Source of the DNA: Octopus vulgaris
Lineage: Eukaryota
NCBI GenBank assembly: GCA_951406725.2
Contig: OX597822.1
Coordinates: forward strand, 84,320,001-84,384,000
Length of the DNA: 64,000 nucleotides
Direction of reading: 5' to 3'
This document shows positions 1 to 64,000 of this stretch, piece by piece (position 1 is the stretch's first letter; every line of letters begins with the position of its first letter). The position numbers and the translations under genes are program-made. A model generated the notes under the pieces. That model was not told the DNA's origin. It was given only the letters and a program-made list of their open reading frames with translations, and did no database searches.

Positions 1-110
1 TATATATGTGTGTGTGTGTGTGTGTGTGCGTATGTGCGCTGTGTGTGTGTGTGCGTGCGTGCAGACAGATAGACAGACATATATACATGCATACCTACAT
101 ACATATATGC

Positions 111-168
<58 letters not shown>

Positions 169-219
169 GAATTCTACCCGCCTTTTATATATACATATAT
201 ATATATGAGAGAGAGAGAG
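1..219. repeat. Compound (TG)n/(TA)n/(GA)n microsatellite
   Basis: Direct inspection. Confidence 0.95.
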
Positions 220-530
220 CGATGCTTCCGTCAGCCAATATTATAAAATGTCTTATGTGATATTTATTCCATCATTTTACGTTCCTTCCGGAAGTCGATG
301 AAATGAGGAACCAGTCAAATGTTTGGTTTACAACTTCCACTCCTTCCATTTCTCACATATTGAACCAGAGAACATTCCACTGGGTGAAGGTTTGGGATCG
401 TCGAGAGATTATCCGTGTCTGCACACGGCAACGGCACCACAGAATATCGTGTTTTTAGAAATAAATCAGCGAGGATTATAGATCAGAGATGCGATTTCAT
501 AAAAAGAATGTAGCAATTAAATAAGTCATT

Positions 531-717
531 TACTTGTTTCGGTCAGTTGACAGCGGTCATGCTGGAGCACCGCCTTTAGTCGAGCAAATCGACCCCGGGA
601 CTTATTCTTTGTAAGCCCAGTACTTATTCTATCGGTCTCTTTTGCCGAACCGCTAAGTAACGGGGACGTAAACACACCAGCATCGGTTGTCAAGCAATGC
701 TAGGGGGACAAACACAG

Positions 718-795
<78 letters not shown>

Positions 796-949
796 GACAG
801 GCTTCTTTCAGTTTCCATCTACCAAATCCACTCACAAGGCATTGGTTGACCCGGGGCTATAGCAGAAGACACTTGCCCAAGATGCCACGCAGTGGGACTG
901 AACCCGGAACCATGTGGTTGGTTAGCAAGCTACTTACCACACAGCCACG
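531..949 (-). mobile_element. tRNA-derived SINE (major family, internal (TA)n)
   Basis: Minus-strand head GTGGCTGTGTGGTAAG...GGTTCAGTCCC (A/B-box-like); near-identical to 37477-37851. Further copies at ~11725, 19310, 20105, 24150, 25335, 28528, 32720, 35210, 53945, 55343, 56210, 60530. Confidence 0.85.
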
Positions 950-1119
950 TTGAAATATTTATCTTTGTGGGTGTTAAAAATTTAATTAGTAAATACTTGT
1001 GCTGAAAGGAAAAAGCGAAACATGTTCGAAGTTGTCTTCCCTACGTATCGAAACCGCATTTATCATTAGTAACGGTTATTGAACTAATGTAATTTTTTCC
1101 TCAACACATAATTATTTCC

Positions 1120-2760
1120 AACATACTGTAGTCTCCCCACACGAAGCAAATCATTATTAAAGTGGAAGCACTCCAGAGGTCAATAACAAGTAAGATAGAC
1201 GACATGACAGGCATTGACTATTGGGGTCGACTAAAAAAAAACCTAGTCTCTACACTCTCCAACGCCGCCGGGAGCGCTATATCACTTGTGTGGTATGGAA
1301 AATATTCCATCAATATAGTAGAAATGATGTTGGCATCAATTTTAAAATCCACCCAAGACTTGGCCCTCGTGCTATCCGCCCAAAACAAAAATCGAACTCA
1401 AGATACATAACATAACGACACAACTACTTTACCTCAACTAGTCCAGCTCTCTTTAATATAATAAAATACGTCAAAACGGAAACGGATCCCATAAAATTCA
1501 AAAGTTCACTGGACAAATTTCTCTAAAAAAAATCCCGGACCAACCTCCTACACCCAGATATGTCTCCAACAATAATAACTCTTTGCTAGTATAAAAATAG
1601 TATCACGTGCGGTCGTATCGTATAGGGAATACAATCGCACGCGATCCCATTCTTAATGAGATATTACAGACCATATAATACATACAGCGGCAATAGAACA
1701 CAAGTGGAATGACAACAAGATTTCTTTTTGAGATATATACATTATTTATTTTACATATTTTACAATCATGTTGGTTGGAAGTTTGTAAGTGTTAGCATGT
1801 TTTTGTGTCTGTGTGTTCGTGAGGCATAAAAGGTACTGACCAAAGAAATAACAATGGAATTTGGTTCACAGTTCATGTTGTTGGTATCAGCCTAGCAACA
1901 GGTAGTAGCAGATGGCTTAAGGTAGTTCTTAGAAGAACTAGAACTCAAGACAGATAATTGATTTACCGTTTATGAGGTACACGGAGGGTAAGAGTACCAT
2001 ATCAAGATGTTGCGTCTCGTAGTTGAGATTAATTGAGTCACTTGTTGTGTTTATCTTTCTCTTGATATGAATATACTCCCAGATATATTAACTGTAGCCG
2101 TTTTTCCCGTGGTGAGATTTTCACCTAACCGCTAGAGTTGAATCTGTGGTTGTCTTGTGTACAAATTAAATCTTCGATGTTTGGCGATGAGTTGTGTCTG
2201 TCACTTGGTTTTTGCTGCTTCTTCATCATATATTCTGCTTGGTTATTTTTCTCTTGATATAATGGTGGTCGACTGCCTTTCGAACTGGAACATGGTCGAG
2301 TATGCTCTGTGTGGTCAGAGGTTCGCCCTGAGAAGGACTTGAACCAAAGACAAATATATGTCTGAGAACCCTTCTTTATATAAGGTTCATGTGGCTCAAA
2401 ACGAACTTCAGAAATGGAAAGCTGTGATTGGCTGCTTGGAACAAATGGCGCGAAAATAAGCGGAGGCAAATCGCGTCACGTGACAACCAGCGGTGCGAAC
2501 GTAGTAGAGACCACGTTTCGGCCAATCGAATTAGTGTTTACAACAATGTTAAACTAGCCAAAGATGTTTGTAGTCTCGAAAGAGATTATTCTTAATACTC
2601 TTCTCAAACAGTGAAGATAGCAATGAGTGTAACGATATCGCTACACTAGAATGGGCCATGATGCCCCATATATGACTAAAAGATTTCATCGGGTGGTGCT
2701 ATTAAGTTAGACATGGCCTGGGCCTAAACTGGCCGACGCCTATCGAAGTTATCAAAGTAA
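1120..2760 (+). mobile_element. Decayed CR1-like LINE 3' end, split by an LTR-like insertion
   Basis: EALQRSITSKI...YWGRLK/SLYTLQRRRERY; the frame ...NNSLL continues as EW after 2646, followed by a 3' UTR/tail. Confidence 0.7.
1590..2645 (-). mobile_element. Probable solo LTR
   Basis: Flanked by a CTAG/CTAG 4-bp duplication. Minus strand begins TGTAGCG and has TATA-like and AATAAA signals; other end reads TA instead of CA. Confidence 0.6.
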
Positions 2761-2890
2761 ATGAACAATTAAATATACGATAATTATTTGTTTGCTGGTT
2801 AAATTCGATTGTAGTAAATGTAGACGTAGATATGGAGGAAAGGATATTTTTAAGTATCATAACAGCAGACAGAACAAACGAGACTCTCCT

Positions 2891-3471
2891 CTTTTCTCCT
2901 CTAGGCACAAGGCCCGAAATGTTGGGGGAGGGGGCCAGTCGATTAGATCGACTCCAGTACGCAACTGGTACTTAATTTATCAACCCCGAAAGGATGAAAG
3001 GCAAAGTCGACGTCGGCGGAATTTGAACTCAGAACGTAACGGCAGACGAAATACCTATTTCTTTACTACCCACAAGGGGCTGAACTCAGAGAGGACAAAC
3101 AAGGACAGACAAATGGCTTAAGTCGATTATATCGACCCCAGTGCGTAACTGGTACTTAATTTATAGACCCCGAAAGGATGAAAGGCAAAGTCGACGTCGG
3201 CGGAATTTGAACTCAGAACATAAAGACAGACGAAATACCTATTTCTTTACTACCCACAAGGGGCTGAACACAGAGAGGACAAACAAGGACAGACAAATGG
3301 ATTAAGTCGATTATATCGACCCCAGTGCGTAACTGGTTCTTAATTTATCGACCCCGAAAGGATGAAAGGCAAAGTCGACCTCGGCGGAATTTGAACTCAG
3401 AACGTAACGGCAGACGAAATACGGCTACGCATTTCGCCCGGCGTGCTAACGTTTCTGCCAGTTCGCCGCCT
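2891..3471 (-). mobile_element. Second SINE family with internal ~185-bp tandem multiplication
   Basis: Repeated CCCCGAAAGGATGAAAGGCAAAGTCGAC...GAACTCAGAAC units; related copies at ~23565, 34525, 48637, 49325, 49535. Confidence 0.75.
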
Positions 3472-3889
3472 TATAAGAATATTCTTGTCAACTCTAGACA
3501 CAAGACCCGAAATTTTTTTGGGGGGTGGGGGGACAGTCACACGCGCGCCGCACACATCTCAAAGCAATTAACCGCATTAACAAACGAACGAAACAAACAA
3601 AAACACACAAATACAAAATATAATTCTTTGAATGAAAATCTGGATAAGTTGAAGCAATCGGGAAGAGATTATCAGAAAGCTATTTCTTGGAGAAATAAAT
3701 ATATATCTATGACATATTTAAGATATTTCAATATTTAATTATATATTTTATGAATAATATATTTCAAATATTTCTAGAGTACTTGTATTGTTTCTTTTAC
3801 ATGTAAAATATACACATTTTACAAATTTAATGCATTACGGCAATAATAAGCTGTCTGATTTTTTAAAACAAAATCCGGATTCACTTAAC

Positions 3890-4335
3890 ATATACGCATA
3901 CATACATACATACATACATACATACATACATACATACATACATACATACATACATACATACATACATACATACATACATACATACATACATACATACATA
4001 CATACATACATACATACATACATACAAACAAAAATACCCTGTTGTTGATGTTGAATTTCCAATGAAGGAACCTTGGATCTAGGTTAGAAACCGGTTCTTT
4101 CACTATTGGCAAGAAATCTTGAAATAAAGTGAATAATGACATACGTACGTACGTACGTACGCACACACACATACATCCATACATGCATACATACATACAT
4201 ACATACATACATACATACATACATACATACATACATACATACATACATACATACAAACGCATGTAAACATATACGTGCACACACACACATACATACGTAC
4301 ATACATACACACGCACATACACACACATACATCCA
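3890..4335. repeat. (CATA)n microsatellite interrupted by a 110-bp repeat
   Basis: Direct inspection. Confidence 0.95.
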
Positions 4336-4429
4336 TCCCTTCATACAGTCCCCCAGGCCCAACACCAACGCATCACCGGCCTCACTGTCTTTCCTGTTCC
4401 CCACAAGCAATGTTACAAGTACCTAGGCA

Positions 4430-5685
4430 TTGATGAAAGCGTATCATATAAATGTGCTGTGAATTAAGATAGACTGACCCGAAAATATTCCACCAGACCT
4501 GGGAAAATACGGCAGTCGGAACTCTCCTCTTACAACAAAATAATATTCCACAATGTATTTACGGTACCAGAGCCGATTCCAACATTTGGGATGCTTGACT
4601 GGTCTGCAGAGATAATCTACTCCACGCATTAAAATCTGCAAGATCCTGAACGGATAAACAGTGATATTGAGAGATCCTACCTAAGAAGTGTGTAGATGCT
4701 TGAGATCAATGCAGACAGCTTTCGAATGTCATAAAGTGCTTCTTTCAGACAACACTTGCTAAACCGCAGCAAAGAAATAAATACATTGTTAATGTTGAAA
4801 AGGTGAAGAAAACAACACCTTACATATTTGCTTGAACCCTTCAGGTATTCTCTTCTTGATTACCTTTCATACAACCCCAAGACAACTGGATTAGCATTCC
4901 ACAAAAAAGACCCGGATATGTAACGCTCAACATACAAAAATAAAGGCTAAGCATGAATATGTCTCCCGAAGACTTGAAGAAGACAGTAACATTGACATGA
5001 AGCGAAGCTTCTCTAGGACTCGTGACCTCTACATCACGTCACACTTTAGAGGTCATGCATTTGTTATCAACGAACAGGAGATTGCTAAGGATTGTGAAGC
5101 AAACAAAAGAAACAGTGAAACTCTTGGAGTTCCAAGATGCAACTGTAGATGTAGATTGTGTTATATTTCTGTGAAAGACTTCACAAACGTGGCTAACAAC
5201 TTCTCAAGAATGTCATCAAGGAACTACTTCTCTCTGTGACTTGACTTTGTCACAAAAACAATATACAATGCCATTCGGGAAAAAAGACCGTCTTGGAATA
5301 GATATTGAGAATCCCACTGTTATTCAATACTGGTGGAACATTCCATCAAACCATCTGTCGCGTGTAAACCTAACAGGTCAGATATTGTTATTTGGGACTA
5401 ACGAGAAAAAGTATGTTCTGTCATAGAAGTCAGCTGTCGTTTGAAAATCGAAGAGAAAGAGAATAACTATGGACAACGTCTTTGAAACTTTCAGCTTCTA
5501 TAATCCAGATTATAATTTCAAATTTATACCAATAAGAACTGGTGCCCGTGGTTTTGTGAGTAAACGAATTACGTGACAAGCTAGATTCACCAGGGTTTTC
5601 AGAACAAGGAAATCAACCAAACTGATTCACATATTACAAATACAATCTGTAAGTGGAACAGTCAAAATATACAAGACTTTCCTTA
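4430..5685 (+). mobile_element. Decayed RLE non-LTR retrotransposon (R4/Dong/NeSL-like) 3' part
   Basis: Broken frames give CRLC...(CCHC knuckle region), CKPNRSDIVIWD..VIEVSC...EKENNYG, FIPIRTGARG and SGTVKIYKTFL. Confidence 0.62.
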
Positions 5686-5924
5686 TACATACACGCATAC
5701 ACACATAAAAACATAGATACACACATACAAAGATGCATTCATACATGCTTACATGCGCGCATACATACATACACACACATGCACACACACACATACATAC
5801 ATACACTCACATGCACACATACATACATGCATACATACATACATACATACATACAAACATACATACATACATACATACATACATACATACATACATACAT
5901 ACATACATACATACATACATACAT
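5686..5924. repeat. (CATA)n/(CA)n microsatellite
   Basis: Direct inspection. Confidence 0.95.
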
Positions 5925-6290
5925 GGTGGTTGTCTACTTCTTACGCAGAGTTTGACCACCTCCACCTTAGAACCATCATGGCATCTGATGTGGCTTTTTA
6001 AACCAGACAATGTTTTGAAAAGATACCCACATATATTGCACATCCTATTTGGACCACCAAGAGCTGCAAATAAGTTTTGATCTTTGTGAATCTTAAAATG
6101 TCTTTTGAGGCCTCTGTTGGATTTGCAAACCTTTTGGCATACACTGCATATAGTCACAGACATTGGTGCACAGACATATAGGCAGAATAGTTGGTGGAGG
6201 TTCGTTTTCCATGGGTTCACAGATGAGATTTGAGCCCAGCAAAAGACAGGCATGGTCTGTCACAGACTGTGCACACAAAAAGATCATTGA
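5925..6290 (-). mobile_element. LINE 3' end (RTE-like) with two C2H2 fingers and (GTAT)n tail
   Basis: CSVCQKVCKSNRGLKRHFKIH and CNICGYLFKTLSGLKSHIRCH just before a short UTR and tandem tail. Confidence 0.55.
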
Positions 6291-6344
6291 CATTCAAGAG
6301 AGAGAAAGAAAAAAGAGAAAAAAAAAAAAACAATTGACTACCTT

Positions 6345-6665
6345 AAGTTAAAAAGTTGAGGGCGCTGAGAAACCTCTCTAATGGCTATTGAAGCACGCCA
6401 GCACGCTTGCAGCATTGCCGAGAGTGATGGCGAGGTTGATGCGCTGGAACAGCCAAGCGCCTCATGGGCCTTACCATTTACCTCTGCTAGGCGAGTTGCC
6501 AGTGAAGACAGGAATCTCGCAGTTAGTGACCCAACCCCACAAAATGTCTCCAAAGTCACAGGATGGAAAATGTAGTTGGCCGACAGATCGCGATATTTCA
6601 GGATTTTGTTCCGCTCAGCTGCAGAATCTGTGGATCTCACCCTGTCCGCTGCATCCAGGATGTGA
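6345..6665 (-). mobile_element. CRE-clade-like RLE retrotransposon C-terminal fragment
   Basis: AAERNKILKYRDLSANYIFHPVTLETF...FLSSLATRL, then frameshifted AWLFQRINLAITLGNAASVL. Confidence 0.65.
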
Positions 6666-7941
6666 GAAGAAAAATTACCTTGTTTTTTTTTTTTTTTTTC
6701 TTTTGTAGTGCAGCCCGTCTGATGATGATGATGATTCATGTCTTATGCAGCCTGCTTCTTGGCAAATTTCGACCCCCACCTGATCTAAATTATGTTCTCT
6801 ATATATGAAGCCCTGTGCAATGTTTGAAATTATATATGCGTGTTGCAGATAAACAATATCTTCAATATTCATATCTATAAAATTGTAATATATTTTATAT
6901 GGAAACTCATTTATACTAACCACAGGCAATATATGCAGTGAGTATATGTTAAATAAAATTTATATAATATAGTGTATGCGTATTTCTGTTAAGAGGACAC
7001 GTTATAATGATGTTCATACCTGTATGGACTACAAACTACGTTTAAACTTGACAAAATTATACTACTTTTGATAAATGAACTTTGATTATGGCCTAGTCTG
7101 ACAATAAATAATGTGTCTTAACCATTCTGTATGAAATGATATATTGAATGCATGTTTTGTCGATGCCTTTATCAAATACCAATTTCTACTGATTTCATTA
7201 AAAGTACTGTCGTTTTTTACAGCACAGGTATCCTAGTTCTTAATATAAACTTGGTAAATAAGTGTACAGAAGTACGTGATGATTTTCTTGCGGTCTAAAT
7301 TATTTATATTGAGAAGCTAAAATGTCTTTGTTTTCTAATGTCATAGTATTTTCATTCGCACTAAATTGTGCTGCGTTTGAAGAACTGTTTCGAAACCATG
7401 ATTTAAGTTCTACCAGTTGATTTGCATGGAGAAAACATGGTCCAGGGGAGGTAACTCTTACAAAACTCTTTTAACAACTTCAAGTCCGACGATCTGACAT
7501 CGTAACTTGGTTCTGTTCCTGTCTTAAAATAAAACTGGAGAGCATATTAAATAATGCAATCAAATGCCTGTAATAAATATGGAATAGAGATAGCTAGAAT
7601 GCTTTTCATCATAGGTCTACTCATTCAGGACTGACCTGCGACTAAAACATTTCTGTAAAGACAATAAAACGTATTAAACCTAAACATTCTCCTAGTCTCC
7701 TCTGCTGTGAAGAATGGAACCCCTGAAGTACGTCTATAAATTAACGAAGAAAAAGAAAAACAAGAAACTAAAAAGCAAATTAATGTAAAACGTAATTTGT
7801 ATTAAATGAATGATATATACTGCATGAGCGGGAGCGGAATATATTACCACGAGAGAATAAGTTCAGTTGACACCGGTATAAATTGCAACATGGTTTCTCG
7901 ATGTGGACAATTTTATTAAATGCGAAGTTTTTATTTCCAAA

Positions 7942-8007
7942 ATGCAATTTTCTTACGCCAATGAAGTGAAAATATACAATTTGAGTGCAGGGAAATCCCT
8001 TCCTGAG
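7942..8007 (+). CDS. NOL10: NOL10 exon 1
   Basis: ATG...[22 protein letters not shown]|gtaaat. Confidence 0.93.
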
Positions 8008-11000
8008 GTAAATCATTATATAAGTTTGTTTTTTTTTCTTTGAGTTTACTTGGATATCATTTATGTCAAGCTTTCGTCTCATTCACGTGGTGTTATTTCA
8101 AAATAACTTTATTTAACTTTCTTTCGTTCTTCGGTTTCGATCGATTTTTAGAAAGAGATTCGAATTTAAAGAAATACATTGAATTGAAATATGATTATAT
8201 TATTACAACTGTATTATATAATCAAATTGGGAAAACATAATTACTGGTTATTTATTCCTAAAATCTCCGGTTCTGTAACAAATGTACATGTTTTTACTCC
8301 AGGATTTCTCATTCAGAATGGATTGCTGATTATAAGGATGGATAATTAATGAAATAACAACAAAACAAAAACAAATCCGCCTGCTATTGAAACTAATTGG
8401 CAAACTGTAATCACTTGAAATTTCTATTAAGTACATTCATTATAGGTGATGAGATTAGAACCCAAATACCTTAACACACTGCTTTCCATCATCATGTCTC
8501 GCGTGTGTTTGTATGTGCTATGTATATTCTTTCAACCCTTCGGAGTTGATGAAGTAGCAGTCCAGCGCAGTGAAATGGCGGAATTGTTTGATGGGTTAAG
8601 TCTTGTGGAATCAACTCTGGCTCTTTGCTTTCTAAGTTCAAATTCTGCTTAGGTGCTAAATGGCAGGGCCAGTCACTACGAACATAGGTATATCCCATGT
8701 AACTGTAAATGGCTAGTGTGGAGAATGAGGAACTACAAGTAGCATGGATAAGCGATGAACAGCATTTTGAAGCTTTCATCCAACAGTAGATCAACAAACC
8801 TTGAACAGAAGGCTCATATTTTCTGTGATCACCAGTACTGACCTGGGACTAAATAGCAACAAACGTTGTTATTTACAAGGTTTCTTTTATTGACAAATGT
8901 GAAATGTAAGATACATTTTGAAAATATGTCAACATCTCATTATTAGCTAATGTTTTTGGTAACTTTTCAGTTCTCTTTTATTTTCATTTCCAGTGGCTCA
9001 CAGACAGAAAGAAACGAGAGTTACAGAAAAATGATCTTGGTATGAATTTTTATCTTCTCAGACATTTCCATCATGGTTGTTTATTTGGTGCCACCTGTTC
9101 CCAGAGTTGGCTCTTCATTCACTCAACACCTTAGATATCATAGGGGTTTACTTGATCAGAGCTAAGGAACAATATCAGTAGGGATCAGTGTAAAAGTTTC
9201 GATGTGATTGGTCAACCTGCTAAAAGTCATACACCATCTTTAAAAAAAATAAATAAATATGGGAGATACATTGGATGATGTAGTCCTTGATAGACTATGA
9301 CTTAGGAACAGACAGCAGAAATAGTTGTGAGATCACAATTGAAACACCTTTGGTAATCGATCTGTTTAATCAAGGTTCACCTTAGACTAAGCAGCATAAG
9401 TATGACTGGTGTTGTTACCATGACAACGGCATTTAACTCGAAAAAAGAGAATTTGCTATCAACAAAATTTACAGTTAAACAAGTTATGAGTGTTTATTGC
9501 CAATAACATTCTGGACCAGTAACTGTATACTTCAAAGAATTAATTTCAACAATCGAACCGTCCAACCCATGCTAGCATGGAAAGCGGACGTTAAATGATG
9601 ATGATGATGATGATTAAACAGATATGGCCAGTTTAAATCCTAAAGAGTTTTTAAAAAGAGGGTGGGGTATCAAAGCAATCCCTAAATCAACCCCCTTTTC
9701 ATACACAACTGTTGTCTATGATAGACAGTTCAACTACTACAACTCACTATCTGCTAGAAGTGGAAGATATCAAAAAGAATCCTTGACCCACCTTATATTC
9801 AGGCAGTATTTTGTGTCACCAAGGAAGCTCTGTCTGATCTCTGACTTGTTAGAAATAGTATTGAAGCCTCTCTCAAATCATGCCATTCTAGACAACAACA
9901 CATTAGAGAATATGGTCCTGTATACCTCTCAAAAAATAGACTGGATGGTCGTGACTGGGACTCTTTTGGTTATAGTCTGTTTGATCAGAACTGATCTGAA
10001 GCTATACAGCAACATGAAACATTTACCAAGTTAGAGACATCATCATCATCGTCGTCATCGTTTAACGTCTGCTTTCCATGCTGGCATGGGTTGGACAGTT
10101 TGATTGAGGACTGGCAAGCCAGGAGACTGCACCAGGCTCCAATCTGATCTGGCAAAGTTTGTACAGCTGGATGCCCTTTCTAACACCAACCACTACAAGA
10201 GTGTAGTGGGTGCTTTTTACATGCCTCAGGCGGCATTGGCATCGGTCATGCTCAGTGAATAACAAATACTTCTATAAAACTCTTTACAGAGTGAATGAAG
10301 ATGTTAATCACTTTCTTTTGATAATTCTTCTTTAGGCGCCATGTTCCGAAAGTGAGTCATAGGTGATCATATCCTGGCACTATTCCCTATTCTTTGTTTT
10401 CTGTCACAGCCTCTTTCTTCCAAGTCAAGCTTCTCCTTCCTCTGTTTCCCTTCCCTTCAGTATTTCCAATCATCACTAAATTCTCCAGGTCCTCTTTCCT
10501 CATCACATAACTAAGAAATCTCATTTGCTTGGCCGTTATCTCTCAAAGTAATTTTCTATTTGATAATTATATGCCTTAATTCTTTCTTTGTCTTATTAGA
10601 TATACGTCAACGAATTGAGTTAATCCAGGATTTTGAAATGCCATCTCTGAGCTCAACTATCAGTGTTACACCAGATGGCAACAATATTTATGTCACAGGT
10701 TAGTAAACAACAGTTTCTTTGCTTACAGACTTTAAGATGTGAGTATATGGCTGAGAGGACAAAGAAGGAGTTTGGGTGACCTGTGTTTCCATATATTCTC
10801 TGTCTTTTTAGCATCACTCACAAGGCTTGTGTTGACATGAAGCTGTAGTAAAGATACTTGCCCAACATACCAGCCAGCTGCAGGATTGATCCAAAGACCT
10901 TATGGTTGCAAGGCGAACTTCTTAAATGCCACTTGCCTGGCATGGGATTAAGATGCTTTGATCTTTCCCTTGATTTTGAGCAGCTTGTGTCATGTCATCT

Positions 11001-14000
11001 GTGAGGATCAACATTTTCAAATCCAAAAGATAATGTTTATATCCAAACTGACATGGATGCCTTGTTAGAACACCAAATATTGCATTCTTAACCTTGAGAG
11101 ATCATCTCGTTTAGGTGCTTGGTGTATAAAAAGCATGTCTGAAAAGATGCTGGTATTCTATATATCATGGCAGTGAGATTTGCCTGGCATTAGGTGATCA
11201 GTACTCTCGACTGAAGAAGTCCGGTAGACTGAAATCACATGATATGGGAATTCCGATGCCCATGACAGAGGGATTTCGTCTGCTGTGATCTATGTTCCAA
11301 GTACCTGTATGAGAGGATCTCTCAAGACTAATAACACAGGATTCGTGTTCTAACAAGGTCTCCATGTTAAGTTGGCTAGAAAGATTACCTTTTTGTATTA
11401 ACACTGCTTCCATCATTAATAATTAATTTTCAGCACATTAAAAGCACCCAACACACACTGTAAAGTGTTAGGAAAGGCATCCAGCTGTAGAAACCAAGCC
11501 AGATCAGACTGGAACCTGGTGCAGCTCTCCAGCTCTGGTCAAGCTGTCCAACCCATGCCAGCATGGGAAACAGACGTTAAAGGATGATGTTGATGATGAT
11601 GATGATGAATGTATACTACAAAAATAAAAACATGACTTGACACTTTTAATCTCTAGGTTCATTTTCAATTCATTTGAAGTCAGTCAATTCTTCACTTTTT
11701 ACATTTTGGTCAATTCATCCTTCAGGTGCAGGCATCGTTGTGTGAGAAGTAGTTTGCTTCCAACCACATGGTTCCGAGTTCAGTCTTACTGCATGGCACC
11801 TTGGGCAAATGTTTTCTACTATAGCCTCAGGTTCCTTATGAGTGGATTTGGTAGATGGAAACTGAAAAAAGCCCATCATATATATGTTTATGGGTGTGTG
11901 TGTGTGTGTGCCCTTGTGTCTGTGTTGGTCCCACAACTGCCATTTGGCAACTAGCCTTGATGTGTTTACATCCCCATAAGTTAGTGGTTTGGTAAAAGAG
12001 GCTGATAGAACATGGCCACAGTCTAATCACTGAAACAAGTGAAAGATGAAAGATATCTCAACCCACACATGTGGTTTAACCATGTATTTATGATTTGGTG
12101 AAATGTTAGAAGAATGCCAAGATATATTTTACATTATGTTGTCTCATTCCCCTAAACTTCAAATTCGAATTTTGCCAGTTTCAACTTTCAGCTTTAATCT
12201 CTTTTAAATTGATTTTTTTTTTAAAGAACAATACCAGTAATATACTGGAGCCATTTTATGGGTAAATAAAAATACTCTTTCTGTGGAAACAAGTAAATTA
12301 ATGAGATCATACGAGGGTGAGGCAAAAAGTAATACCATTTTGTTTGGGACAAGTATAATTACCAACACAGGAACATTTATCATACATTAAAATGAAGCTG
12401 GTCCTCTGTGGATCACATCCCTACTTCGCAACATAGTCACCGTTTCTCTCAAAAGCAGTGTTTCACCTTCGAGTGAGAGCATGTATCCCTGCCCCATAAA
12501 ATTCTGTTGACTGTTCTTTGAGCCACTTCTTCACTACCTCCACACTCACCAGATTTAGTGCCTTCAGACTATCATCTCTTCGGCCCCATGAAAGAGGGTT
12601 TGAGAGGCAAACATTTTTCCAGTGACGAGGAAGTGAAAACTGTAGTGAAGAATTGGCTCAAAGAACAGTCAACAGAATTTTATGGTGCAGGGATACATGC
12701 TCTCATTCGAAGGTGGAACATTGCTATTGAGAGAAATGGTGACTATGTTGAGAAGTAGGGATGTGATTAACAGAGGACCAGCTTCATTTTGATGTATGAA
12801 ACATGTTCCTGAATTGGTAATTATATCTGTCCTAAACAAAATGCTTTTACTTTTTGACTCACCCTTGCATTTTAGCTACTAGATTACTGTCGTTTGAAAT
12901 CTCTGTAACCCAGCCATACAAATTTAGAAGGAAAATTAGTAAGAATTCAGATCTGATGTCTATTTAAACAATACACCTAATTCTAAGCACTTAACTGTCA
13001 GTAATAAACTATTTTGGAATTTATTTGTGGCTGATTAATGGATACATGGAACTTGGTTAAGCCCCCACCATTCTAGTTATTGAAAATATTTACATGTGTC
13101 TTTTTATTTCATTAACCTTGTTTGTGTTGCAGGTTCTTATAAGCCCCGTGTCCATTGCTATGACCTTACAAATCTCTCATTGAAATTTGAACGAGGCTTA
13201 GACAGAGAAGTCATAAAAACAAAAGTACTTTCTGAAGATTTTTCTAAGGTAATGGCTTAGATTTTTTTTTTTTTAATATATATTTCTAATGTGTTTCGGT
13301 TAACTTTGGATATTATTAGGAATTTGAAGGATTTAATAAAATAACTTCACCATTATTATGCTACTGTGTGGAACATAACAAAACACTTTCCCATAAAACT
13401 TGGATGGAATGTTTTGATTTAAATGGAAATGCTTTGAAGCAAGAGTATTTCTATCCTAGAACCAACAGTGCTCTGAAAAGACTTTTAAACATTTTTCAGG
13501 ACTTTATTGAAATTTTCTTGAATTGAAATTCATGTAGACTAGCAGAGGAGAGTGGGAGAGGTTGAGAAAAAGCTGATTGTATTGGATTATATAGTCTTAG
13601 GTAAATTGCATCTGGAGCAAAAACAAAGACAGGATGGTCACAGTTGGAATTATCAGAACTGAAAAATTATGTTGGTGACACAAAATGAAGTTCCCTTTCA
13701 TTTATTCTTGTAGTTGACTGGATCAATTATCGAACACTATTTATTTAAAGACTTTTGTAAGGTCCTCCTTATTTTAGTTCCAAAATAGAAAGTCATACAG
13801 GAATCTTTTCCAGTTTCCTATTAAATAGGATTGAAAATGTTGATCAAAAGTAATTCCAAACACTGTACAGATTTTCTTCTTCCACGAATCCCATTACTGT
13901 ACCTTGTACTTGTAGGTGATATCGGTTATCAAAGAAGTAGTGGCTGTTTTCAAGTACCAGTCATAACCCTTCAAGCATAAATTCTTTTCTGGACATCCCG

Positions 14001-15472
14001 ATAATTAAAGAAAATAAGGCAGTTATAACCAATCTCTACTACAAGGACAAAGACACTCTCCAATATTTAGATTTTAGGTCTTACCACCCATCCCACTCTA
14101 GAAGGAACATCCCATTCAATATAGCAAGATGTATGTGTTCAATAGTTACAGACTCAACTAAATGAGAATTGACTGGTAGAATCAGATATCTTCCTTCAGA
14201 GGCAAAAATGCTCCAAAAACTTAATAAATTGTCCACTAATCAAAGCAAAAGAAATCTCAATTTCTGCCTTATGGAGAAACCCTCACAAATGAAGGTGAAA
14301 ACAAAAACATAAATGAATATTCCATTTGTAGTCACCTATCATCCTATAAACAACATCTTAAATTCAGTGAAACAGAGCCTTCCAATTCTACATAAATCAT
14401 TGAATCTCCAAAGAATTGAAGAATCACAAATCATCAACAACCCCACTGCCCCGACTGGCTCCTGTACCAGTAGCACATAAAAAGCACCATCCAAACGGGG
14501 CCGATGCCAGTGGCACATAAAAAGCACCATCCGAATGTGGCCAATGCCAGTGGCATGTAAAAAGCCTCATCCAAGCATGGCCGATACCAGTAGCACACAA
14601 AAGGCACCATCCAAACATGGTCAATGCCAGTGTCACCTGACTGGTTCCCATGCCGGTGGCACATAAAAAGCACCCACTACACTCAGAGTGGTTGCCATTG
14701 GGAAGGGCATCCAGCTATAGAAACATTGCCAGATCAGATTGGAGCCTGGTGCTGCCTTCTGGCTTACCAGTCCCCAGTCAAACTGTCCAGCCCATGCCAG
14801 CATGGAAAACGGACGTTAAACAATGATGATGATGATGATAAAAACTGCCACCAAATCTCAAAAGGCCTCTAACAAAGACAGTGTTCACATTAGAGATAGA
14901 AATAATGCTGGTAACAAATTATGGAAACACTTATGGGATGTGTGAAATAACTGAGCCAGAAACAACCAAAAGATTCAAGAATGAGAAGGAATTAAAGGTA
15001 AATGCAAGCATGAATTGCAAAGCAAAAAATCTCATCTACTGCATCACATGCCTACAATGAGTGAAAATTACATTGGAGAAACAGGATCCAAATGAACCAG
15101 CCACGTGAGAGTGCACAAACAGCAAATTAATGATTCCTCTCTATTTTGTGAACATCTAGACATTTGTGCAAATGAAAAAATTTTTTAATTTCCTTTTTAC
15201 AAAATATTTTGTAAGAATTCTAAATCTGAAACTGAATCACAAATAGTCAGCAACTTCCTTTATACGGATGATGATGAACTATGAAAGCGCTTACACACAA
15301 TACAAAAATTTCGTTCCAAAAGGTTCATGTCATTTTGTTTTTCAAAATAACTTTTTATATATATATATATATATATATAATAATAATATTAGGGAGTATA
15401 GCTCCAAACTTACAGGGAAAAATTAGATTTAGTATTAACTCAGTTGCCTAATAGTAGTTTTATCTCTAATTC

Positions 15473-15513
<41 letters not shown>

Positions 15514-18500
15514 ATGTGTGTGTATGTTGAGAAACATATCTATTTATCTATATAGATAGACTAAATATCTTGTTACATTCTCTCCTCTCTTCCAGTTGGT
15601 GTTCCTTGAAGTCAACCGATATGTGGAGTTCCATAACCAAGCTGGCACCTACTACTGTACACGTGTTCCAAAATATGGTTTTGATATGACTTACCACACT
15701 TCTCTCTGTGATTTGTTTATTGTTGGGGCCAGGTTAGTATATTAAGGAACAATTTTCCAACATTTTAGCATCAGATAATGGCATTTAGGAAAAAAAATCT
15801 TCCATCTTCTTAGGGAAAATAACAACAAATTCACAATGGAAATTATGCTTTTACTACATAAGATTGTAGAATGTGATATGGCTACTGTATTTAGCTCCCC
15901 TTCCCCCAACACACTTGATTGCCTCACTGCACACCATCAGAAAAAACATTCTTCTTAAGTGAAGAACAGCAATTGGGCCTCCAAGATGCGGTCCAAATGC
16001 TCACGACAGAGTGAACGCCACTTATTGTAGCCAAAGAGCTCTAAATCTATAAATAGTATCTAATCTTTTGGCAGAACACTTGTGTGGCATAAGTCATTTC
16101 CAGAAGCTGAAATTAAAACAAATACAAATCAAAATTCAGTTAACAAAAATTAAAATATTTCAATGAATTTTTTTATCAACTGTGCAATTTCTATTTTTAC
16201 ATCTCACAACGAGAGATATTCAGCAACAGTACTTTAGAGTAAAGATTTTTGCCAACATAACATGGCAGTCCTGGTTTAGGACTAATGTTGCTGTAATTTA
16301 ACCCCAGGAGACATCGTCCCCAGCTGGAGACGATGTCTCTTGGGGCTAAATTACAGCAACATTCGTCCTAAACCAGGCTGCCGTGTTATGTTGGCAAACA
16401 ATCTGTGCAGTTTCTGTTTAGTAATAAATTTTTTATTTTAGTTCACCATTTGTTTTTATTCATGTTTTCCCTTCCTACATTTTTTGTTGTCGAAATATCT
16501 AAATTTTTAAATTTCTTTCTCGCTTCTCCAGTTCCCAGGTTTATCGTTTAAATCTTGAGTTGGGCAGATTTATGTTACCATTCCAGACAAATTCAACGTA
16601 AGTTTTAAAAACTCTTTTACCAAACATTACCTATGTTGACCCAGCCCAACTCTATCAAGTACACCAATTCTGCCTTGCACCCCTCCCATCTGATCCACAC
16701 CCTCTTCATTATCCTACGTCTCTTTCCGTTTTAAAACAGTAGAGTGTAAGTTAAGAGAAATAGGAAGAGTTGCCTCCCTTACAATACAAAATCACTTAAT
16801 GGTTGTAAATCATATTTTATATATTTTTTGCGATCGCGAAATCTTAGGTTTAATCCCACCGTGGGGCAAATGTTTGTTGCCATATCCTTGTGAGGGAAAT
16901 TGATTTGGTAGAAACTGAAGAAGCCCAGCCTGTACGTGTATGTGTGGCTTTATCTTGACATCATGTGATACTTGGAAATAAGCATCATCATCACACAAGC
17001 AATGCTGTTCCTTGCCAGTCTTCTGTGAAAAGATGTCTGACCTTGGGGAAATATTGCCTTGCTTGAAAACAAGGGTTGGTGGCAGGAAAAGCATCCAGCC
17101 ATATAAAATCTGCTTCAATAAATTTTATCTGACCCATGCAAGCCTGGAATAGTGGACATTAAATGATGGTGATTGATATTTTAGTGGCCAGTTTGACAAT
17201 AGCAGAGGTTGGTCAACTGAGTGGATGCGGTATTGGAGCAACTTTTCTGGACAGAACATTCTATTTACCATTTCCTTGGGACACCTAGCTACCAGGTTTC
17301 TGCTTTAGATCAGTATAAAGAGTGTTAACCTGTAATAAACTAGCATCCTGTCCAAAACATTGTCCTCTCATCAACTTTGAAACCAGAATTAAGCCCTGTC
17401 CCTTAACTTCTCTTCAGAGATTGGGAGGTAGTGGTGCTTGTTTGTCTGTTTTTGTTGCTTTTCTTGTCTTTTATATTTCACAATATGATGCAGCACGGAA
17501 TTTTGTTAGTGAACAGGTCGCAGTCTCAAAGCGACAAAAATATTTTGGCAAATTAAATTTAAATGTCGAAGTGAATCTAACGGTTTTTGTGTGTTTTTAA
17601 ATGGCTTATAAACACCTTACACACTGCAATTGTTTTCGTTCCAGCACACGAACTCAGATCAGGTCACTTGCTATGCAAGTACATTTCCGTAATATGATTT
17701 CTAACATTGTGTAACAATTTAATATGCCTCAATACAAACGCAACTTTTATTTTTCTCTTCACAGAACATCAAATTGCTGTGATATGAACATGTATCATGA
17801 ACTCTTCACTTGTGGAACAAGAGAAGTAAGTGTGTTCCGTTTTTTATCTTGCATTTATTTAATCAGTTGTTTTGCATAACAATTAAAAGGACGGATATAG
17901 ACAGGTTATGACCTTTGTAGACCCAACCCCTGACACATCTTCACCACCATTTCCTCTCTCTCTCTCTCTCTCTCCTCTACAGCAAGACGCTTGATTCTCT
18001 CCCTCTATCATACTTCACCTTCTTGTCACTGGCACAAAGCCACACTGAGATGAAATTTATGCAGTCAATAATCAGCTTGAGCATCTTTAGAACAATATCT
18101 GGGCTGAATGGAATAGAATTGCAAAGGTTTGCAATTCTTTTGTGCAAGACTCATTTAGTTTTCCATTCTTCATATCAAAAACAGTCTGCATAAAGTTTGT
18201 GTAACAATGACGCTTTTATAAAACAGTGACAACTGGACATTGATGGTAGAGGATCTCGTGGTTGGTTGGTTGGGGATTGGTTCAATATGCAGTATGAATC
18301 TTTAAAACTAATAATAATAATGAGCTTAGTGTATACACTGCTCAGGTGCATAACAACTCATCAGAAAAAAAAACCAAAGGTGGGTGAACAGTAAATTCAA
18401 TAATGCACAGGTAGTGAACAGTGATCGAGTCACTAAAAAAGTTGAGTTCACCAAGTGTACAGTTGGCAAATTTTGGGAAGCATGGAAGTTTTGAAGGATA

Positions 18501-19525
18501 TAGTGTCCTGACAGCTAACGACTGATGCTGGCAGTTTATTCCATGCTTCAGCAATTCTGAGCATGAAAAAATGTTTCTGAAAGTCATGGATGTTGTGTTG
18601 TTTTTTGTTTTTTTTTGTAAGCATGTTCACGGGTGTTAAACATGTGGGGCCCAAGATTTCAAGTAAAGCAGAATGAGTTTTCAAGAAATTCCCTGTTTTA
18701 TTATAGTTTAAATTTGTCATTATGTTGGTTTCCAGATCAAATAAACCTATGATGACAAGTATCTTGTAGCTTTGAAATTTTGATGATGTGATTGTATATT
18801 TTTAGGATGGCATTGTCAGGTAGGTATGAGAGGCCAGATCTTGCCAGGTAGAATATTTGGACAGGATATGGTCAGTTTAAATACTAAAGGCTTAAGGCAG
18901 TGAGGTGTGATTTGAGGGATATTTCATTGCTATTTCTATGAATTAGTATCTCCCTTGGTGGTTCATGTTACGGACAGCCCTGCACTTATTATTAAAAAGA
19001 AAAAAATGATAATTAAATAACAACAGACATCTGACAGTCATCCACTGATGGACATTCACACAAATGGCTGAATTTTCAGACCAATCCAACCCATTCTTAC
19101 AAGGAAATTTTTTTTTTAATTTACCATTAAACAAAAATAAATAGGAAAAACAAAGGAAAACAGGGTGTCAAATTTTATTCCATTATTTTCTTATTTCAGG
19201 GTACCATTGAATGCTGGGATCCACGATCCAAGAATCGGGTTGGCTTGCTAAGCCCTAACTTTAAGGAACACATAAAGTAAGCAGGCTTCTTCTGATTTTG
19301 TTTATCGTTTATTTTTTATTTGATTCGGTCATTCAACTGCAGCCATGCTGGAGCACCACCTTGAAGGATTTTTTTTATCGAATGAATTGAACCCAGGACA
19401 TATTTTACTTTTGTTATTTTTAAGCTTGGTAATTATTCTGTTGATCTCTTTTGCTGAACCACTAGGTCATGGAGATGTCAACAAACCAATACTGATCATC
19501 AAGCAGTGGTGGGAGACAAACAAAG

Positions 19526-19557
<32 letters not shown>

Positions 19558-22500
19558 CATCATCATCATTTAATGTCTGCTTTCCATGCTGGTATGGGTT
19601 AGATGGCTTGACTGGAACTGGTAAGCTGGAGGGCTGCACTAGGTTCCAGTCTAATTTGGCAAGGTTTCTACAGCTGGATGCCCTTCCTAACACCAACCAT
19701 TCCAAAAGTGCAGTGGATGCTTTTTACATGACACCAGCATCAACCACAACTACAATTTCACTTGACGAGTCTTCTCAAGCATGACATAACACTGAAACAC
19801 ATATACGACGGGCTTCTTTCAGTTTCCATCTATCAAATCCACTCACCAAGCTTCGGTTGGCCTAAGGCTATAGTAGAAGACATTTACCCAAAGTACTATG
19901 CAGTGGGACTGAACTTGAAACCATGTGGTTGGGAAGCAAACTTCTTACCACACAGCCACATCTGCTCTTTGGTTTTTTGTGAGAAAACACCGTTCAGTAT
20001 AGAGGCTAGTATATTTATTGTTGTTGTTGTTGTCGAGCCCATGGTCAGCTCTCATTGAGTGCATCTGGGATCACCTATGATTAATAAATGTAAATAAATA
20101 CCATTGGTTGTGTGGTTAAGAAGCTCACTTTGCAACTACTTCGTTTTTGGGTTCAATCCCTCAGCATGGCAGCTTGGCAAAGTGTCTTTTGTTATAGCTC
20201 CAGACTGGCCAGTGCCTTGCAAGTGAATTTGGTACACTGAAATTGAGTGGAGATCGTTGTGTGTGTGTGTGTGTTTTTGCCTGTGTCTGTATTAGTCTGC
20301 ACATACCAGTGTTGGTTTGTTTATACCCTTGTAACTTGGTGGTTTGACAAAAGAGACTAATAGAATAAGTTATCAGACTTTAAAAAAAGTGAGTATTGGG
20401 GACGATTTGTTTGATTAAACTCTTGGAGTTGGTGCTCCAGCATGGCCACAGTCCGATGACTGAAACAAGTGACAGATAAAAAATTTTTGGCAAAAGGCAT
20501 CATCCATCATTGCCAGCCTCCTCTGGCCCCTGTGCCGGTGGCACGTAAAAAGCCCCATTTAAGTGTGGTTGTTGCCAGTGCCGCCTGACTGGCTCCCATG
20601 CCGGTGGCACATAAAAAGCACCAACTACACTCTCAGAGTGGTTATCATTAGGAAGGGCATCCAGCCATAGAAACCTTGCCAGATTGGTTTGGAGCCTAGT
20701 GCAGCCTCCCGGCTTCCCAGACCCCAGTCAAACCATCAAACCCATGCCAGAATGGAAAACAGACGTTAAACAATGATGATGATGAATTGTTAAATGAATA
20801 CAAGAAGGCATTAAGGAGGGTAGGTGAGATTAGATCTCAGGATGTTGGGCCTTACAGATGAAGATTAGGGAAAGGATGCCGTGCTAAGATCCAATCAACA
20901 CATGATGGCATGGAAATGGGAGAAAAAAGGGTTTTAAATCAGTGATGATTGTTATACTGTTGTTTAGCCCCGAGTCACTCCTGATTGAGCAGGCTTTTGA
21001 TCAAATGCATTCAGGCCATGACCATCTCATCTTATTTATCCAGGACTGCAGTTTTCATGGTGTCCTTTAATTTTTTAAGATGGAAAAGTGTAATTTGAGG
21101 AGCTTTAGCTATTATTTCTAACAAATTGTTTGACTAAGTAGAAGCTCTCTCGTTAAGTTGGTGATGATGATGGTGATAACAGTGTTGATTTATGTCATAT
21201 CATTTATGTAATATAATGAGTTGGTTATCCTTGCAATTAGAAGAGAAAAACTTCCTATTGTTAATCTACATTGTTTTAACTCTCTTTTCAGAGTCGACAG
21301 CAAACCTGCCGTAACAGCCCTTAAATATCAAGATGCTCTGAAATTTGGCGTTGGAACCAGTTCTGGTCATGTTAGTCTTCTTTGTTTACCTCAAGTGCTA
21401 TTGTTAATATGTAACCCAATAGAACCTGTCACATGGTTGGGCTGTCGGCAATGAAACTGGCAACCCCACCAAGTCTGCTTGGTAAGGAGAGTGATTTCTG
21501 TTACACACCCTGAAGGACTAAAGAACAAAACCTATCAAAAGGCAGATGACCTCATTAGGTCAACAGCCATTTTATGGCTGGGAGTAAGAAACCTGTAGTC
21601 TTTGTTTAGACATCTCTCTCTAAGAAAAGGGAAGTTCTGATGTAACTTGTGACTTCATTTGCCTCCAGTGATGTAGACAGGTTCTTTTGAGACAAATGCA
21701 TACTTCTATATTTAAGAGATGAGGAATTATGTACATTATTTACATTTGATGGATATTTGTCCTCATCTTGTTTGTTGTTAACACAACGTTTCGGCTGATA
21801 TACCCTCCAGCCTTCATCAGGTGTCTTGGGGAAATTTCGAACCTGGGTTCTCATTTCTAAGCTATTTTTCGATGTTGCTGTTGTTGTTCATGATTGTAGT
21901 TGTAGGTTATTATTTTGTATATAAACTGACACTCCATCGGTCACGATCTGATCGACAGAACACCCTGCTCATGAAATTAATGTACGAGGGTGAGTCAAAA
22001 AGTAATGCCATTTTGTTTAGGACAGATAATTACCAACCCAGGAACATGAATCATATATCAAAATGGAGCTTATTATGAGTTTATTGTTTTTCCTTTTGGC
22101 AAGAAATCGACCAGAAATGACACCTTAAGTATCCCAAAAGACAGTTGCCATGATTTTTCCAGCCGACCTTTGCATCTTGAACTTTTTCAGTGGTGGTGAC
22201 GTAGAGTGATGCCATTCCATTGACTGCCTCTTTGATTCCGGTTCATAATGATGAACCCATGTTTCATCACTTGTTACGGGCCTTCAAAAGAAGGTGTTCT
22301 TTCTTTGACTTTGTAATGAAGAATTGGCTCAAAGAACAGTCAACAGAATTTTACGGGGCAGGGATACATGCTCTCATTTGAAGGTGGAACATTGCTATTG
22401 AGAGAAACGGTGACTATGTTGAGAAGTAAGGATGTGATCCACAGAGGACCAGCTTCATTTTGATGTATGATACATGCTCCTGTGTTGGTAATTATACCTG

Positions 22501-22794
22501 TCCTAAACAAAATGACATTACTTTTTGACTCTCCCCCCACCCCCATACAAATGGCTGAGTGCTCCACAAATATACTCTTAATATCTTTCTCAAGCAGTTT
22601 TGGCATGACACAGAATGTAATAAGGCTGGCCCTTTGAATAAGAACTACAACTTATTTTTGCCAACTGAGAAAACTGGAACAACATGAAATAAAGTGTCTT
22701 GCTCAAGGACATAATATGCTGCCGGGGATTGAACTCATGGCCTTACAGTCATGAGCCAAATACCCTAACCATTAAGCCTCATGCCTTTATATAT

Positions 22795-22827
<33 letters not shown>

Positions 22828-23004
22828 CTTTATTATTAAAGCCTCAAAAATATCACAAAAACTGCTACTCAGAGTTTCACGTTTCCATTCATTGGGATAT
22901 TTAGTGATGTTTACACAGCTTTAATAATAAAGCATATTACTCTACCTCCAGTATTTGAGTACTATTTTTTGCCACCCTGTTCCACATTTATGTGCTTATT
23001 CTGC

Positions 23005-23035
<31 letters not shown>

Positions 23036-26000
23036 TCCACAATATCCTCCGCTGTAATAATTTTTTGTTTCGACCTAACACTTTGGTCCTCTCTTTACAG
23101 GTACAATTTAATGTTAATGGCTCATATCACACTTCAATAATTTCAGGTGTTATTATATGATCTTTACAGGTACAATTTAATGTTAATGGCTCATATCATG
23201 CTTCAATCATTTCAGGTGTTATTATATGATCTTTACAGGTACAATTTAATGTTAATGGCTCATATCACGCTTCAATAATTTCAGGTGTTATTATATGATC
23301 TTTACAAGTACAATTTAATGTTAATGACTCATATCACACTTCAATAATTTCAGGTGTTGTTATATGATCTTCGTTCCAACCAACCACTCTTAGTGAAAGA
23401 CCACCATTATGGTCTCCCTATCAAATCAATCTATTTCCACAACCAAGAAGATCTTGTACTTTCACTGGATGCCAAAACTCTTCGCTTCTGGAATCAACAC
23501 ACAGTAAGTTCACAGTTTGTAAATGCTGTACAGTATTTGTTGTTATTAACTCCTACCATAAGGTGGGGCACCTGGCAGAATCGTTATCACACCAGGCAAA
23601 ATGCTTAGCTGTATTTCGTCCATCTTTAAATTGAGTTCAAATTCTGTTGTGGTTGACTTTGCCTTTCATGCTTACGGGGTCATTAAGATAAGTACCAGTT
23701 GGACACTGGGGCTGATGAAATCAACTTACACCCTCCCCCGAAATTGCAGGCTTTGTGCCAAAATGTGAAATCATTAACTCCTGCTTATTTTATCATAATG
23801 ACACACACCAAGGTGTGGGAGATATTGACCCATATATGATATCGAATTCTACTATAAAACAAAAACAAATTAATTTTATTAATTAAGTGGAAAAAATCAT
23901 TTTTGAGCATGTGTCAATATTTTATGCCTTTTTATTTATTTTCTGTGTTTGTTTCTTGTTTTCAGGGTAAAGCATACACAGCTATTGAGCCAGGTGTACC
24001 CCTTACAGATTTAGCTGTCTACCCTAACTCTGGTATGGTGTTCCTAACAAATGAAGCTCCTAAAATCCGCGTCTATTTCCTACCAGTAAGCAATCACTTT
24101 CACTAAGTTCCCTCTATTTGCCTTTATGTTTTTATATATTTGTGAATGCAAGCATGGCTGTGTGGTTAAGGAGTTTACTTGCCAACTACAGGGTTTCAAG
24201 TTCAGTCCCATTGTGTGGCAGTTTGAGCAAGTGTCTTCTACTCTGACTAGATTTGGTAGACAGCAGCTGAGAGAAACCTTTCATATAATTATTATCATCA
24301 TCATCATCGTTTAACGTCTGCCTTCCATTCTGGCATGGGTTCGACGATTTGACTGAGGTCTGGAGAGCCAGCAGCTGCACCAGGCTCCAATCTGATCTGG
24401 CAATTTTTCAACAGCTGGATACCCTTCCTAATACCAACCACTCTAAGAGTGTAGTGGGTGCTTTTTGCATGCCACCAGCACAGGGGCCACTGACATCAAC
24501 CATGCTCGAATGGTACTTTTTACGTGCCACAAGCACTGGCATCAGCCTCGCTCAAATGGTACTTTTTATGTGCCACACACATACACACACACACACACAT
24601 ACATATCATTGTATCAACCATACAATCTGGTGTTGTTATACACTGCTGGCCACAATGCCCTTCCCTGCATTATTGTAGTTTCCAAATGCTGCACCCCTGG
24701 TGACTCAGTTGTCAGGGCATTATCCCCACCCCTGATCAGAAGGCTAGTCCATTTTGGAAGGGTGACCCTCTTACAACTGAGTGGACTGGATCAATGTGAA
24801 ATGAAGGGTTTTGCTCAAGAACACAATCTGCCAATGGTCTGGGAATTGAAACCATGATCTTGCTATCATGAGTGCAACACGTGTGTGTTAATGTATCTCC
24901 TTGTCGGTCATTTCCAGTATTCTACAAAAACGTGTGGCCATTGGAAAATATTACCCTTCTTGGAAACAAGCATGGTTTGGTGGCAGGAAGGGCATTATAT
25001 ATAAAACCTGCCTCAATAAACTTTATCCAACTCCTGCAAATATGGAAATGATGATGTTTATATGTTGTCCAATATGAAAGACTCGCAATTTACTGTTATT
25101 GTTTACGGTTTCTTTGCAGTCGATTGGAACCGCTCCAAAATGGTGTTCCTTTTTGGATAGTTTGACTGAAGAACTCGAAGAAAGCAAAATAGAAACAGGT
25201 AGGTTTGGCTTTAATTTTATTTTGTCTTTAGACTTTTACGTTGTTTAAAACCTCTTCAAATTCTGAAGGGTTTTTTTTCCCCTGACAATATTATACCAAT
25301 GTGTGCTTACATTGCATATCACTTTGTGTAGGCACAGTCATAGCCGTGTGGTTAGGAAGCTAGCTTTCCAGTCATATGGCCTTGGGTTCAGTCCTACTGC
25401 AAGGCCCCTTGAGCATGTGTCTTCTATAACCTTGGGCCAGCCTAAGCTTTATGAGTGGATTTGTTTGATGGCAATTGAAAGAAACCTGTTGTATGTGTGT
25501 GTGTGTGTGCACGTGTGTATTTGCCTCCAGCACCTCTATTGTCACCCAAACAGGTTGAATGTCCAGTCAACCGTGTCACATTGGGTTACAGGAAATTTCA
25601 TCGCAATCAATTTTGCCGTGGAAAAATTTGTTGTAAAAAAAAAAAACTTAGCTGTTTTCTTGAAATGGTAACTTTCTCAAGTAACCTACCAATTAGAGAA
25701 AGATAGTTCCCAAAAACTCGTTCATCTAGTTTGGTGTTCTTGTGTGCTTCCATAACAGCAAATTTTTCTACAGCAAAAGCATTTGCGGTGAATTTTCCTG
25801 ACACGCTTACATCATAGATTTCCAAACTGCTGTACCAATTCTTCTCTCCACACATTGCTACACGAATCAAAGCCTTTTCTCTAATCTCACATATTTGGTA
25901 AATATTTCAGTATATGACGACTACAAGTTTGTTACACGAAATGAACTAGAAGAGATTGGTCTATCACACTTGATTGGTTCCAAGATGTTACGTGCCTACA

Positions 26001-26784
26001 TGCATGGTTACTTTATGGACACCCGTCTCTATCATAAGGTAGGTGGAATTGCTACCATATTTTTTCTTCCTTTTTTTTTGTTTTTTTTTTTTTCAAGAAG
26101 AGGAAGAAAGAGCTTTTTCTCATATTTTACTTAAAATTAAGATTTTGCTGTTTATATCAGAACTTAGAAACCTCAAAGAGACTTAAAATAAATCTTGTGT
26201 TTTTTTGGAGAGGGCAGGGTTCAAGGGTGGAACTCAAATTAGATAAAGCTATAATAATAACATGTAAATATTGGGTTAAAATATGCCTATGAATAGAAAA
26301 ATGTCAAAAGCTGCTTGTGGGACTTGAACCCACTTCTGTAAATATGACAAGACATTGGACCAAAGCAATCCTTTAGATTTCTCCATCCATTTTAGAAGCT
26401 TTGCTCGTACCTGTCAGAGTTGTTTGTTGTTTACGTCATAAGGATTTAGAAACTTTGAGAAACATAAATTAGATCAATTTTTTTATCAGTGGGACTCAAA
26501 GTAGATCAAGAATGCAAAGGATTTGTAAAAGATGGCAAGAAAATGAGAAAGGCATGTGATTCTGCTTGGACTGAAGTGACATTGTTTATGTTCTACACAA
26601 ACAAAAAACCTGGAAGTTGGTGGTTCAGTATATGAAGACATGGAATAAAATACAATTCTTGCAAACAAGTCAGGAAGGGTACCTGGTTGAAGATTATTTC
26701 TTCAAGACATCTTGTCCAGCTCGTGTCAGGGTTGGTTCATGTTGGCAATGAGAAAGCAGTCATGAAAATGATAATGGTGATTAT

Positions 26785-26818
<34 letters not shown>

Positions 26819-27148
26819 TCATCATCGTTTAACATCCATTTTCCATGCTAGCATGGGTTGGACAATTCGACACCGGATAAATGGATGACCTAGTACTTGA
26901 GTTTCAGGCTTTCCAAAATATGTTTGTTATTGTAACTTTGGTTAACCTTCATCAGCTAGATTCACTGAAGACGAAATGCCCACACACATCTTTGCCAGCT
27001 TTACATAGTGTTGTACAGTTTTCGACTACTATATCCAGCAAACATTGGTGCCTTGTTGTGCCATGGTTTCCTATTCTAATATATATATATCTTATAGGCA
27101 TGCAGTCCATGGAAGCAAGGAAAGCAATACTTCCCTTAAAAATTATGG

Positions 27149-27187
<39 letters not shown>

Positions 27188-29712
27188 TTATTTATATAAG
27201 TGTGTGTGAGTGACAGGAACTGGAGAGCTACACGAGGCTCCATTTATCTGTTTTGGCAAGATTTCTGCATGGATGCCCTTCCTAATGCCAACCACTTTAC
27301 AAAGTGAAATAATGCATGATTAATTCAAAACAATGTAAATGAATTACTTTGAATTAATTATCTCTTTACACATTTGAGAGAGTAATCTGAATGCTAATAT
27401 CCTTTAGGAAAGGCCTGAACTTGCTTTTTAGTAAAGTTAAACATCCTTAGCCTCCATGACTACAAGTCAGTCAAATGGAGATGAGGATACCATAACCATG
27501 AACTTATTAAGTTTGGTGAGGTTAAGGGGACTGATCTTCAGTTTAGGTTTTTGTAAGGCATCATCAGCATGAAGTTTGTAGGTGAAGAGAGTCTATACAT
27601 TGTAGGGACTACAAGAGATGGGGAGAGAGGGAGGCAGGGCTGTTTCAGTTAAATGATGTATACAGTTATTATCAAACATTGCAGAACAAACAGGATCTGT
27701 AGAAATTCCACATTATATAAATGTTCTTATTTCCATTTTAATGCATAAATTTATCAATCTTCTTGACACTCATTATTTTAAATATTTCTTTTATGTCTTC
27801 AATTTTCTTCCATAGTGAAGGTTACATAAAGCGTAACCCTTAAATACATGCATTGAAAGCGGGTAAGAACAAACAGAGGAAGTATTATGTTATTATCATA
27901 ATATAAATAGTATTTATGGAAAGGAGTGTCGTTGAGGGTTTGTTTTTATAATTTCTTAATAACAATTATTATTATTATTTTATTTTATTTTTGCAAGGCA
28001 AAAGCAATCATTGAACCGTTTGCATACGATAAATACAAGAAAGAAAAAATTCGAGAAACGATTGAGAAAAGTCGAACCACTCATGTCAAGCTTGAGGTTT
28101 GTATTTTAATAATTTGATGAAATGAATTTAGAGTGAATGGTCAAATGTGCAAGAGTTGATGAAAGGTCACATTTGGATGTCTTTTTAGCCTTTCAGCATT
28201 TAAACTGGCCGAATCCAGCCCAAGTATTCTGCCTGATTTGTGTTCAAATTAGCCAAGTCTGGCCTTTCACACTTACCTTACAATGTCATTCTAAAAATAA
28301 GCACTTGCATCGTCAATTTGAACTTCGAAAGAAATATAAGTAAAAAGTCCCTGATATTTTTTTTGCTTTAGCAAGTTCTGTCAACTACCATTAGAAAAGG
28401 ATATATTGTGTGTTTGTGTGTGTGTGTGTATGATTCTATTTTTAAATTCACTTTGGTTTGCCTGCCTTTAAATTCCTTTGACATATTTACTCTGGAAATA
28501 AATCTTTCAATAATATTGAACTATATAGGCGCAGGAGTGGCTGTGTGGTAAGTAGCTTGCTTACCAACTGCATGGTACCCACTGCATGGTACCTTGGGCA
28601 AGTATCTTCTGCTATAGCCTCAGGCTGACCAAAGCCTTGTGAGTGGGATTTGGTGGATGGAAGCTGAAAGAAGCCCATCGAATATATATATCATCATCAT
28701 CGTTTAATGTCCGCTTTCCATGCTAGCATGGGTTGGACAATTTGACTGAGGACTGGCAAACCAGATGGCTGTACCAGGCTCCACATATATATATGTATGT
28801 GTCTGTGTTTGTCCCTCCAACATTGCTTAACAACCATTGCTGGTGTGTTTATGTCCCCGTAACTTGGCAGTTTGGCAAAAGAGACTGATAAAATAAGTAC
28901 TAAATTTACAAAGAATAAGTCCTAGGATTGATTTACTCAACTAAAGGTGATGCTCCAGCATGGCCACAGTCAAATGACTGAAGCACAATAAAAGAATATA
29001 TGTATTTTGAAGAGTCCTATCTGTGCTCTTAAATGAAAGTGAGATGTGGGTTACTGTGAAGAGGATAGGACATCGATTGGCTATGATGCAAAGGGCCATG
29101 GAAAGATTGATGTTAGGAACATCATTAAGAGAGCACATTGGAAATGAGATTATTCAAGAGCAGAGTGAAAGATGTGATTGCAGAGTCCCAAAAGCACGAG
29201 TTCCGTTGGGCCAGACATGTCATAAGGTTCACAGACAACAAGTGGACCCATACAGTTGCCAAATTATATCCAAGAGATCTAAAATGTTCACTCAGAAGAC
29301 CTCCACGATGATGGGAAGATGATCTAGTTTAGCAATCTGGGTCAAGATAGGAAAGAATGGTGCAATCAAGACAGAATTGGAAGCACATTGTGACCAGTGG
29401 TGTATAACAGTATCTGACGATCAGGTCAATACTGTGTACTGTGACATGTCGAAACATGTCCATGACTTTATCAATGATAACATTCATTCAATTACTTTCT
29501 CTTTTCCTACATACATTGCATGCACTAAATATATGTGTTTATATCATTTTTCCCTAATATGGTTAATGTTCTTGGTGCAGAAACTGCCTCCTATCAACAA
29601 GGACCTGGCTGTCAAGCTGATGGAAGATTTAGAAGAAGATGAAAAACAAGGCGCTGATGCCAAGGTTAGTAACTACAAGCTTCTATATATTCTCAACAGA
29701 TATATGTGTGTA

Positions 29713-29748
<36 letters not shown>

Positions 29749-31317
29749 CGCACACACATAATATATTACTACTATGGCACTCCGTCGGTTATGTCGATGA
29801 GGGTTCCAGTTGATCCAATCAACAGAACAGCCTTCTCATGAAATTAACGTGCAAGTGGCTGAGCACTCCACAGTCTCATGTGTACCCTTAACGTAGTTCT
29901 CGGGGAGATTCAGTGTGACAAGGCTGGCCCCTTTTGAAATACAGGTACAACAGAAACAGGAAGAAAGAGTGAGAGAAAGTTGTGGTGAAAGAGTACAGCA
30001 GGGTTCGCCACCACCCCCTGCTGAAGCCTCATGGAGCTTTAGGTGTTTTCACTCAATAAACACTCGTGATGCTCGGTCTGGGAATCGAAACTGCGAGTTC
30101 ACTGCCATAACCACTGGGCCATTGCCCCTCCACAAATAATATATATACACACATGCTTGTTCATGTGGATTCAGTTGTCAGCCATTTTTCTACATACAAA
30201 CATTTCATGTTTGTGTTTGGTTTGGTTTGGTTGTATGTTTAATGTATTTATTCTTTTTATTTTTGTTCGTTTGAAGTGTACGACTTCAACTAATGAGTTT
30301 AAAATCAAATGTTGCAGTTCTGTGGAAGAAACTTGTGTCAGCAGGATCTTTGTTAGTTTAATCAACCAACACTTTCCTAAGATGCTACATTTTGTCGGGT
30401 CTCTTTTTAAGTATAGCATAAAGAAAATATTAACAAGTGTGGCCAACCCTGAAACAGAAGCAGGTTACTCGTGCAGATGTGACATGACTACTTAGTGGCC
30501 ATTGCAATGCAAAAACTGCATGAGGCAGAGGTAGCATCTAAGGAAATTGGGGTTGAGCCAAATTCAAGAAACTACTCCCGTTCTTTGTTTGGGTATCTGC
30601 ATAAATGGAGGGGACAGCTGAGCACGTGCTTGCATCAAGTCATATAATTTGTAATGATGAAGTCAAGCCAAATAATGATATTACCTAGACCAGTGGTTCC
30701 CAGAGTGGGTGGCACTGCCCCTCTAGTAGGCGTGCAAAGAATCAGGGGTTGCACTGAAGAAAAGTGGGGGCGATAATGGGGTGGCCAAAAGGGGATGATG
30801 GATGTAAAAACAACAAAATAATTGGTTAATTAGGTTAAGTTTTATTTGTGAAATACAGTCTTTTCAAATCTGATGCAGAAAGTAGTCTATGTTTGTGGTG
30901 GAGAGGGAGCTAGGAATGTGTCCTGGATGCCAGACTGAAACGGTGTGGGAACCACTGACCTAGACCATCAATATTCTACCCTTTTTTTTTATGTTATAAG
31001 TCTTTTGGTCGATGAAGATAAGATTGGACGATTGTCATGCTGATGATGTCTAATGTGGCAGAAACATGTCCACAACTGTCCTCTTATCTCCAGTCAACAA
31101 GCTTATTCTGTTTCTTAATGGTATGTCACTTTTGGAGAATTTTTGAGATTATCTCCCTTCCTCAAGTGGAGCTGGTCCTAATTGCAATTTAGTAATAGTG
31201 ATGCATTCTCTAGAGGTGGAGATAAATTTTGTAGATGAAGAATTTGTTGTATGATATTTGCTATACCTGTATTTTTCTATGCTATCATATCATCATCATC
31301 ATATATACATGTGTGTG

Positions 31318-31362
<45 letters not shown>

Positions 31363-32630
31363 GTATATATGCTTGTGTGCCACCAAAGATCTCTATGAAT
31401 GGTGCCATCTATTGAAATATTTTCTCTTATTTTCCCACAGAAATCTGAAAAGCTGCCAAACCTCTTGAAAGACAAACGTTTTTCTGCCATGTTCCACAAC
31501 AAAAACTTCCGAATCGATCGCACCAGCAAAGAATTCCACTTAATCAGTCCCCTCATTACGAAACTTGAAAAAGATCTTCACAAGAAACAGAAAAAGAAAG
31601 AAGTTAAAGATCAGTTCAAACCTGTTGAGGTATGTAGTCATCTCTTTCTCCTCCCTCCTTACTGCTACTCCCTCCCCTCTTTTTCTTACTTTTTCTACTG
31701 TCTCCTCTCTCTTTCTTACTCTTTCTTCTGTCTCCTCCCTCCCTCCCTTATCTTTCTTACTCTTTCTCCTATCTACTCCCTCCCCTCTCATTCTTACTCT
31801 TTCTTCTGTCTCCTCCCTCTTCTCTCTTTTACTCTTTCTCCTGTCTCTTCCTTATTACTACTCCCGCCCTCTCTCACTCTTTCTTCTGTTTCCTCCCTCC
31901 CTCTTTCCTACACTTTCTCCCCTCTCTTTCTTACTCTTTCTTCTATCTCCTCCCTCTTCTCTCTTTTTTACTCTTTCTCCTCCTCATTGCTACTCCCTTC
32001 CTCTCTTCTGTCTCCTCCCTCCCCTCTCTGTTTCTTACTCATTCTCCTGTCTCCTCCTTCCTTATTGCTACTCCCTCCATTCTCTTTCCTACTCTTTCTC
32101 CTGTCTCCTTTCTCCTCCTTGTTGCTACTTCCTCCCCTCTTTCTTACTCTTTCTCCTCCCACCTTATTGCATCTCCCTTTCCTCTCCTTCTTACTCTTTC
32201 TCCTGTCCTCCCCCAACACCATATTCCAACTCCCTTCAATCTATAACTCTTCCTTTCACTCCTTCTCAATTCATTTCATATTATCTTCTTTGTTTTCTCT
32301 CTCTTTTTTCTCCCTCTCTGTCTTTATACCTCTCTACCCTTGTGCTCCTCAAACTGACAATGACTGCCCCTCCCCCTTCCACCAAATAAACAATATTTTA
32401 TCTTGAACTTGTTTCAGTCACTGGACTACGACCATGCTGGGGCACCACCTCGTCGGGGGTTTAGTCAAACAAATCGACCCCAGGGCTTAGGTTTTGCTTA
32501 AAGCTTGGTACATATCCTACTAGTTTCTTTTTGCTGAACCATGAAGTTACGGGAACAGAAGCAAATCAACATGGGTTGCCAAATGGTGGGGAGTGAGGGT
32601 GGGGACAAAGCAAACACATGTAAACCCATA

Positions 32631-32667
<37 letters not shown>

Positions 32668-35600
32668 TTGAGCCTCTTTGTTTTGACATCATGTGATTGT
32701 TTTAAATGAATAACATTCATGGTGTGGCTGTGTGGTAAGATGCATGTTTCCCAACCACATTAGTCTGGGTTCAGTCCCACTGCATGGCACCTTGGGCAAG
32801 TGTCTTCTACTATAGCCTCGGACCAACCAAAGCCTGGTGAGTGGATTTGGTAGACAGAAACTGGAAGAAGCCCATCATATATGTATATATATGTGTGTAT
32901 ATGTATGTATGTACGTATGTGTGTATATATATATATATGTGTGTGTATATATATATATATGTATATATGTGTGTATATATATATATATATGTGTGTATGC
33001 CAAAGACATGTTGGGGCAAGCGAAAGCGAAATCGAATTGAACCAGCCAGGATCCCTGGTCTGGTGGTACGTAAAAAGCACTATCCGACTCGTGGCCGATG
33101 CCAGCGCCGCCTCGACTGGCTTCCGTGCCATTGGCACATAAAATACACCAATCCGACCGTGGCCGTTGCCAGCCTCGCCTGGCACCTGTGCAGGTGGCAC
33201 GTAAAAAGCACCCACTACACTCACGGAGTGGTTGGCGTTAGGAAGGGCATCCAGCTGTAGAAACATTGCCAGATAAGACTGGAGCCTGGTGCAGCCTTCT
33301 GGCTTCCCAGATCCCCGGTCGAACCGTCCAACCCATGCTAGCATGGAGAACGGACGTTAAACGATGATGATGTGTGTGTGTTTTTTGTATGTCTGTTTGC
33401 CACCCCCACCATTGCTTGACGACCAATATTGGTATGATTACATCTTCATGACTTAGCAGTTTGGCAAAAGAGACCAATAGAATAAGTACTAGGCTTACAA
33501 AGAATAAGTCGTGGGGTCAATTTGCTCAACTAAAGCCAATGCTCCAGCATGGCCGCAGTCAAATGACTGAAACAAGGAAAAGAATAAACGAATTCTTTGC
33601 AAACGTATCTGGTCTTAATGGAAATATTACCTTTGCTTGGGAACAGGCACACGCTTGCGACAAGAAAGGATCTGCTGCATTAAATTCCATTTGACTCCTG
33701 CAAACATGGGGGAGACAATGTTAAAATGCTGAAGATGTTTGCGTGTGCATTAATAAAAAGAGAGAACAACTTCTTGTTACTGCTTTAACCCTTTTGTTAC
33801 CATATTTATTTTGAGATGTTCTGTGTGTCTTTCAATTAATTTTGACTATAATAAAGAATTTAGTAAAATAACTTAGTTATCATTAAGCTAGTGTTAGGAG
33901 CATAAATTGTGATTAAGGTTTGGTGGAAGATTTTAATTCAAAACTTATGAAAACACGACATTTGTACTACAGAGCCAGAGACGGTTTCAGCTGGGTTGGT
34001 ATTGAAAGGGTTAAGAATTGTTTCACTATTATATATTTTAACCCTTTTGTTACCATATTTTTGTTGAGATGCTCTGTGTTTCTTTCAATTATTTTAGATA
34101 TAACAAAGAATTTAATAAAATAACTTAGTTATCATTAAGCTGGTGTTAGGAATATAAATTGTGATTAAGGTTTGGTGGATGATTTTAATTCAAAACTTAT
34201 GGAAACACGACATTTGTACTACAGAGCCAGAGGCGGTTTCAGCTGGGTTGGTAACAAAAGGGTTAAGAATTGTTTCTCTGTTATATATTTTAACCCTTTT
34301 GTTACCATATTTCTGTTGAGATGTTCTGCGTTTCTTTCAATTACTTTAAATATATCAAAGAATTTAGTAAAATAACTTAGTTATCATTCAGCTAGTGTTA
34401 GGAGCATAAATTGTGACTAAGGTTTGGTGGAAGATTTTAATTCAGAACTTTTGAACACAAGACATTTGTACTCAGAGCCAGAAGCAGTTTGAGCCGGGTT
34501 GGTATCAAAAGGGTTAATCATATGACAGTGAGCTGGCAGAATTGTTAGCATACTGGGCAAAATGCTTCATCACATTGCATATCTTTACGTTCTGAGTTCA
34601 AAATCTGCCACGGTCAGTGTTGTCTTTCATCCTTTTATAGTTGCTAAAATAAATAAATACCAGTTGAATACTGGGGATCAATGTAATCAATTTACCCTCT
34701 CCCCTGAAATTGCTGGCCTTGTGCCGAAATGTGAAACCAATATCTTCTCAGTTGTAACAATACACCATCATTATGTCTCCTGCCCCCCCCCCCCCTTGAT
34801 GTTTTCAACTTCATTCATGTTGCTAACTTTTCATTCCTTACACTGTCCACACAGCAAGAAGAATTGGAAGGTAAAGCGAGTGAGGACGAATCCAGCTCTG
34901 ATGACAGTACGAGCGAGGAAGATGAGGTGAAAGTAAAGAAAGAGTTAAGGGAACAACATCGAAGAGTTGAGGGGAAAAGGAAATTGAAAGAAAAGAAGGA
35001 CAAGGGAGGAGGTGGAGGAGCCGATGTTAAAAATGATTTAACCAACTCTGAGAGCAAAGCGTCTGCTGAGAAATCAAAACCGAAATTCTTTGAACTCAAA
35101 GAAGGTGACGATGTTTTACCAAAAGCAAAAAAGAAAAACAAGTTAGTATTTCTCTATTTCTGTCTTCCTTTTTGTTTTTTTTTTTATGGTGTTTTGTATA
35201 TTTGTATATGCATGGCTGTGTGGTAAGAAGTTGGCTTCACAACAACATGGTTCTGGGTTCAATCCTGCTGTGTGGCACTTTATGTGGATGGATTTAGTAG
35301 AAACAGAAAGTGAGAGTAGCCCATCGTGTGTGTGTATGTGTTTGTGTTACTGTCTCATTGCCTTGGCATTGTATAATAGTCGTAAATGAGTGTCACTGTT
35401 ATACAAGCAGTGTCTTTCATTTCCAATCTTCTGTAAAAAAAAAACATGGCTGGTTCCCCATCCCATGGGGGGGGAATCTCACTTGACTTGGAAATAGGTG
35501 AGGGTTGGTGACAGGAAGGAAATGTGGCTGTAGAAAATCCACATCAACAAATTCCATCCAACCCACACAAGCATGGAGAAGAGCTCGTTAGATTGGTGGT

Positions 35601-38590
35601 GGTGGTGGTGGTGGTGGTGGTGGTGGCCTAACACTGATGATTGTTAGTAAGTTCTTGGCAAGGTTTTCATTTTTAACCCACAACAACAACAATTGATCAG
35701 CTGACTAGTTCTGTGTCATAAATCAGCTCAATCAAGGATGACCTGTGGTTAAACAACTTTACTCATCACTTACATGTCATCAATCTGCTTGATCATGACT
35801 GACCTAGATTAAACAATAACCACAACATTACTGCCGCCTCCAATGAGATTTGAACCACTCAGTCATATTGCAACTAATATTTTATGATTTAGAAGACGTC
35901 AAGCTGGCAGAATCATTAGCAGAATGGCCAAAATGTTTTGTGGTATTTTGTCTGTTCAAACTCCCTCCACCCATCTCCCTCGAAATTGCTGGCCTTGTGT
36001 CAATATTTGCATACAATATTTTGTAGTTTATTCCTTGAAAATCAGTGTAAGAAAAAGCATAAAAATAATTTGAAATTTTAATTTTAAGTCATTAATTATG
36101 AACGAAATTCAACTCGATGCATCGTCCAGTCAGGCTGATTGCTCAGGCCAGCCTCACTACCTCTTTCCATCCCTCCCGACCTTCCATTAGAGTTTTTAGG
36201 TCTCCAACTTGGCATTCAACATCTTCTACAAGCTGTTGTATATACGTCTTTCAGCTGCTGTGGTACCATGATTTGGTGTCCACATCGTGTGCACCTTCAA
36301 TGGTAAGGCGCACAAGATGCTGGGCATGAACCAAAAACAACACATAGATGACATGTTTATGTACAATCATAATTAAACTCGTCATTAGAGATATATTTAC
36401 ATTCAAATCTGCTGGAACATATCAAGAATGAAGGTGTGAGTCAACGTTTCAAATCTTGCTATTCGCCATGCAAACAATGATCCGATGGCAGATATCAACA
36501 TGGATCAGCAAAACACTTTGATTGCTGAAATTATAAACAAAAACCATCAGTTCTTGTTGGATTTATTGCTCCAAGGTTATCTCACAAGATCTAACACAAC
36601 ATTTTGAAACAACAGTGTCCCAGAATCCTTTGTACTATTGAATTAAGTGTGCTTTGGACATGTAGTTGTTACAAAGGAAAATCAGTTCACCTGTGACAAA
36701 CACAACAGCAATTAGCATATTTGCATTCCAATCTCCTAGAATGTGTTAATGAATATGCAAGCCACCATTTCAAGTCTCGCTCTTTACCATGCATATTAAC
36801 GATTTATTGTCCGCCTGACTGGCTCATGTACCAGTGACACATAAAAAAGCACTATCTGAACATGGCCAATGCCAGTACACCTTGACTGGCTCCCATGCCA
36901 GTGGCACATAAAGAGCACCATCCAAATGGGGCCAATGCCAGTACCCCCTGACTGGCTCTTGTGCTGATGGCACGTAAAAAGCACCATCCGAACGGGGCCA
37001 ATGGCAATACCCTCTGACTGGCTCCCATGCCAGTGGCACGTAAAAAGCACTATCCAAGCGTGATCAATGCCAGGCCTGCTTGACTGGCTCCTGTGCCCCT
37101 GGCATGTAAAAAGCACCCACTATACTCTTAGGGTGGTTGGCATTCGGAAGGTCATCCAGCTATAGAAACCTGGTTTCAGATCAGATTGGAGCCTGGTGCA
37201 GCCTTCTGGCTTACCAGTCCTCAGTCAAACCATCCAACCCATGCCAGCATGGAAAACGGATGTTAAACAACGACGACGATGATGATGATCTGTATCTACA
37301 TTTCTGTTTTCTTTTTTTTTTTTTGTGTCTTTTAGGAAAAGTTTATTTGAACGTTTGAATGAAGAGAAAGAAGATGAAGCCAAAGTGAGCCGAGATACTT
37401 TGTCAGGACACATGGAATTCTCATTCACATTGAAGAAGGTAAGTTTTCTACGGACTCTCTTTACTCTTTTACTTTTTTACTTGTTTCAGTCATTTGACTG
37501 TGGCCATGCTGGAGCACCGCCTTTAGTCGAGCAAATCGACCCCGGGACTTATTCTTTGTAAGCCCAGTACTTATTCTATCGGTCTCTTTTGCCGAACCGC
37601 TAAGTGACAGGGACGTAAACACACCAGCATCGGTTGTCAAGCAATGCTAGGGAGGCAAACACAAACACACACACATATATATATATATATACGACAGGCT
37701 TCTTTCAGTTTCCGTCTACCAAATCTACTCACAAGGCATTGGTCGGCCTGGGGCTATAGCAGAAGACACTTGCCCAAGATGCCACGCAGTGGGACTGAAC
37801 CCGGAACCATGTGGTTGGTTAGCAAGCTACTTACCACACAGCCACTCCTGCGTGTATCTTTTCTGCATAACATGTAGGCATCTGCTCATGTGGATATCAA
37901 GTTCCCTTTGCAGTCATGTGGCCCCAGTTTTGATTTCATTTTTGTTGGAGCCTCAGGGAAGTGTCTTTTACCTTTTCTGGGGCTGCAACTTTAGCAGCCA
38001 CACTGATGACATCCTCAATGACACCCAGTTTAACAGGGGTATGGGGAATAAGGTGTCTTGCCCCAAGATATAAGAAAAACACATGCAGCAGATTTGGATG
38101 TGGAATCTCAGAATTAATTACCTGATAGTTTAATCACTCAATGGGCATTCAACATGCTAGTAACAACAGCCAAAACATACTCAAATTACATTTTATCATC
38201 TTACAAATAAAGAAAGAACCCTGATTAATGTAGTCCTAGATACACTATACCTGAAGGAAAAAACAAAAGACATAAAAGCTGATCTGGAAATAAACAACAA
38301 ATAAAATAATTAGAAGCTTTAAAAAACAAAGGAAATTTATGAATATTTTTTAACTGTGGCCATGCTGGAGCCCTACCATCATAATTTTTTTTTTTTTTTT
38401 TTTTTTGGGATATTGTCATTTTAAATAAAATGGTTTCTGTTCTTTATTGCAGGACAAAGATGAAGAATTGGAACATAAAAAGAGAAAAGAGCATCATTTG
38501 GAACGGAAGAAGCTTCGTAGATCTGCTCATGACATCACACGCAACTTCAAATCAAAACCAAAGTTCTGGATGGGGAAACGGGTTGGATAA
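7942..38590 (+). CDS. NOL10: Nucleolar protein 10 (NOL10/Enp2; WD40 + NUC153-type SSU processome factor), 19 coding exons, 2124 nt spliced, 707 aa
   Basis: All exons joined at GT-AG sites with compatible phases. The translation follows human NOL10 as recalled: [30 protein letters not shown]...[10 protein letters not shown]...[23 protein letters not shown]...[17 protein letters not shown]...VYDDYKFVT...[11 protein letters not shown]...ERKKLRRSA. Confidence 0.97.
8994..9039 (+). CDS. NOL10: NOL10 exon 2
   Basis: ttccag|[15 protein letters not shown](D)|gtatga. Confidence 0.93.
10335..10535 (-). mobile_element. RTE LINE 3' fragment
   Basis: Minus strand [27 protein letters not shown]. Confidence 0.5.
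10600..10698 (+). CDS. NOL10: NOL10 exon 3
   Basis: ttag|[32 protein letters not shown](G)|gttagt. Confidence 0.94.
11205..11250 (+). ncRNA. Hammerhead ribozyme motif (type I, minimal), NOL10 intron 3
   Basis: CTGAAGA-AGTC(cggta)GACT-GAAA-TCA(CA)TGA-TA: core, stem II and stem III intact, AUA cleavage triplet; stem I weak. Confidence 0.6.
12310..12869 (+). mobile_element. Non-autonomous mariner with ~225-bp inverted arms
   Basis: TACGAGGGTGAG...CTCACCCTTG ends; C-terminal transposase [19 protein letters not shown]...[14 protein letters not shown]. Confidence 0.85.
13133..13248 (+). CDS. NOL10: NOL10 exon 4
   Basis: gcag|[38 protein letters not shown]|gtaatg. Confidence 0.94.
13950..15340 (+). 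mobile_element. Decayed Penelope-like element (GIY-YIG), interrupted by an RTE-tail repeat at ~14420-14839
   Basis: [45 protein letters not shown]; degenerate HHR (TGATGA..GAAAGCGCTT) at 15269-15292. Confidence 0.65.
15596..15732 (+). CDS. NOL10: NOL10 exon 5
   Basis: ccag|[45 protein letters not shown]|gttagt. Confidence 0.94.
16248..16398. repeat. Fold-back inverted repeat (~75-bp arms, no loop)
   Basis: TTTGCCAACATAA...CAGCTG...TTATGTTGGCAAA, few mismatches. Confidence 0.9.
16532..16597 (+). CDS. NOL10: NOL10 exon 6
   Basis: ccag|[21 protein letters not shown]|gtaagt. Confidence 0.92.
17525..17694 (-). mobile_element. DNA-transposon (mariner-like) terminal fragment; second copy ~39918-40084
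   Basis: Two ~170-bp copies ending ...GCAAGTACAT(T/C)TCCGTAATA. Confidence 0.55.
17765..17825 (+). CDS. NOL10: NOL10 exon 7
   Basis: acag|[20 protein letters not shown]|gtaagt. Confidence 0.9.
18310..18598 (-). mobile_element. CR1/L2-like LINE 3' fragment
   Basis: [24 protein letters not shown]; same family as 40826-41746. Confidence 0.75.
19200..19276 (+). CDS. NOL10: NOL10 exon 8
   Basis: tcag|[25 protein letters not shown]|gtaagc. Confidence 0.92.
21292..21370 (+). CDS. NOL10: NOL10 exon 9
   Basis: tcag|[26 protein letters not shown]|gttagt. Confidence 0.92.
21705..21880 (-). mobile_element. Short hammerhead-bearing repeat (Penelope pLTR/retrozyme-like)
   Basis: Near-identical (reverse complement) to 46787-46925; contains the intact HHR core. 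Confidence 0.7.
21780..21825 (-). ncRNA. Hammerhead ribozyme motif (minimal, Penelope-type), NOL10 intron 9, antisense
   Basis: Minus strand GACAC-CTGATGA-A-GGCTG(gagggtatat)CAGCC-GAAA-CG-TT-GTGTT; palindromic AACGTT stem III. Confidence 0.72.
21983..22535. mobile_element. Internally deleted mariner (same TIR family as 12310), nested in a SINE
   Basis: TACGAGGGTGAGTCAAAAAG end; minus strand [13 protein letters not shown]...[12 protein letters not shown]; plus strand C-terminal arm. Confidence 0.8.
23092..23371 (+). repeat. 69-bp tandem repeat x4 covering the NOL10 intron 9/exon 10 junction
   Basis: Units start at 23092, 23161, 23230 and 23299. Confidence 0.92.
23354..23503 (+). CDS. NOL10: NOL10 exon 10
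   Basis: tcag|[50 protein letters not shown]|gtaagt. Confidence 0.95.
23966..24085 (+). CDS. NOL10: NOL10 exon 11
   Basis: tcag|[40 protein letters not shown]|gtaagc. Confidence 0.95.
25120..25198 (+). CDS. NOL10: NOL10 exon 12
   Basis: gcag|[26 protein letters not shown]|gtaggt. Confidence 0.95.
25589..25800. mobile_element. MITE with ~40-bp imperfect TIRs
   Basis: CAGGAAATTTCATCGCAA...GAAAAATTTG versus CAAATTTTTC...TTGCGGTGAATTTTCCTG. Confidence 0.6.
25911..26038 (+). CDS. NOL10: NOL10 exon 13
   Basis: tcag|[42 protein letters not shown]|gtaggt. Confidence 0.96.
26888..26961 (-). ncRNA. Hammerhead ribozyme motif with long stem II, NOL10 intron 13, antisense
   Basis: Minus strand ATCTAG-CTGATGA-AGGTT..CCAAAG...TTTTGG..AGCCT-GAAA-CT(CA)AG-TA-CTAGGT; all three stems pair, GUA triplet. 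Confidence 0.72.
27998..28096 (+). CDS. NOL10: NOL10 exon 14
   Basis: gcaag|[33 protein letters not shown]|gtttgt (AAG acceptor). Confidence 0.92.
29010..29420 (+). mobile_element. RTE LINE 3' fragment
   Basis: ESEMW...[23 protein letters not shown] and [16 protein letters not shown]. Confidence 0.7.
29581..29664 (+). CDS. NOL10: NOL10 exon 15
   Basis: gcag|[28 protein letters not shown]|gttagt. Confidence 0.92.
29771..30132 (-). mobile_element. SINE-like repeat (third family)
   Basis: Shared with fragments at ~21930-21980 and 22545-22790 (GTGGCTGAGCACTCCACA...ACAAGGCTGGCCC). Confidence 0.6.
30691..30957. mobile_element. hAT (Charlie-like) MITE
   Basis: TIRs CAGTGGTTCCCA/TGGGAACCACTG with a perfect 8-bp TSD ACCTAGAC; related element ~60818-61018. 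Confidence 0.85.
31017..31088 (+). ncRNA. Hammerhead ribozyme motif with extended stem I, NOL10 intron 15, sense
   Basis: GATAAGA..GGAC..TTG..TG-CTGATGA-TGTC(taatgt)GGCA-GAAA-CATG-TC-CA.CAA..GTCC.TCTTATC; GUC triplet ending at 31070. Confidence 0.72.
31441..31629 (+). CDS. NOL10: NOL10 exon 16 (NUC153 motif)
   Basis: acag|[37 protein letters not shown]...FKPVE|gtatgt. Confidence 0.94.
31640..32340 (+). repeat. Polypyrimidine low-complexity minisatellite
   Basis: ~700 nt of CT-rich degenerate units (CTTACTCTTTCTCC...). Confidence 0.9.
33785..34517. mobile_element. Three tandem copies of a ~225-bp piggyBac-like MITE; a further inverted copy at 49580-49806
   Basis: Each copy TTAA-CCCTTTTGTTACC...AAAGGG-TTAA. 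Confidence 0.75.
34855..35141 (+). CDS. NOL10: NOL10 exon 17 (acidic/charged region)
   Basis: acag|[17 protein letters not shown]...[21 protein letters not shown]|gttagt. Confidence 0.9.
36800..37289 (+). mobile_element. RTE 3'-UTR-derived repeat with tandem GGCAC(A/G)TAAAAAGCACC units and (GAT)n tail
   Basis: Same family at ~10040(-), 11440, 14420, 20510, 24300(-), 33010, 40108(-), 59010 and 63690. Confidence 0.75.
37336..37438 (+). CDS. NOL10: NOL10 exon 18
   Basis: ttag|[34 protein letters not shown]|gtaagt. Confidence 0.92.
38453..38590 (+). CDS. NOL10: NOL10 exon 19 (terminal, stop TAA)
   Basis: gcag|[45 protein letters not shown]. Confidence 0.92.
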   Translation, partial: DKDEELEHKKRKEHHLERKKLRRSAHDITRNFKSKPKFWMGKRVG

Positions 38591-38595
38591 AATAA

Positions 38596-38665
38596 ACAAC
38601 AATAACAATGATGATAATAATAATAATAATAATAATAATTATTATTATTATTATTATTATTATTA
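38596..38665. repeat. (AAT)n-(TAT)n inverted microsatellite in NOL10 3' UTR
   Basis: Direct inspection immediately after the stop codon. Confidence 0.9.
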
Positions 38666-40825
38666 TAAGGGGTTGGTTATAAATAATAATAAAAAAAAGC
38701 AATTTTTATATTTAACTCCTTCTCTTTGATTCTTTGGCATAATGGAATGATTGTTTCATTATTGCACAAGTTATATATTTATAGTATTTTGTAAATACCT
38801 TTTTGTTCCTAACTCCTTGTCCATGACCTTCTCACTGAAATGCCAATGGTGTTTAAACCCAGGTTACCTTCATTCAAACAATTCTATGGTCCACAGGTAA
38901 TTGCTGTTTTAACTTGGGTCTGTCAGCCAAATGAGTGGACATACCTTACAATCTATTGTTCCAGTCTGAACAATCCTCCATACTACCCACTGATGAAAAT
39001 GCTGCACACTGTGGAATGTGGTGACACTGCGTGACAGTCTAGGCGTGTTATACTCTCTCTCCAATAACCCATTCGTTTCTGCATCTCCATAGACACTGCA
39101 GAAGTAGACTAGGTAGCTCAAGTCTTAAAGGAGTTTCCAAGTGACTGCTCACCCTGCAATAATTGGTAGCCAAATCCCTGACCATACCATCTTAAATATG
39201 GTGGAGCAAACAGGATAAAATATTTATGTGGAATAGTTGGTGTTAGGAAGGGCACCCAATCATAAAAACATGCCAAAACAGACAGTGAAGCATGGTGCAG
39301 TTTTCTGCCAAGCCAGCTCTTGTCAAACCATCCAACCCATGTCAGCATGGAAAGCAGATGTATGATGATGATGATAAGAGACCAGAAAGGAAGACATGTT
39401 AGTCATGGTTAGTAAACAATTCCTGTTACTAATGGTGGCAGGGACAATATAATAGGTAGATAAGAAATGGAAGAGTTGTTATTTCTGTTGGCAAAATGGG
39501 AAGATACTCTGGGGAATGTAGTTCTAGACACATCATCTTCATCATCAAGTTTCCCCTTTCTATGTGTGCATAGGTCAGACAATTTATTGCAGCAGATTTT
39601 CTACAGCTGGATGCCCTTGCTGTCACCAACCTTTACCTGTTTCCAAACAAGGTAATATTTCTCTATGGTTTGACATGCTTTTCTGAAGTGATGAAGACTG
39701 ACCTCAAAATTTTGAGCTTCTTGGAAGAGATGACAGGGGACTTAGATTAACTTCAGTCTGATTTGCCATGATTTTCTATGGCTGGATGACCTTCCTAATG
39801 CCAATCACTTCAAGAGTGTAATGGGTACTTTTACGTGCCATTTCCGTGACACCAGTATGGGTCTTCTTCTGAAGCACAATATAATGCCAAAGATCTTAGT
39901 CATACCTCCAAGAGTTTGAAAGTGACGAAATATTTTGACAAATTAGATTTAAATGTTGAAGTGGATCTAACGGTTTGTGTGTGTTTTTAAATGGCTTCTA
40001 AACACCTTCCACGCTGCAGTTGTTTTTGTTTCAGCACATGATCTCAGATCAAGTCACTTGCTATGCAAGTACATCTCCGTAATATATATATATATATATA
40101 TATATATCATCATCGTCATTGTTTAACGTCAGTTTTCCATGCTGGCATGGGTTGGACAGTTCGACTGGCGATCTGGCAAGCCAGGAGGCTGCAGCAGGCT
40201 CCAGTCTGATCTGGCAGTGTTTCTACAGCCGGATGCCCTTTCTAACGCCAACCATTCCATGAGTGTAGTGGGTGCTTTTTACATGTCACCAACACAGGAG
40301 CCAGAAGGGGCTGGCAACAGCCACAATCAGTTGGTGCTTTTTACGTACCATTGGCACAGAAGCCAGTCAAGGCAACGCTGGCATCAGCCACATTCAGATG
40401 GTACTTTTTACGTGCCACCAGCACAGGGATCACAACTATAATTTCCATTTGATTTTCATTTTGTTGTTGCTGTACTTGACTCAATAGGTCTCCTCAAGCA
40501 CAGCTTGCCAACCAAAGCCTTTGGAGTGGATTTCGTACACGGAAACTGAAAGAAGACTTTCGTATATATGTGTATGTGTGTGTCCACCATCGCACGGCAA
40601 CCAATGTTACTGCGTTTACGTCTCCGTAACTTAGCGATTCGGCAAAAGACACAGATAGAATAAGTACTAGGCTTACAAAGAATAAATCCTGGGGTCGATT
40701 TCTTCGAATAACGGCGATGTTCCAGCGTGGCCGCAGTCACATGACTGAAACAAGTAATTAAAAACTATGCCATTTTAATCCCGAGCAACGCCGGGTATAA
40801 TAATATAAATAATAATAATAATAAT

Positions 40826-41746
40826 TGTGTACAGTGCTCAGGTGCACTACAACTCATCTAAAGTGTATATATAATCAGGTGTAGTTTCGACGGATTTCGG
40901 GAAGCATGAGGGCCTTAAAGGATGCAGTGTCATGGCAGTCAACAACTGATGCAGGCAGTTTATTCCACGCTTCAGCAACCCTGAGCGTGAAAAAATGTTT
41001 CCGAAAGTCATGGGAGCTGTGCTGTTTTCTGACTTTGTATGCATGTCCACGTGTGTTAGACACATGGAGATCAAAAAGGTGTTCAGTGTTGTTGTTGGTG
41101 AGGTGGTTGATAACCTTGTGGGTGTTTACCAAGTCCGTCGCCAGACGCCGGAGCTTCAGTGAATCCATGCCCAGGGAAACAAGGCGCTCAGAATATGGTA
41201 GGTGTCTGATGGAGGGTATGCGTTTGGTTGCACGTCTCTGGACAGATTCCAGGAGGTCAATGTTCTGAGCAAGATAGGGATTCCAAACTGATGATGCGAA
41301 TTCCAAGTGTGGTCGTACCATAGCTGTATACAGTTTTAAATAGATGGCTGGAGAGCGGCTAACAAAAGTCTTGCTGAGTGATGCCAAGACACCCTCGGCC
41401 TTCTTGACAATTTTAGAGATATGCTTTGTCCAACGCAAATCACTGCTGACAGTGATGCCTAGGTCACGCTCGCAAGAGGATTTCTTGATATCAGTGTTGT
41501 GGAGGGAGTATGTGGACGCAGGGTTTTTCTCCCAAAATGCATGGTGGTACACTTGTCCACAGCCAGTTTCAGTTGCCAGTCTGTGATCCATTGCTGCATT
41601 GTGTCTAGGTCTGATTGCAGGAAAGAGTTGTAGACATCAGGATCAGTCCTCTTGATTTCAAGGTACAGCTTGATGTCGTCTGCATATTTCAATACTGTGG
41701 CATTCTTTAAATTGGCATCTATGTCATTAATGTATGCCACAAACAT
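40826..41746 (-). mobile_element. 5'-truncated CR1/L2-like LINE (RT C-terminal part), one frameshift
   Basis: YINDI..LKYADDIKLY; RDLGITVSSDLRW, RPHLEFASSVWNPY, LESVQRRATK, TRGH, WNKLP; (ATT)n tail. Confidence 0.9.
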
Positions 41747-41771
41747 GCTAGTATGTGTGTGTGTGTATATT

Positions 41772-41805
<34 letters not shown>

Positions 41806-41962
41806 TACTAGCAGATATATATAAAGCTATTTCGAAAATCAAGTCTTTGAAGAAAGATCAAATCTTCCTCGACAAAGCGTTAACCTGAAATACAAGGGAG
41901 ATAATTACAGTTCACTATTTATACACTTTACACTTGAAGCACGTTTCGTCCTTAGAAGCACC

Positions 41963-42232
41963 ATGAGTGATGTTGAGGTAATATCTGCTGAAAATAAGAA
42001 TATAAACACGAAATATAAATTAACTACGACTGGGGCAACAATATTAGGAATATCAGGTGCGATAGCAGTGGGTTTCTATGCGGTGGTAACACCTTTCTTA
42101 TCGCCAGCTCTTCGTAAAGTGTGTCTTCCTTTCGTCCCAGCAACCACGACTCAAGTTCAAAATGTGATGAGGGCATTAAAAGGCCCAAGTGGTGGGACCT
42201 TACTTGACATTGGTAGTGGTGACGGTCGCATT
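41963..42232 (+). CDS. ATPSCKMT: ATPSCKMT exon 1
   Basis: MSDVEV...LLDIGSGDGRI|gtaagt. A further upstream UTR/coding exon is possible (cttag just before the ATG). Confidence 0.9.
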
Positions 42233-45200
42233 GTAAGTTCGATCTATCTTTCTACTTTAAACATTCCTCATCTTGCTAATTTTGTATTTTAATGTAACTT
42301 TCTACCTAAACATTTGATGAAACAACTTCTGGTCCGTACAACAGATGGAGTTTCTTTATTGACATTTTACCTGCTAAAAGTAGCAGTCAAATCTTTTTCA
42401 GATTGCCTTCTATCGTCTCAAAAAAAAAATTATAAACTGACCGGTAAAAGAGAGCAGCAAAACTACGGTCTTCACTTTATTAAAATGTAAATACTGTAGG
42501 TTAGAAATTTGTGCGAGAAGATAAAGTCAATTAAGTCGACCCCAGCACACGTTGGACACCTTATGCGTGAAAATTACGCGGATATTTTGAAAGCGATAAG
42601 TTTGTTGGAATTCTTTTGTGGAATCACTACCTCAGTGCAGTAAGTACTAAGTTTCGTTTAGTGGAATTGTGGACCCCGGTGCCCGAAGTACAATAGTTAT
42701 CCTCACTGTGGGTCCTACTAAGCGAAGCCCAACCTTATGAACTTTTCTCTGATTTGAAAATAAGGATGTAGTCCAGAACTTTAAAATTTTGCTAAAGTGT
42801 TGCCAATAATCAACATAGTTATACTGGACCATACTAATAACGTAGCTAATATCTTCAGTTTCGTTCTATCCAGTTTGTTTCAAGAGTTACACACGTAAAC
42901 CTTAGCAGAATAATGTAGATTCTGTTATTGGTTTCAGTCATTGAAATGTCGCTTTGCTGGAGTGCTTCTAAGGTGCAGTATTTCTCATCGACCTCGGAAG
43001 AATGTAAAGCTAAATGGATCGAGAGCGGGATTTGAACTCACAGCGTGAAGGGGATTGCTAAAAGCGACAAGATACACTGGGTTACAAATTTTCACAAAAG
43101 TTTTGGTTGTCTTATTATTTTGAGTAATTTCAATGCAGAATTTTGTGCTGATTCCAAAAATGTGTTTATTTTTTTCTCTACCATCGACCGTTTGCGAGAT
43201 ATGTCGAATTACACTAATATACACATATCATCAAACATCTAGCAACTGTCTGTGTAAACAAAATCTCTAACATCACTTAATCACAGGTTGTTGCGTAACG
43301 TAACTCTTGATGTAAAACATTTTTCTACTCTTCCAATAAATCATTCATTCCTAAAGTTTATATTTTACCTCCATCATTCGTATAAAAGTATTGAAAGATT
43401 TAAGTGAAAAGGCAGTGTCATCACCGGCTTCTGTTACACACAACAGACTCAACAGATATGCCCCAGTGCTCTCGTGAAACTAGTGAAAGGAAGTGTTGCG
43501 CTTTTGTTTCTCATCTCTCCATCTTTGGTTTGGGCGCTATAGCTATTTGATCACTGTTTAATCACGAACACTGTACATTTGTCACATTTCTTTCTTTTTC
43601 AAGATTTTATTGTAAACATGGATTTTTCCTGACCACAACTACAAGAGGATGCAGAAATTCATCAGATATATTCAGTTAGGTGTGTGGATACTATGTTGGA
43701 AGAAAGCAAGTAACATAAAATTGTGAAGGGTGCTAAATACTGGATTGCTTATAGACTGTATTTTGGAATGAGTGTGGGTGACCAAGGAAAACTATGGGTC
43801 CCTCATGTGATATGTGGAACTTGTAGATCAAATTTGGATGGATGACTTAGAAGTGCAAGAAAAACAATGCCTTTTGCTGTTCCGAGAGATTGACAAGAGC
43901 CAAAAAATCATGATGATTGCTATTTTTGAATGGTTGATATATCAAAGTACAGAAAATTTAAGGGGAGAAAAGCCCTTCCATATTCCAGCATTCAATCCTC
44001 TATTGCACCTATGCCACATGATGATAACTTACCGGTTCCACTGCTGCCATCCTATTAAAGTGTTAATAACAAATTTAAATTTCATTCATGGTAACAGATC
44101 AATATTGAAATAATATGTGGTTGCACATGAAATTCTTATTAAGGTTTCAACTATTAAATGCAACCTTTAAAATTTTTCAAGTAGAGGATATGATGAAGGT
44201 CCCAGAAGGAGAGTCTGAAAGTGGTGACAATGAAGAAATGAATGAAACATTTGAGCCAGGAACAGGTACTTGCCCACACTTTCCAAATCAATGTGAACTG
44301 GATAATCTCATTAGGGACTTCAGTCTCACTAAGTCAGGAGCTGAGCTTTTAGCATCCAGGTTGAATGAATGGAATCTCTTGGAGAAGGACTGCAGATTAA
44401 CGGTATACAGGAGGCGCCATGAGGAATTCGAAGTATATTTGACATAAGTGAGGATCTCTGTTTCTGCAAAGATATTCATGGCTTGTTTACAGCTATTGGA
44501 ATTGATCACAGCCCTGAAGAATGGCAACTTTTCATAGCTCAACAAAAAAAACCTCAAAGCCACTTTATTACACAATGGAAATCAGCATCCATCCTTGTCT
44601 ATTGCATACTCGATACAGATGATGGAAGAATATGACAATGTAAAAGAGCTTCTTGAGAAAGTAAACTATGATAAGTTTAAATAGGATGTTTGTGGCAACT
44701 TTAAAATGTTTGCCTTCTTACTTGGATTACAGGGTGGGTACACTAAGCATTCGTGTTTTCTTTGCCTATGGGGCGATAGGGCTGATCATGAACATTACCA
44801 GAAGGCTGAGTGGCCCTCCCGAGATGACCTCCAGCCAGGAAAGCTAAATGTTATAAGACAACCTCTATATCAGTGAATACACAAAAAAGGATTTCATAGA
44901 GAAAACTGTCCCTGTTTCCACTGCAGACGACACACACACACACAGCTTTACAAACCCAGCCCTCACACCCACCTTCACATTCCATGACTACCATTGGGAT
45001 CGATCAGATACCGGACAAGGATTCTGGATTATTTTTCCAGTTATTTTACTTAATTTTTGAGAGCGGTCAGGTCCATTTTTAGCATTCTCGTTTGTGATAG
45101 CAGTTGAGTTTATTTCAGATATTCTCGTTTTAAAAATCATCTCTGGTTTATCATTGAGAGAACATTGGTGTTGCCTTGGCAGAGGTTTGCACTCTTTGAG

Positions 45201-48200
45201 TGCTCTTGTTGACTTTAAAATGATGAAAGACAAAATCAACCTCAGCAAGATTTGTTGTTTAGTTCCAATCAACCCTGACTAGGCAAGCTTATGACCCAGA
45301 ACAACCCAGCCATAACCATCTTGCCTTTTTGGGGGGTGTGGGTTACTTTACACTACATTATCTTATGTGCCCTTCCCTTCATTTAAGACTAAGGTGCAGT
45401 TTGAAGGAGATTTGGATGCTATATCCTGCAAAATGTAAAGTGATTATGCAGAAGTCCATTCATTAACTTGACCATATCAGAATTTAACACTTTAGCACTT
45501 AATACAGCCAAAATAGTCTCCCTGTTTTATGTTCAAACTGGCTATATCTGACTTCTTACACCTACCCTGCAATGTCATTCTAAAAATAAACAAGCATGTA
45601 GGCTTGAAAGAAATGAAGCTAGTATGCTCCACTGGAAGTGTAATGTCAGTGTGCATACATGACAGAGTGTAAGCACCCTAAGAGAAAAGTTGGACATAAG
45701 AAGCATCAGATGCGGTGTGCAAGAGAGACTCTGCACTGGTATGGTCATGTGTTGCATGTGGATGAGGACAGCTGTGTGAAAAAGTATCACACCCTAACAG
45801 TAGTGGGAACCTGTAGAAGAGGTAGACCCTGGAAGACATGGGATGAGGTGGTGAAACACAGCCTTCAAATGTTTAGCCTCACAGGCAATGACAAGTGACT
45901 GAAACCTTTGGAGATGCGCTGTGCTTGAGAAGACCTGGCCAATGTCAGTGTCGCATAACTGGCTCATTTAAAAGCACCCTTCAATCATCTAGAAATATGC
46001 TGTGCTTGTGAAAACCCGTTGAACCAAATGGAATCATAGTTGTGGCTGATGCCAGTTCCACTTGACTGACTCCTGTGCTGGTGGCATGTAAAAAGCACCA
46101 TTCGAGCATGGCCAGTGCCAGTTCCACCTGATCGGCTCTCATGTCAGTGGCACATAAAATGCACCCACTACACTCTCAGAATGGTTGGCATTAGAAATGG
46201 CATCCAGCTGTAGAAACCTTTTCAAATCAGATGGGAGCCTTGTACAGCATCCTCACAGGCAAACCATCCAAAACAATATCAGCATGGAAAACGGATGTTA
46301 GATGATGATGGTGATGATGGCATCAGCAAAACTTGAAGATACGACATAAAGCAGGATTCATTGTAAACAATGTGAATAAATAAACATTGCATTTAACAGA
46401 ATAACCTGAATGGTGAAAGATTAAACTAAGAAATCAAAGAGATGCAACTAAATAGTACGTAATTTGCATCCTTACAGTCTGGGTTCAAATCCTGGTGACC
46501 CCACACACATATAGCTAAACCCACATCCTTCTTCAGAGCCAAAGACTTCTTCAACATCCACATCTGGGACAGTGCTGCTGCTACATACACAAAACATCCA
46601 GAAAATGACCATTCCACTGATTACCAATTGATGGATATTTGTCCTCATTTTGTTTGTTGTTAACACGTTTCGGCTGATATACCCACAGGTGTATGGCGTA
46701 GTGGTTAAGAGCGCGGGCTACTAACACCATGATTCCAAATTCGATTCCAGGCAGTGACCTGAATAATAATAATAATAATAATAATAACATCGAAAAATAC
46801 CTTAGGAATGAGAACCCAGGTTTGAAATTTCCCCAAGACACTTGATGAAGGCTGGAGGGTATATCAGCCGAAATGTTGTGTTAACAACAAACAAGATGAG
46901 GATAAATATCCGTCAAATGTAAATAAGGTCTTGCTTTGTTCTTTACTTCAGGTGTTAGAAGCAGCAAAGCATGGTTTCAAGGCAACAGGTGTTGAGCTCA
47001 ATATCTGGTTGGTGCTCTACTCTAAGTTTAGGTCATGGCGACTGGGATTGAACCAACGAGCTGGTTTTGTAAGGCAGGACTTGTGGAAGGTAGGTCTTTT
47101 GTATAGAAACATTTCTCTTCGAATCCTCATCATTTAACATCCGATTTCTATGCTGGCATGGGTTGAACAATGTATATATTTATATCTGAAAGTATTTTAG
47201 TTTTTACTTGTCTCAGTCATTGGACTGTGGCCAGCTGGGGCACAGCTTTGAATGGTTTTAGTCAAATGAATCAACCTTAGGACTTATTTTCTGAGTCTGT
47301 TGCTTATTCTACAGCTCTCTACGTCTTCATATTCTGGTTTCATACAAGGTCAGCCCTCATCAAGCAGCCTCATGAAAGTGGTTCCAGCTGTGATCAACAA
47401 TGACAGCAATTCCTTCTTCTCCAGAGGGTCAATCCTCTGGAATCTTGTTCCTAAGTAAGTTCTTCATGTAGGGCACATCAATCTCACCAGCCTGAAAGGA
47501 CCAATAATGACCACAGATACTGACCTTTCTTCCTGACTAAATTATTTAAAAAAACAAAACTTTCACTTCCTTTACATTCTAAAAACTTTTTAGTCTTCAT
47601 ATTTTCTGCTTCTATTGGAAACCTTTATTGCCATTTTCATTGTTATTTCTTTATGTATTTTCAGACTGATTTGTCAGAGTTTGATAATATTGTAATCTTT
47701 GGAGTGGAACAAATGGTGAGCTTTACATGTTTATTTTAAATAATGTTTGTTGATATTTACTTAAACTTTCACTCCTTAGGGAGCACAGGCCATCAGTAAC
47801 ATTCCTCCACTGTTTATCAGTCTGGACTATCTTCTCTTCTCCCAGAGCTTTTTCATTTTGAATTATCATCGATGCTTCTGTAACTTTGTTTTTTATCTTG
47901 ATTGGAATGTTGGCCCTAGGTAAACCCATTTTTACTCCTGGGAAGAGGTGGACCGTCTTAGTCTGACCCTTGTCCTTTAACACATCCAGCTTAGAAGGTC
48001 CTACCAGAAGCTTGCACTCTGCTGGCATAGCTCTCAAGATACTGAGGTACACAATTAAGCTCTTGGGTTATTAAGGACCACACCACATCAAGAAGTGGAG
48101 TGTTTTTATGTTCCTTCTCCCATGTTTGTATGAATAAGATAATTGTTGTTTGGCTGTAGATCAGCCTTGATCAACCAGATCTGTTCCACCCATGACCACT

Positions 48201-50801
48201 CATCATCTTTCTTTTTTAGACAACAATATTCATTGGGTCCTTCCTTTTTATGGGGCAGGTGAATGTGACTGATGAAATTAAGCTGCTTTTTCCAGCAAGA
48301 CAAGTGACTCAGTAGAGACCCACAAATTACCACTTGAGCAAGATTCATTTCTTTTGTTGAACAAATATTTTTTCCAGATGAATGACTTTCCCATTACAAA
48401 TAACCACCCAGCTATGAAAAAAGCTTGCTTTTCTATTTTGTTAAGAAGTCTTAGCAAAGTGGAATTCTTGCTCAAGGGCCACAGTGCAGTGGTTGTAACA
48501 AAGTTTGAACTTATTAACCACACAGTCCAAATTTAAATCTTACTACAGACATAATTTCCTGGTTTTGTGCTGTATTAAAAATGATTATACATTAGCCTGG
48601 TGCCCATGTAAGAAATTATTCTTATTATTATATATTAAGGTGGTGAGCTGGCAGAATCGTTAGCAAGCCGGGCAAAATGCATAGCGGTATTTTGCCTGTC
48701 GCTACATTCTGAGTTCAAATTCTACCAAGGTCGACTTTGCTTTTCACCTGTAGTGACCCCTGGTGGTCAAGCAGGAAAGCAACATAAAAAATGGGATTTA
48801 ACAAGAGTAATCTCCCTCAACATTCTAGACGATTCCAATTAACTTCCAGTTCATCCTATATATAAGGGAACACATTTCTAATTTTGCGCCATTCTTGCCT
48901 GTCAGTTCCTAGACATGCATTGAATCACACCACTCGCATAAACACCCGCATGCACTTATGTTCACCTCCTTTGCTTTGAAACGTGGTTGCAAAATATGCT
49001 CATGTGATGTTACAAGCTTTTCCTTCAATTAACCTTATATGTTAATGCCATTACATCCAGTAAAAAATATGTTGTGACTTTTTACAAACGTCTTGCAGAT
49101 TCTTATTTTCTTGTCGTTATGTACAAGATGGTGAGCCCTCTTTCTCTCATGCTTATTAAATTATAGGATGTCACATACCGACATCACTATACATCCTTTC
49201 AGGGTCAATAAAATAAGTACCAGTTGAACACTGGGGTCAATGTAATCGACTCATCCCCACTTCCCCCAAGCTGCCCTTGTGGAAAAAAATTTATTATTAT
49301 TATCATTATTATATATTATATATTAAGGCGGCAAGCTGGCAGAATCATTAGCCTGCTGGACAAAATGCTTAGTGGCATTTCATACGTCTTTACATTCTGA
49401 ATTCAAATTCCACTGAGATAAACTTTGCCTTTCATCCTTTTGGGGTTGATATAATCAACCAGTCCTCTCCCCACAAATTCCAGGCCTTGTGCCTATAGTA
49501 GATAGCTTTATTATTATTATTATCATCATATATTAAGACAGCAAGCTGGCAGAAAATTTAGCATGCCAGGCAAAATGCTTTAACCCTTTCATTACCAACC
49601 CTGCTGAAACCGGCTCTGGCTCTGAGTACAAATGTCTTGTTTTCATAAGTTTTGAAATAAAATCTTCCACTAAACCTTAGTCACAATTTATGTTTCTAAC
49701 ATTAGCTTAATGATAACCAAGTTATTTTACTAAATTCTTTATTATATTTAAAGTAATTGAAAGAAACACAGAGCATCTCAAAATAAATACAGTAACAAAA
49801 GGGTTATGGCATTTTGTCTATCTTTACATTCTGAGTTCAAATTCCACTGAGGTTAACTTTGCCTTTCATCCTTTCGGGGTCAATAAATTAAGTACCAGTG
49901 TTTCATTGGGGTCGATGTAATCAACTAGTCCCCTTCCCCCAAAATTTCAGGCCTTGTGCCTTTAGTAGAAAGGATGATTCTTCTTATTATTATTATAAAC
50001 TCCATCCAACTTATACAAGCATGGGAAAGTGGACATTAAATGGTGATGGTGATGATCTTTTACATCCATTTTGCCATTATGTTAAAATAAATGGTAAAGT
50101 TTTGTAATAAAACTGGACCTGTATTTAGAGCTCAAGTATTACATTTGACAACTTCCATTCTGTCAACACCTCAGCTGTGAAGTAGGAACGGTGTCTGTTT
50201 ACTAAAAGACAGATCAAAGCCAATCATTATATGAACTTATAACCATATTTGTTGGTAATCTTTCACCAGAACCTAATCACTGTTGTTGAATGAACTCCCA
50301 AAGTGTCATCATCATTTCTTATTTTATGCATCATTGTCGCAGGGTTAAGGTAAGGTGATTGTATCTTGTTGGTAGACTTACAGCACATTTGTCTGAAACT
50401 CATTCATACATCCTCGTTTATCACAAATGTTTGGTTCCAAAAAGAAACCATGTTAAATCAATCAGGGATAAATGAATAAAGGAGGCTATTCACAGTTGAG
50501 TGTACCATGTTGTCCCAGATCAGTGATGAATGAATCAGTGATAAACGAGAATAGATGTTTGTTTTTAAGTCCAATATCATTATCATTTCATTTCTTGTTC
50601 TTTCAGATGATGCCACTAAAAGACAAACTAAATAAAGAAATGCACAGCAGCATGTCTGTTGTGGCCTGCAGATTTCCTTTTCCTGATTGGGAACCATACC
50701 AAACAATAGGAACTGGCATTGATACAGTGTGGCTTTACAGAAAATCTTCTTCACCCAGCATAAAAGAACACAACACTGAAGATTTAGAGATGGAAAGATG
50801 A
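41963..50801 (+). CDS. ATPSCKMT: ATP synthase subunit c lysine N-methyltransferase (FAM173B), 4 coding exons, 217 aa
   Basis: Spliced protein has an N-terminal TM segment, TPFLSPALRKVCLPFVPATT, SAM-binding motif LDIGSGDGRIV, GVELN, NIVIFGV, VACRFPFPDW and GIDTVWLY. These follow FAM173B as recalled and fit it better than the paralog FAM173A. Confidence 0.93.
43075..44875 (+). mobile_element. Decayed Chapaev3-like (CMC) DNA transposon in ATPSCKMT intron 1
   Basis: CACTGGGTTACAAATTTT terminus; broken frames AYRLYFG..GDQGKLWVPHVICGTC, MPFAVPR, LDNLIRDFSLTKSGAELLASRL, LKATLLHNGN, LLGLQGGYTKHSCFLCLW. Confidence 0.72.
45596..46320 (+). mobile_element. RTE LINE 3' end (ORF end + 3' UTR + GAT tail)
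   Basis: LHWYGHVLHVDEDSCVKK...GTCRRGRPWKTWDEVVK continuous with the GGCACGTAAAAAGCACC-type repeat family. Confidence 0.8.
46628..46925 (+). mobile_element. Composite short element: inverted repeat + tRNA-like (A/B-box) head + (AAT)n + mutated hammerhead
   Basis: 46628-46684 is the reverse complement of ~46857-46917. Head TGGCGTAGTGGTTAAGAGCG...TTCGATTCC; core TTGATGA...GAAATG; same family as 21705-21880. Confidence 0.7.
46952..47089 (+). CDS. ATPSCKMT: ATPSCKMT exon 2
   Basis: tcag|VLEAAKHGFKATGVELNIWLVLYSKFRSWRLGLNQRAGFVRQDLWK|gtaggt. Confidence 0.94.
47665..47715 (+). CDS. ATPSCKMT: ATPSCKMT exon 3
   Basis: tcag|TDLSEFDNIVIFGVEQM|gtgagc. Confidence 0.93.
48749..49191 (+). mobile_element. 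Probable solo LTR nested in a SINE
   Basis: TGTAGTGA...TCACTATA inverted termini, CACC/CATC 4-bp duplication, TATATAA box and ATTAAA; the host SINE resumes after it. Confidence 0.65.
50607..50801 (+). CDS. ATPSCKMT: ATPSCKMT exon 4 (terminal)
   Basis: tcag|MMPLKDKLNKEMHSSMSVVACRFPFPDWEPYQTIGTGIDTVWLYRK...ER*. Confidence 0.94.
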   Translation: MMPLKDKLNKEMHSSMSVVACRFPFPDWEPYQTIGTGIDTVWLYRKSSSPSIKEHNTEDLEMER

Positions 50802-51708
50802 CTTGCAAATCCCAATTATACTGAAGCAATTCGAAACTAACAAGTTCCAAACCATCTCCTTTGGTCAGTCACCTTCTTTTTGTCATATTGAAGGCCTCTC
50901 TTGTGGTAGTTGAGTGATGTGTAATGATTACTTCCTGTTGAGGTAAATGTTTCATTACAAACGACATCATTATTTGGTCACAAACCATTTTGTTGGACAG
51001 GAGAAACCAGTTTTAGTCACTGGCCAATGAGAAATAAACAAAGTTCTCACTTTGCAGCTAGCCTTCAAATTAAAAGCATCTGTAAACTGGATCGTCACAT
51101 CATATATACACAGAGGTGCAGATTCACTTGTATGTGCAGACTCATTTGTATGTACATCTGTTCCCGTATACACACATCCCTTGTATATATTCCCACAGTA
51201 TACATGTAAAGTTTTTCTTGCTTTAGACTTCAACTAATTGTGCTTTCCCTTACAACACTAGTAGTAGAAGAAAGTTCTCCAGACATTCTGCTGTTAGTCA
51301 ATATTGAACCAGGTTTAATTACATGGCTTACTTGGCCAAGACAAACATTTTATGTTGAAGCTTTTTTTACCAGCCATATTATTTTACCACATTGGCTGGT
51401 CAATCAATGACTAACAGCAAGCAGTAAAAAAAATATTTCAGTCAGTTTTTCCTACAGATTAAAATCTATTTCTATATACTTTTACTCTGTATTTTACTAA
51501 ATTACCATATCTTCTTTTTCTTGTCTTGCAAGTAACTTGGTGGCCTCACCATTATCAATGACACAAGAAAATATACATAAGAGTAGATAGACAGACGACA
51601 ACTGATGAAGGGTCATTTCTCTGTGTTTACTTGTTCTGTTTTCCATTTTTTTCATGTTATTTGCACCATTGGTGACGTCCTGTTCTCATATATGCATGTA
51701 TGTGTGTG

Positions 51709-51757
<49 letters not shown>

Positions 51758-51904
51758 TGAGAGAGTTGGTGTGTGAAAGCACGTGGTTAGATATATAAAA
51801 AATATATAATAAATGATTTACAGCTTTTATGCACAACCCTCAACTCAATTTTCATTAACAAACCCAACAATGAACAACAACCACCTATCCACAACACCTT
51901 CAAC

Positions 51905-53245
51905 AAATTCATTTTAAAACAAGAAATTTTATATTAGGCACCAATTTAGTCAGCTTTAGTCTCAAGTCCCCTCGTTTAGTGATATCCAGCCAATTTCTTT
52001 TCTTCAATAACAAATCATTTACAGCACTACAGCCATATTCAGCTAAATATGAAGATTGGAACAGTAACAATTTTCTTGCAAAGTTGGTTGAATTTGCGTA
52101 TTTGGTTTCTATCTCATCACAAAGCCATGACATCACTCCTTTTATATTGAATAAAGTTTTCACTGTGTCATCAGTTTGCATTTCCGAGAGTTCTTCTTGG
52201 TACTGTATCAAAACATCAGATATATCCACTAGCATTGGCTGCATCACCCGTGATGGAAAATCAATTTTTTAAACCAGAAAATCTTTCAAATCAGAGGCCA
52301 ATATTTTCAGATGATCTATGATGACAAGTACAGCAGCATCGGTCACCTCACATTTTTTAGCCAATGAAACTGGTCAAAAATTTTTTTGACATACCTCAAT
52401 GAATGTAACAAAGACAAATGTCTTCGTCTTTGCATCAATAAGAGTTTTATTTGATCCTTGAAGCTGTTTATTTAACATATTCAGTTTTCCAAAGATATCT
52501 GTTAAATAACTCACAAATGCTTTACCATCAACAGTTAGCAGGTGCTTCATTTCAAGCTTGTCACTTAAAAAGTCACTGAGAACATCAAATAGTTCCATAA
52601 ATCTTTTCAAGCAATTCCCCATTTGAGAACCAGTGTGTGATAAAAGTCTCACATAGTCTGCAATTTCTTAAAACTGCTTGAAAAGACACTCACATTTGGC
52701 ATTAGCTTTGATAGCATTGATACATTTTATAACCGATTTTAGTACCTCATTGAGAACAGGAGACATTCTTGGATATTAAGTTCTCTCTAAGAATAACACA
52801 GTACACAAGAAGCATTTCTGGGTTCTCATCTTTCATCAATTTTAAGCAGCCTTTTTTCTTGCCCATCATAACAGAAGCACCATCTGCAGCACTCTATTGG
52901 TATATTGTTGACATCCAAGTAATTTTTTAGATTATCATATATATCAGTGGTGGTGGATTCTAATGATTCACAGAATATCATTTCTTCAGCAAATTCACCT
53001 TTATCAATATATGTTGCCTAGGTATGCAATACAACCTTGCTGTCTCTTACAGTTGATTCATCCATTTGTAATGGGAATTTTCTTGATTTCAGTTTTTCAA
53101 CATCTTCACTCATTTCATCTATTCTTCTAATAACAGTATTATTACTAAGTGACATGGCTTGAACAACTTTGTCGTCTTTTTCCAGGACTGTTTTAAAAAA
53201 TGCTGATATTGATGTTTAATAAAATCCTCTCCAATAGTATGACTT
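51905..53245 (-). mobile_element. Decayed hAT (Buster/Charlie-type) transposase
   Basis: LLSHT..GNCLKRFMELFD, YLTDIFGKLNMLNKQLQG, LLFQSSYLAEYGCSAV..KRNWLD..GDLRLKLT, ADGASVMMGKKKG; stops and frameshifts. Confidence 0.8.
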
Positions 53246-53597
53246 GTTAATTTTCATGTGTGTGCATTACCAGCACCATAAATCTCTCTCTCTACCTTTT
53301 TCTCTTCCTTCACTGACACTACCCCCTACCTCTGCTCCATTTCAACCTGTCCCACACCATTCAATTCTTTCATCCCTCACCCCATTTAGCACCACATTTC
53401 TCTTGTGTACCAGGATTTTTGTTGCCAGAGATAAGAGAAACTACTTTTAGACACCCACACATGTAAGTCTGTCTCCAGTTTATTTCTCCATAGGGAATTA
53501 AGATGGCATTGCTTTTAGTACTGACCAGTTCTGTAGTACAAACACACACACTCTCTCTCTCTTTCTCACATATGCTTTTGTAATTACCACTAAATTG

Positions 53598-53655
53598 AAG
53601 GATCTGATGTCACTAAAGAAGGAATGGATGGTGTCTTTAGTGACATCAGATCTTT
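53598..53655. other. 22-bp stem / 14-nt loop hairpin (pre-miRNA-sized)
   Basis: AAGGATCTGATGTCACTAAAGA / TCTTTAGTGACATCAGATCTTT. Confidence 0.6.
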
Positions 53656-56600
53656 GAAGATGATGAAAATAATCTGTTGTCTCTAAAGTGTCAAAATTTG
53701 ATAAAATTGTCCACAGAAGGAATGTAAAGAGTTTTTTTTCTTTCTTTTAACATAAACCTAGACATGCCTCACCAAATATTACCATGCCCCACATTGGGAA
53801 TCATGTGTTTAGTCAAACATATTGAGCCCAGTACTTATTTTTAAGTTTGTTACTTACTTCTTTTATCAGTCTCTTTTGCCAAATTGCTAAGTTACAATGA
53901 TATAAAAAAACCAACACTGGTTGTTAAGCTGTGTGTGATAGACACAGGCTGTGTGGCAAGAAGCTTGGTTCCCAACAACATGATCCCAGGTTCGGTCCCA
54001 CTGCATAGCACCTTGGGCAAGTGTCATCTTCTATGGCCCTGAGCCAACCAAAGCCCTGTGAGTAGATTTAGTACCTGGAAACTGAAAGAAGCCCATTGTA
54101 TATACATTTATATGTGTGTGTGTGTGTGTCTTTGTCGCCCACCACTGCTTGACAACCAGTGTTGGTATGTTTATGTCCTTGTAACTTAGCAGTTCAGCAA
54201 AAAAGACTGACAGAATAAGTACCAGGTTTTTAAAAAAAATAAGTACTGGGGTCAATTCGTTCATCTAAAAATTTTTCAAGGCAGTGCTCCAGCATGGCCA
54301 CAGACTTATGACTGAAACAAGGAAAAGATAAAATATTATGCTCACATCTACTGGTTTCTGATTAAGCTACAAGGCCAGCAATTTTGAAGGAAGGGATTAG
54401 TTAATACCACAGACTGGTACTTTATTTTATCAACCCCAAAAGAATGGAAGGCAAAGTTGATCCCTTTACAGTTTGAACCCAGAACGTAAAAAGCCAGAAG
54501 AAACACCATAAAGTTGTTTTCTAATCGTTCTGCTAATTAATATCCCTATATTACATTCACATATAACAGAATGAGTTTTATTTTGTTTTTGTATTTGGTT
54601 TGCCAGATTCTTTATGTGAATTTGCATGTTGAAGCATATTTTATTGTCATTGTTTTAATTGTCTTATTAATTAACACACTGGTTCAATTTCCACTCATTT
54701 ACTTATTTATTTAACTTTTTTTTTCTTGCAACCTCTTCCATAGTTTTTGACTGTCCGTTATCAGATCTGCATTCTTTTTGTTTGTTTGTTTGTGCACTTG
54801 TGTGTGTATCAATGTGCATGTGTATACACATATATGTATGAATGAGTTTTCAGTTGTCCGTATTCTCCAGCACACAATACAAACCATTTCCATAAAAAAG
54901 AAAACAAAACTTTTTTAAATAAAATTTTTTTTTACAAAAGTCATAACATAAATAATTTTTTTTACAATACTGTTATAAATGACTTTCTTGGAAAAATACT
55001 CTTCCATACAAGTTACAGACTTTGAACTGGAAAAATAAGTTTAAAAAAAAAGGAGGAGCAATCGTTAATGTGAATCTTTCAAATCTAGAAGATTGAAATC
55101 TGCTGTGCATGAAGTTGGTGTCCTTCAGTTTTAGGGTCACAGGGACAGCAATGAAAATTTCATCATGTAGTGTCTGCATACGAAATCATTAAAAGCAAAT
55201 GTTGAAATGAGCCATGCAAGCTATGAAAGCAGCCATTCACCTTACAGCAAACCTCTTTAACTTCCAGCCATTAACTGCATCTTTTCATATACAAATTAAA
55301 ATAAACCTGAAGCAAATTAAAATATTTACATAAAATAAATAGGTGTGACCAGAAGCTTCCTTCCCAACCACATGGTCCCAGGTTCAGTCCTACTGCATGG
55401 CATTTTGAGCATCTGCTATAGCCACGAGCTGACCGAAGACCTGCAAGTGGATTTGGCAGACAGAAACTCTGTGTGTGTGTGTGTGTCCCACCACTGTTTG
55501 ACAACTGGTGTTGGTGTGCTTAGATGCTGGTAACTTAGTGGTTCAGCAAAAAAAAACTGACAGAATAAGTACCAGGCTTTAAAAAAAGGACGGGTTGATT
55601 CATTCACTGAAAATTCTTCAAAGGCAGTGCCCCAGCCTGGCCACTATCTAATGACTGAACCATGTGACAGAAAAGAAAAAAATGTCTGTGGTTTGAATTG
55701 TGTGAAATGGTAGGAATTTGTTTCAAATTGAAATAAATTTTCTCATTTGATTTAAGATTATGCAGAGCGTTTAATTCTGGGTGATGAAAGTCTCAAAGCA
55801 ATGATAGTTTGTCTCAAGGTACAAGAACTGGTATTTCAGGAGGAGGGCAAACGGGAAAGAAGAAAAGGGGTGAGCACTTGAAACTCATTTGTGTGCTGTC
55901 TACCACTGAGCAAGGAGATTGGGGATCAATTGCTGCTGCTGCAGCACACAGTGTTAAAAAGATGACAGCCTCTAATTGGGTATAGAGGGAGAAGATGCAT
56001 CACATAAAGTCACAAAGAGTATAAATATATTCTTTTCTGTTCTTTTCTAGAAATCCCAAAATTTCGGGTGATTAGATCGACCCCAATACACAACTGGTAC
56101 TTAATTTATCAACCCCAAAAGGATGAAAGGCAAAGTCAACCACAGTGGAAAGAGCATAAATATATTGTAGCATTTGTTGAGTAATTGAATAAAGGCCCAA
56201 GGTTAACATAGGCACGGGCATGGTTGTGTAGTTAAGAAGCTTGCTTCCCAACCATGTGGTCTTGGGTTCAGTTCCACAGTACATCACCTTAGGCAAGTGT
56301 CCTCTGTTATATTCCCAGGCCTTGTGAGTTTAGTAAATGGAAACTGAAAGAAGCCTGTTGAGTGTGTGTACACTTGTCTTGACCTCACATGATAGTTGTA
56401 AATGAACATCACTGTCATACAAGTGAGGCTGTTTGTTTCTTGTGTTCCATGAAAAACATGGGGAAATATTACCTTGCTTGGAAAGAGGAAGGGCAACATC
56501 TGGTAGTTGAAAATTTGCCTCAACAGATACCGTCTGACCCATGGAAAAATGGGTATTAAATTGTGATGAATCATTGCAAACATTTACATTCAACGTATGA

Positions 56601-57602
56601 ACTGATGGACTGATTGTGTCTCAACAAATTGCAGCATCTTGCTACAGTTTGTTGATTGTGGAATGATTTCACTGAAAAAACTCTACCAGAGTAACTTTTA
56701 AATTTTAATGTTAAATGAGCCCAATTATTCATTAAATAAAGGTAATAGAAAAATGATATGATGGCATTATTCAATTAAAATAATACTTAATTTACTCTGA
56801 AAAATATATATATATATATATAATAGAAGTTGAAAATGCCCTGAGAGTAGTTAAAAATTTCTTTATTATATTTAAAGATTTAACCGGTTTCACAATATAC
56901 ACTGATTTTCAAAAGTTGAGATAGACGTGTTATGCTGCAACTGTCTTGTCTCTGACTAGTGTTTGAAGCTTGTCCTATTTTTATAGGGACCACATGGCTT
57001 AAATTAGTATATGTTTTGGATAAGACTTGATTGGTAGAGGATAGTGATTTTTAAGACTATATCTATTTACACACACACACGCACCTATGTGTGTATTTTC
57101 TCATGTTAGAATAGAAGTATGGTGTTGCTGCAATATGAAGCAAATGCTTTTGTAATTAGATGCGCTTTCTGCTGCTGCTAAGCCCTTCACCTTAAAGCAG
57201 AACCAATAAAGCAGATTTAGGTGCTTTTCTAAGAGAGAGGACATACCATAACAGTCAGTTAAATCCAAACATAATCTGTGTAAGATGATTACAACTCACA
57301 ACCTTGCAGTCAACAGACCTACAAAACATACACTGTATCTCACAAAACACTGTATTTCCATCACCAACTGCTGGCCTACTTCACTTCATCTTCAAATAAT
57401 GAAAATATGATATGTATTTTTCTATCAAATATATCGCACTCACACCTTATATATTTTTCTTGCAAAAATTGTCCCAGATTTATTTCAGATATTTCACAGA
57501 TTTGGAAGATGAAGTGCTTCACAAGCAGCCAGGAAAGCAATTTTTACCGTAAGGTCAGTATCAAGTATGTCCTCGACTGAAAAATCTTTGCCCTTAACAT
57601 TC

Positions 57603-57698
57603 TCAGTTTGTCTTTGTCTGATCTGGAGACACAGTTCCTTTTAGAACCTCCTCATATGATTCTTTGAGTTGTTTCCACATAAAGCGTTGCAAATCAAT
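57603..57698 (-). CDS. GTDC1: GTDC1 terminal coding exon
   Basis: tttcag|[31 protein letters not shown]; AATAAA on the minus strand at 57479-57484. Confidence 0.82.
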   Translation of the reverse strand: MDLQRFMWKQLKESYEEVLKGTVSPDQTKTN

Positions 57699-60396
57699 CT
57701 GAAATATAAAATCATAAAGAGATAGATTAATATATAAAGAAAACAAATACAAATAACATGACCTCACCCATTTCCAAGCAACCCCAAAAGGATGAAATCT
57801 CAGATTTAGACATGTTTTTCATGGATAAATGGAAATGAGTAGCCTCGCCTGTTTGTCAATGATACTCATTCAAAGCTATCATGGGAGCTCTAAACAAGGG
57901 TACACACACACACAGATAGGCTTCTTTCAGTTTTTGTGCCAGTGGCACGTAAAAAGCACCGTCCGATTGTGGTCGATGCCAGCCCCCTCTGGCCCCTGTG
58001 CCAGGGGCACATAAAAAAAGGACCCACTTCACTTTCATGCACATGGAATGTCAACCCCGCTGTATGTGGCCAAGCATTATCCTGATGGAAGAACACCTTT
58101 CGTCTTGAAACCAAAGATGTGGTCTTTTTTCTTCTAGTGCAGACTTAAGCTGCTCAAGCTGGCCACAGCAGATATTTGTTATTTGGTTTTAAAAGTTCAA
58201 AGTGAACTTAACTTTTCATATCCCACCAAACAGATAACAACACCTTATGTGGGTGAAGACCCTCTTTAGCATGGGTTGCCAGTGTTTCTTCTTTTCCTAC
58301 CCACAGTCTTCAGTGCTTGACATTTCTCTTCATCAGTCACTATTCAGTCCAAAAAAGTTTCTTTCATGAGACTTGACAGCAAAGAAAAGCACACATTCTC
58401 TTAGCATGCAATTAGACTAAGAAAATTTGTGAAGAACCCACTGACCCAATTTGCTGACTTTTCCAATAGCATGCAGGTGTTGATGAATAGTTGAATGACC
58501 AAATCTAAGCTTCTCTGCTAGTTTCTCAACAGTTACAATGAGATTTTGTTCCACCAGGCTTTGCAGGACGTCCTTGTCATGTTCTACAGATCTTCCTGGA
58601 TGAGGTTCGTCTTGTAGGCTGTAATTTCTGACAATAAGCATAAGCCATTGAAACTGGCTTATGCTTATTGTCTGATCCCCATATACTGCATTAATATTCC
58701 TCGTTGCATTGTTGCTTTTATTGAACTCATAAAGCAAAATATGCTCCTTTGTCACTTCCATTATAGGTTTGAAAAAGTTACTTAAAATCAAACTGCACTC
58801 TTCAAAACTTGCACTAAGAATAAGTACAAGGTAAAATTACTACCTGCTTTGATACTAAGTTGATGCAGGTAGTTTATCCCATCCTCCTCCAGCTTTTAGT
58901 TCATGTAATTGAAAAAACTGCATTATTTATGGGATGACCCAATACAAGAACAAAATATTTTAACAATATTTATTTTACAATTCTTAATGAGTCAAGTAAA
59001 ACCAATATCATAGCTGTGGCCTGTGCCTCCTGACTGACTCCCATGCCAGTGGTACGTAAAAAGCACCAACTGCACATGGCTCAAACTAGTACCCAATGAT
59101 CGACTCCTGTGCCGGTAGCACGTAAAAAGCACCCACTACACTTTCGGAGTGGTTGGCATTAGGAAGGACATCCAGCTGTAGAAACTCTGCCAGATCAGAT
59201 TGGAGCCTGGTACAACCATCCAACCCATGCCAGCATGGAAAACGGACGTTAAACAATGATGATGATGAAGAGGATTTCTTTTAAACATGGAACAGGTATG
59301 AGATCCATTTGTGTAGAATATGAATTAGGGGTTCATAAAGTATTGATTAATAGCTTGCCTCCAGATTTCAAGCCTTGTTCCATTCTAAGTAAGTTCTTCT
59401 CTGCTGGAGGATTCAAACTACCCTGTTGGATGTTGAATGCAGTTAAAACAAGGGTTTGGTGAAATAATTAAGGCTTGCCATGAGACAACTGCAGATTAAC
59501 AAAAGAACCTTGGTCATGTGATCAATCAGCCTATCAGATGTTCTTATAGACATCACTGGTCACAATGCACTTTACATCATGTTAGCTTCATTTACATCAT
59601 TCTAGACAATCAGGCCAACATTTTCCCCCAAATGGAAAGCTATTCTGTTGCAGGTGTGACCCATTTACGGTTGAGTGGACTGGAGCAACATGAAATGAAA
59701 TGGTTCACTCAAGAACACAACATCCTGCTCTGTCCAGGAATGAACCCATGGTCACCAGGTCATGAGTGTAACACCCTAACCACTAGGCCACATGCTTTTA
59801 AAAAACGCCTCAATAAGGATAAAAATTAAAATTTCATAAGCTTTACCTTTTCTGGTAATTTTTTAGTCAAATGAGGGAATTTACAAAATCTCTTCAACTT
59901 TTTAAACAACTGATGTTCTGTGTTATAAAGGTAGCATTCTAAAAGAAAAACAAAAAATTAGATGTATCAGTTTAAATATGTAATTTACAGAAGGAAATAG
60001 AAAAAAAAATACAATCATCTTTGAAATAAGTATTTTAAATATTCGTTTTGTAAATTTTAAATGATGCAAAAGAAGACTGTGATTTTATATTTCGATTCTG
60101 CTCACAAATAAACACACACGTGTGTGTGTGTGTGTATCTGCTTATGTTTGCAATTAAGAACAGATGTTGCCATTGTCAATAAAAGGACCAGTCAATAGAA
60201 ATCAATTGTTGAGATTAAGTAAATATTTAAGTTGGTTAAAACTGTCTCTGAGAAAACAGCCATCTTGTTTCTCTGGTGGATATCTTCACAGAATAGAACT
60301 GACGAGGACTTGAACAACATTCAAGAGATAGGAGGAAAACGAACAAACAAACAAAAACAGAAAAAGGTGAAAAATGTACAGATTGGAGGAAGATAG

Positions 60397-60434
<38 letters not shown>

Positions 60435-60884
60435 ATACACACACACAAACATACACATACATACATACATAGATATCTGATTGGGATAAGAATATAGGTT
60501 TTAACAGTTGGTATTGCCGTATTTAATACAGCTGTGTGCTTAGGAAGTTTACTTCTCTACCATAAGGTTTCAGGTTCAGTCCCATTGTGTGGCACCTTGG
60601 TCAAGTGTCTTCTATTATAGCCCCAGGCTGACCAACGCCTTGTGAATGAAATGGGCAGACAGAAACTATAAAGAAGCCCTTCACATGCATGCATGCATCT
60701 GTCTCTCTCCTTGTTTTGGCATTGCATTCATTGTTGTAAATTGAATGCTGCTCATTTTCAATCTTTAGTGAAAACATGTCTGGACATGGGGAAATATTGC
60801 TTGGAAAGAGGAAAGGGCAGTGGTTCCCAACCTGTGGTCCACAACAGTAGTACTGGAGGTCCATGAACTAAATTCAAAATTTCA

Positions 60885-60922
<38 letters not shown>

Positions 60923-63141
60923 CATACACACACACACATAAGGATATTAAAAGGGGTCAGTGGGAAAACTCATTTAAATAAAAGGAGACCTTTGTAGTGA
61001 AAAGGTTGGGAACTACTAGGTAAGGGTTAGCAACAGGAAGGGCATAGAAAATCTGCCTCACCAAACGCCATCTGGCCTATGCAAGCTCAGAAAAGTGGAC
61101 ATCAAAAAAAATGGACCATGAAATGGAGAGAATTCAGAGTAAATTAAAAATTATGATTAGATGCAAAAGTGTAAAGCAGAAAAAGAGAAACAAGTTGAAA
61201 GAATTCGCAGAAAATTGACCATAAAACATTGATATTGAAAGTAAAGAAGCAAGAGATGGCAGTGAAATGGGACTTAACTCTTATTTGGTTATTTTACATC
61301 TGTTTTCTATGCTAGCAAGGGTTGGAGGAGTAGTCATGATCCAAATTCCTTCTTACTTAGAAGAATTACTTTACAACTACACAGGTTGGAAAAGCCTACA
61401 ATTTTGCTCGCTACATTCTATTCTTAGCTTGGTTTTTACAGATGGTAGCCTTTCCTGACACTTAACAGTCTACAGGGTGTGTATCATCATCATCGTTATG
61501 ATGTCCCCTATTTCCACACATGCATGGGTTAGACAGAACGTAACAAGGCAGATATTCTACAGCCTGATGCCCATCTGTCACCAACCCTCACTTGATTCTT
61601 AGTAAGGTAATATCTCGCCATAACTAGACATGTTTTCATGGAAGATTGAAAACAAAGGACATGAATTCCACAATGATAACATTTATTCACAACTTTCACA
61701 CAAAATCAAGGCAAAGAGACCAGTAATACACACACACAAACTTCTTTCAGTTTCTGCCTACCAAATTCACTCACAAAGCTTTGGTCAGCCCAAGGTTATC
61801 ATAGAAGACACCCTATCTCTTACCACTTCTGTGACTATCCACTGCATGGCTCTCTCTCTCTCTTTCTTTTCTCTGTCTGACTAGTAAACACCACTGCCTC
61901 CCTTTTATTACTCATTACTATCACTGTCTCTCAGCCATGTCCTCCTCTTCTAGCACCTTCTTGTCTCAAACATTCTATATCTGCTATTATACTACTGTCC
62001 CTTTCAACATCTCACCCAAATTTATTGCCTTCTCAAAGCTATGTGCTTGAAAAGCAAACTTCTTACCAGACAGCCATACCTGTAAACATGGCATTTCCAT
62101 CACTGTGCAAACACTAGAGAGGTTGTCATGTCCTTGAATAGCCTTGCATTGTCTTCCCTTGTTCACCAGCCACTTTCTAGAGTGTACTGGGAGATACAAC
62201 GCTTCAACATTATGCTGTCTCCAGCATGATCAAGAGAATTAATAAATGAGAGGGCAACAAATTTGGGTGAGATGGTGAAAGAGACAATAGTATAAGATGA
62301 GAACCAATATTTGGAATGAGAGACTGCTAAAGGAGGGAGAAATGGATGAGAGACAGTGATGGTAATGAGTGATACAAGAGAAGCGGTGATGTTTATTAGT
62401 CAAAGAGAGAGCCATACAATGGATAGTCACAGAAGTGGTAAGAGACAGTCAGGGTGCTAATAAGCGGGAGTGATGGTTGGCACTAGAGAAGGGTGATGCG
62501 AGAGAATGATGAAGGCCAATAGTGATCTGGGAAAGAGGGAGTGATGGACAGCAGCAGAGAAGTCCGATACAAGAGAAGGATGAAGGCCAATAGTGGTCTG
62601 GGGTAGAGGGAGTGATGGCTGACAGTAGAGAAAGGTGACACGAGGGAATGATGAAGGCCAATAGTGGTCTCGGGTAGGAGTGATGGCTGGTACTAGAGAA
62701 GTGTGACAGTAATTACATTGAGCTCAGTGCTCAACTGGTACTTATTTCATAAACTTTGATAGGATGAATGGCAAAGTCAACCTTGGTAGAATTTGAACCC
62801 AGAACATAAAGCTATACAAAAAGTACTGAGCATTTTGTCCAGTATGCTCATGACTCTACCAGCTCACTGCTTTCACCTTAATAACAATATTAATATTAAT
62901 TATAATAAAGTGAGGCTTGAAAACATGCATCCAATGGGAAGTATATTTGTCTGGTCTATCATTGATAAAAAATCAATAGCAATAAGATACGATAAAGAAT
63001 TTCAGTTAAAGTTAGGTATTAAGCATGGAAGCAAAGTCTATGAAGTTACATTATAAGACAAGATACTTACGTGGAAATATTTCTGGATAGACTAATTTAT
63101 TTGGACAGAGAGGGTAACAACCATAATAAACAGCTTCAAGC
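57603..63141 (-). CDS. GTDC1: Glycosyltransferase-like domain-containing 1 / queuosine-tRNA mannosyltransferase (GTDC1/QTMAN), 3' part; gene continues beyond the window end
   Basis: Three minus-strand GT-AG exons splice in frame to [73 protein letters not shown]...*. This aligns by eye with the recalled human GTDC1 C-terminus ([45 protein letters not shown]). Confidence 0.9.
58020..58944 (-). mobile_element. Decayed mariner transposon in GTDC1 last intron
   Basis: [32 protein letters not shown]; [11 protein letters not shown]; terminus TATTGGGTCATCCCATAAATAATG. Confidence 0.82.
59847..59938 (-). CDS. GTDC1: GTDC1 penultimate coding exon
   Basis: ttttag|(Q)[30 protein letters not shown]|gtaaag. 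Confidence 0.9.
61812..62705. repeat. Inverted pair of a dispersed repeat (~61812-61990 vs ~62280-62446) plus a ~70-bp tandem repeat
   Basis: TCTCTTACCACTTCTGTGACTATCCA matches the reverse complement at ~62420-62445; GATGAAGGCCAATAGTG x3. Confidence 0.7.
63071..63141 (-). CDS. GTDC1: GTDC1 internal exon
   Basis: ttacag|(M)[23 protein letters not shown]|gtaagt. Confidence 0.92.
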
Positions 63142-64000
63142 CTGTAACGATAAAATTGAAAATAATGTCAACACCACACACTTATACACACACTCACACC
63201 TCTGTATGTGGCATATGTATGATGGTCACTTACATCAGGAACAACAACAGGAAAGTGTTCGGCAAATGAGTTCTAGCAAGTGGTGAGAAGACGTGTAAAG
63301 AACAGATAATGATATTTAATTAGGAACAAGAAAGTAATGGAAAACAATTAAAAGGATGTGTAATAATGAAATCACTCTAGCTGACTGACAGTAGCAACCC
63401 CATGTCTTATTGCTGACAAGAGAACAGAGAAGAGATGTTTGCTACATGTGCAGTAGCAGACCCTCATTGCTCTAGTGCAATGTGAAAGATTACAAATATC
63501 TCATTTACTTAACAGATTTTCATTGAAATCTCATCTGGTGTGACATGCCCCCCTGGTGCTGAGATTGGGTGGCATAAATTCTCCCCAGGCGTTTCTTGGT
63601 GGTTGACCTGTTTGCTTTTTTTTTTTTTTAAGCTTATTGTTAATCTGCAGAATTTGCCTTCTGAAGATCAGTTGACAAGGCAGACCTGTTGAGGCAAGTG
63701 AAATCGAAATCGAAATCGCTCAAAAATCAATGGAAATTGTAGTTGTGATACCTGTGCCGGTGGCATGTAAAAGAACCATCCGAATGTGGCTGTTGCCAGC
63801 GCTGCCCCGACTGGCCTCCATGCCGGTGGCACGTAAAAAGCACCAACCGATCATGGCCGTTGCCAGCCTCACCTGGCACCTGTGCCAGTGGCACGTAAAA
63901 AGCACCCACTACACTCATGGAGTGGTTGGCGTTAGGAAGGGCATCCAGCTGTAGAAACACTGCCAGATCAGACTGGGCCTGGTGCAGCCTCCTGGCTTCC

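Follow-up and report, generated by a model that had tools for sequence, protein, structure and literature searches.

What are four core-intact hammerhead ribozyme motifs doing in the introns of a single octopus gene? The window, the whole 64,000-nucleotide stretch of Octopus vulgaris contig OX597822.1 analysed here, holds the host gene NOL10 on its forward strand (7942-38587; 19 coding-exon matches; 98% identity to O. bimaculoides NOL10), and an initial annotation had pointed to a cluster of such motifs inside it. All four folds, running CUGANGA, helix II, GAAA, helix III and NUH, were located where that annotation had put them, and all four cores (C3 to H17) lie within NOL10 introns, numbered here by coding exons: H1 (core 11211-11244, +) in intron 3 and H4 (31040-31070, +) in intron 15 are sense insertions, while H2 (21820-21785, -) in intron 9 and H3 (26955-26894, -) in intron 13 are antisense. 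Each combines the CUGANGA, GAAA and UH core of a type I hammerhead with three helices, open at helix I; in the H1 window copy helix I is imperfect. We hold with high confidence that each motif is the degraded remnant of its own insertion, from one of four unrelated hammerhead repeats, that the copying was probably done in all cases by Penelope-type enzymes (reverse transcriptase and endonuclease), and that NOL10 is probably little affected.

Could the motifs be chance matches in AT-rich repeat DNA instead? An Rfam scan of the window lists no hammerhead at E<=1, and H1 and H4 satisfy only a loose descriptor, because their helix I is broken or bulged close to the core. Even so, this descriptor finds four matches in the window against a mean of 0.27 (maximum 2) in 300 dinucleotide shuffles, so that motif frequency does exceed that of shuffled sequence, and 24 matches in 40 random 10-kb stretches against 1.3 after shuffling; a strict descriptor finds two (H2 and H3) against 0.003. 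The family consensuses have fuller helices and a palindromic helix III, and the helices contain compensatory pairs. Coincidence is thereby already refuted, and we give it next to no weight.

A real motif need not be part of a cluster. The 24 background matches, seven of which belong to one array, amount to 3.84 per 64 kb, which matches the density of the window (binomial p=0.55), and the description of the four as a cluster does not survive this comparison. The probability of finding at least four is 0.05-0.12 inside the 30.6 kb of NOL10, where the background predicts 1.3-1.8 such motifs, and 0.01-0.03 in the 19.9-kb span, which was picked post hoc; any local excess inside NOL10 is mild at most. 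Four intronic motifs are ordinary for the octopus genome, whose density of 20-57 hammerheads per Mb extrapolates to a total of roughly 60,000-240,000. A 1.43-Mb sample of retrieved DNA, in which the choice of loci favoured H2, gives 175 strong matches; these fall into 19 sequence clusters with wholly different stems, and helix III is perfectly palindromic in 9 of these 19. Together with the direct attachment of H2 to a Penelope open reading frame (ORF), this bears out the proposal of a large and diverse, Penelope-linked hammerhead population. Each window motif also belongs to a repeat family of its own, as had been claimed (314, 1474, 386 and 759 candidates for H1 to H4). Of the four, only H2 has the minimal type I form that the annotation named for Penelope-like elements; H1, H3 and H4 have an extended helix I and a palindromic helix III of 6-10 nt.

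The same annotation listed five degenerate sites. That at 46836 marks the second H2-family copy, whose hammerhead is dead, and 22861(-) lies in a dead, 5'-truncated copy of a fifth hammerhead family (22821-22896, -) that has lost the 5' strand of helix I; other copies of this family have a 6-bp helix I, a C(C/U)GA(U/C)GA box and a 3-bp helix II. The other three drop out: the repeat family at 4059 is without a CUGA box (0 of 7 copies listed), and 15269 and 56876, which recur nowhere else in 1.46 Mb of retrieved DNA, are unsupported as hammerhead repeats.

Three of the four window motifs belong to short circular units. The H1 element (11136-11430, +) covers some 0.9 of a 341-nt unit; its family is ORF-less and circularly permuted, and the copy is 83% identical to the consensus. 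Before it lies an inverted 5' piece of the same insertion (11023-11131, -), an inversion of the Penelope type. The H1 hammerhead (11205-11250, +) has an intact core, an AUA triplet and a predicted cut after 11244, but helix I is mismatched at the second pair and the helix III palindrome is broken by a CpG-type change. The H3 piece (26880-26977, -), with a GUA triplet and a long helix II, derives from an ORF-less circular family of about 430 nt, and an inverted piece (26997-27093, +) bears the preferred 3' end of that family. The H4 copy (30958-31281, +) spans some 0.8 of the 410-nt unit of its family, circular and again ORF-less, and is 82% identical to the consensus; its hammerhead (31017-31088, +) has a GUC triplet, a bulged and extended helix I, and a helix III that is 2 nt shorter, a 6-nt palindrome.

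The closed units measure 341, 428 and 410 nt for H1, H3 and H4, with a GC content of 41, 37 and 36% and no stop-free stretch longer than 56-76 codons, and agree with non-LTR retrozymes in their unit, which is ORF-less, 150-450 nt long and low in GC, with one type I hammerhead. The copies are circularly permuted and often inverted; their 5' ends are scattered, while 3' ends favour certain positions (12/38 for H1 at +225-239, 18/40 for H3 at +255-269) that often abut (AT)n or (AC)n. Pieces longer than the unit, up to about 1.5 units, make up 13/38, 7/40 and 7/31 of the H1, H3 and H4 sets. The tandem arrays of retrozymes, with two or more complete hammerheads, occur at none of 106 loci (75 + 31, some overlapping, a small part of the genome's copies), where tandems are partial only, and hence no source array was seen. 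Exact copies left number 9 for H1, 7 for H3 and 15 for H4. A classical tandem array of another hammerhead family (L136) is present in the genome. No autonomous partner of H1, H3 or H4 was identified among the loci retrieved; a GIY-YIG ORF beside one H3 copy (L061) was rejected as its parent, since the two have no repeat in common. H1, H3 and H4 are likely dispersed retrozyme-like elements, linked to Penelope by the anatomy of their insertions.

Have these ribozymes been maintained? Non-CpG changes are 2-6 times fewer in the core than in the flanks (H1 3/160 vs 85/757; H3 3/151 vs 76/1007; H4 18/190 vs 152/956) among copies chosen by likeness to window copies with intact cores, and the first core box taken alone is significant only in H1 (P=0.003; H3 0.051; H4 0.056). 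H2 does not show this difference (9/225 vs 145/2213). Compensatory pairs occur in H1 (G-C in 10 copies, U-A in 8) and in H3. The covariation score of H3 is reached by 2 of 500 shuffles and that of H1 by 26 of 500 (3/500 with cells paired), counts that kinship of copies can inflate; H4 is not above shuffles (33-98 of 500), in a test whose software itself warns of such inflation. These counts hint at covariation in some stems of H1 and H3. The predicted energy of the dimer helix III in the window copies has fallen well short of that of an intact palindrome: -3.8 vs -12.9 kcal/mol for H1, -1.6 vs -10.7 for H3 and -4.6 vs -10.3 for H4.

These features suggest a life cycle in which the palindromic helix III would let parent RNAs of H1, H3 and H4 pair up and self-cleave as dimers, with ligation of the products into circles; alternatively, the RNAs would remain uncut multimers. 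Reverse transcription would then begin from a fixed point at a nicked, often (AT)n-rich target and continue for more than one round. The dispersed 340-440-nt families would carry direct genomic traces of circle-templated, more-than-unit Penelope insertion, which makes that model testable.

What, then, of the host gene? Only H1 and H4 are ribozymes in the NOL10 pre-mRNA, as the antisense H2 and H3 are not ribozymes there, which does not bear out the earlier suggestion that such pre-mRNA tolerates ribozymes in both orientations. The sense pair is 17-22% diverged, with weakened dimer helices, and neither has a same-family partner in the window. A lone copy with so weak a helix III is predicted to cleave slowly, and H1 and H4 probably cut NOL10 pre-mRNA little. 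An opposite possibility is that the host retains both as cutters of this pre-mRNA that adjust splicing or the amount of RNA, a role suggested for the conserved hammerheads in amniote introns. All core residues are retained despite the divergence, H4 keeps its GUC triplet and long helix I, intact cores number 16/23 and 9/24 where flank decay would leave 2.5 and 1.8, and the mild local excess within the gene points the same way. However, H1 and H4 came to attention by virtue of their intact cores in a genome whose background already supplies one or two such motifs per gene of this length, helix I of H1 is mismatched right beside the cut, and the predicted minimum-energy folds of the window copies differ from the catalytic fold. 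With both dimer helices weakened and partners absent from the window, retention by the host seems improbable, and worn insertions are the reading taken forward here.

H2 is of a different kind. Its window copy (21704-21888, -) is a 5'-truncated Penelope 3' end that begins at an (AAT)n tract and is 97% identical to the family consensus. The hammerhead (21780-21825, -) is a minimal type I ribozyme with a 5-bp helix I, a GUU triplet, a predicted cut after 21785, an unpaired base followed by a 6-bp helix II that opens with G-C, and a helix III cut down to a palindromic CG. Judged against the accessible text of PMC4209133, this is the minimal hammerhead of Penelope-like elements (PLEs), with its unpaired base between 9 and 10.1, G10.1-C11.1, long helix II and palindromic 15.2-16.2. 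The 35-nt core has 1630 + 525 exact copies. The second window copy lies outside NOL10 (46682-46929, +) and comprises a tRNA-like head (from about 46687), the (AAT)n tract and a hammerhead killed by a change of C3; an inverted 3'-end piece (46625-46684, -) is fused to its 5' end. Loci retrieved with sequence upstream of H2 run into an ORF that ends in a GIY-YIG-like domain, its motifs recognised by eye. One copy (L246) keeps 569 open codons in which Penelope reverse transcriptase (RT) motifs can be read by eye. The family protein matches RVT_1 at E=2.7e-6, just below the curated cut-off, and has 1793 homologs at E<=1e-50, the top ones with PF00078 and/or PF26215; PF01541 (GIY-YIG) appears on 3 among the 120 homologs listed, and a Pfam scan of the H2 protein itself returns no GIY-YIG match. 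The family thus has the single ORF with a PLE-type RT. Its insertions agree: an inverted 5' piece is found in 76 of 120 unselected copies, and 3' ends at +115-120 or +85-99 imply an optional tail of 25-35 nt, both being PLE signatures in the accessible text of PMC8557442. With 5' truncation, inverted or tandem terminal copies, the optional tail and a hammerhead in the terminal repeat, it has the characters of endonuclease-bearing (EN+) PLEs, the Penelope/Poseidon clade being assigned by motif only. On sequence grounds, a coding Penelope element with an RT and a GIY-YIG-like domain has H2 as its 3' terminal repeat.

Between the stop codon and the ribozyme lies a tRNA-Arg-like segment, its head 29 nt past the stop in coding copies. 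The best local alignments of the head are to the tRNA-Arg genes of the genome (z=9.3 and 7.1), in a comparison set of distinct tRNAs from 30 loci covering few isotypes, and it bears A- and B-box-like segments, the tRNA-related head of a tRNA-derived SINE. The Rfam tRNA model does not match one H2 copy whose A box is worn, and ARAGORN at a lowered threshold gives noise only. Of 64 copies that reach the head, 47 end there, within 42 nt, which suggests a short, SINE-like RNA made by Pol III, and the H2 ribozyme-bearing end with its tRNA-like segment likely multiplies like a SINE. Most copies would come from an RNA of about 270 nt that starts at the internal A/B-box segment; with one minimal hammerhead, which would be nearly inactive by itself, this RNA would stay uncut. 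It is not a SINE in the sense of an independent non-coding element apart from its autonomous partner, as the head remains attached to coding copies: 17/120 core-selected and 4/30 head-selected copies run on upstream. Nor is there support for the head as a free SINE with other tails; none of the 30 head-selected loci has a second recurring tail, and a hammerhead follows within 300 nt downstream in 19 and lies nearby in 24.

Could the pile-up of 5' ends be made by the reverse transcriptase instead? A stop or fold-back at a small hairpin before the head would produce it from full-length Penelope RNA, with no Pol III start. A 4-bp hairpin (-5.4 kcal/mol) is present at about -144 to -133, many copies are inverted over a short fold-back at this point (apparent ends -150 to -154), and a second pile-up at the (AAT)n tract indicates that sequence features alone give truncation hot spots. 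A U/A variant at core position 7, tried as a separator of short from coding copies, does not differ between them (12/90 vs 5/30 long, p=0.76), as a common full-length source would have it. However, only 20% of ends are expected in this interval from the neighbouring stretch (p=4e-20), only 3 of 17 copies end in the next 130 nt, and some copies start at the base aligned to tRNA position 1; the head has its box-like segments, and a T4 terminator is absent from the short-unit consensus and from 7/8 complete copies. The hairpin explanation is a serious possibility, at somewhat under an even chance. RNA is neutral on this point. In three runs assigned by species label, 6,110-9,117 of 11.5-12.9 million reads map to an H2-family copy, equally in both directions, and 69-73% of them continue into unrelated sequence; neither a pile-up of starts or ends nor, among the joints listed, a circle junction is seen, as expected when host transcripts carry copies along as passengers and the library is unstranded, whether or not Pol III RNA or cleavage exists. 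H4 has no coverage in these runs.

Promoter capture followed by Pol III transcription could still have merit as the fuller account, and we put it at about even. An autonomous octopus Penelope would have captured a tRNA-Arg-derived Pol III promoter in its ribozyme-bearing terminal repeat and would breed its own SINE through the enzymes of the parent. Among copies of sufficient length to tell, this SINE would account for about three quarters. The genome as a whole would hold some 100,000 hammerheads with intact cores, spread over many families. Some of these would be circular non-coding units, and their insertions of more than one unit would record Penelope reverse transcription of circular RNA. 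If the tRNA-like segment is a working Pol III promoter, a SINE is arising within an autonomous Penelope element, a pairing for which literature searches gave no precedent, while Repbase may already hold such families. Octopus DNA appears very rich in hammerheads. No report of them was found in the literature, although the families may already be in Repbase, and the accessible text of a 2026 curated octopus repeat annotation (PMC13282606) never mentions the word hammerhead. This richness and the tRNA-like segment of H2 matter more than the four NOL10 motifs themselves.

How do these elements compare with known systems, as far as the accessible text of each source describes them? H2 resembles the minimal hammerheads in the pseudo-LTRs (pLTRs) of metazoan PLEs (Cervera and de la Pena 2014, PMC4209133) in its short helix I, enlarged helix II with an unpaired 5' base, G10.1-C11.1 and palindromic 15.2-16.2, in its place downstream of an RT-endonuclease ORF, and in its mostly single, dispersed, truncated copies; unlike them, its terminal repeat adds a tRNA-like segment and an (AAT)n tract. 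For those elements, circular templates and copying beyond one unit were proposed. The octopus density implies far more than the 2,000-9,000 hammerheads per genome given there, with descriptors that differ. H1, H3 and H4 are like non-LTR animal retrozymes (Cervera and de la Pena 2020, PMC7229834; Li, Clavereau, Pollet 2026, bioRxiv 10.64898/2026.07.22.740005) in being ORF-less units of 340-440 nt, below 45% GC, with one type I hammerhead each. The same sources propose such retrozymes to be non-autonomous PLE derivatives and place 42-44% of Xenopus copies in introns. Unlike them, the octopus elements are dispersed, reach about 1.5 units, show inversions, never join two whole ribozymes at the loci surveyed and have few exact copies. 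With EN+ PLEs of the Penelope/Poseidon and Neptune clades (Craig et al. 2021, PMC8557442) the H2 family shares the order of RT and GIY-YIG-like domain, insertions that are inverted or partly tandem, an optional tail (30-40 bp there) and microsatellite targets. A tRNA-derived segment in a pLTR was found neither in the accessible EN+ PLE literature (PMC8557442) nor by literature searches. The SINE-like hammerhead repeats of schistosomes (PMC6765202) also unite a Pol III-type promoter and a hammerhead in a short retroposon, but they are tandem, with canonical hammerheads and no ORF, whereas the promoter-like segment of H2 lies within a coding Penelope beside a minimal hammerhead. In Helenus and Cassandra, small-RNA promoters were captured in the LTRs of non-autonomous LTR elements (Kojima 2024, PMC10886601): there, as in H2, a tRNA-derived A/B-box segment sits inside a terminal repeat, but in the octopus that repeat is a Penelope pseudo-LTR still joined to its ORF.

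Within the window, a loose type I hammerhead descriptor matched four motifs (H1–H4, each from its own repeat family) and none else, against a mean of 0.27 and a maximum of 2 in 300 local dinucleotide shuffles. A strict descriptor retained H2 and H3 (shuffles 0.003), and an Rfam search of the window returned no hammerhead at E<=1. The four motifs are real: both the folds reported in the initial annotation and the frequency above shuffled sequence that it had set as a test are borne out. So is their placement in NOL10 introns, as the Octopus bimaculoides NOL10 protein maps onto the window with 19 exon matches on the + strand (7942-38587), and a window exon shows 98% identity to it. The cores of H1 (11211-11244, +, intron 3) and H4 (31040-31070, +, intron 15) are sense, while those of H2 (21820-21785, -, intron 9) and H3 (26955-26894, -, intron 13) are antisense and are therefore no ribozymes in NOL10 pre-mRNA.

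These motifs had been described as a cluster, a view that the background density does not bear out. Forty 10-kb stretches at round coordinates on 24 contigs gave 24 loose matches (shuffled 1.3), seven of them from one array, and 15 strict matches (shuffled 0.13). The loose rate corresponds to 3.84 per 64 kb, so the window's four are unremarkable (p=0.55). The probability of at least four motifs is 0.05-0.12 in the 30.6-kb NOL10 gene and 0.01-0.03 in the 19.9-kb span of the initial annotation, which was chosen post hoc. Extrapolated to the 2.8-Gb genome, these rates give ~113,000-159,000 loose motifs (intervals 62,000-241,000) and 57,000-104,000 strict ones.

The population is also diverse: in 1.43 Mb of genomic DNA compared, 175 strong matches form 19 clusters, and helix III is perfectly palindromic in nine of them. 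A fifth hammerhead family lies at window 22821-22896 (-) and recurs in four other stretches (L103, L240, L253, L162), with a 3 bp helix II, a 3' end at (AT)n and, in many copies, CCGA for CUGA in the first core box (a U4C variant). At window 4036-4140 (+) stands an abundant hammerhead-shaped repeat with a palindromic helix III; its seven other copies in 1.46 Mb, six of them within random stretches, read CCAAUGA or near it, never CUGA, and its core is dead or variant, yet it still spread. Elsewhere (L136:3082-4550; G000:C1, ~20,003,000), five head-to-tail copies of a unit different from H1–H4, with a period of 353-359 nt, carry identical intact hammerheads, and two further copies lie nearby on the opposite strand. 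Of the elements seen, this young classical non-LTR retrozyme array is the strongest candidate for one that is active.

H2 represents the 3' terminus of a Penelope element that carries a coding frame. Upstream of the family's hammerhead come, in order, an (AAT)n tract, a tRNA-like segment and a reading frame ending in what its motifs suggest is a GIY-YIG-like domain. A longer copy has 569 open codons with Penelope-type reverse transcriptase motifs. Pfam matched RVT_1 (E=2.7e-6) and no GIY-YIG in the query protein; its homologs carry PF00078 and PF26215, and PF01541 is present in 3 among the 120 matches listed. Two 35-nt core variants have 1630 and 525 exact copies, and fragments of the family occur in 6 of 40 random stretches. 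The window copy, ~1% off the family consensus around the core, breaks off at the (AAT)n tract. In four other stretches (L007, L014, L030, L205), 5'-truncated copies are fused at this tract to other LINE-like elements through the latter's (AAT)n tails, a pattern suggestive of 5' joining guided by microhomology. Two further Penelope-like families left GIY-YIG-type ORF fragments, one at L061:638-1225 (-), with a Neptune-like CX4CxxC linker (Pfam GIY-YIG E=0.0026), and one at L066:2547-3092 (-), followed on its own strand by a hammerhead ~600 nt downstream.

The tRNA-like head starts 29 nt past the stop codon of the coding frame, has 597 exact copies, and finds its best alignments in tRNA-Arg genes of this genome (z=9.3 and 7.1), within a tRNA sample that covers few isotypes. 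Among copies reaching 128 nt upstream of the core, 47 of 64 end by -170, where the neighbouring stretch predicts 20% (p=4e-20), and only 17 of 120 core-selected copies extend farther. When 30 loci were instead selected by the head, four ran on upstream by pattern and one more seemed to by eye, and none bore another recurring tail behind it. Could the head be a promoter? A short RNA of ~270 nt, running from the head through the hammerhead to the 3' end, would be made by Pol III and copied in trans by the parent element's enzymes, a prediction from sequence to which we give an even chance. A T4 run is absent from the consensus of this short unit and from 7 of 8 complete copies. Alternatively, the pile-up of 5' ends could mark a stop or fold-back, with no Pol III start: a 4-bp hairpin (-5.4 kcal/mol) sits at that position, and 5' ends pile up again at the (AAT)n tract, which means that truncation hot spots do occur. 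In the text of the papers searched, no tRNA-bearing Penelope terminal repeat was found, and this one appears to be a new variant.

H1, H3 and H4 are retrozyme-like. Circular units closed from copies measure 341, 428 and 410 nt, with direct-repeat periods of 325-342, 420-439 and 374-410; they have 36-41% GC and no frame >76 codons. Their 5' ends spread all round the circle. The 3' ends concentrate at +225-239 in H1 (12/38), +255-269 and +315-329 in H3 (18/40 and 9/40), and +240-254 and +300-314 in H4 (6/31 and 7/31), with (AT)n or (AC)n frequently adjoining. Pieces exceed one unit in 13/38, 7/40 and 7/31; for copies of such length that also run across the cut site we infer a circular or uncut multimeric template, a model proposed in the available text of PMC4209133. 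The longest copies (in L035, L039, L077, L092) start within a second hammerhead (+7 to +28 from the core), never holding it whole, perhaps because copying halted at the folded ribozyme or because copies with two ribozymes were selected against. Few exact copies are left (9, 7 and 15).

At non-CpG positions shared by window copy and consensus, the core changed less than the flank in H1 (1.9% vs 11.2%), H3 (2.0% vs 7.5%) and H4 (9.5% vs 15.9%), while the H2 difference (4.0% vs 6.6%) was not significant; copies were picked by likeness to the window copies, which may add bias to this contrast. The first core box tested alone was significant in H1 only. Covariance among genomic copies, another proposed test, revealed compensatory pairing for H1 and H3 and, for H4, no more than in shuffles; relatedness among copies can inflate such counts. 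On the simplest reading, many templates would have diversified under selection for cleavage, their copies decaying after insertion.

What of NOL10 itself? In H1, the second position of helix I is a G-G mismatch, and dimer helix III has weakened from -12.9 kcal/mol to -3.8. In H4, a loss of 2 nt from helix III has left a loop of 2 nt, for which a partner is required; its dimer helix III reaches -4.6 kcal/mol, compared with -10.3 for the palindrome inferred as ancestral. For neither copy does the 64-kb window contain a partner of its own family, and the minimum-energy fold of both window copies is not the catalytic one. Slow or no cleavage in the pre-mRNA is predicted. Three RNA runs gave no reads over H4; on an H2-family copy, 6,110-9,117 of 11.5-12.9 million reads aligned, evenly in both directions and with neither starts nor ends piled up, a pattern that speaks neither for nor against cleavage. 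Intronic copies are not new, since 42-44% of Xenopus retrozyme copies are intronic, yet depleted once normalised, according to the accessible part of bioRxiv 10.64898/2026.07.22.740005.

The locus holds other features. In intron 5, a near-perfect inverted repeat (16255-16391, arms ~65 bp; weak, sub-threshold Rfam miRNA match) is probably a MITE-like hairpin. Downstream of NOL10, a second gene is represented by exon-like ORFs at 41825-42292 and 50472-50801 (+); it has a methyltransferase-like motif and is presumably ATPSCKMT/FAM173-like. A CR1/L2-type LINE reverse transcriptase fragment was recognised by eye at 40875-41770 (-), with more worn copies at 1132-1410 and 18342-18801.

Together, the Penelope origin proposed in the initial annotation holds, directly for H2, which is joined to a coding Penelope frame, and by insertion anatomy for H1, H3 and H4. 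In the H2 family, 120 copies picked by core sequence alone show an inverted 5' piece in 76 and two classes of 3' ends ~25-35 nt apart, like the PLE insertions described in the available part of PMC8557442. The H2 ribozyme conforms to the minimal PLE hammerhead that Cervera and de la Pena described, which in the accessible text (PMC4209133) does not cleave as a monomer and cleaves at a low level as a dimer. For active retrozymes, the available text of bioRxiv 10.64898/2026.07.22.740005 uses a tandem criterion, from which H1, H3 and H4 depart: none of the 106 loci examined for them holds two whole ribozymes. Published counts, obtained with descriptors different from those used here, are 126,247 hammerheads in axolotl and >6,000 in a coral (PMC7229834, as available), and ~9,000 in Xenopus tropicalis (PMC4209133). 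In the text available, an annotation of octopus repeats (PMC13282606) names 30 Penelope families as recently active and never mentions ribozymes. The four motifs are fresh members of already known kinds.
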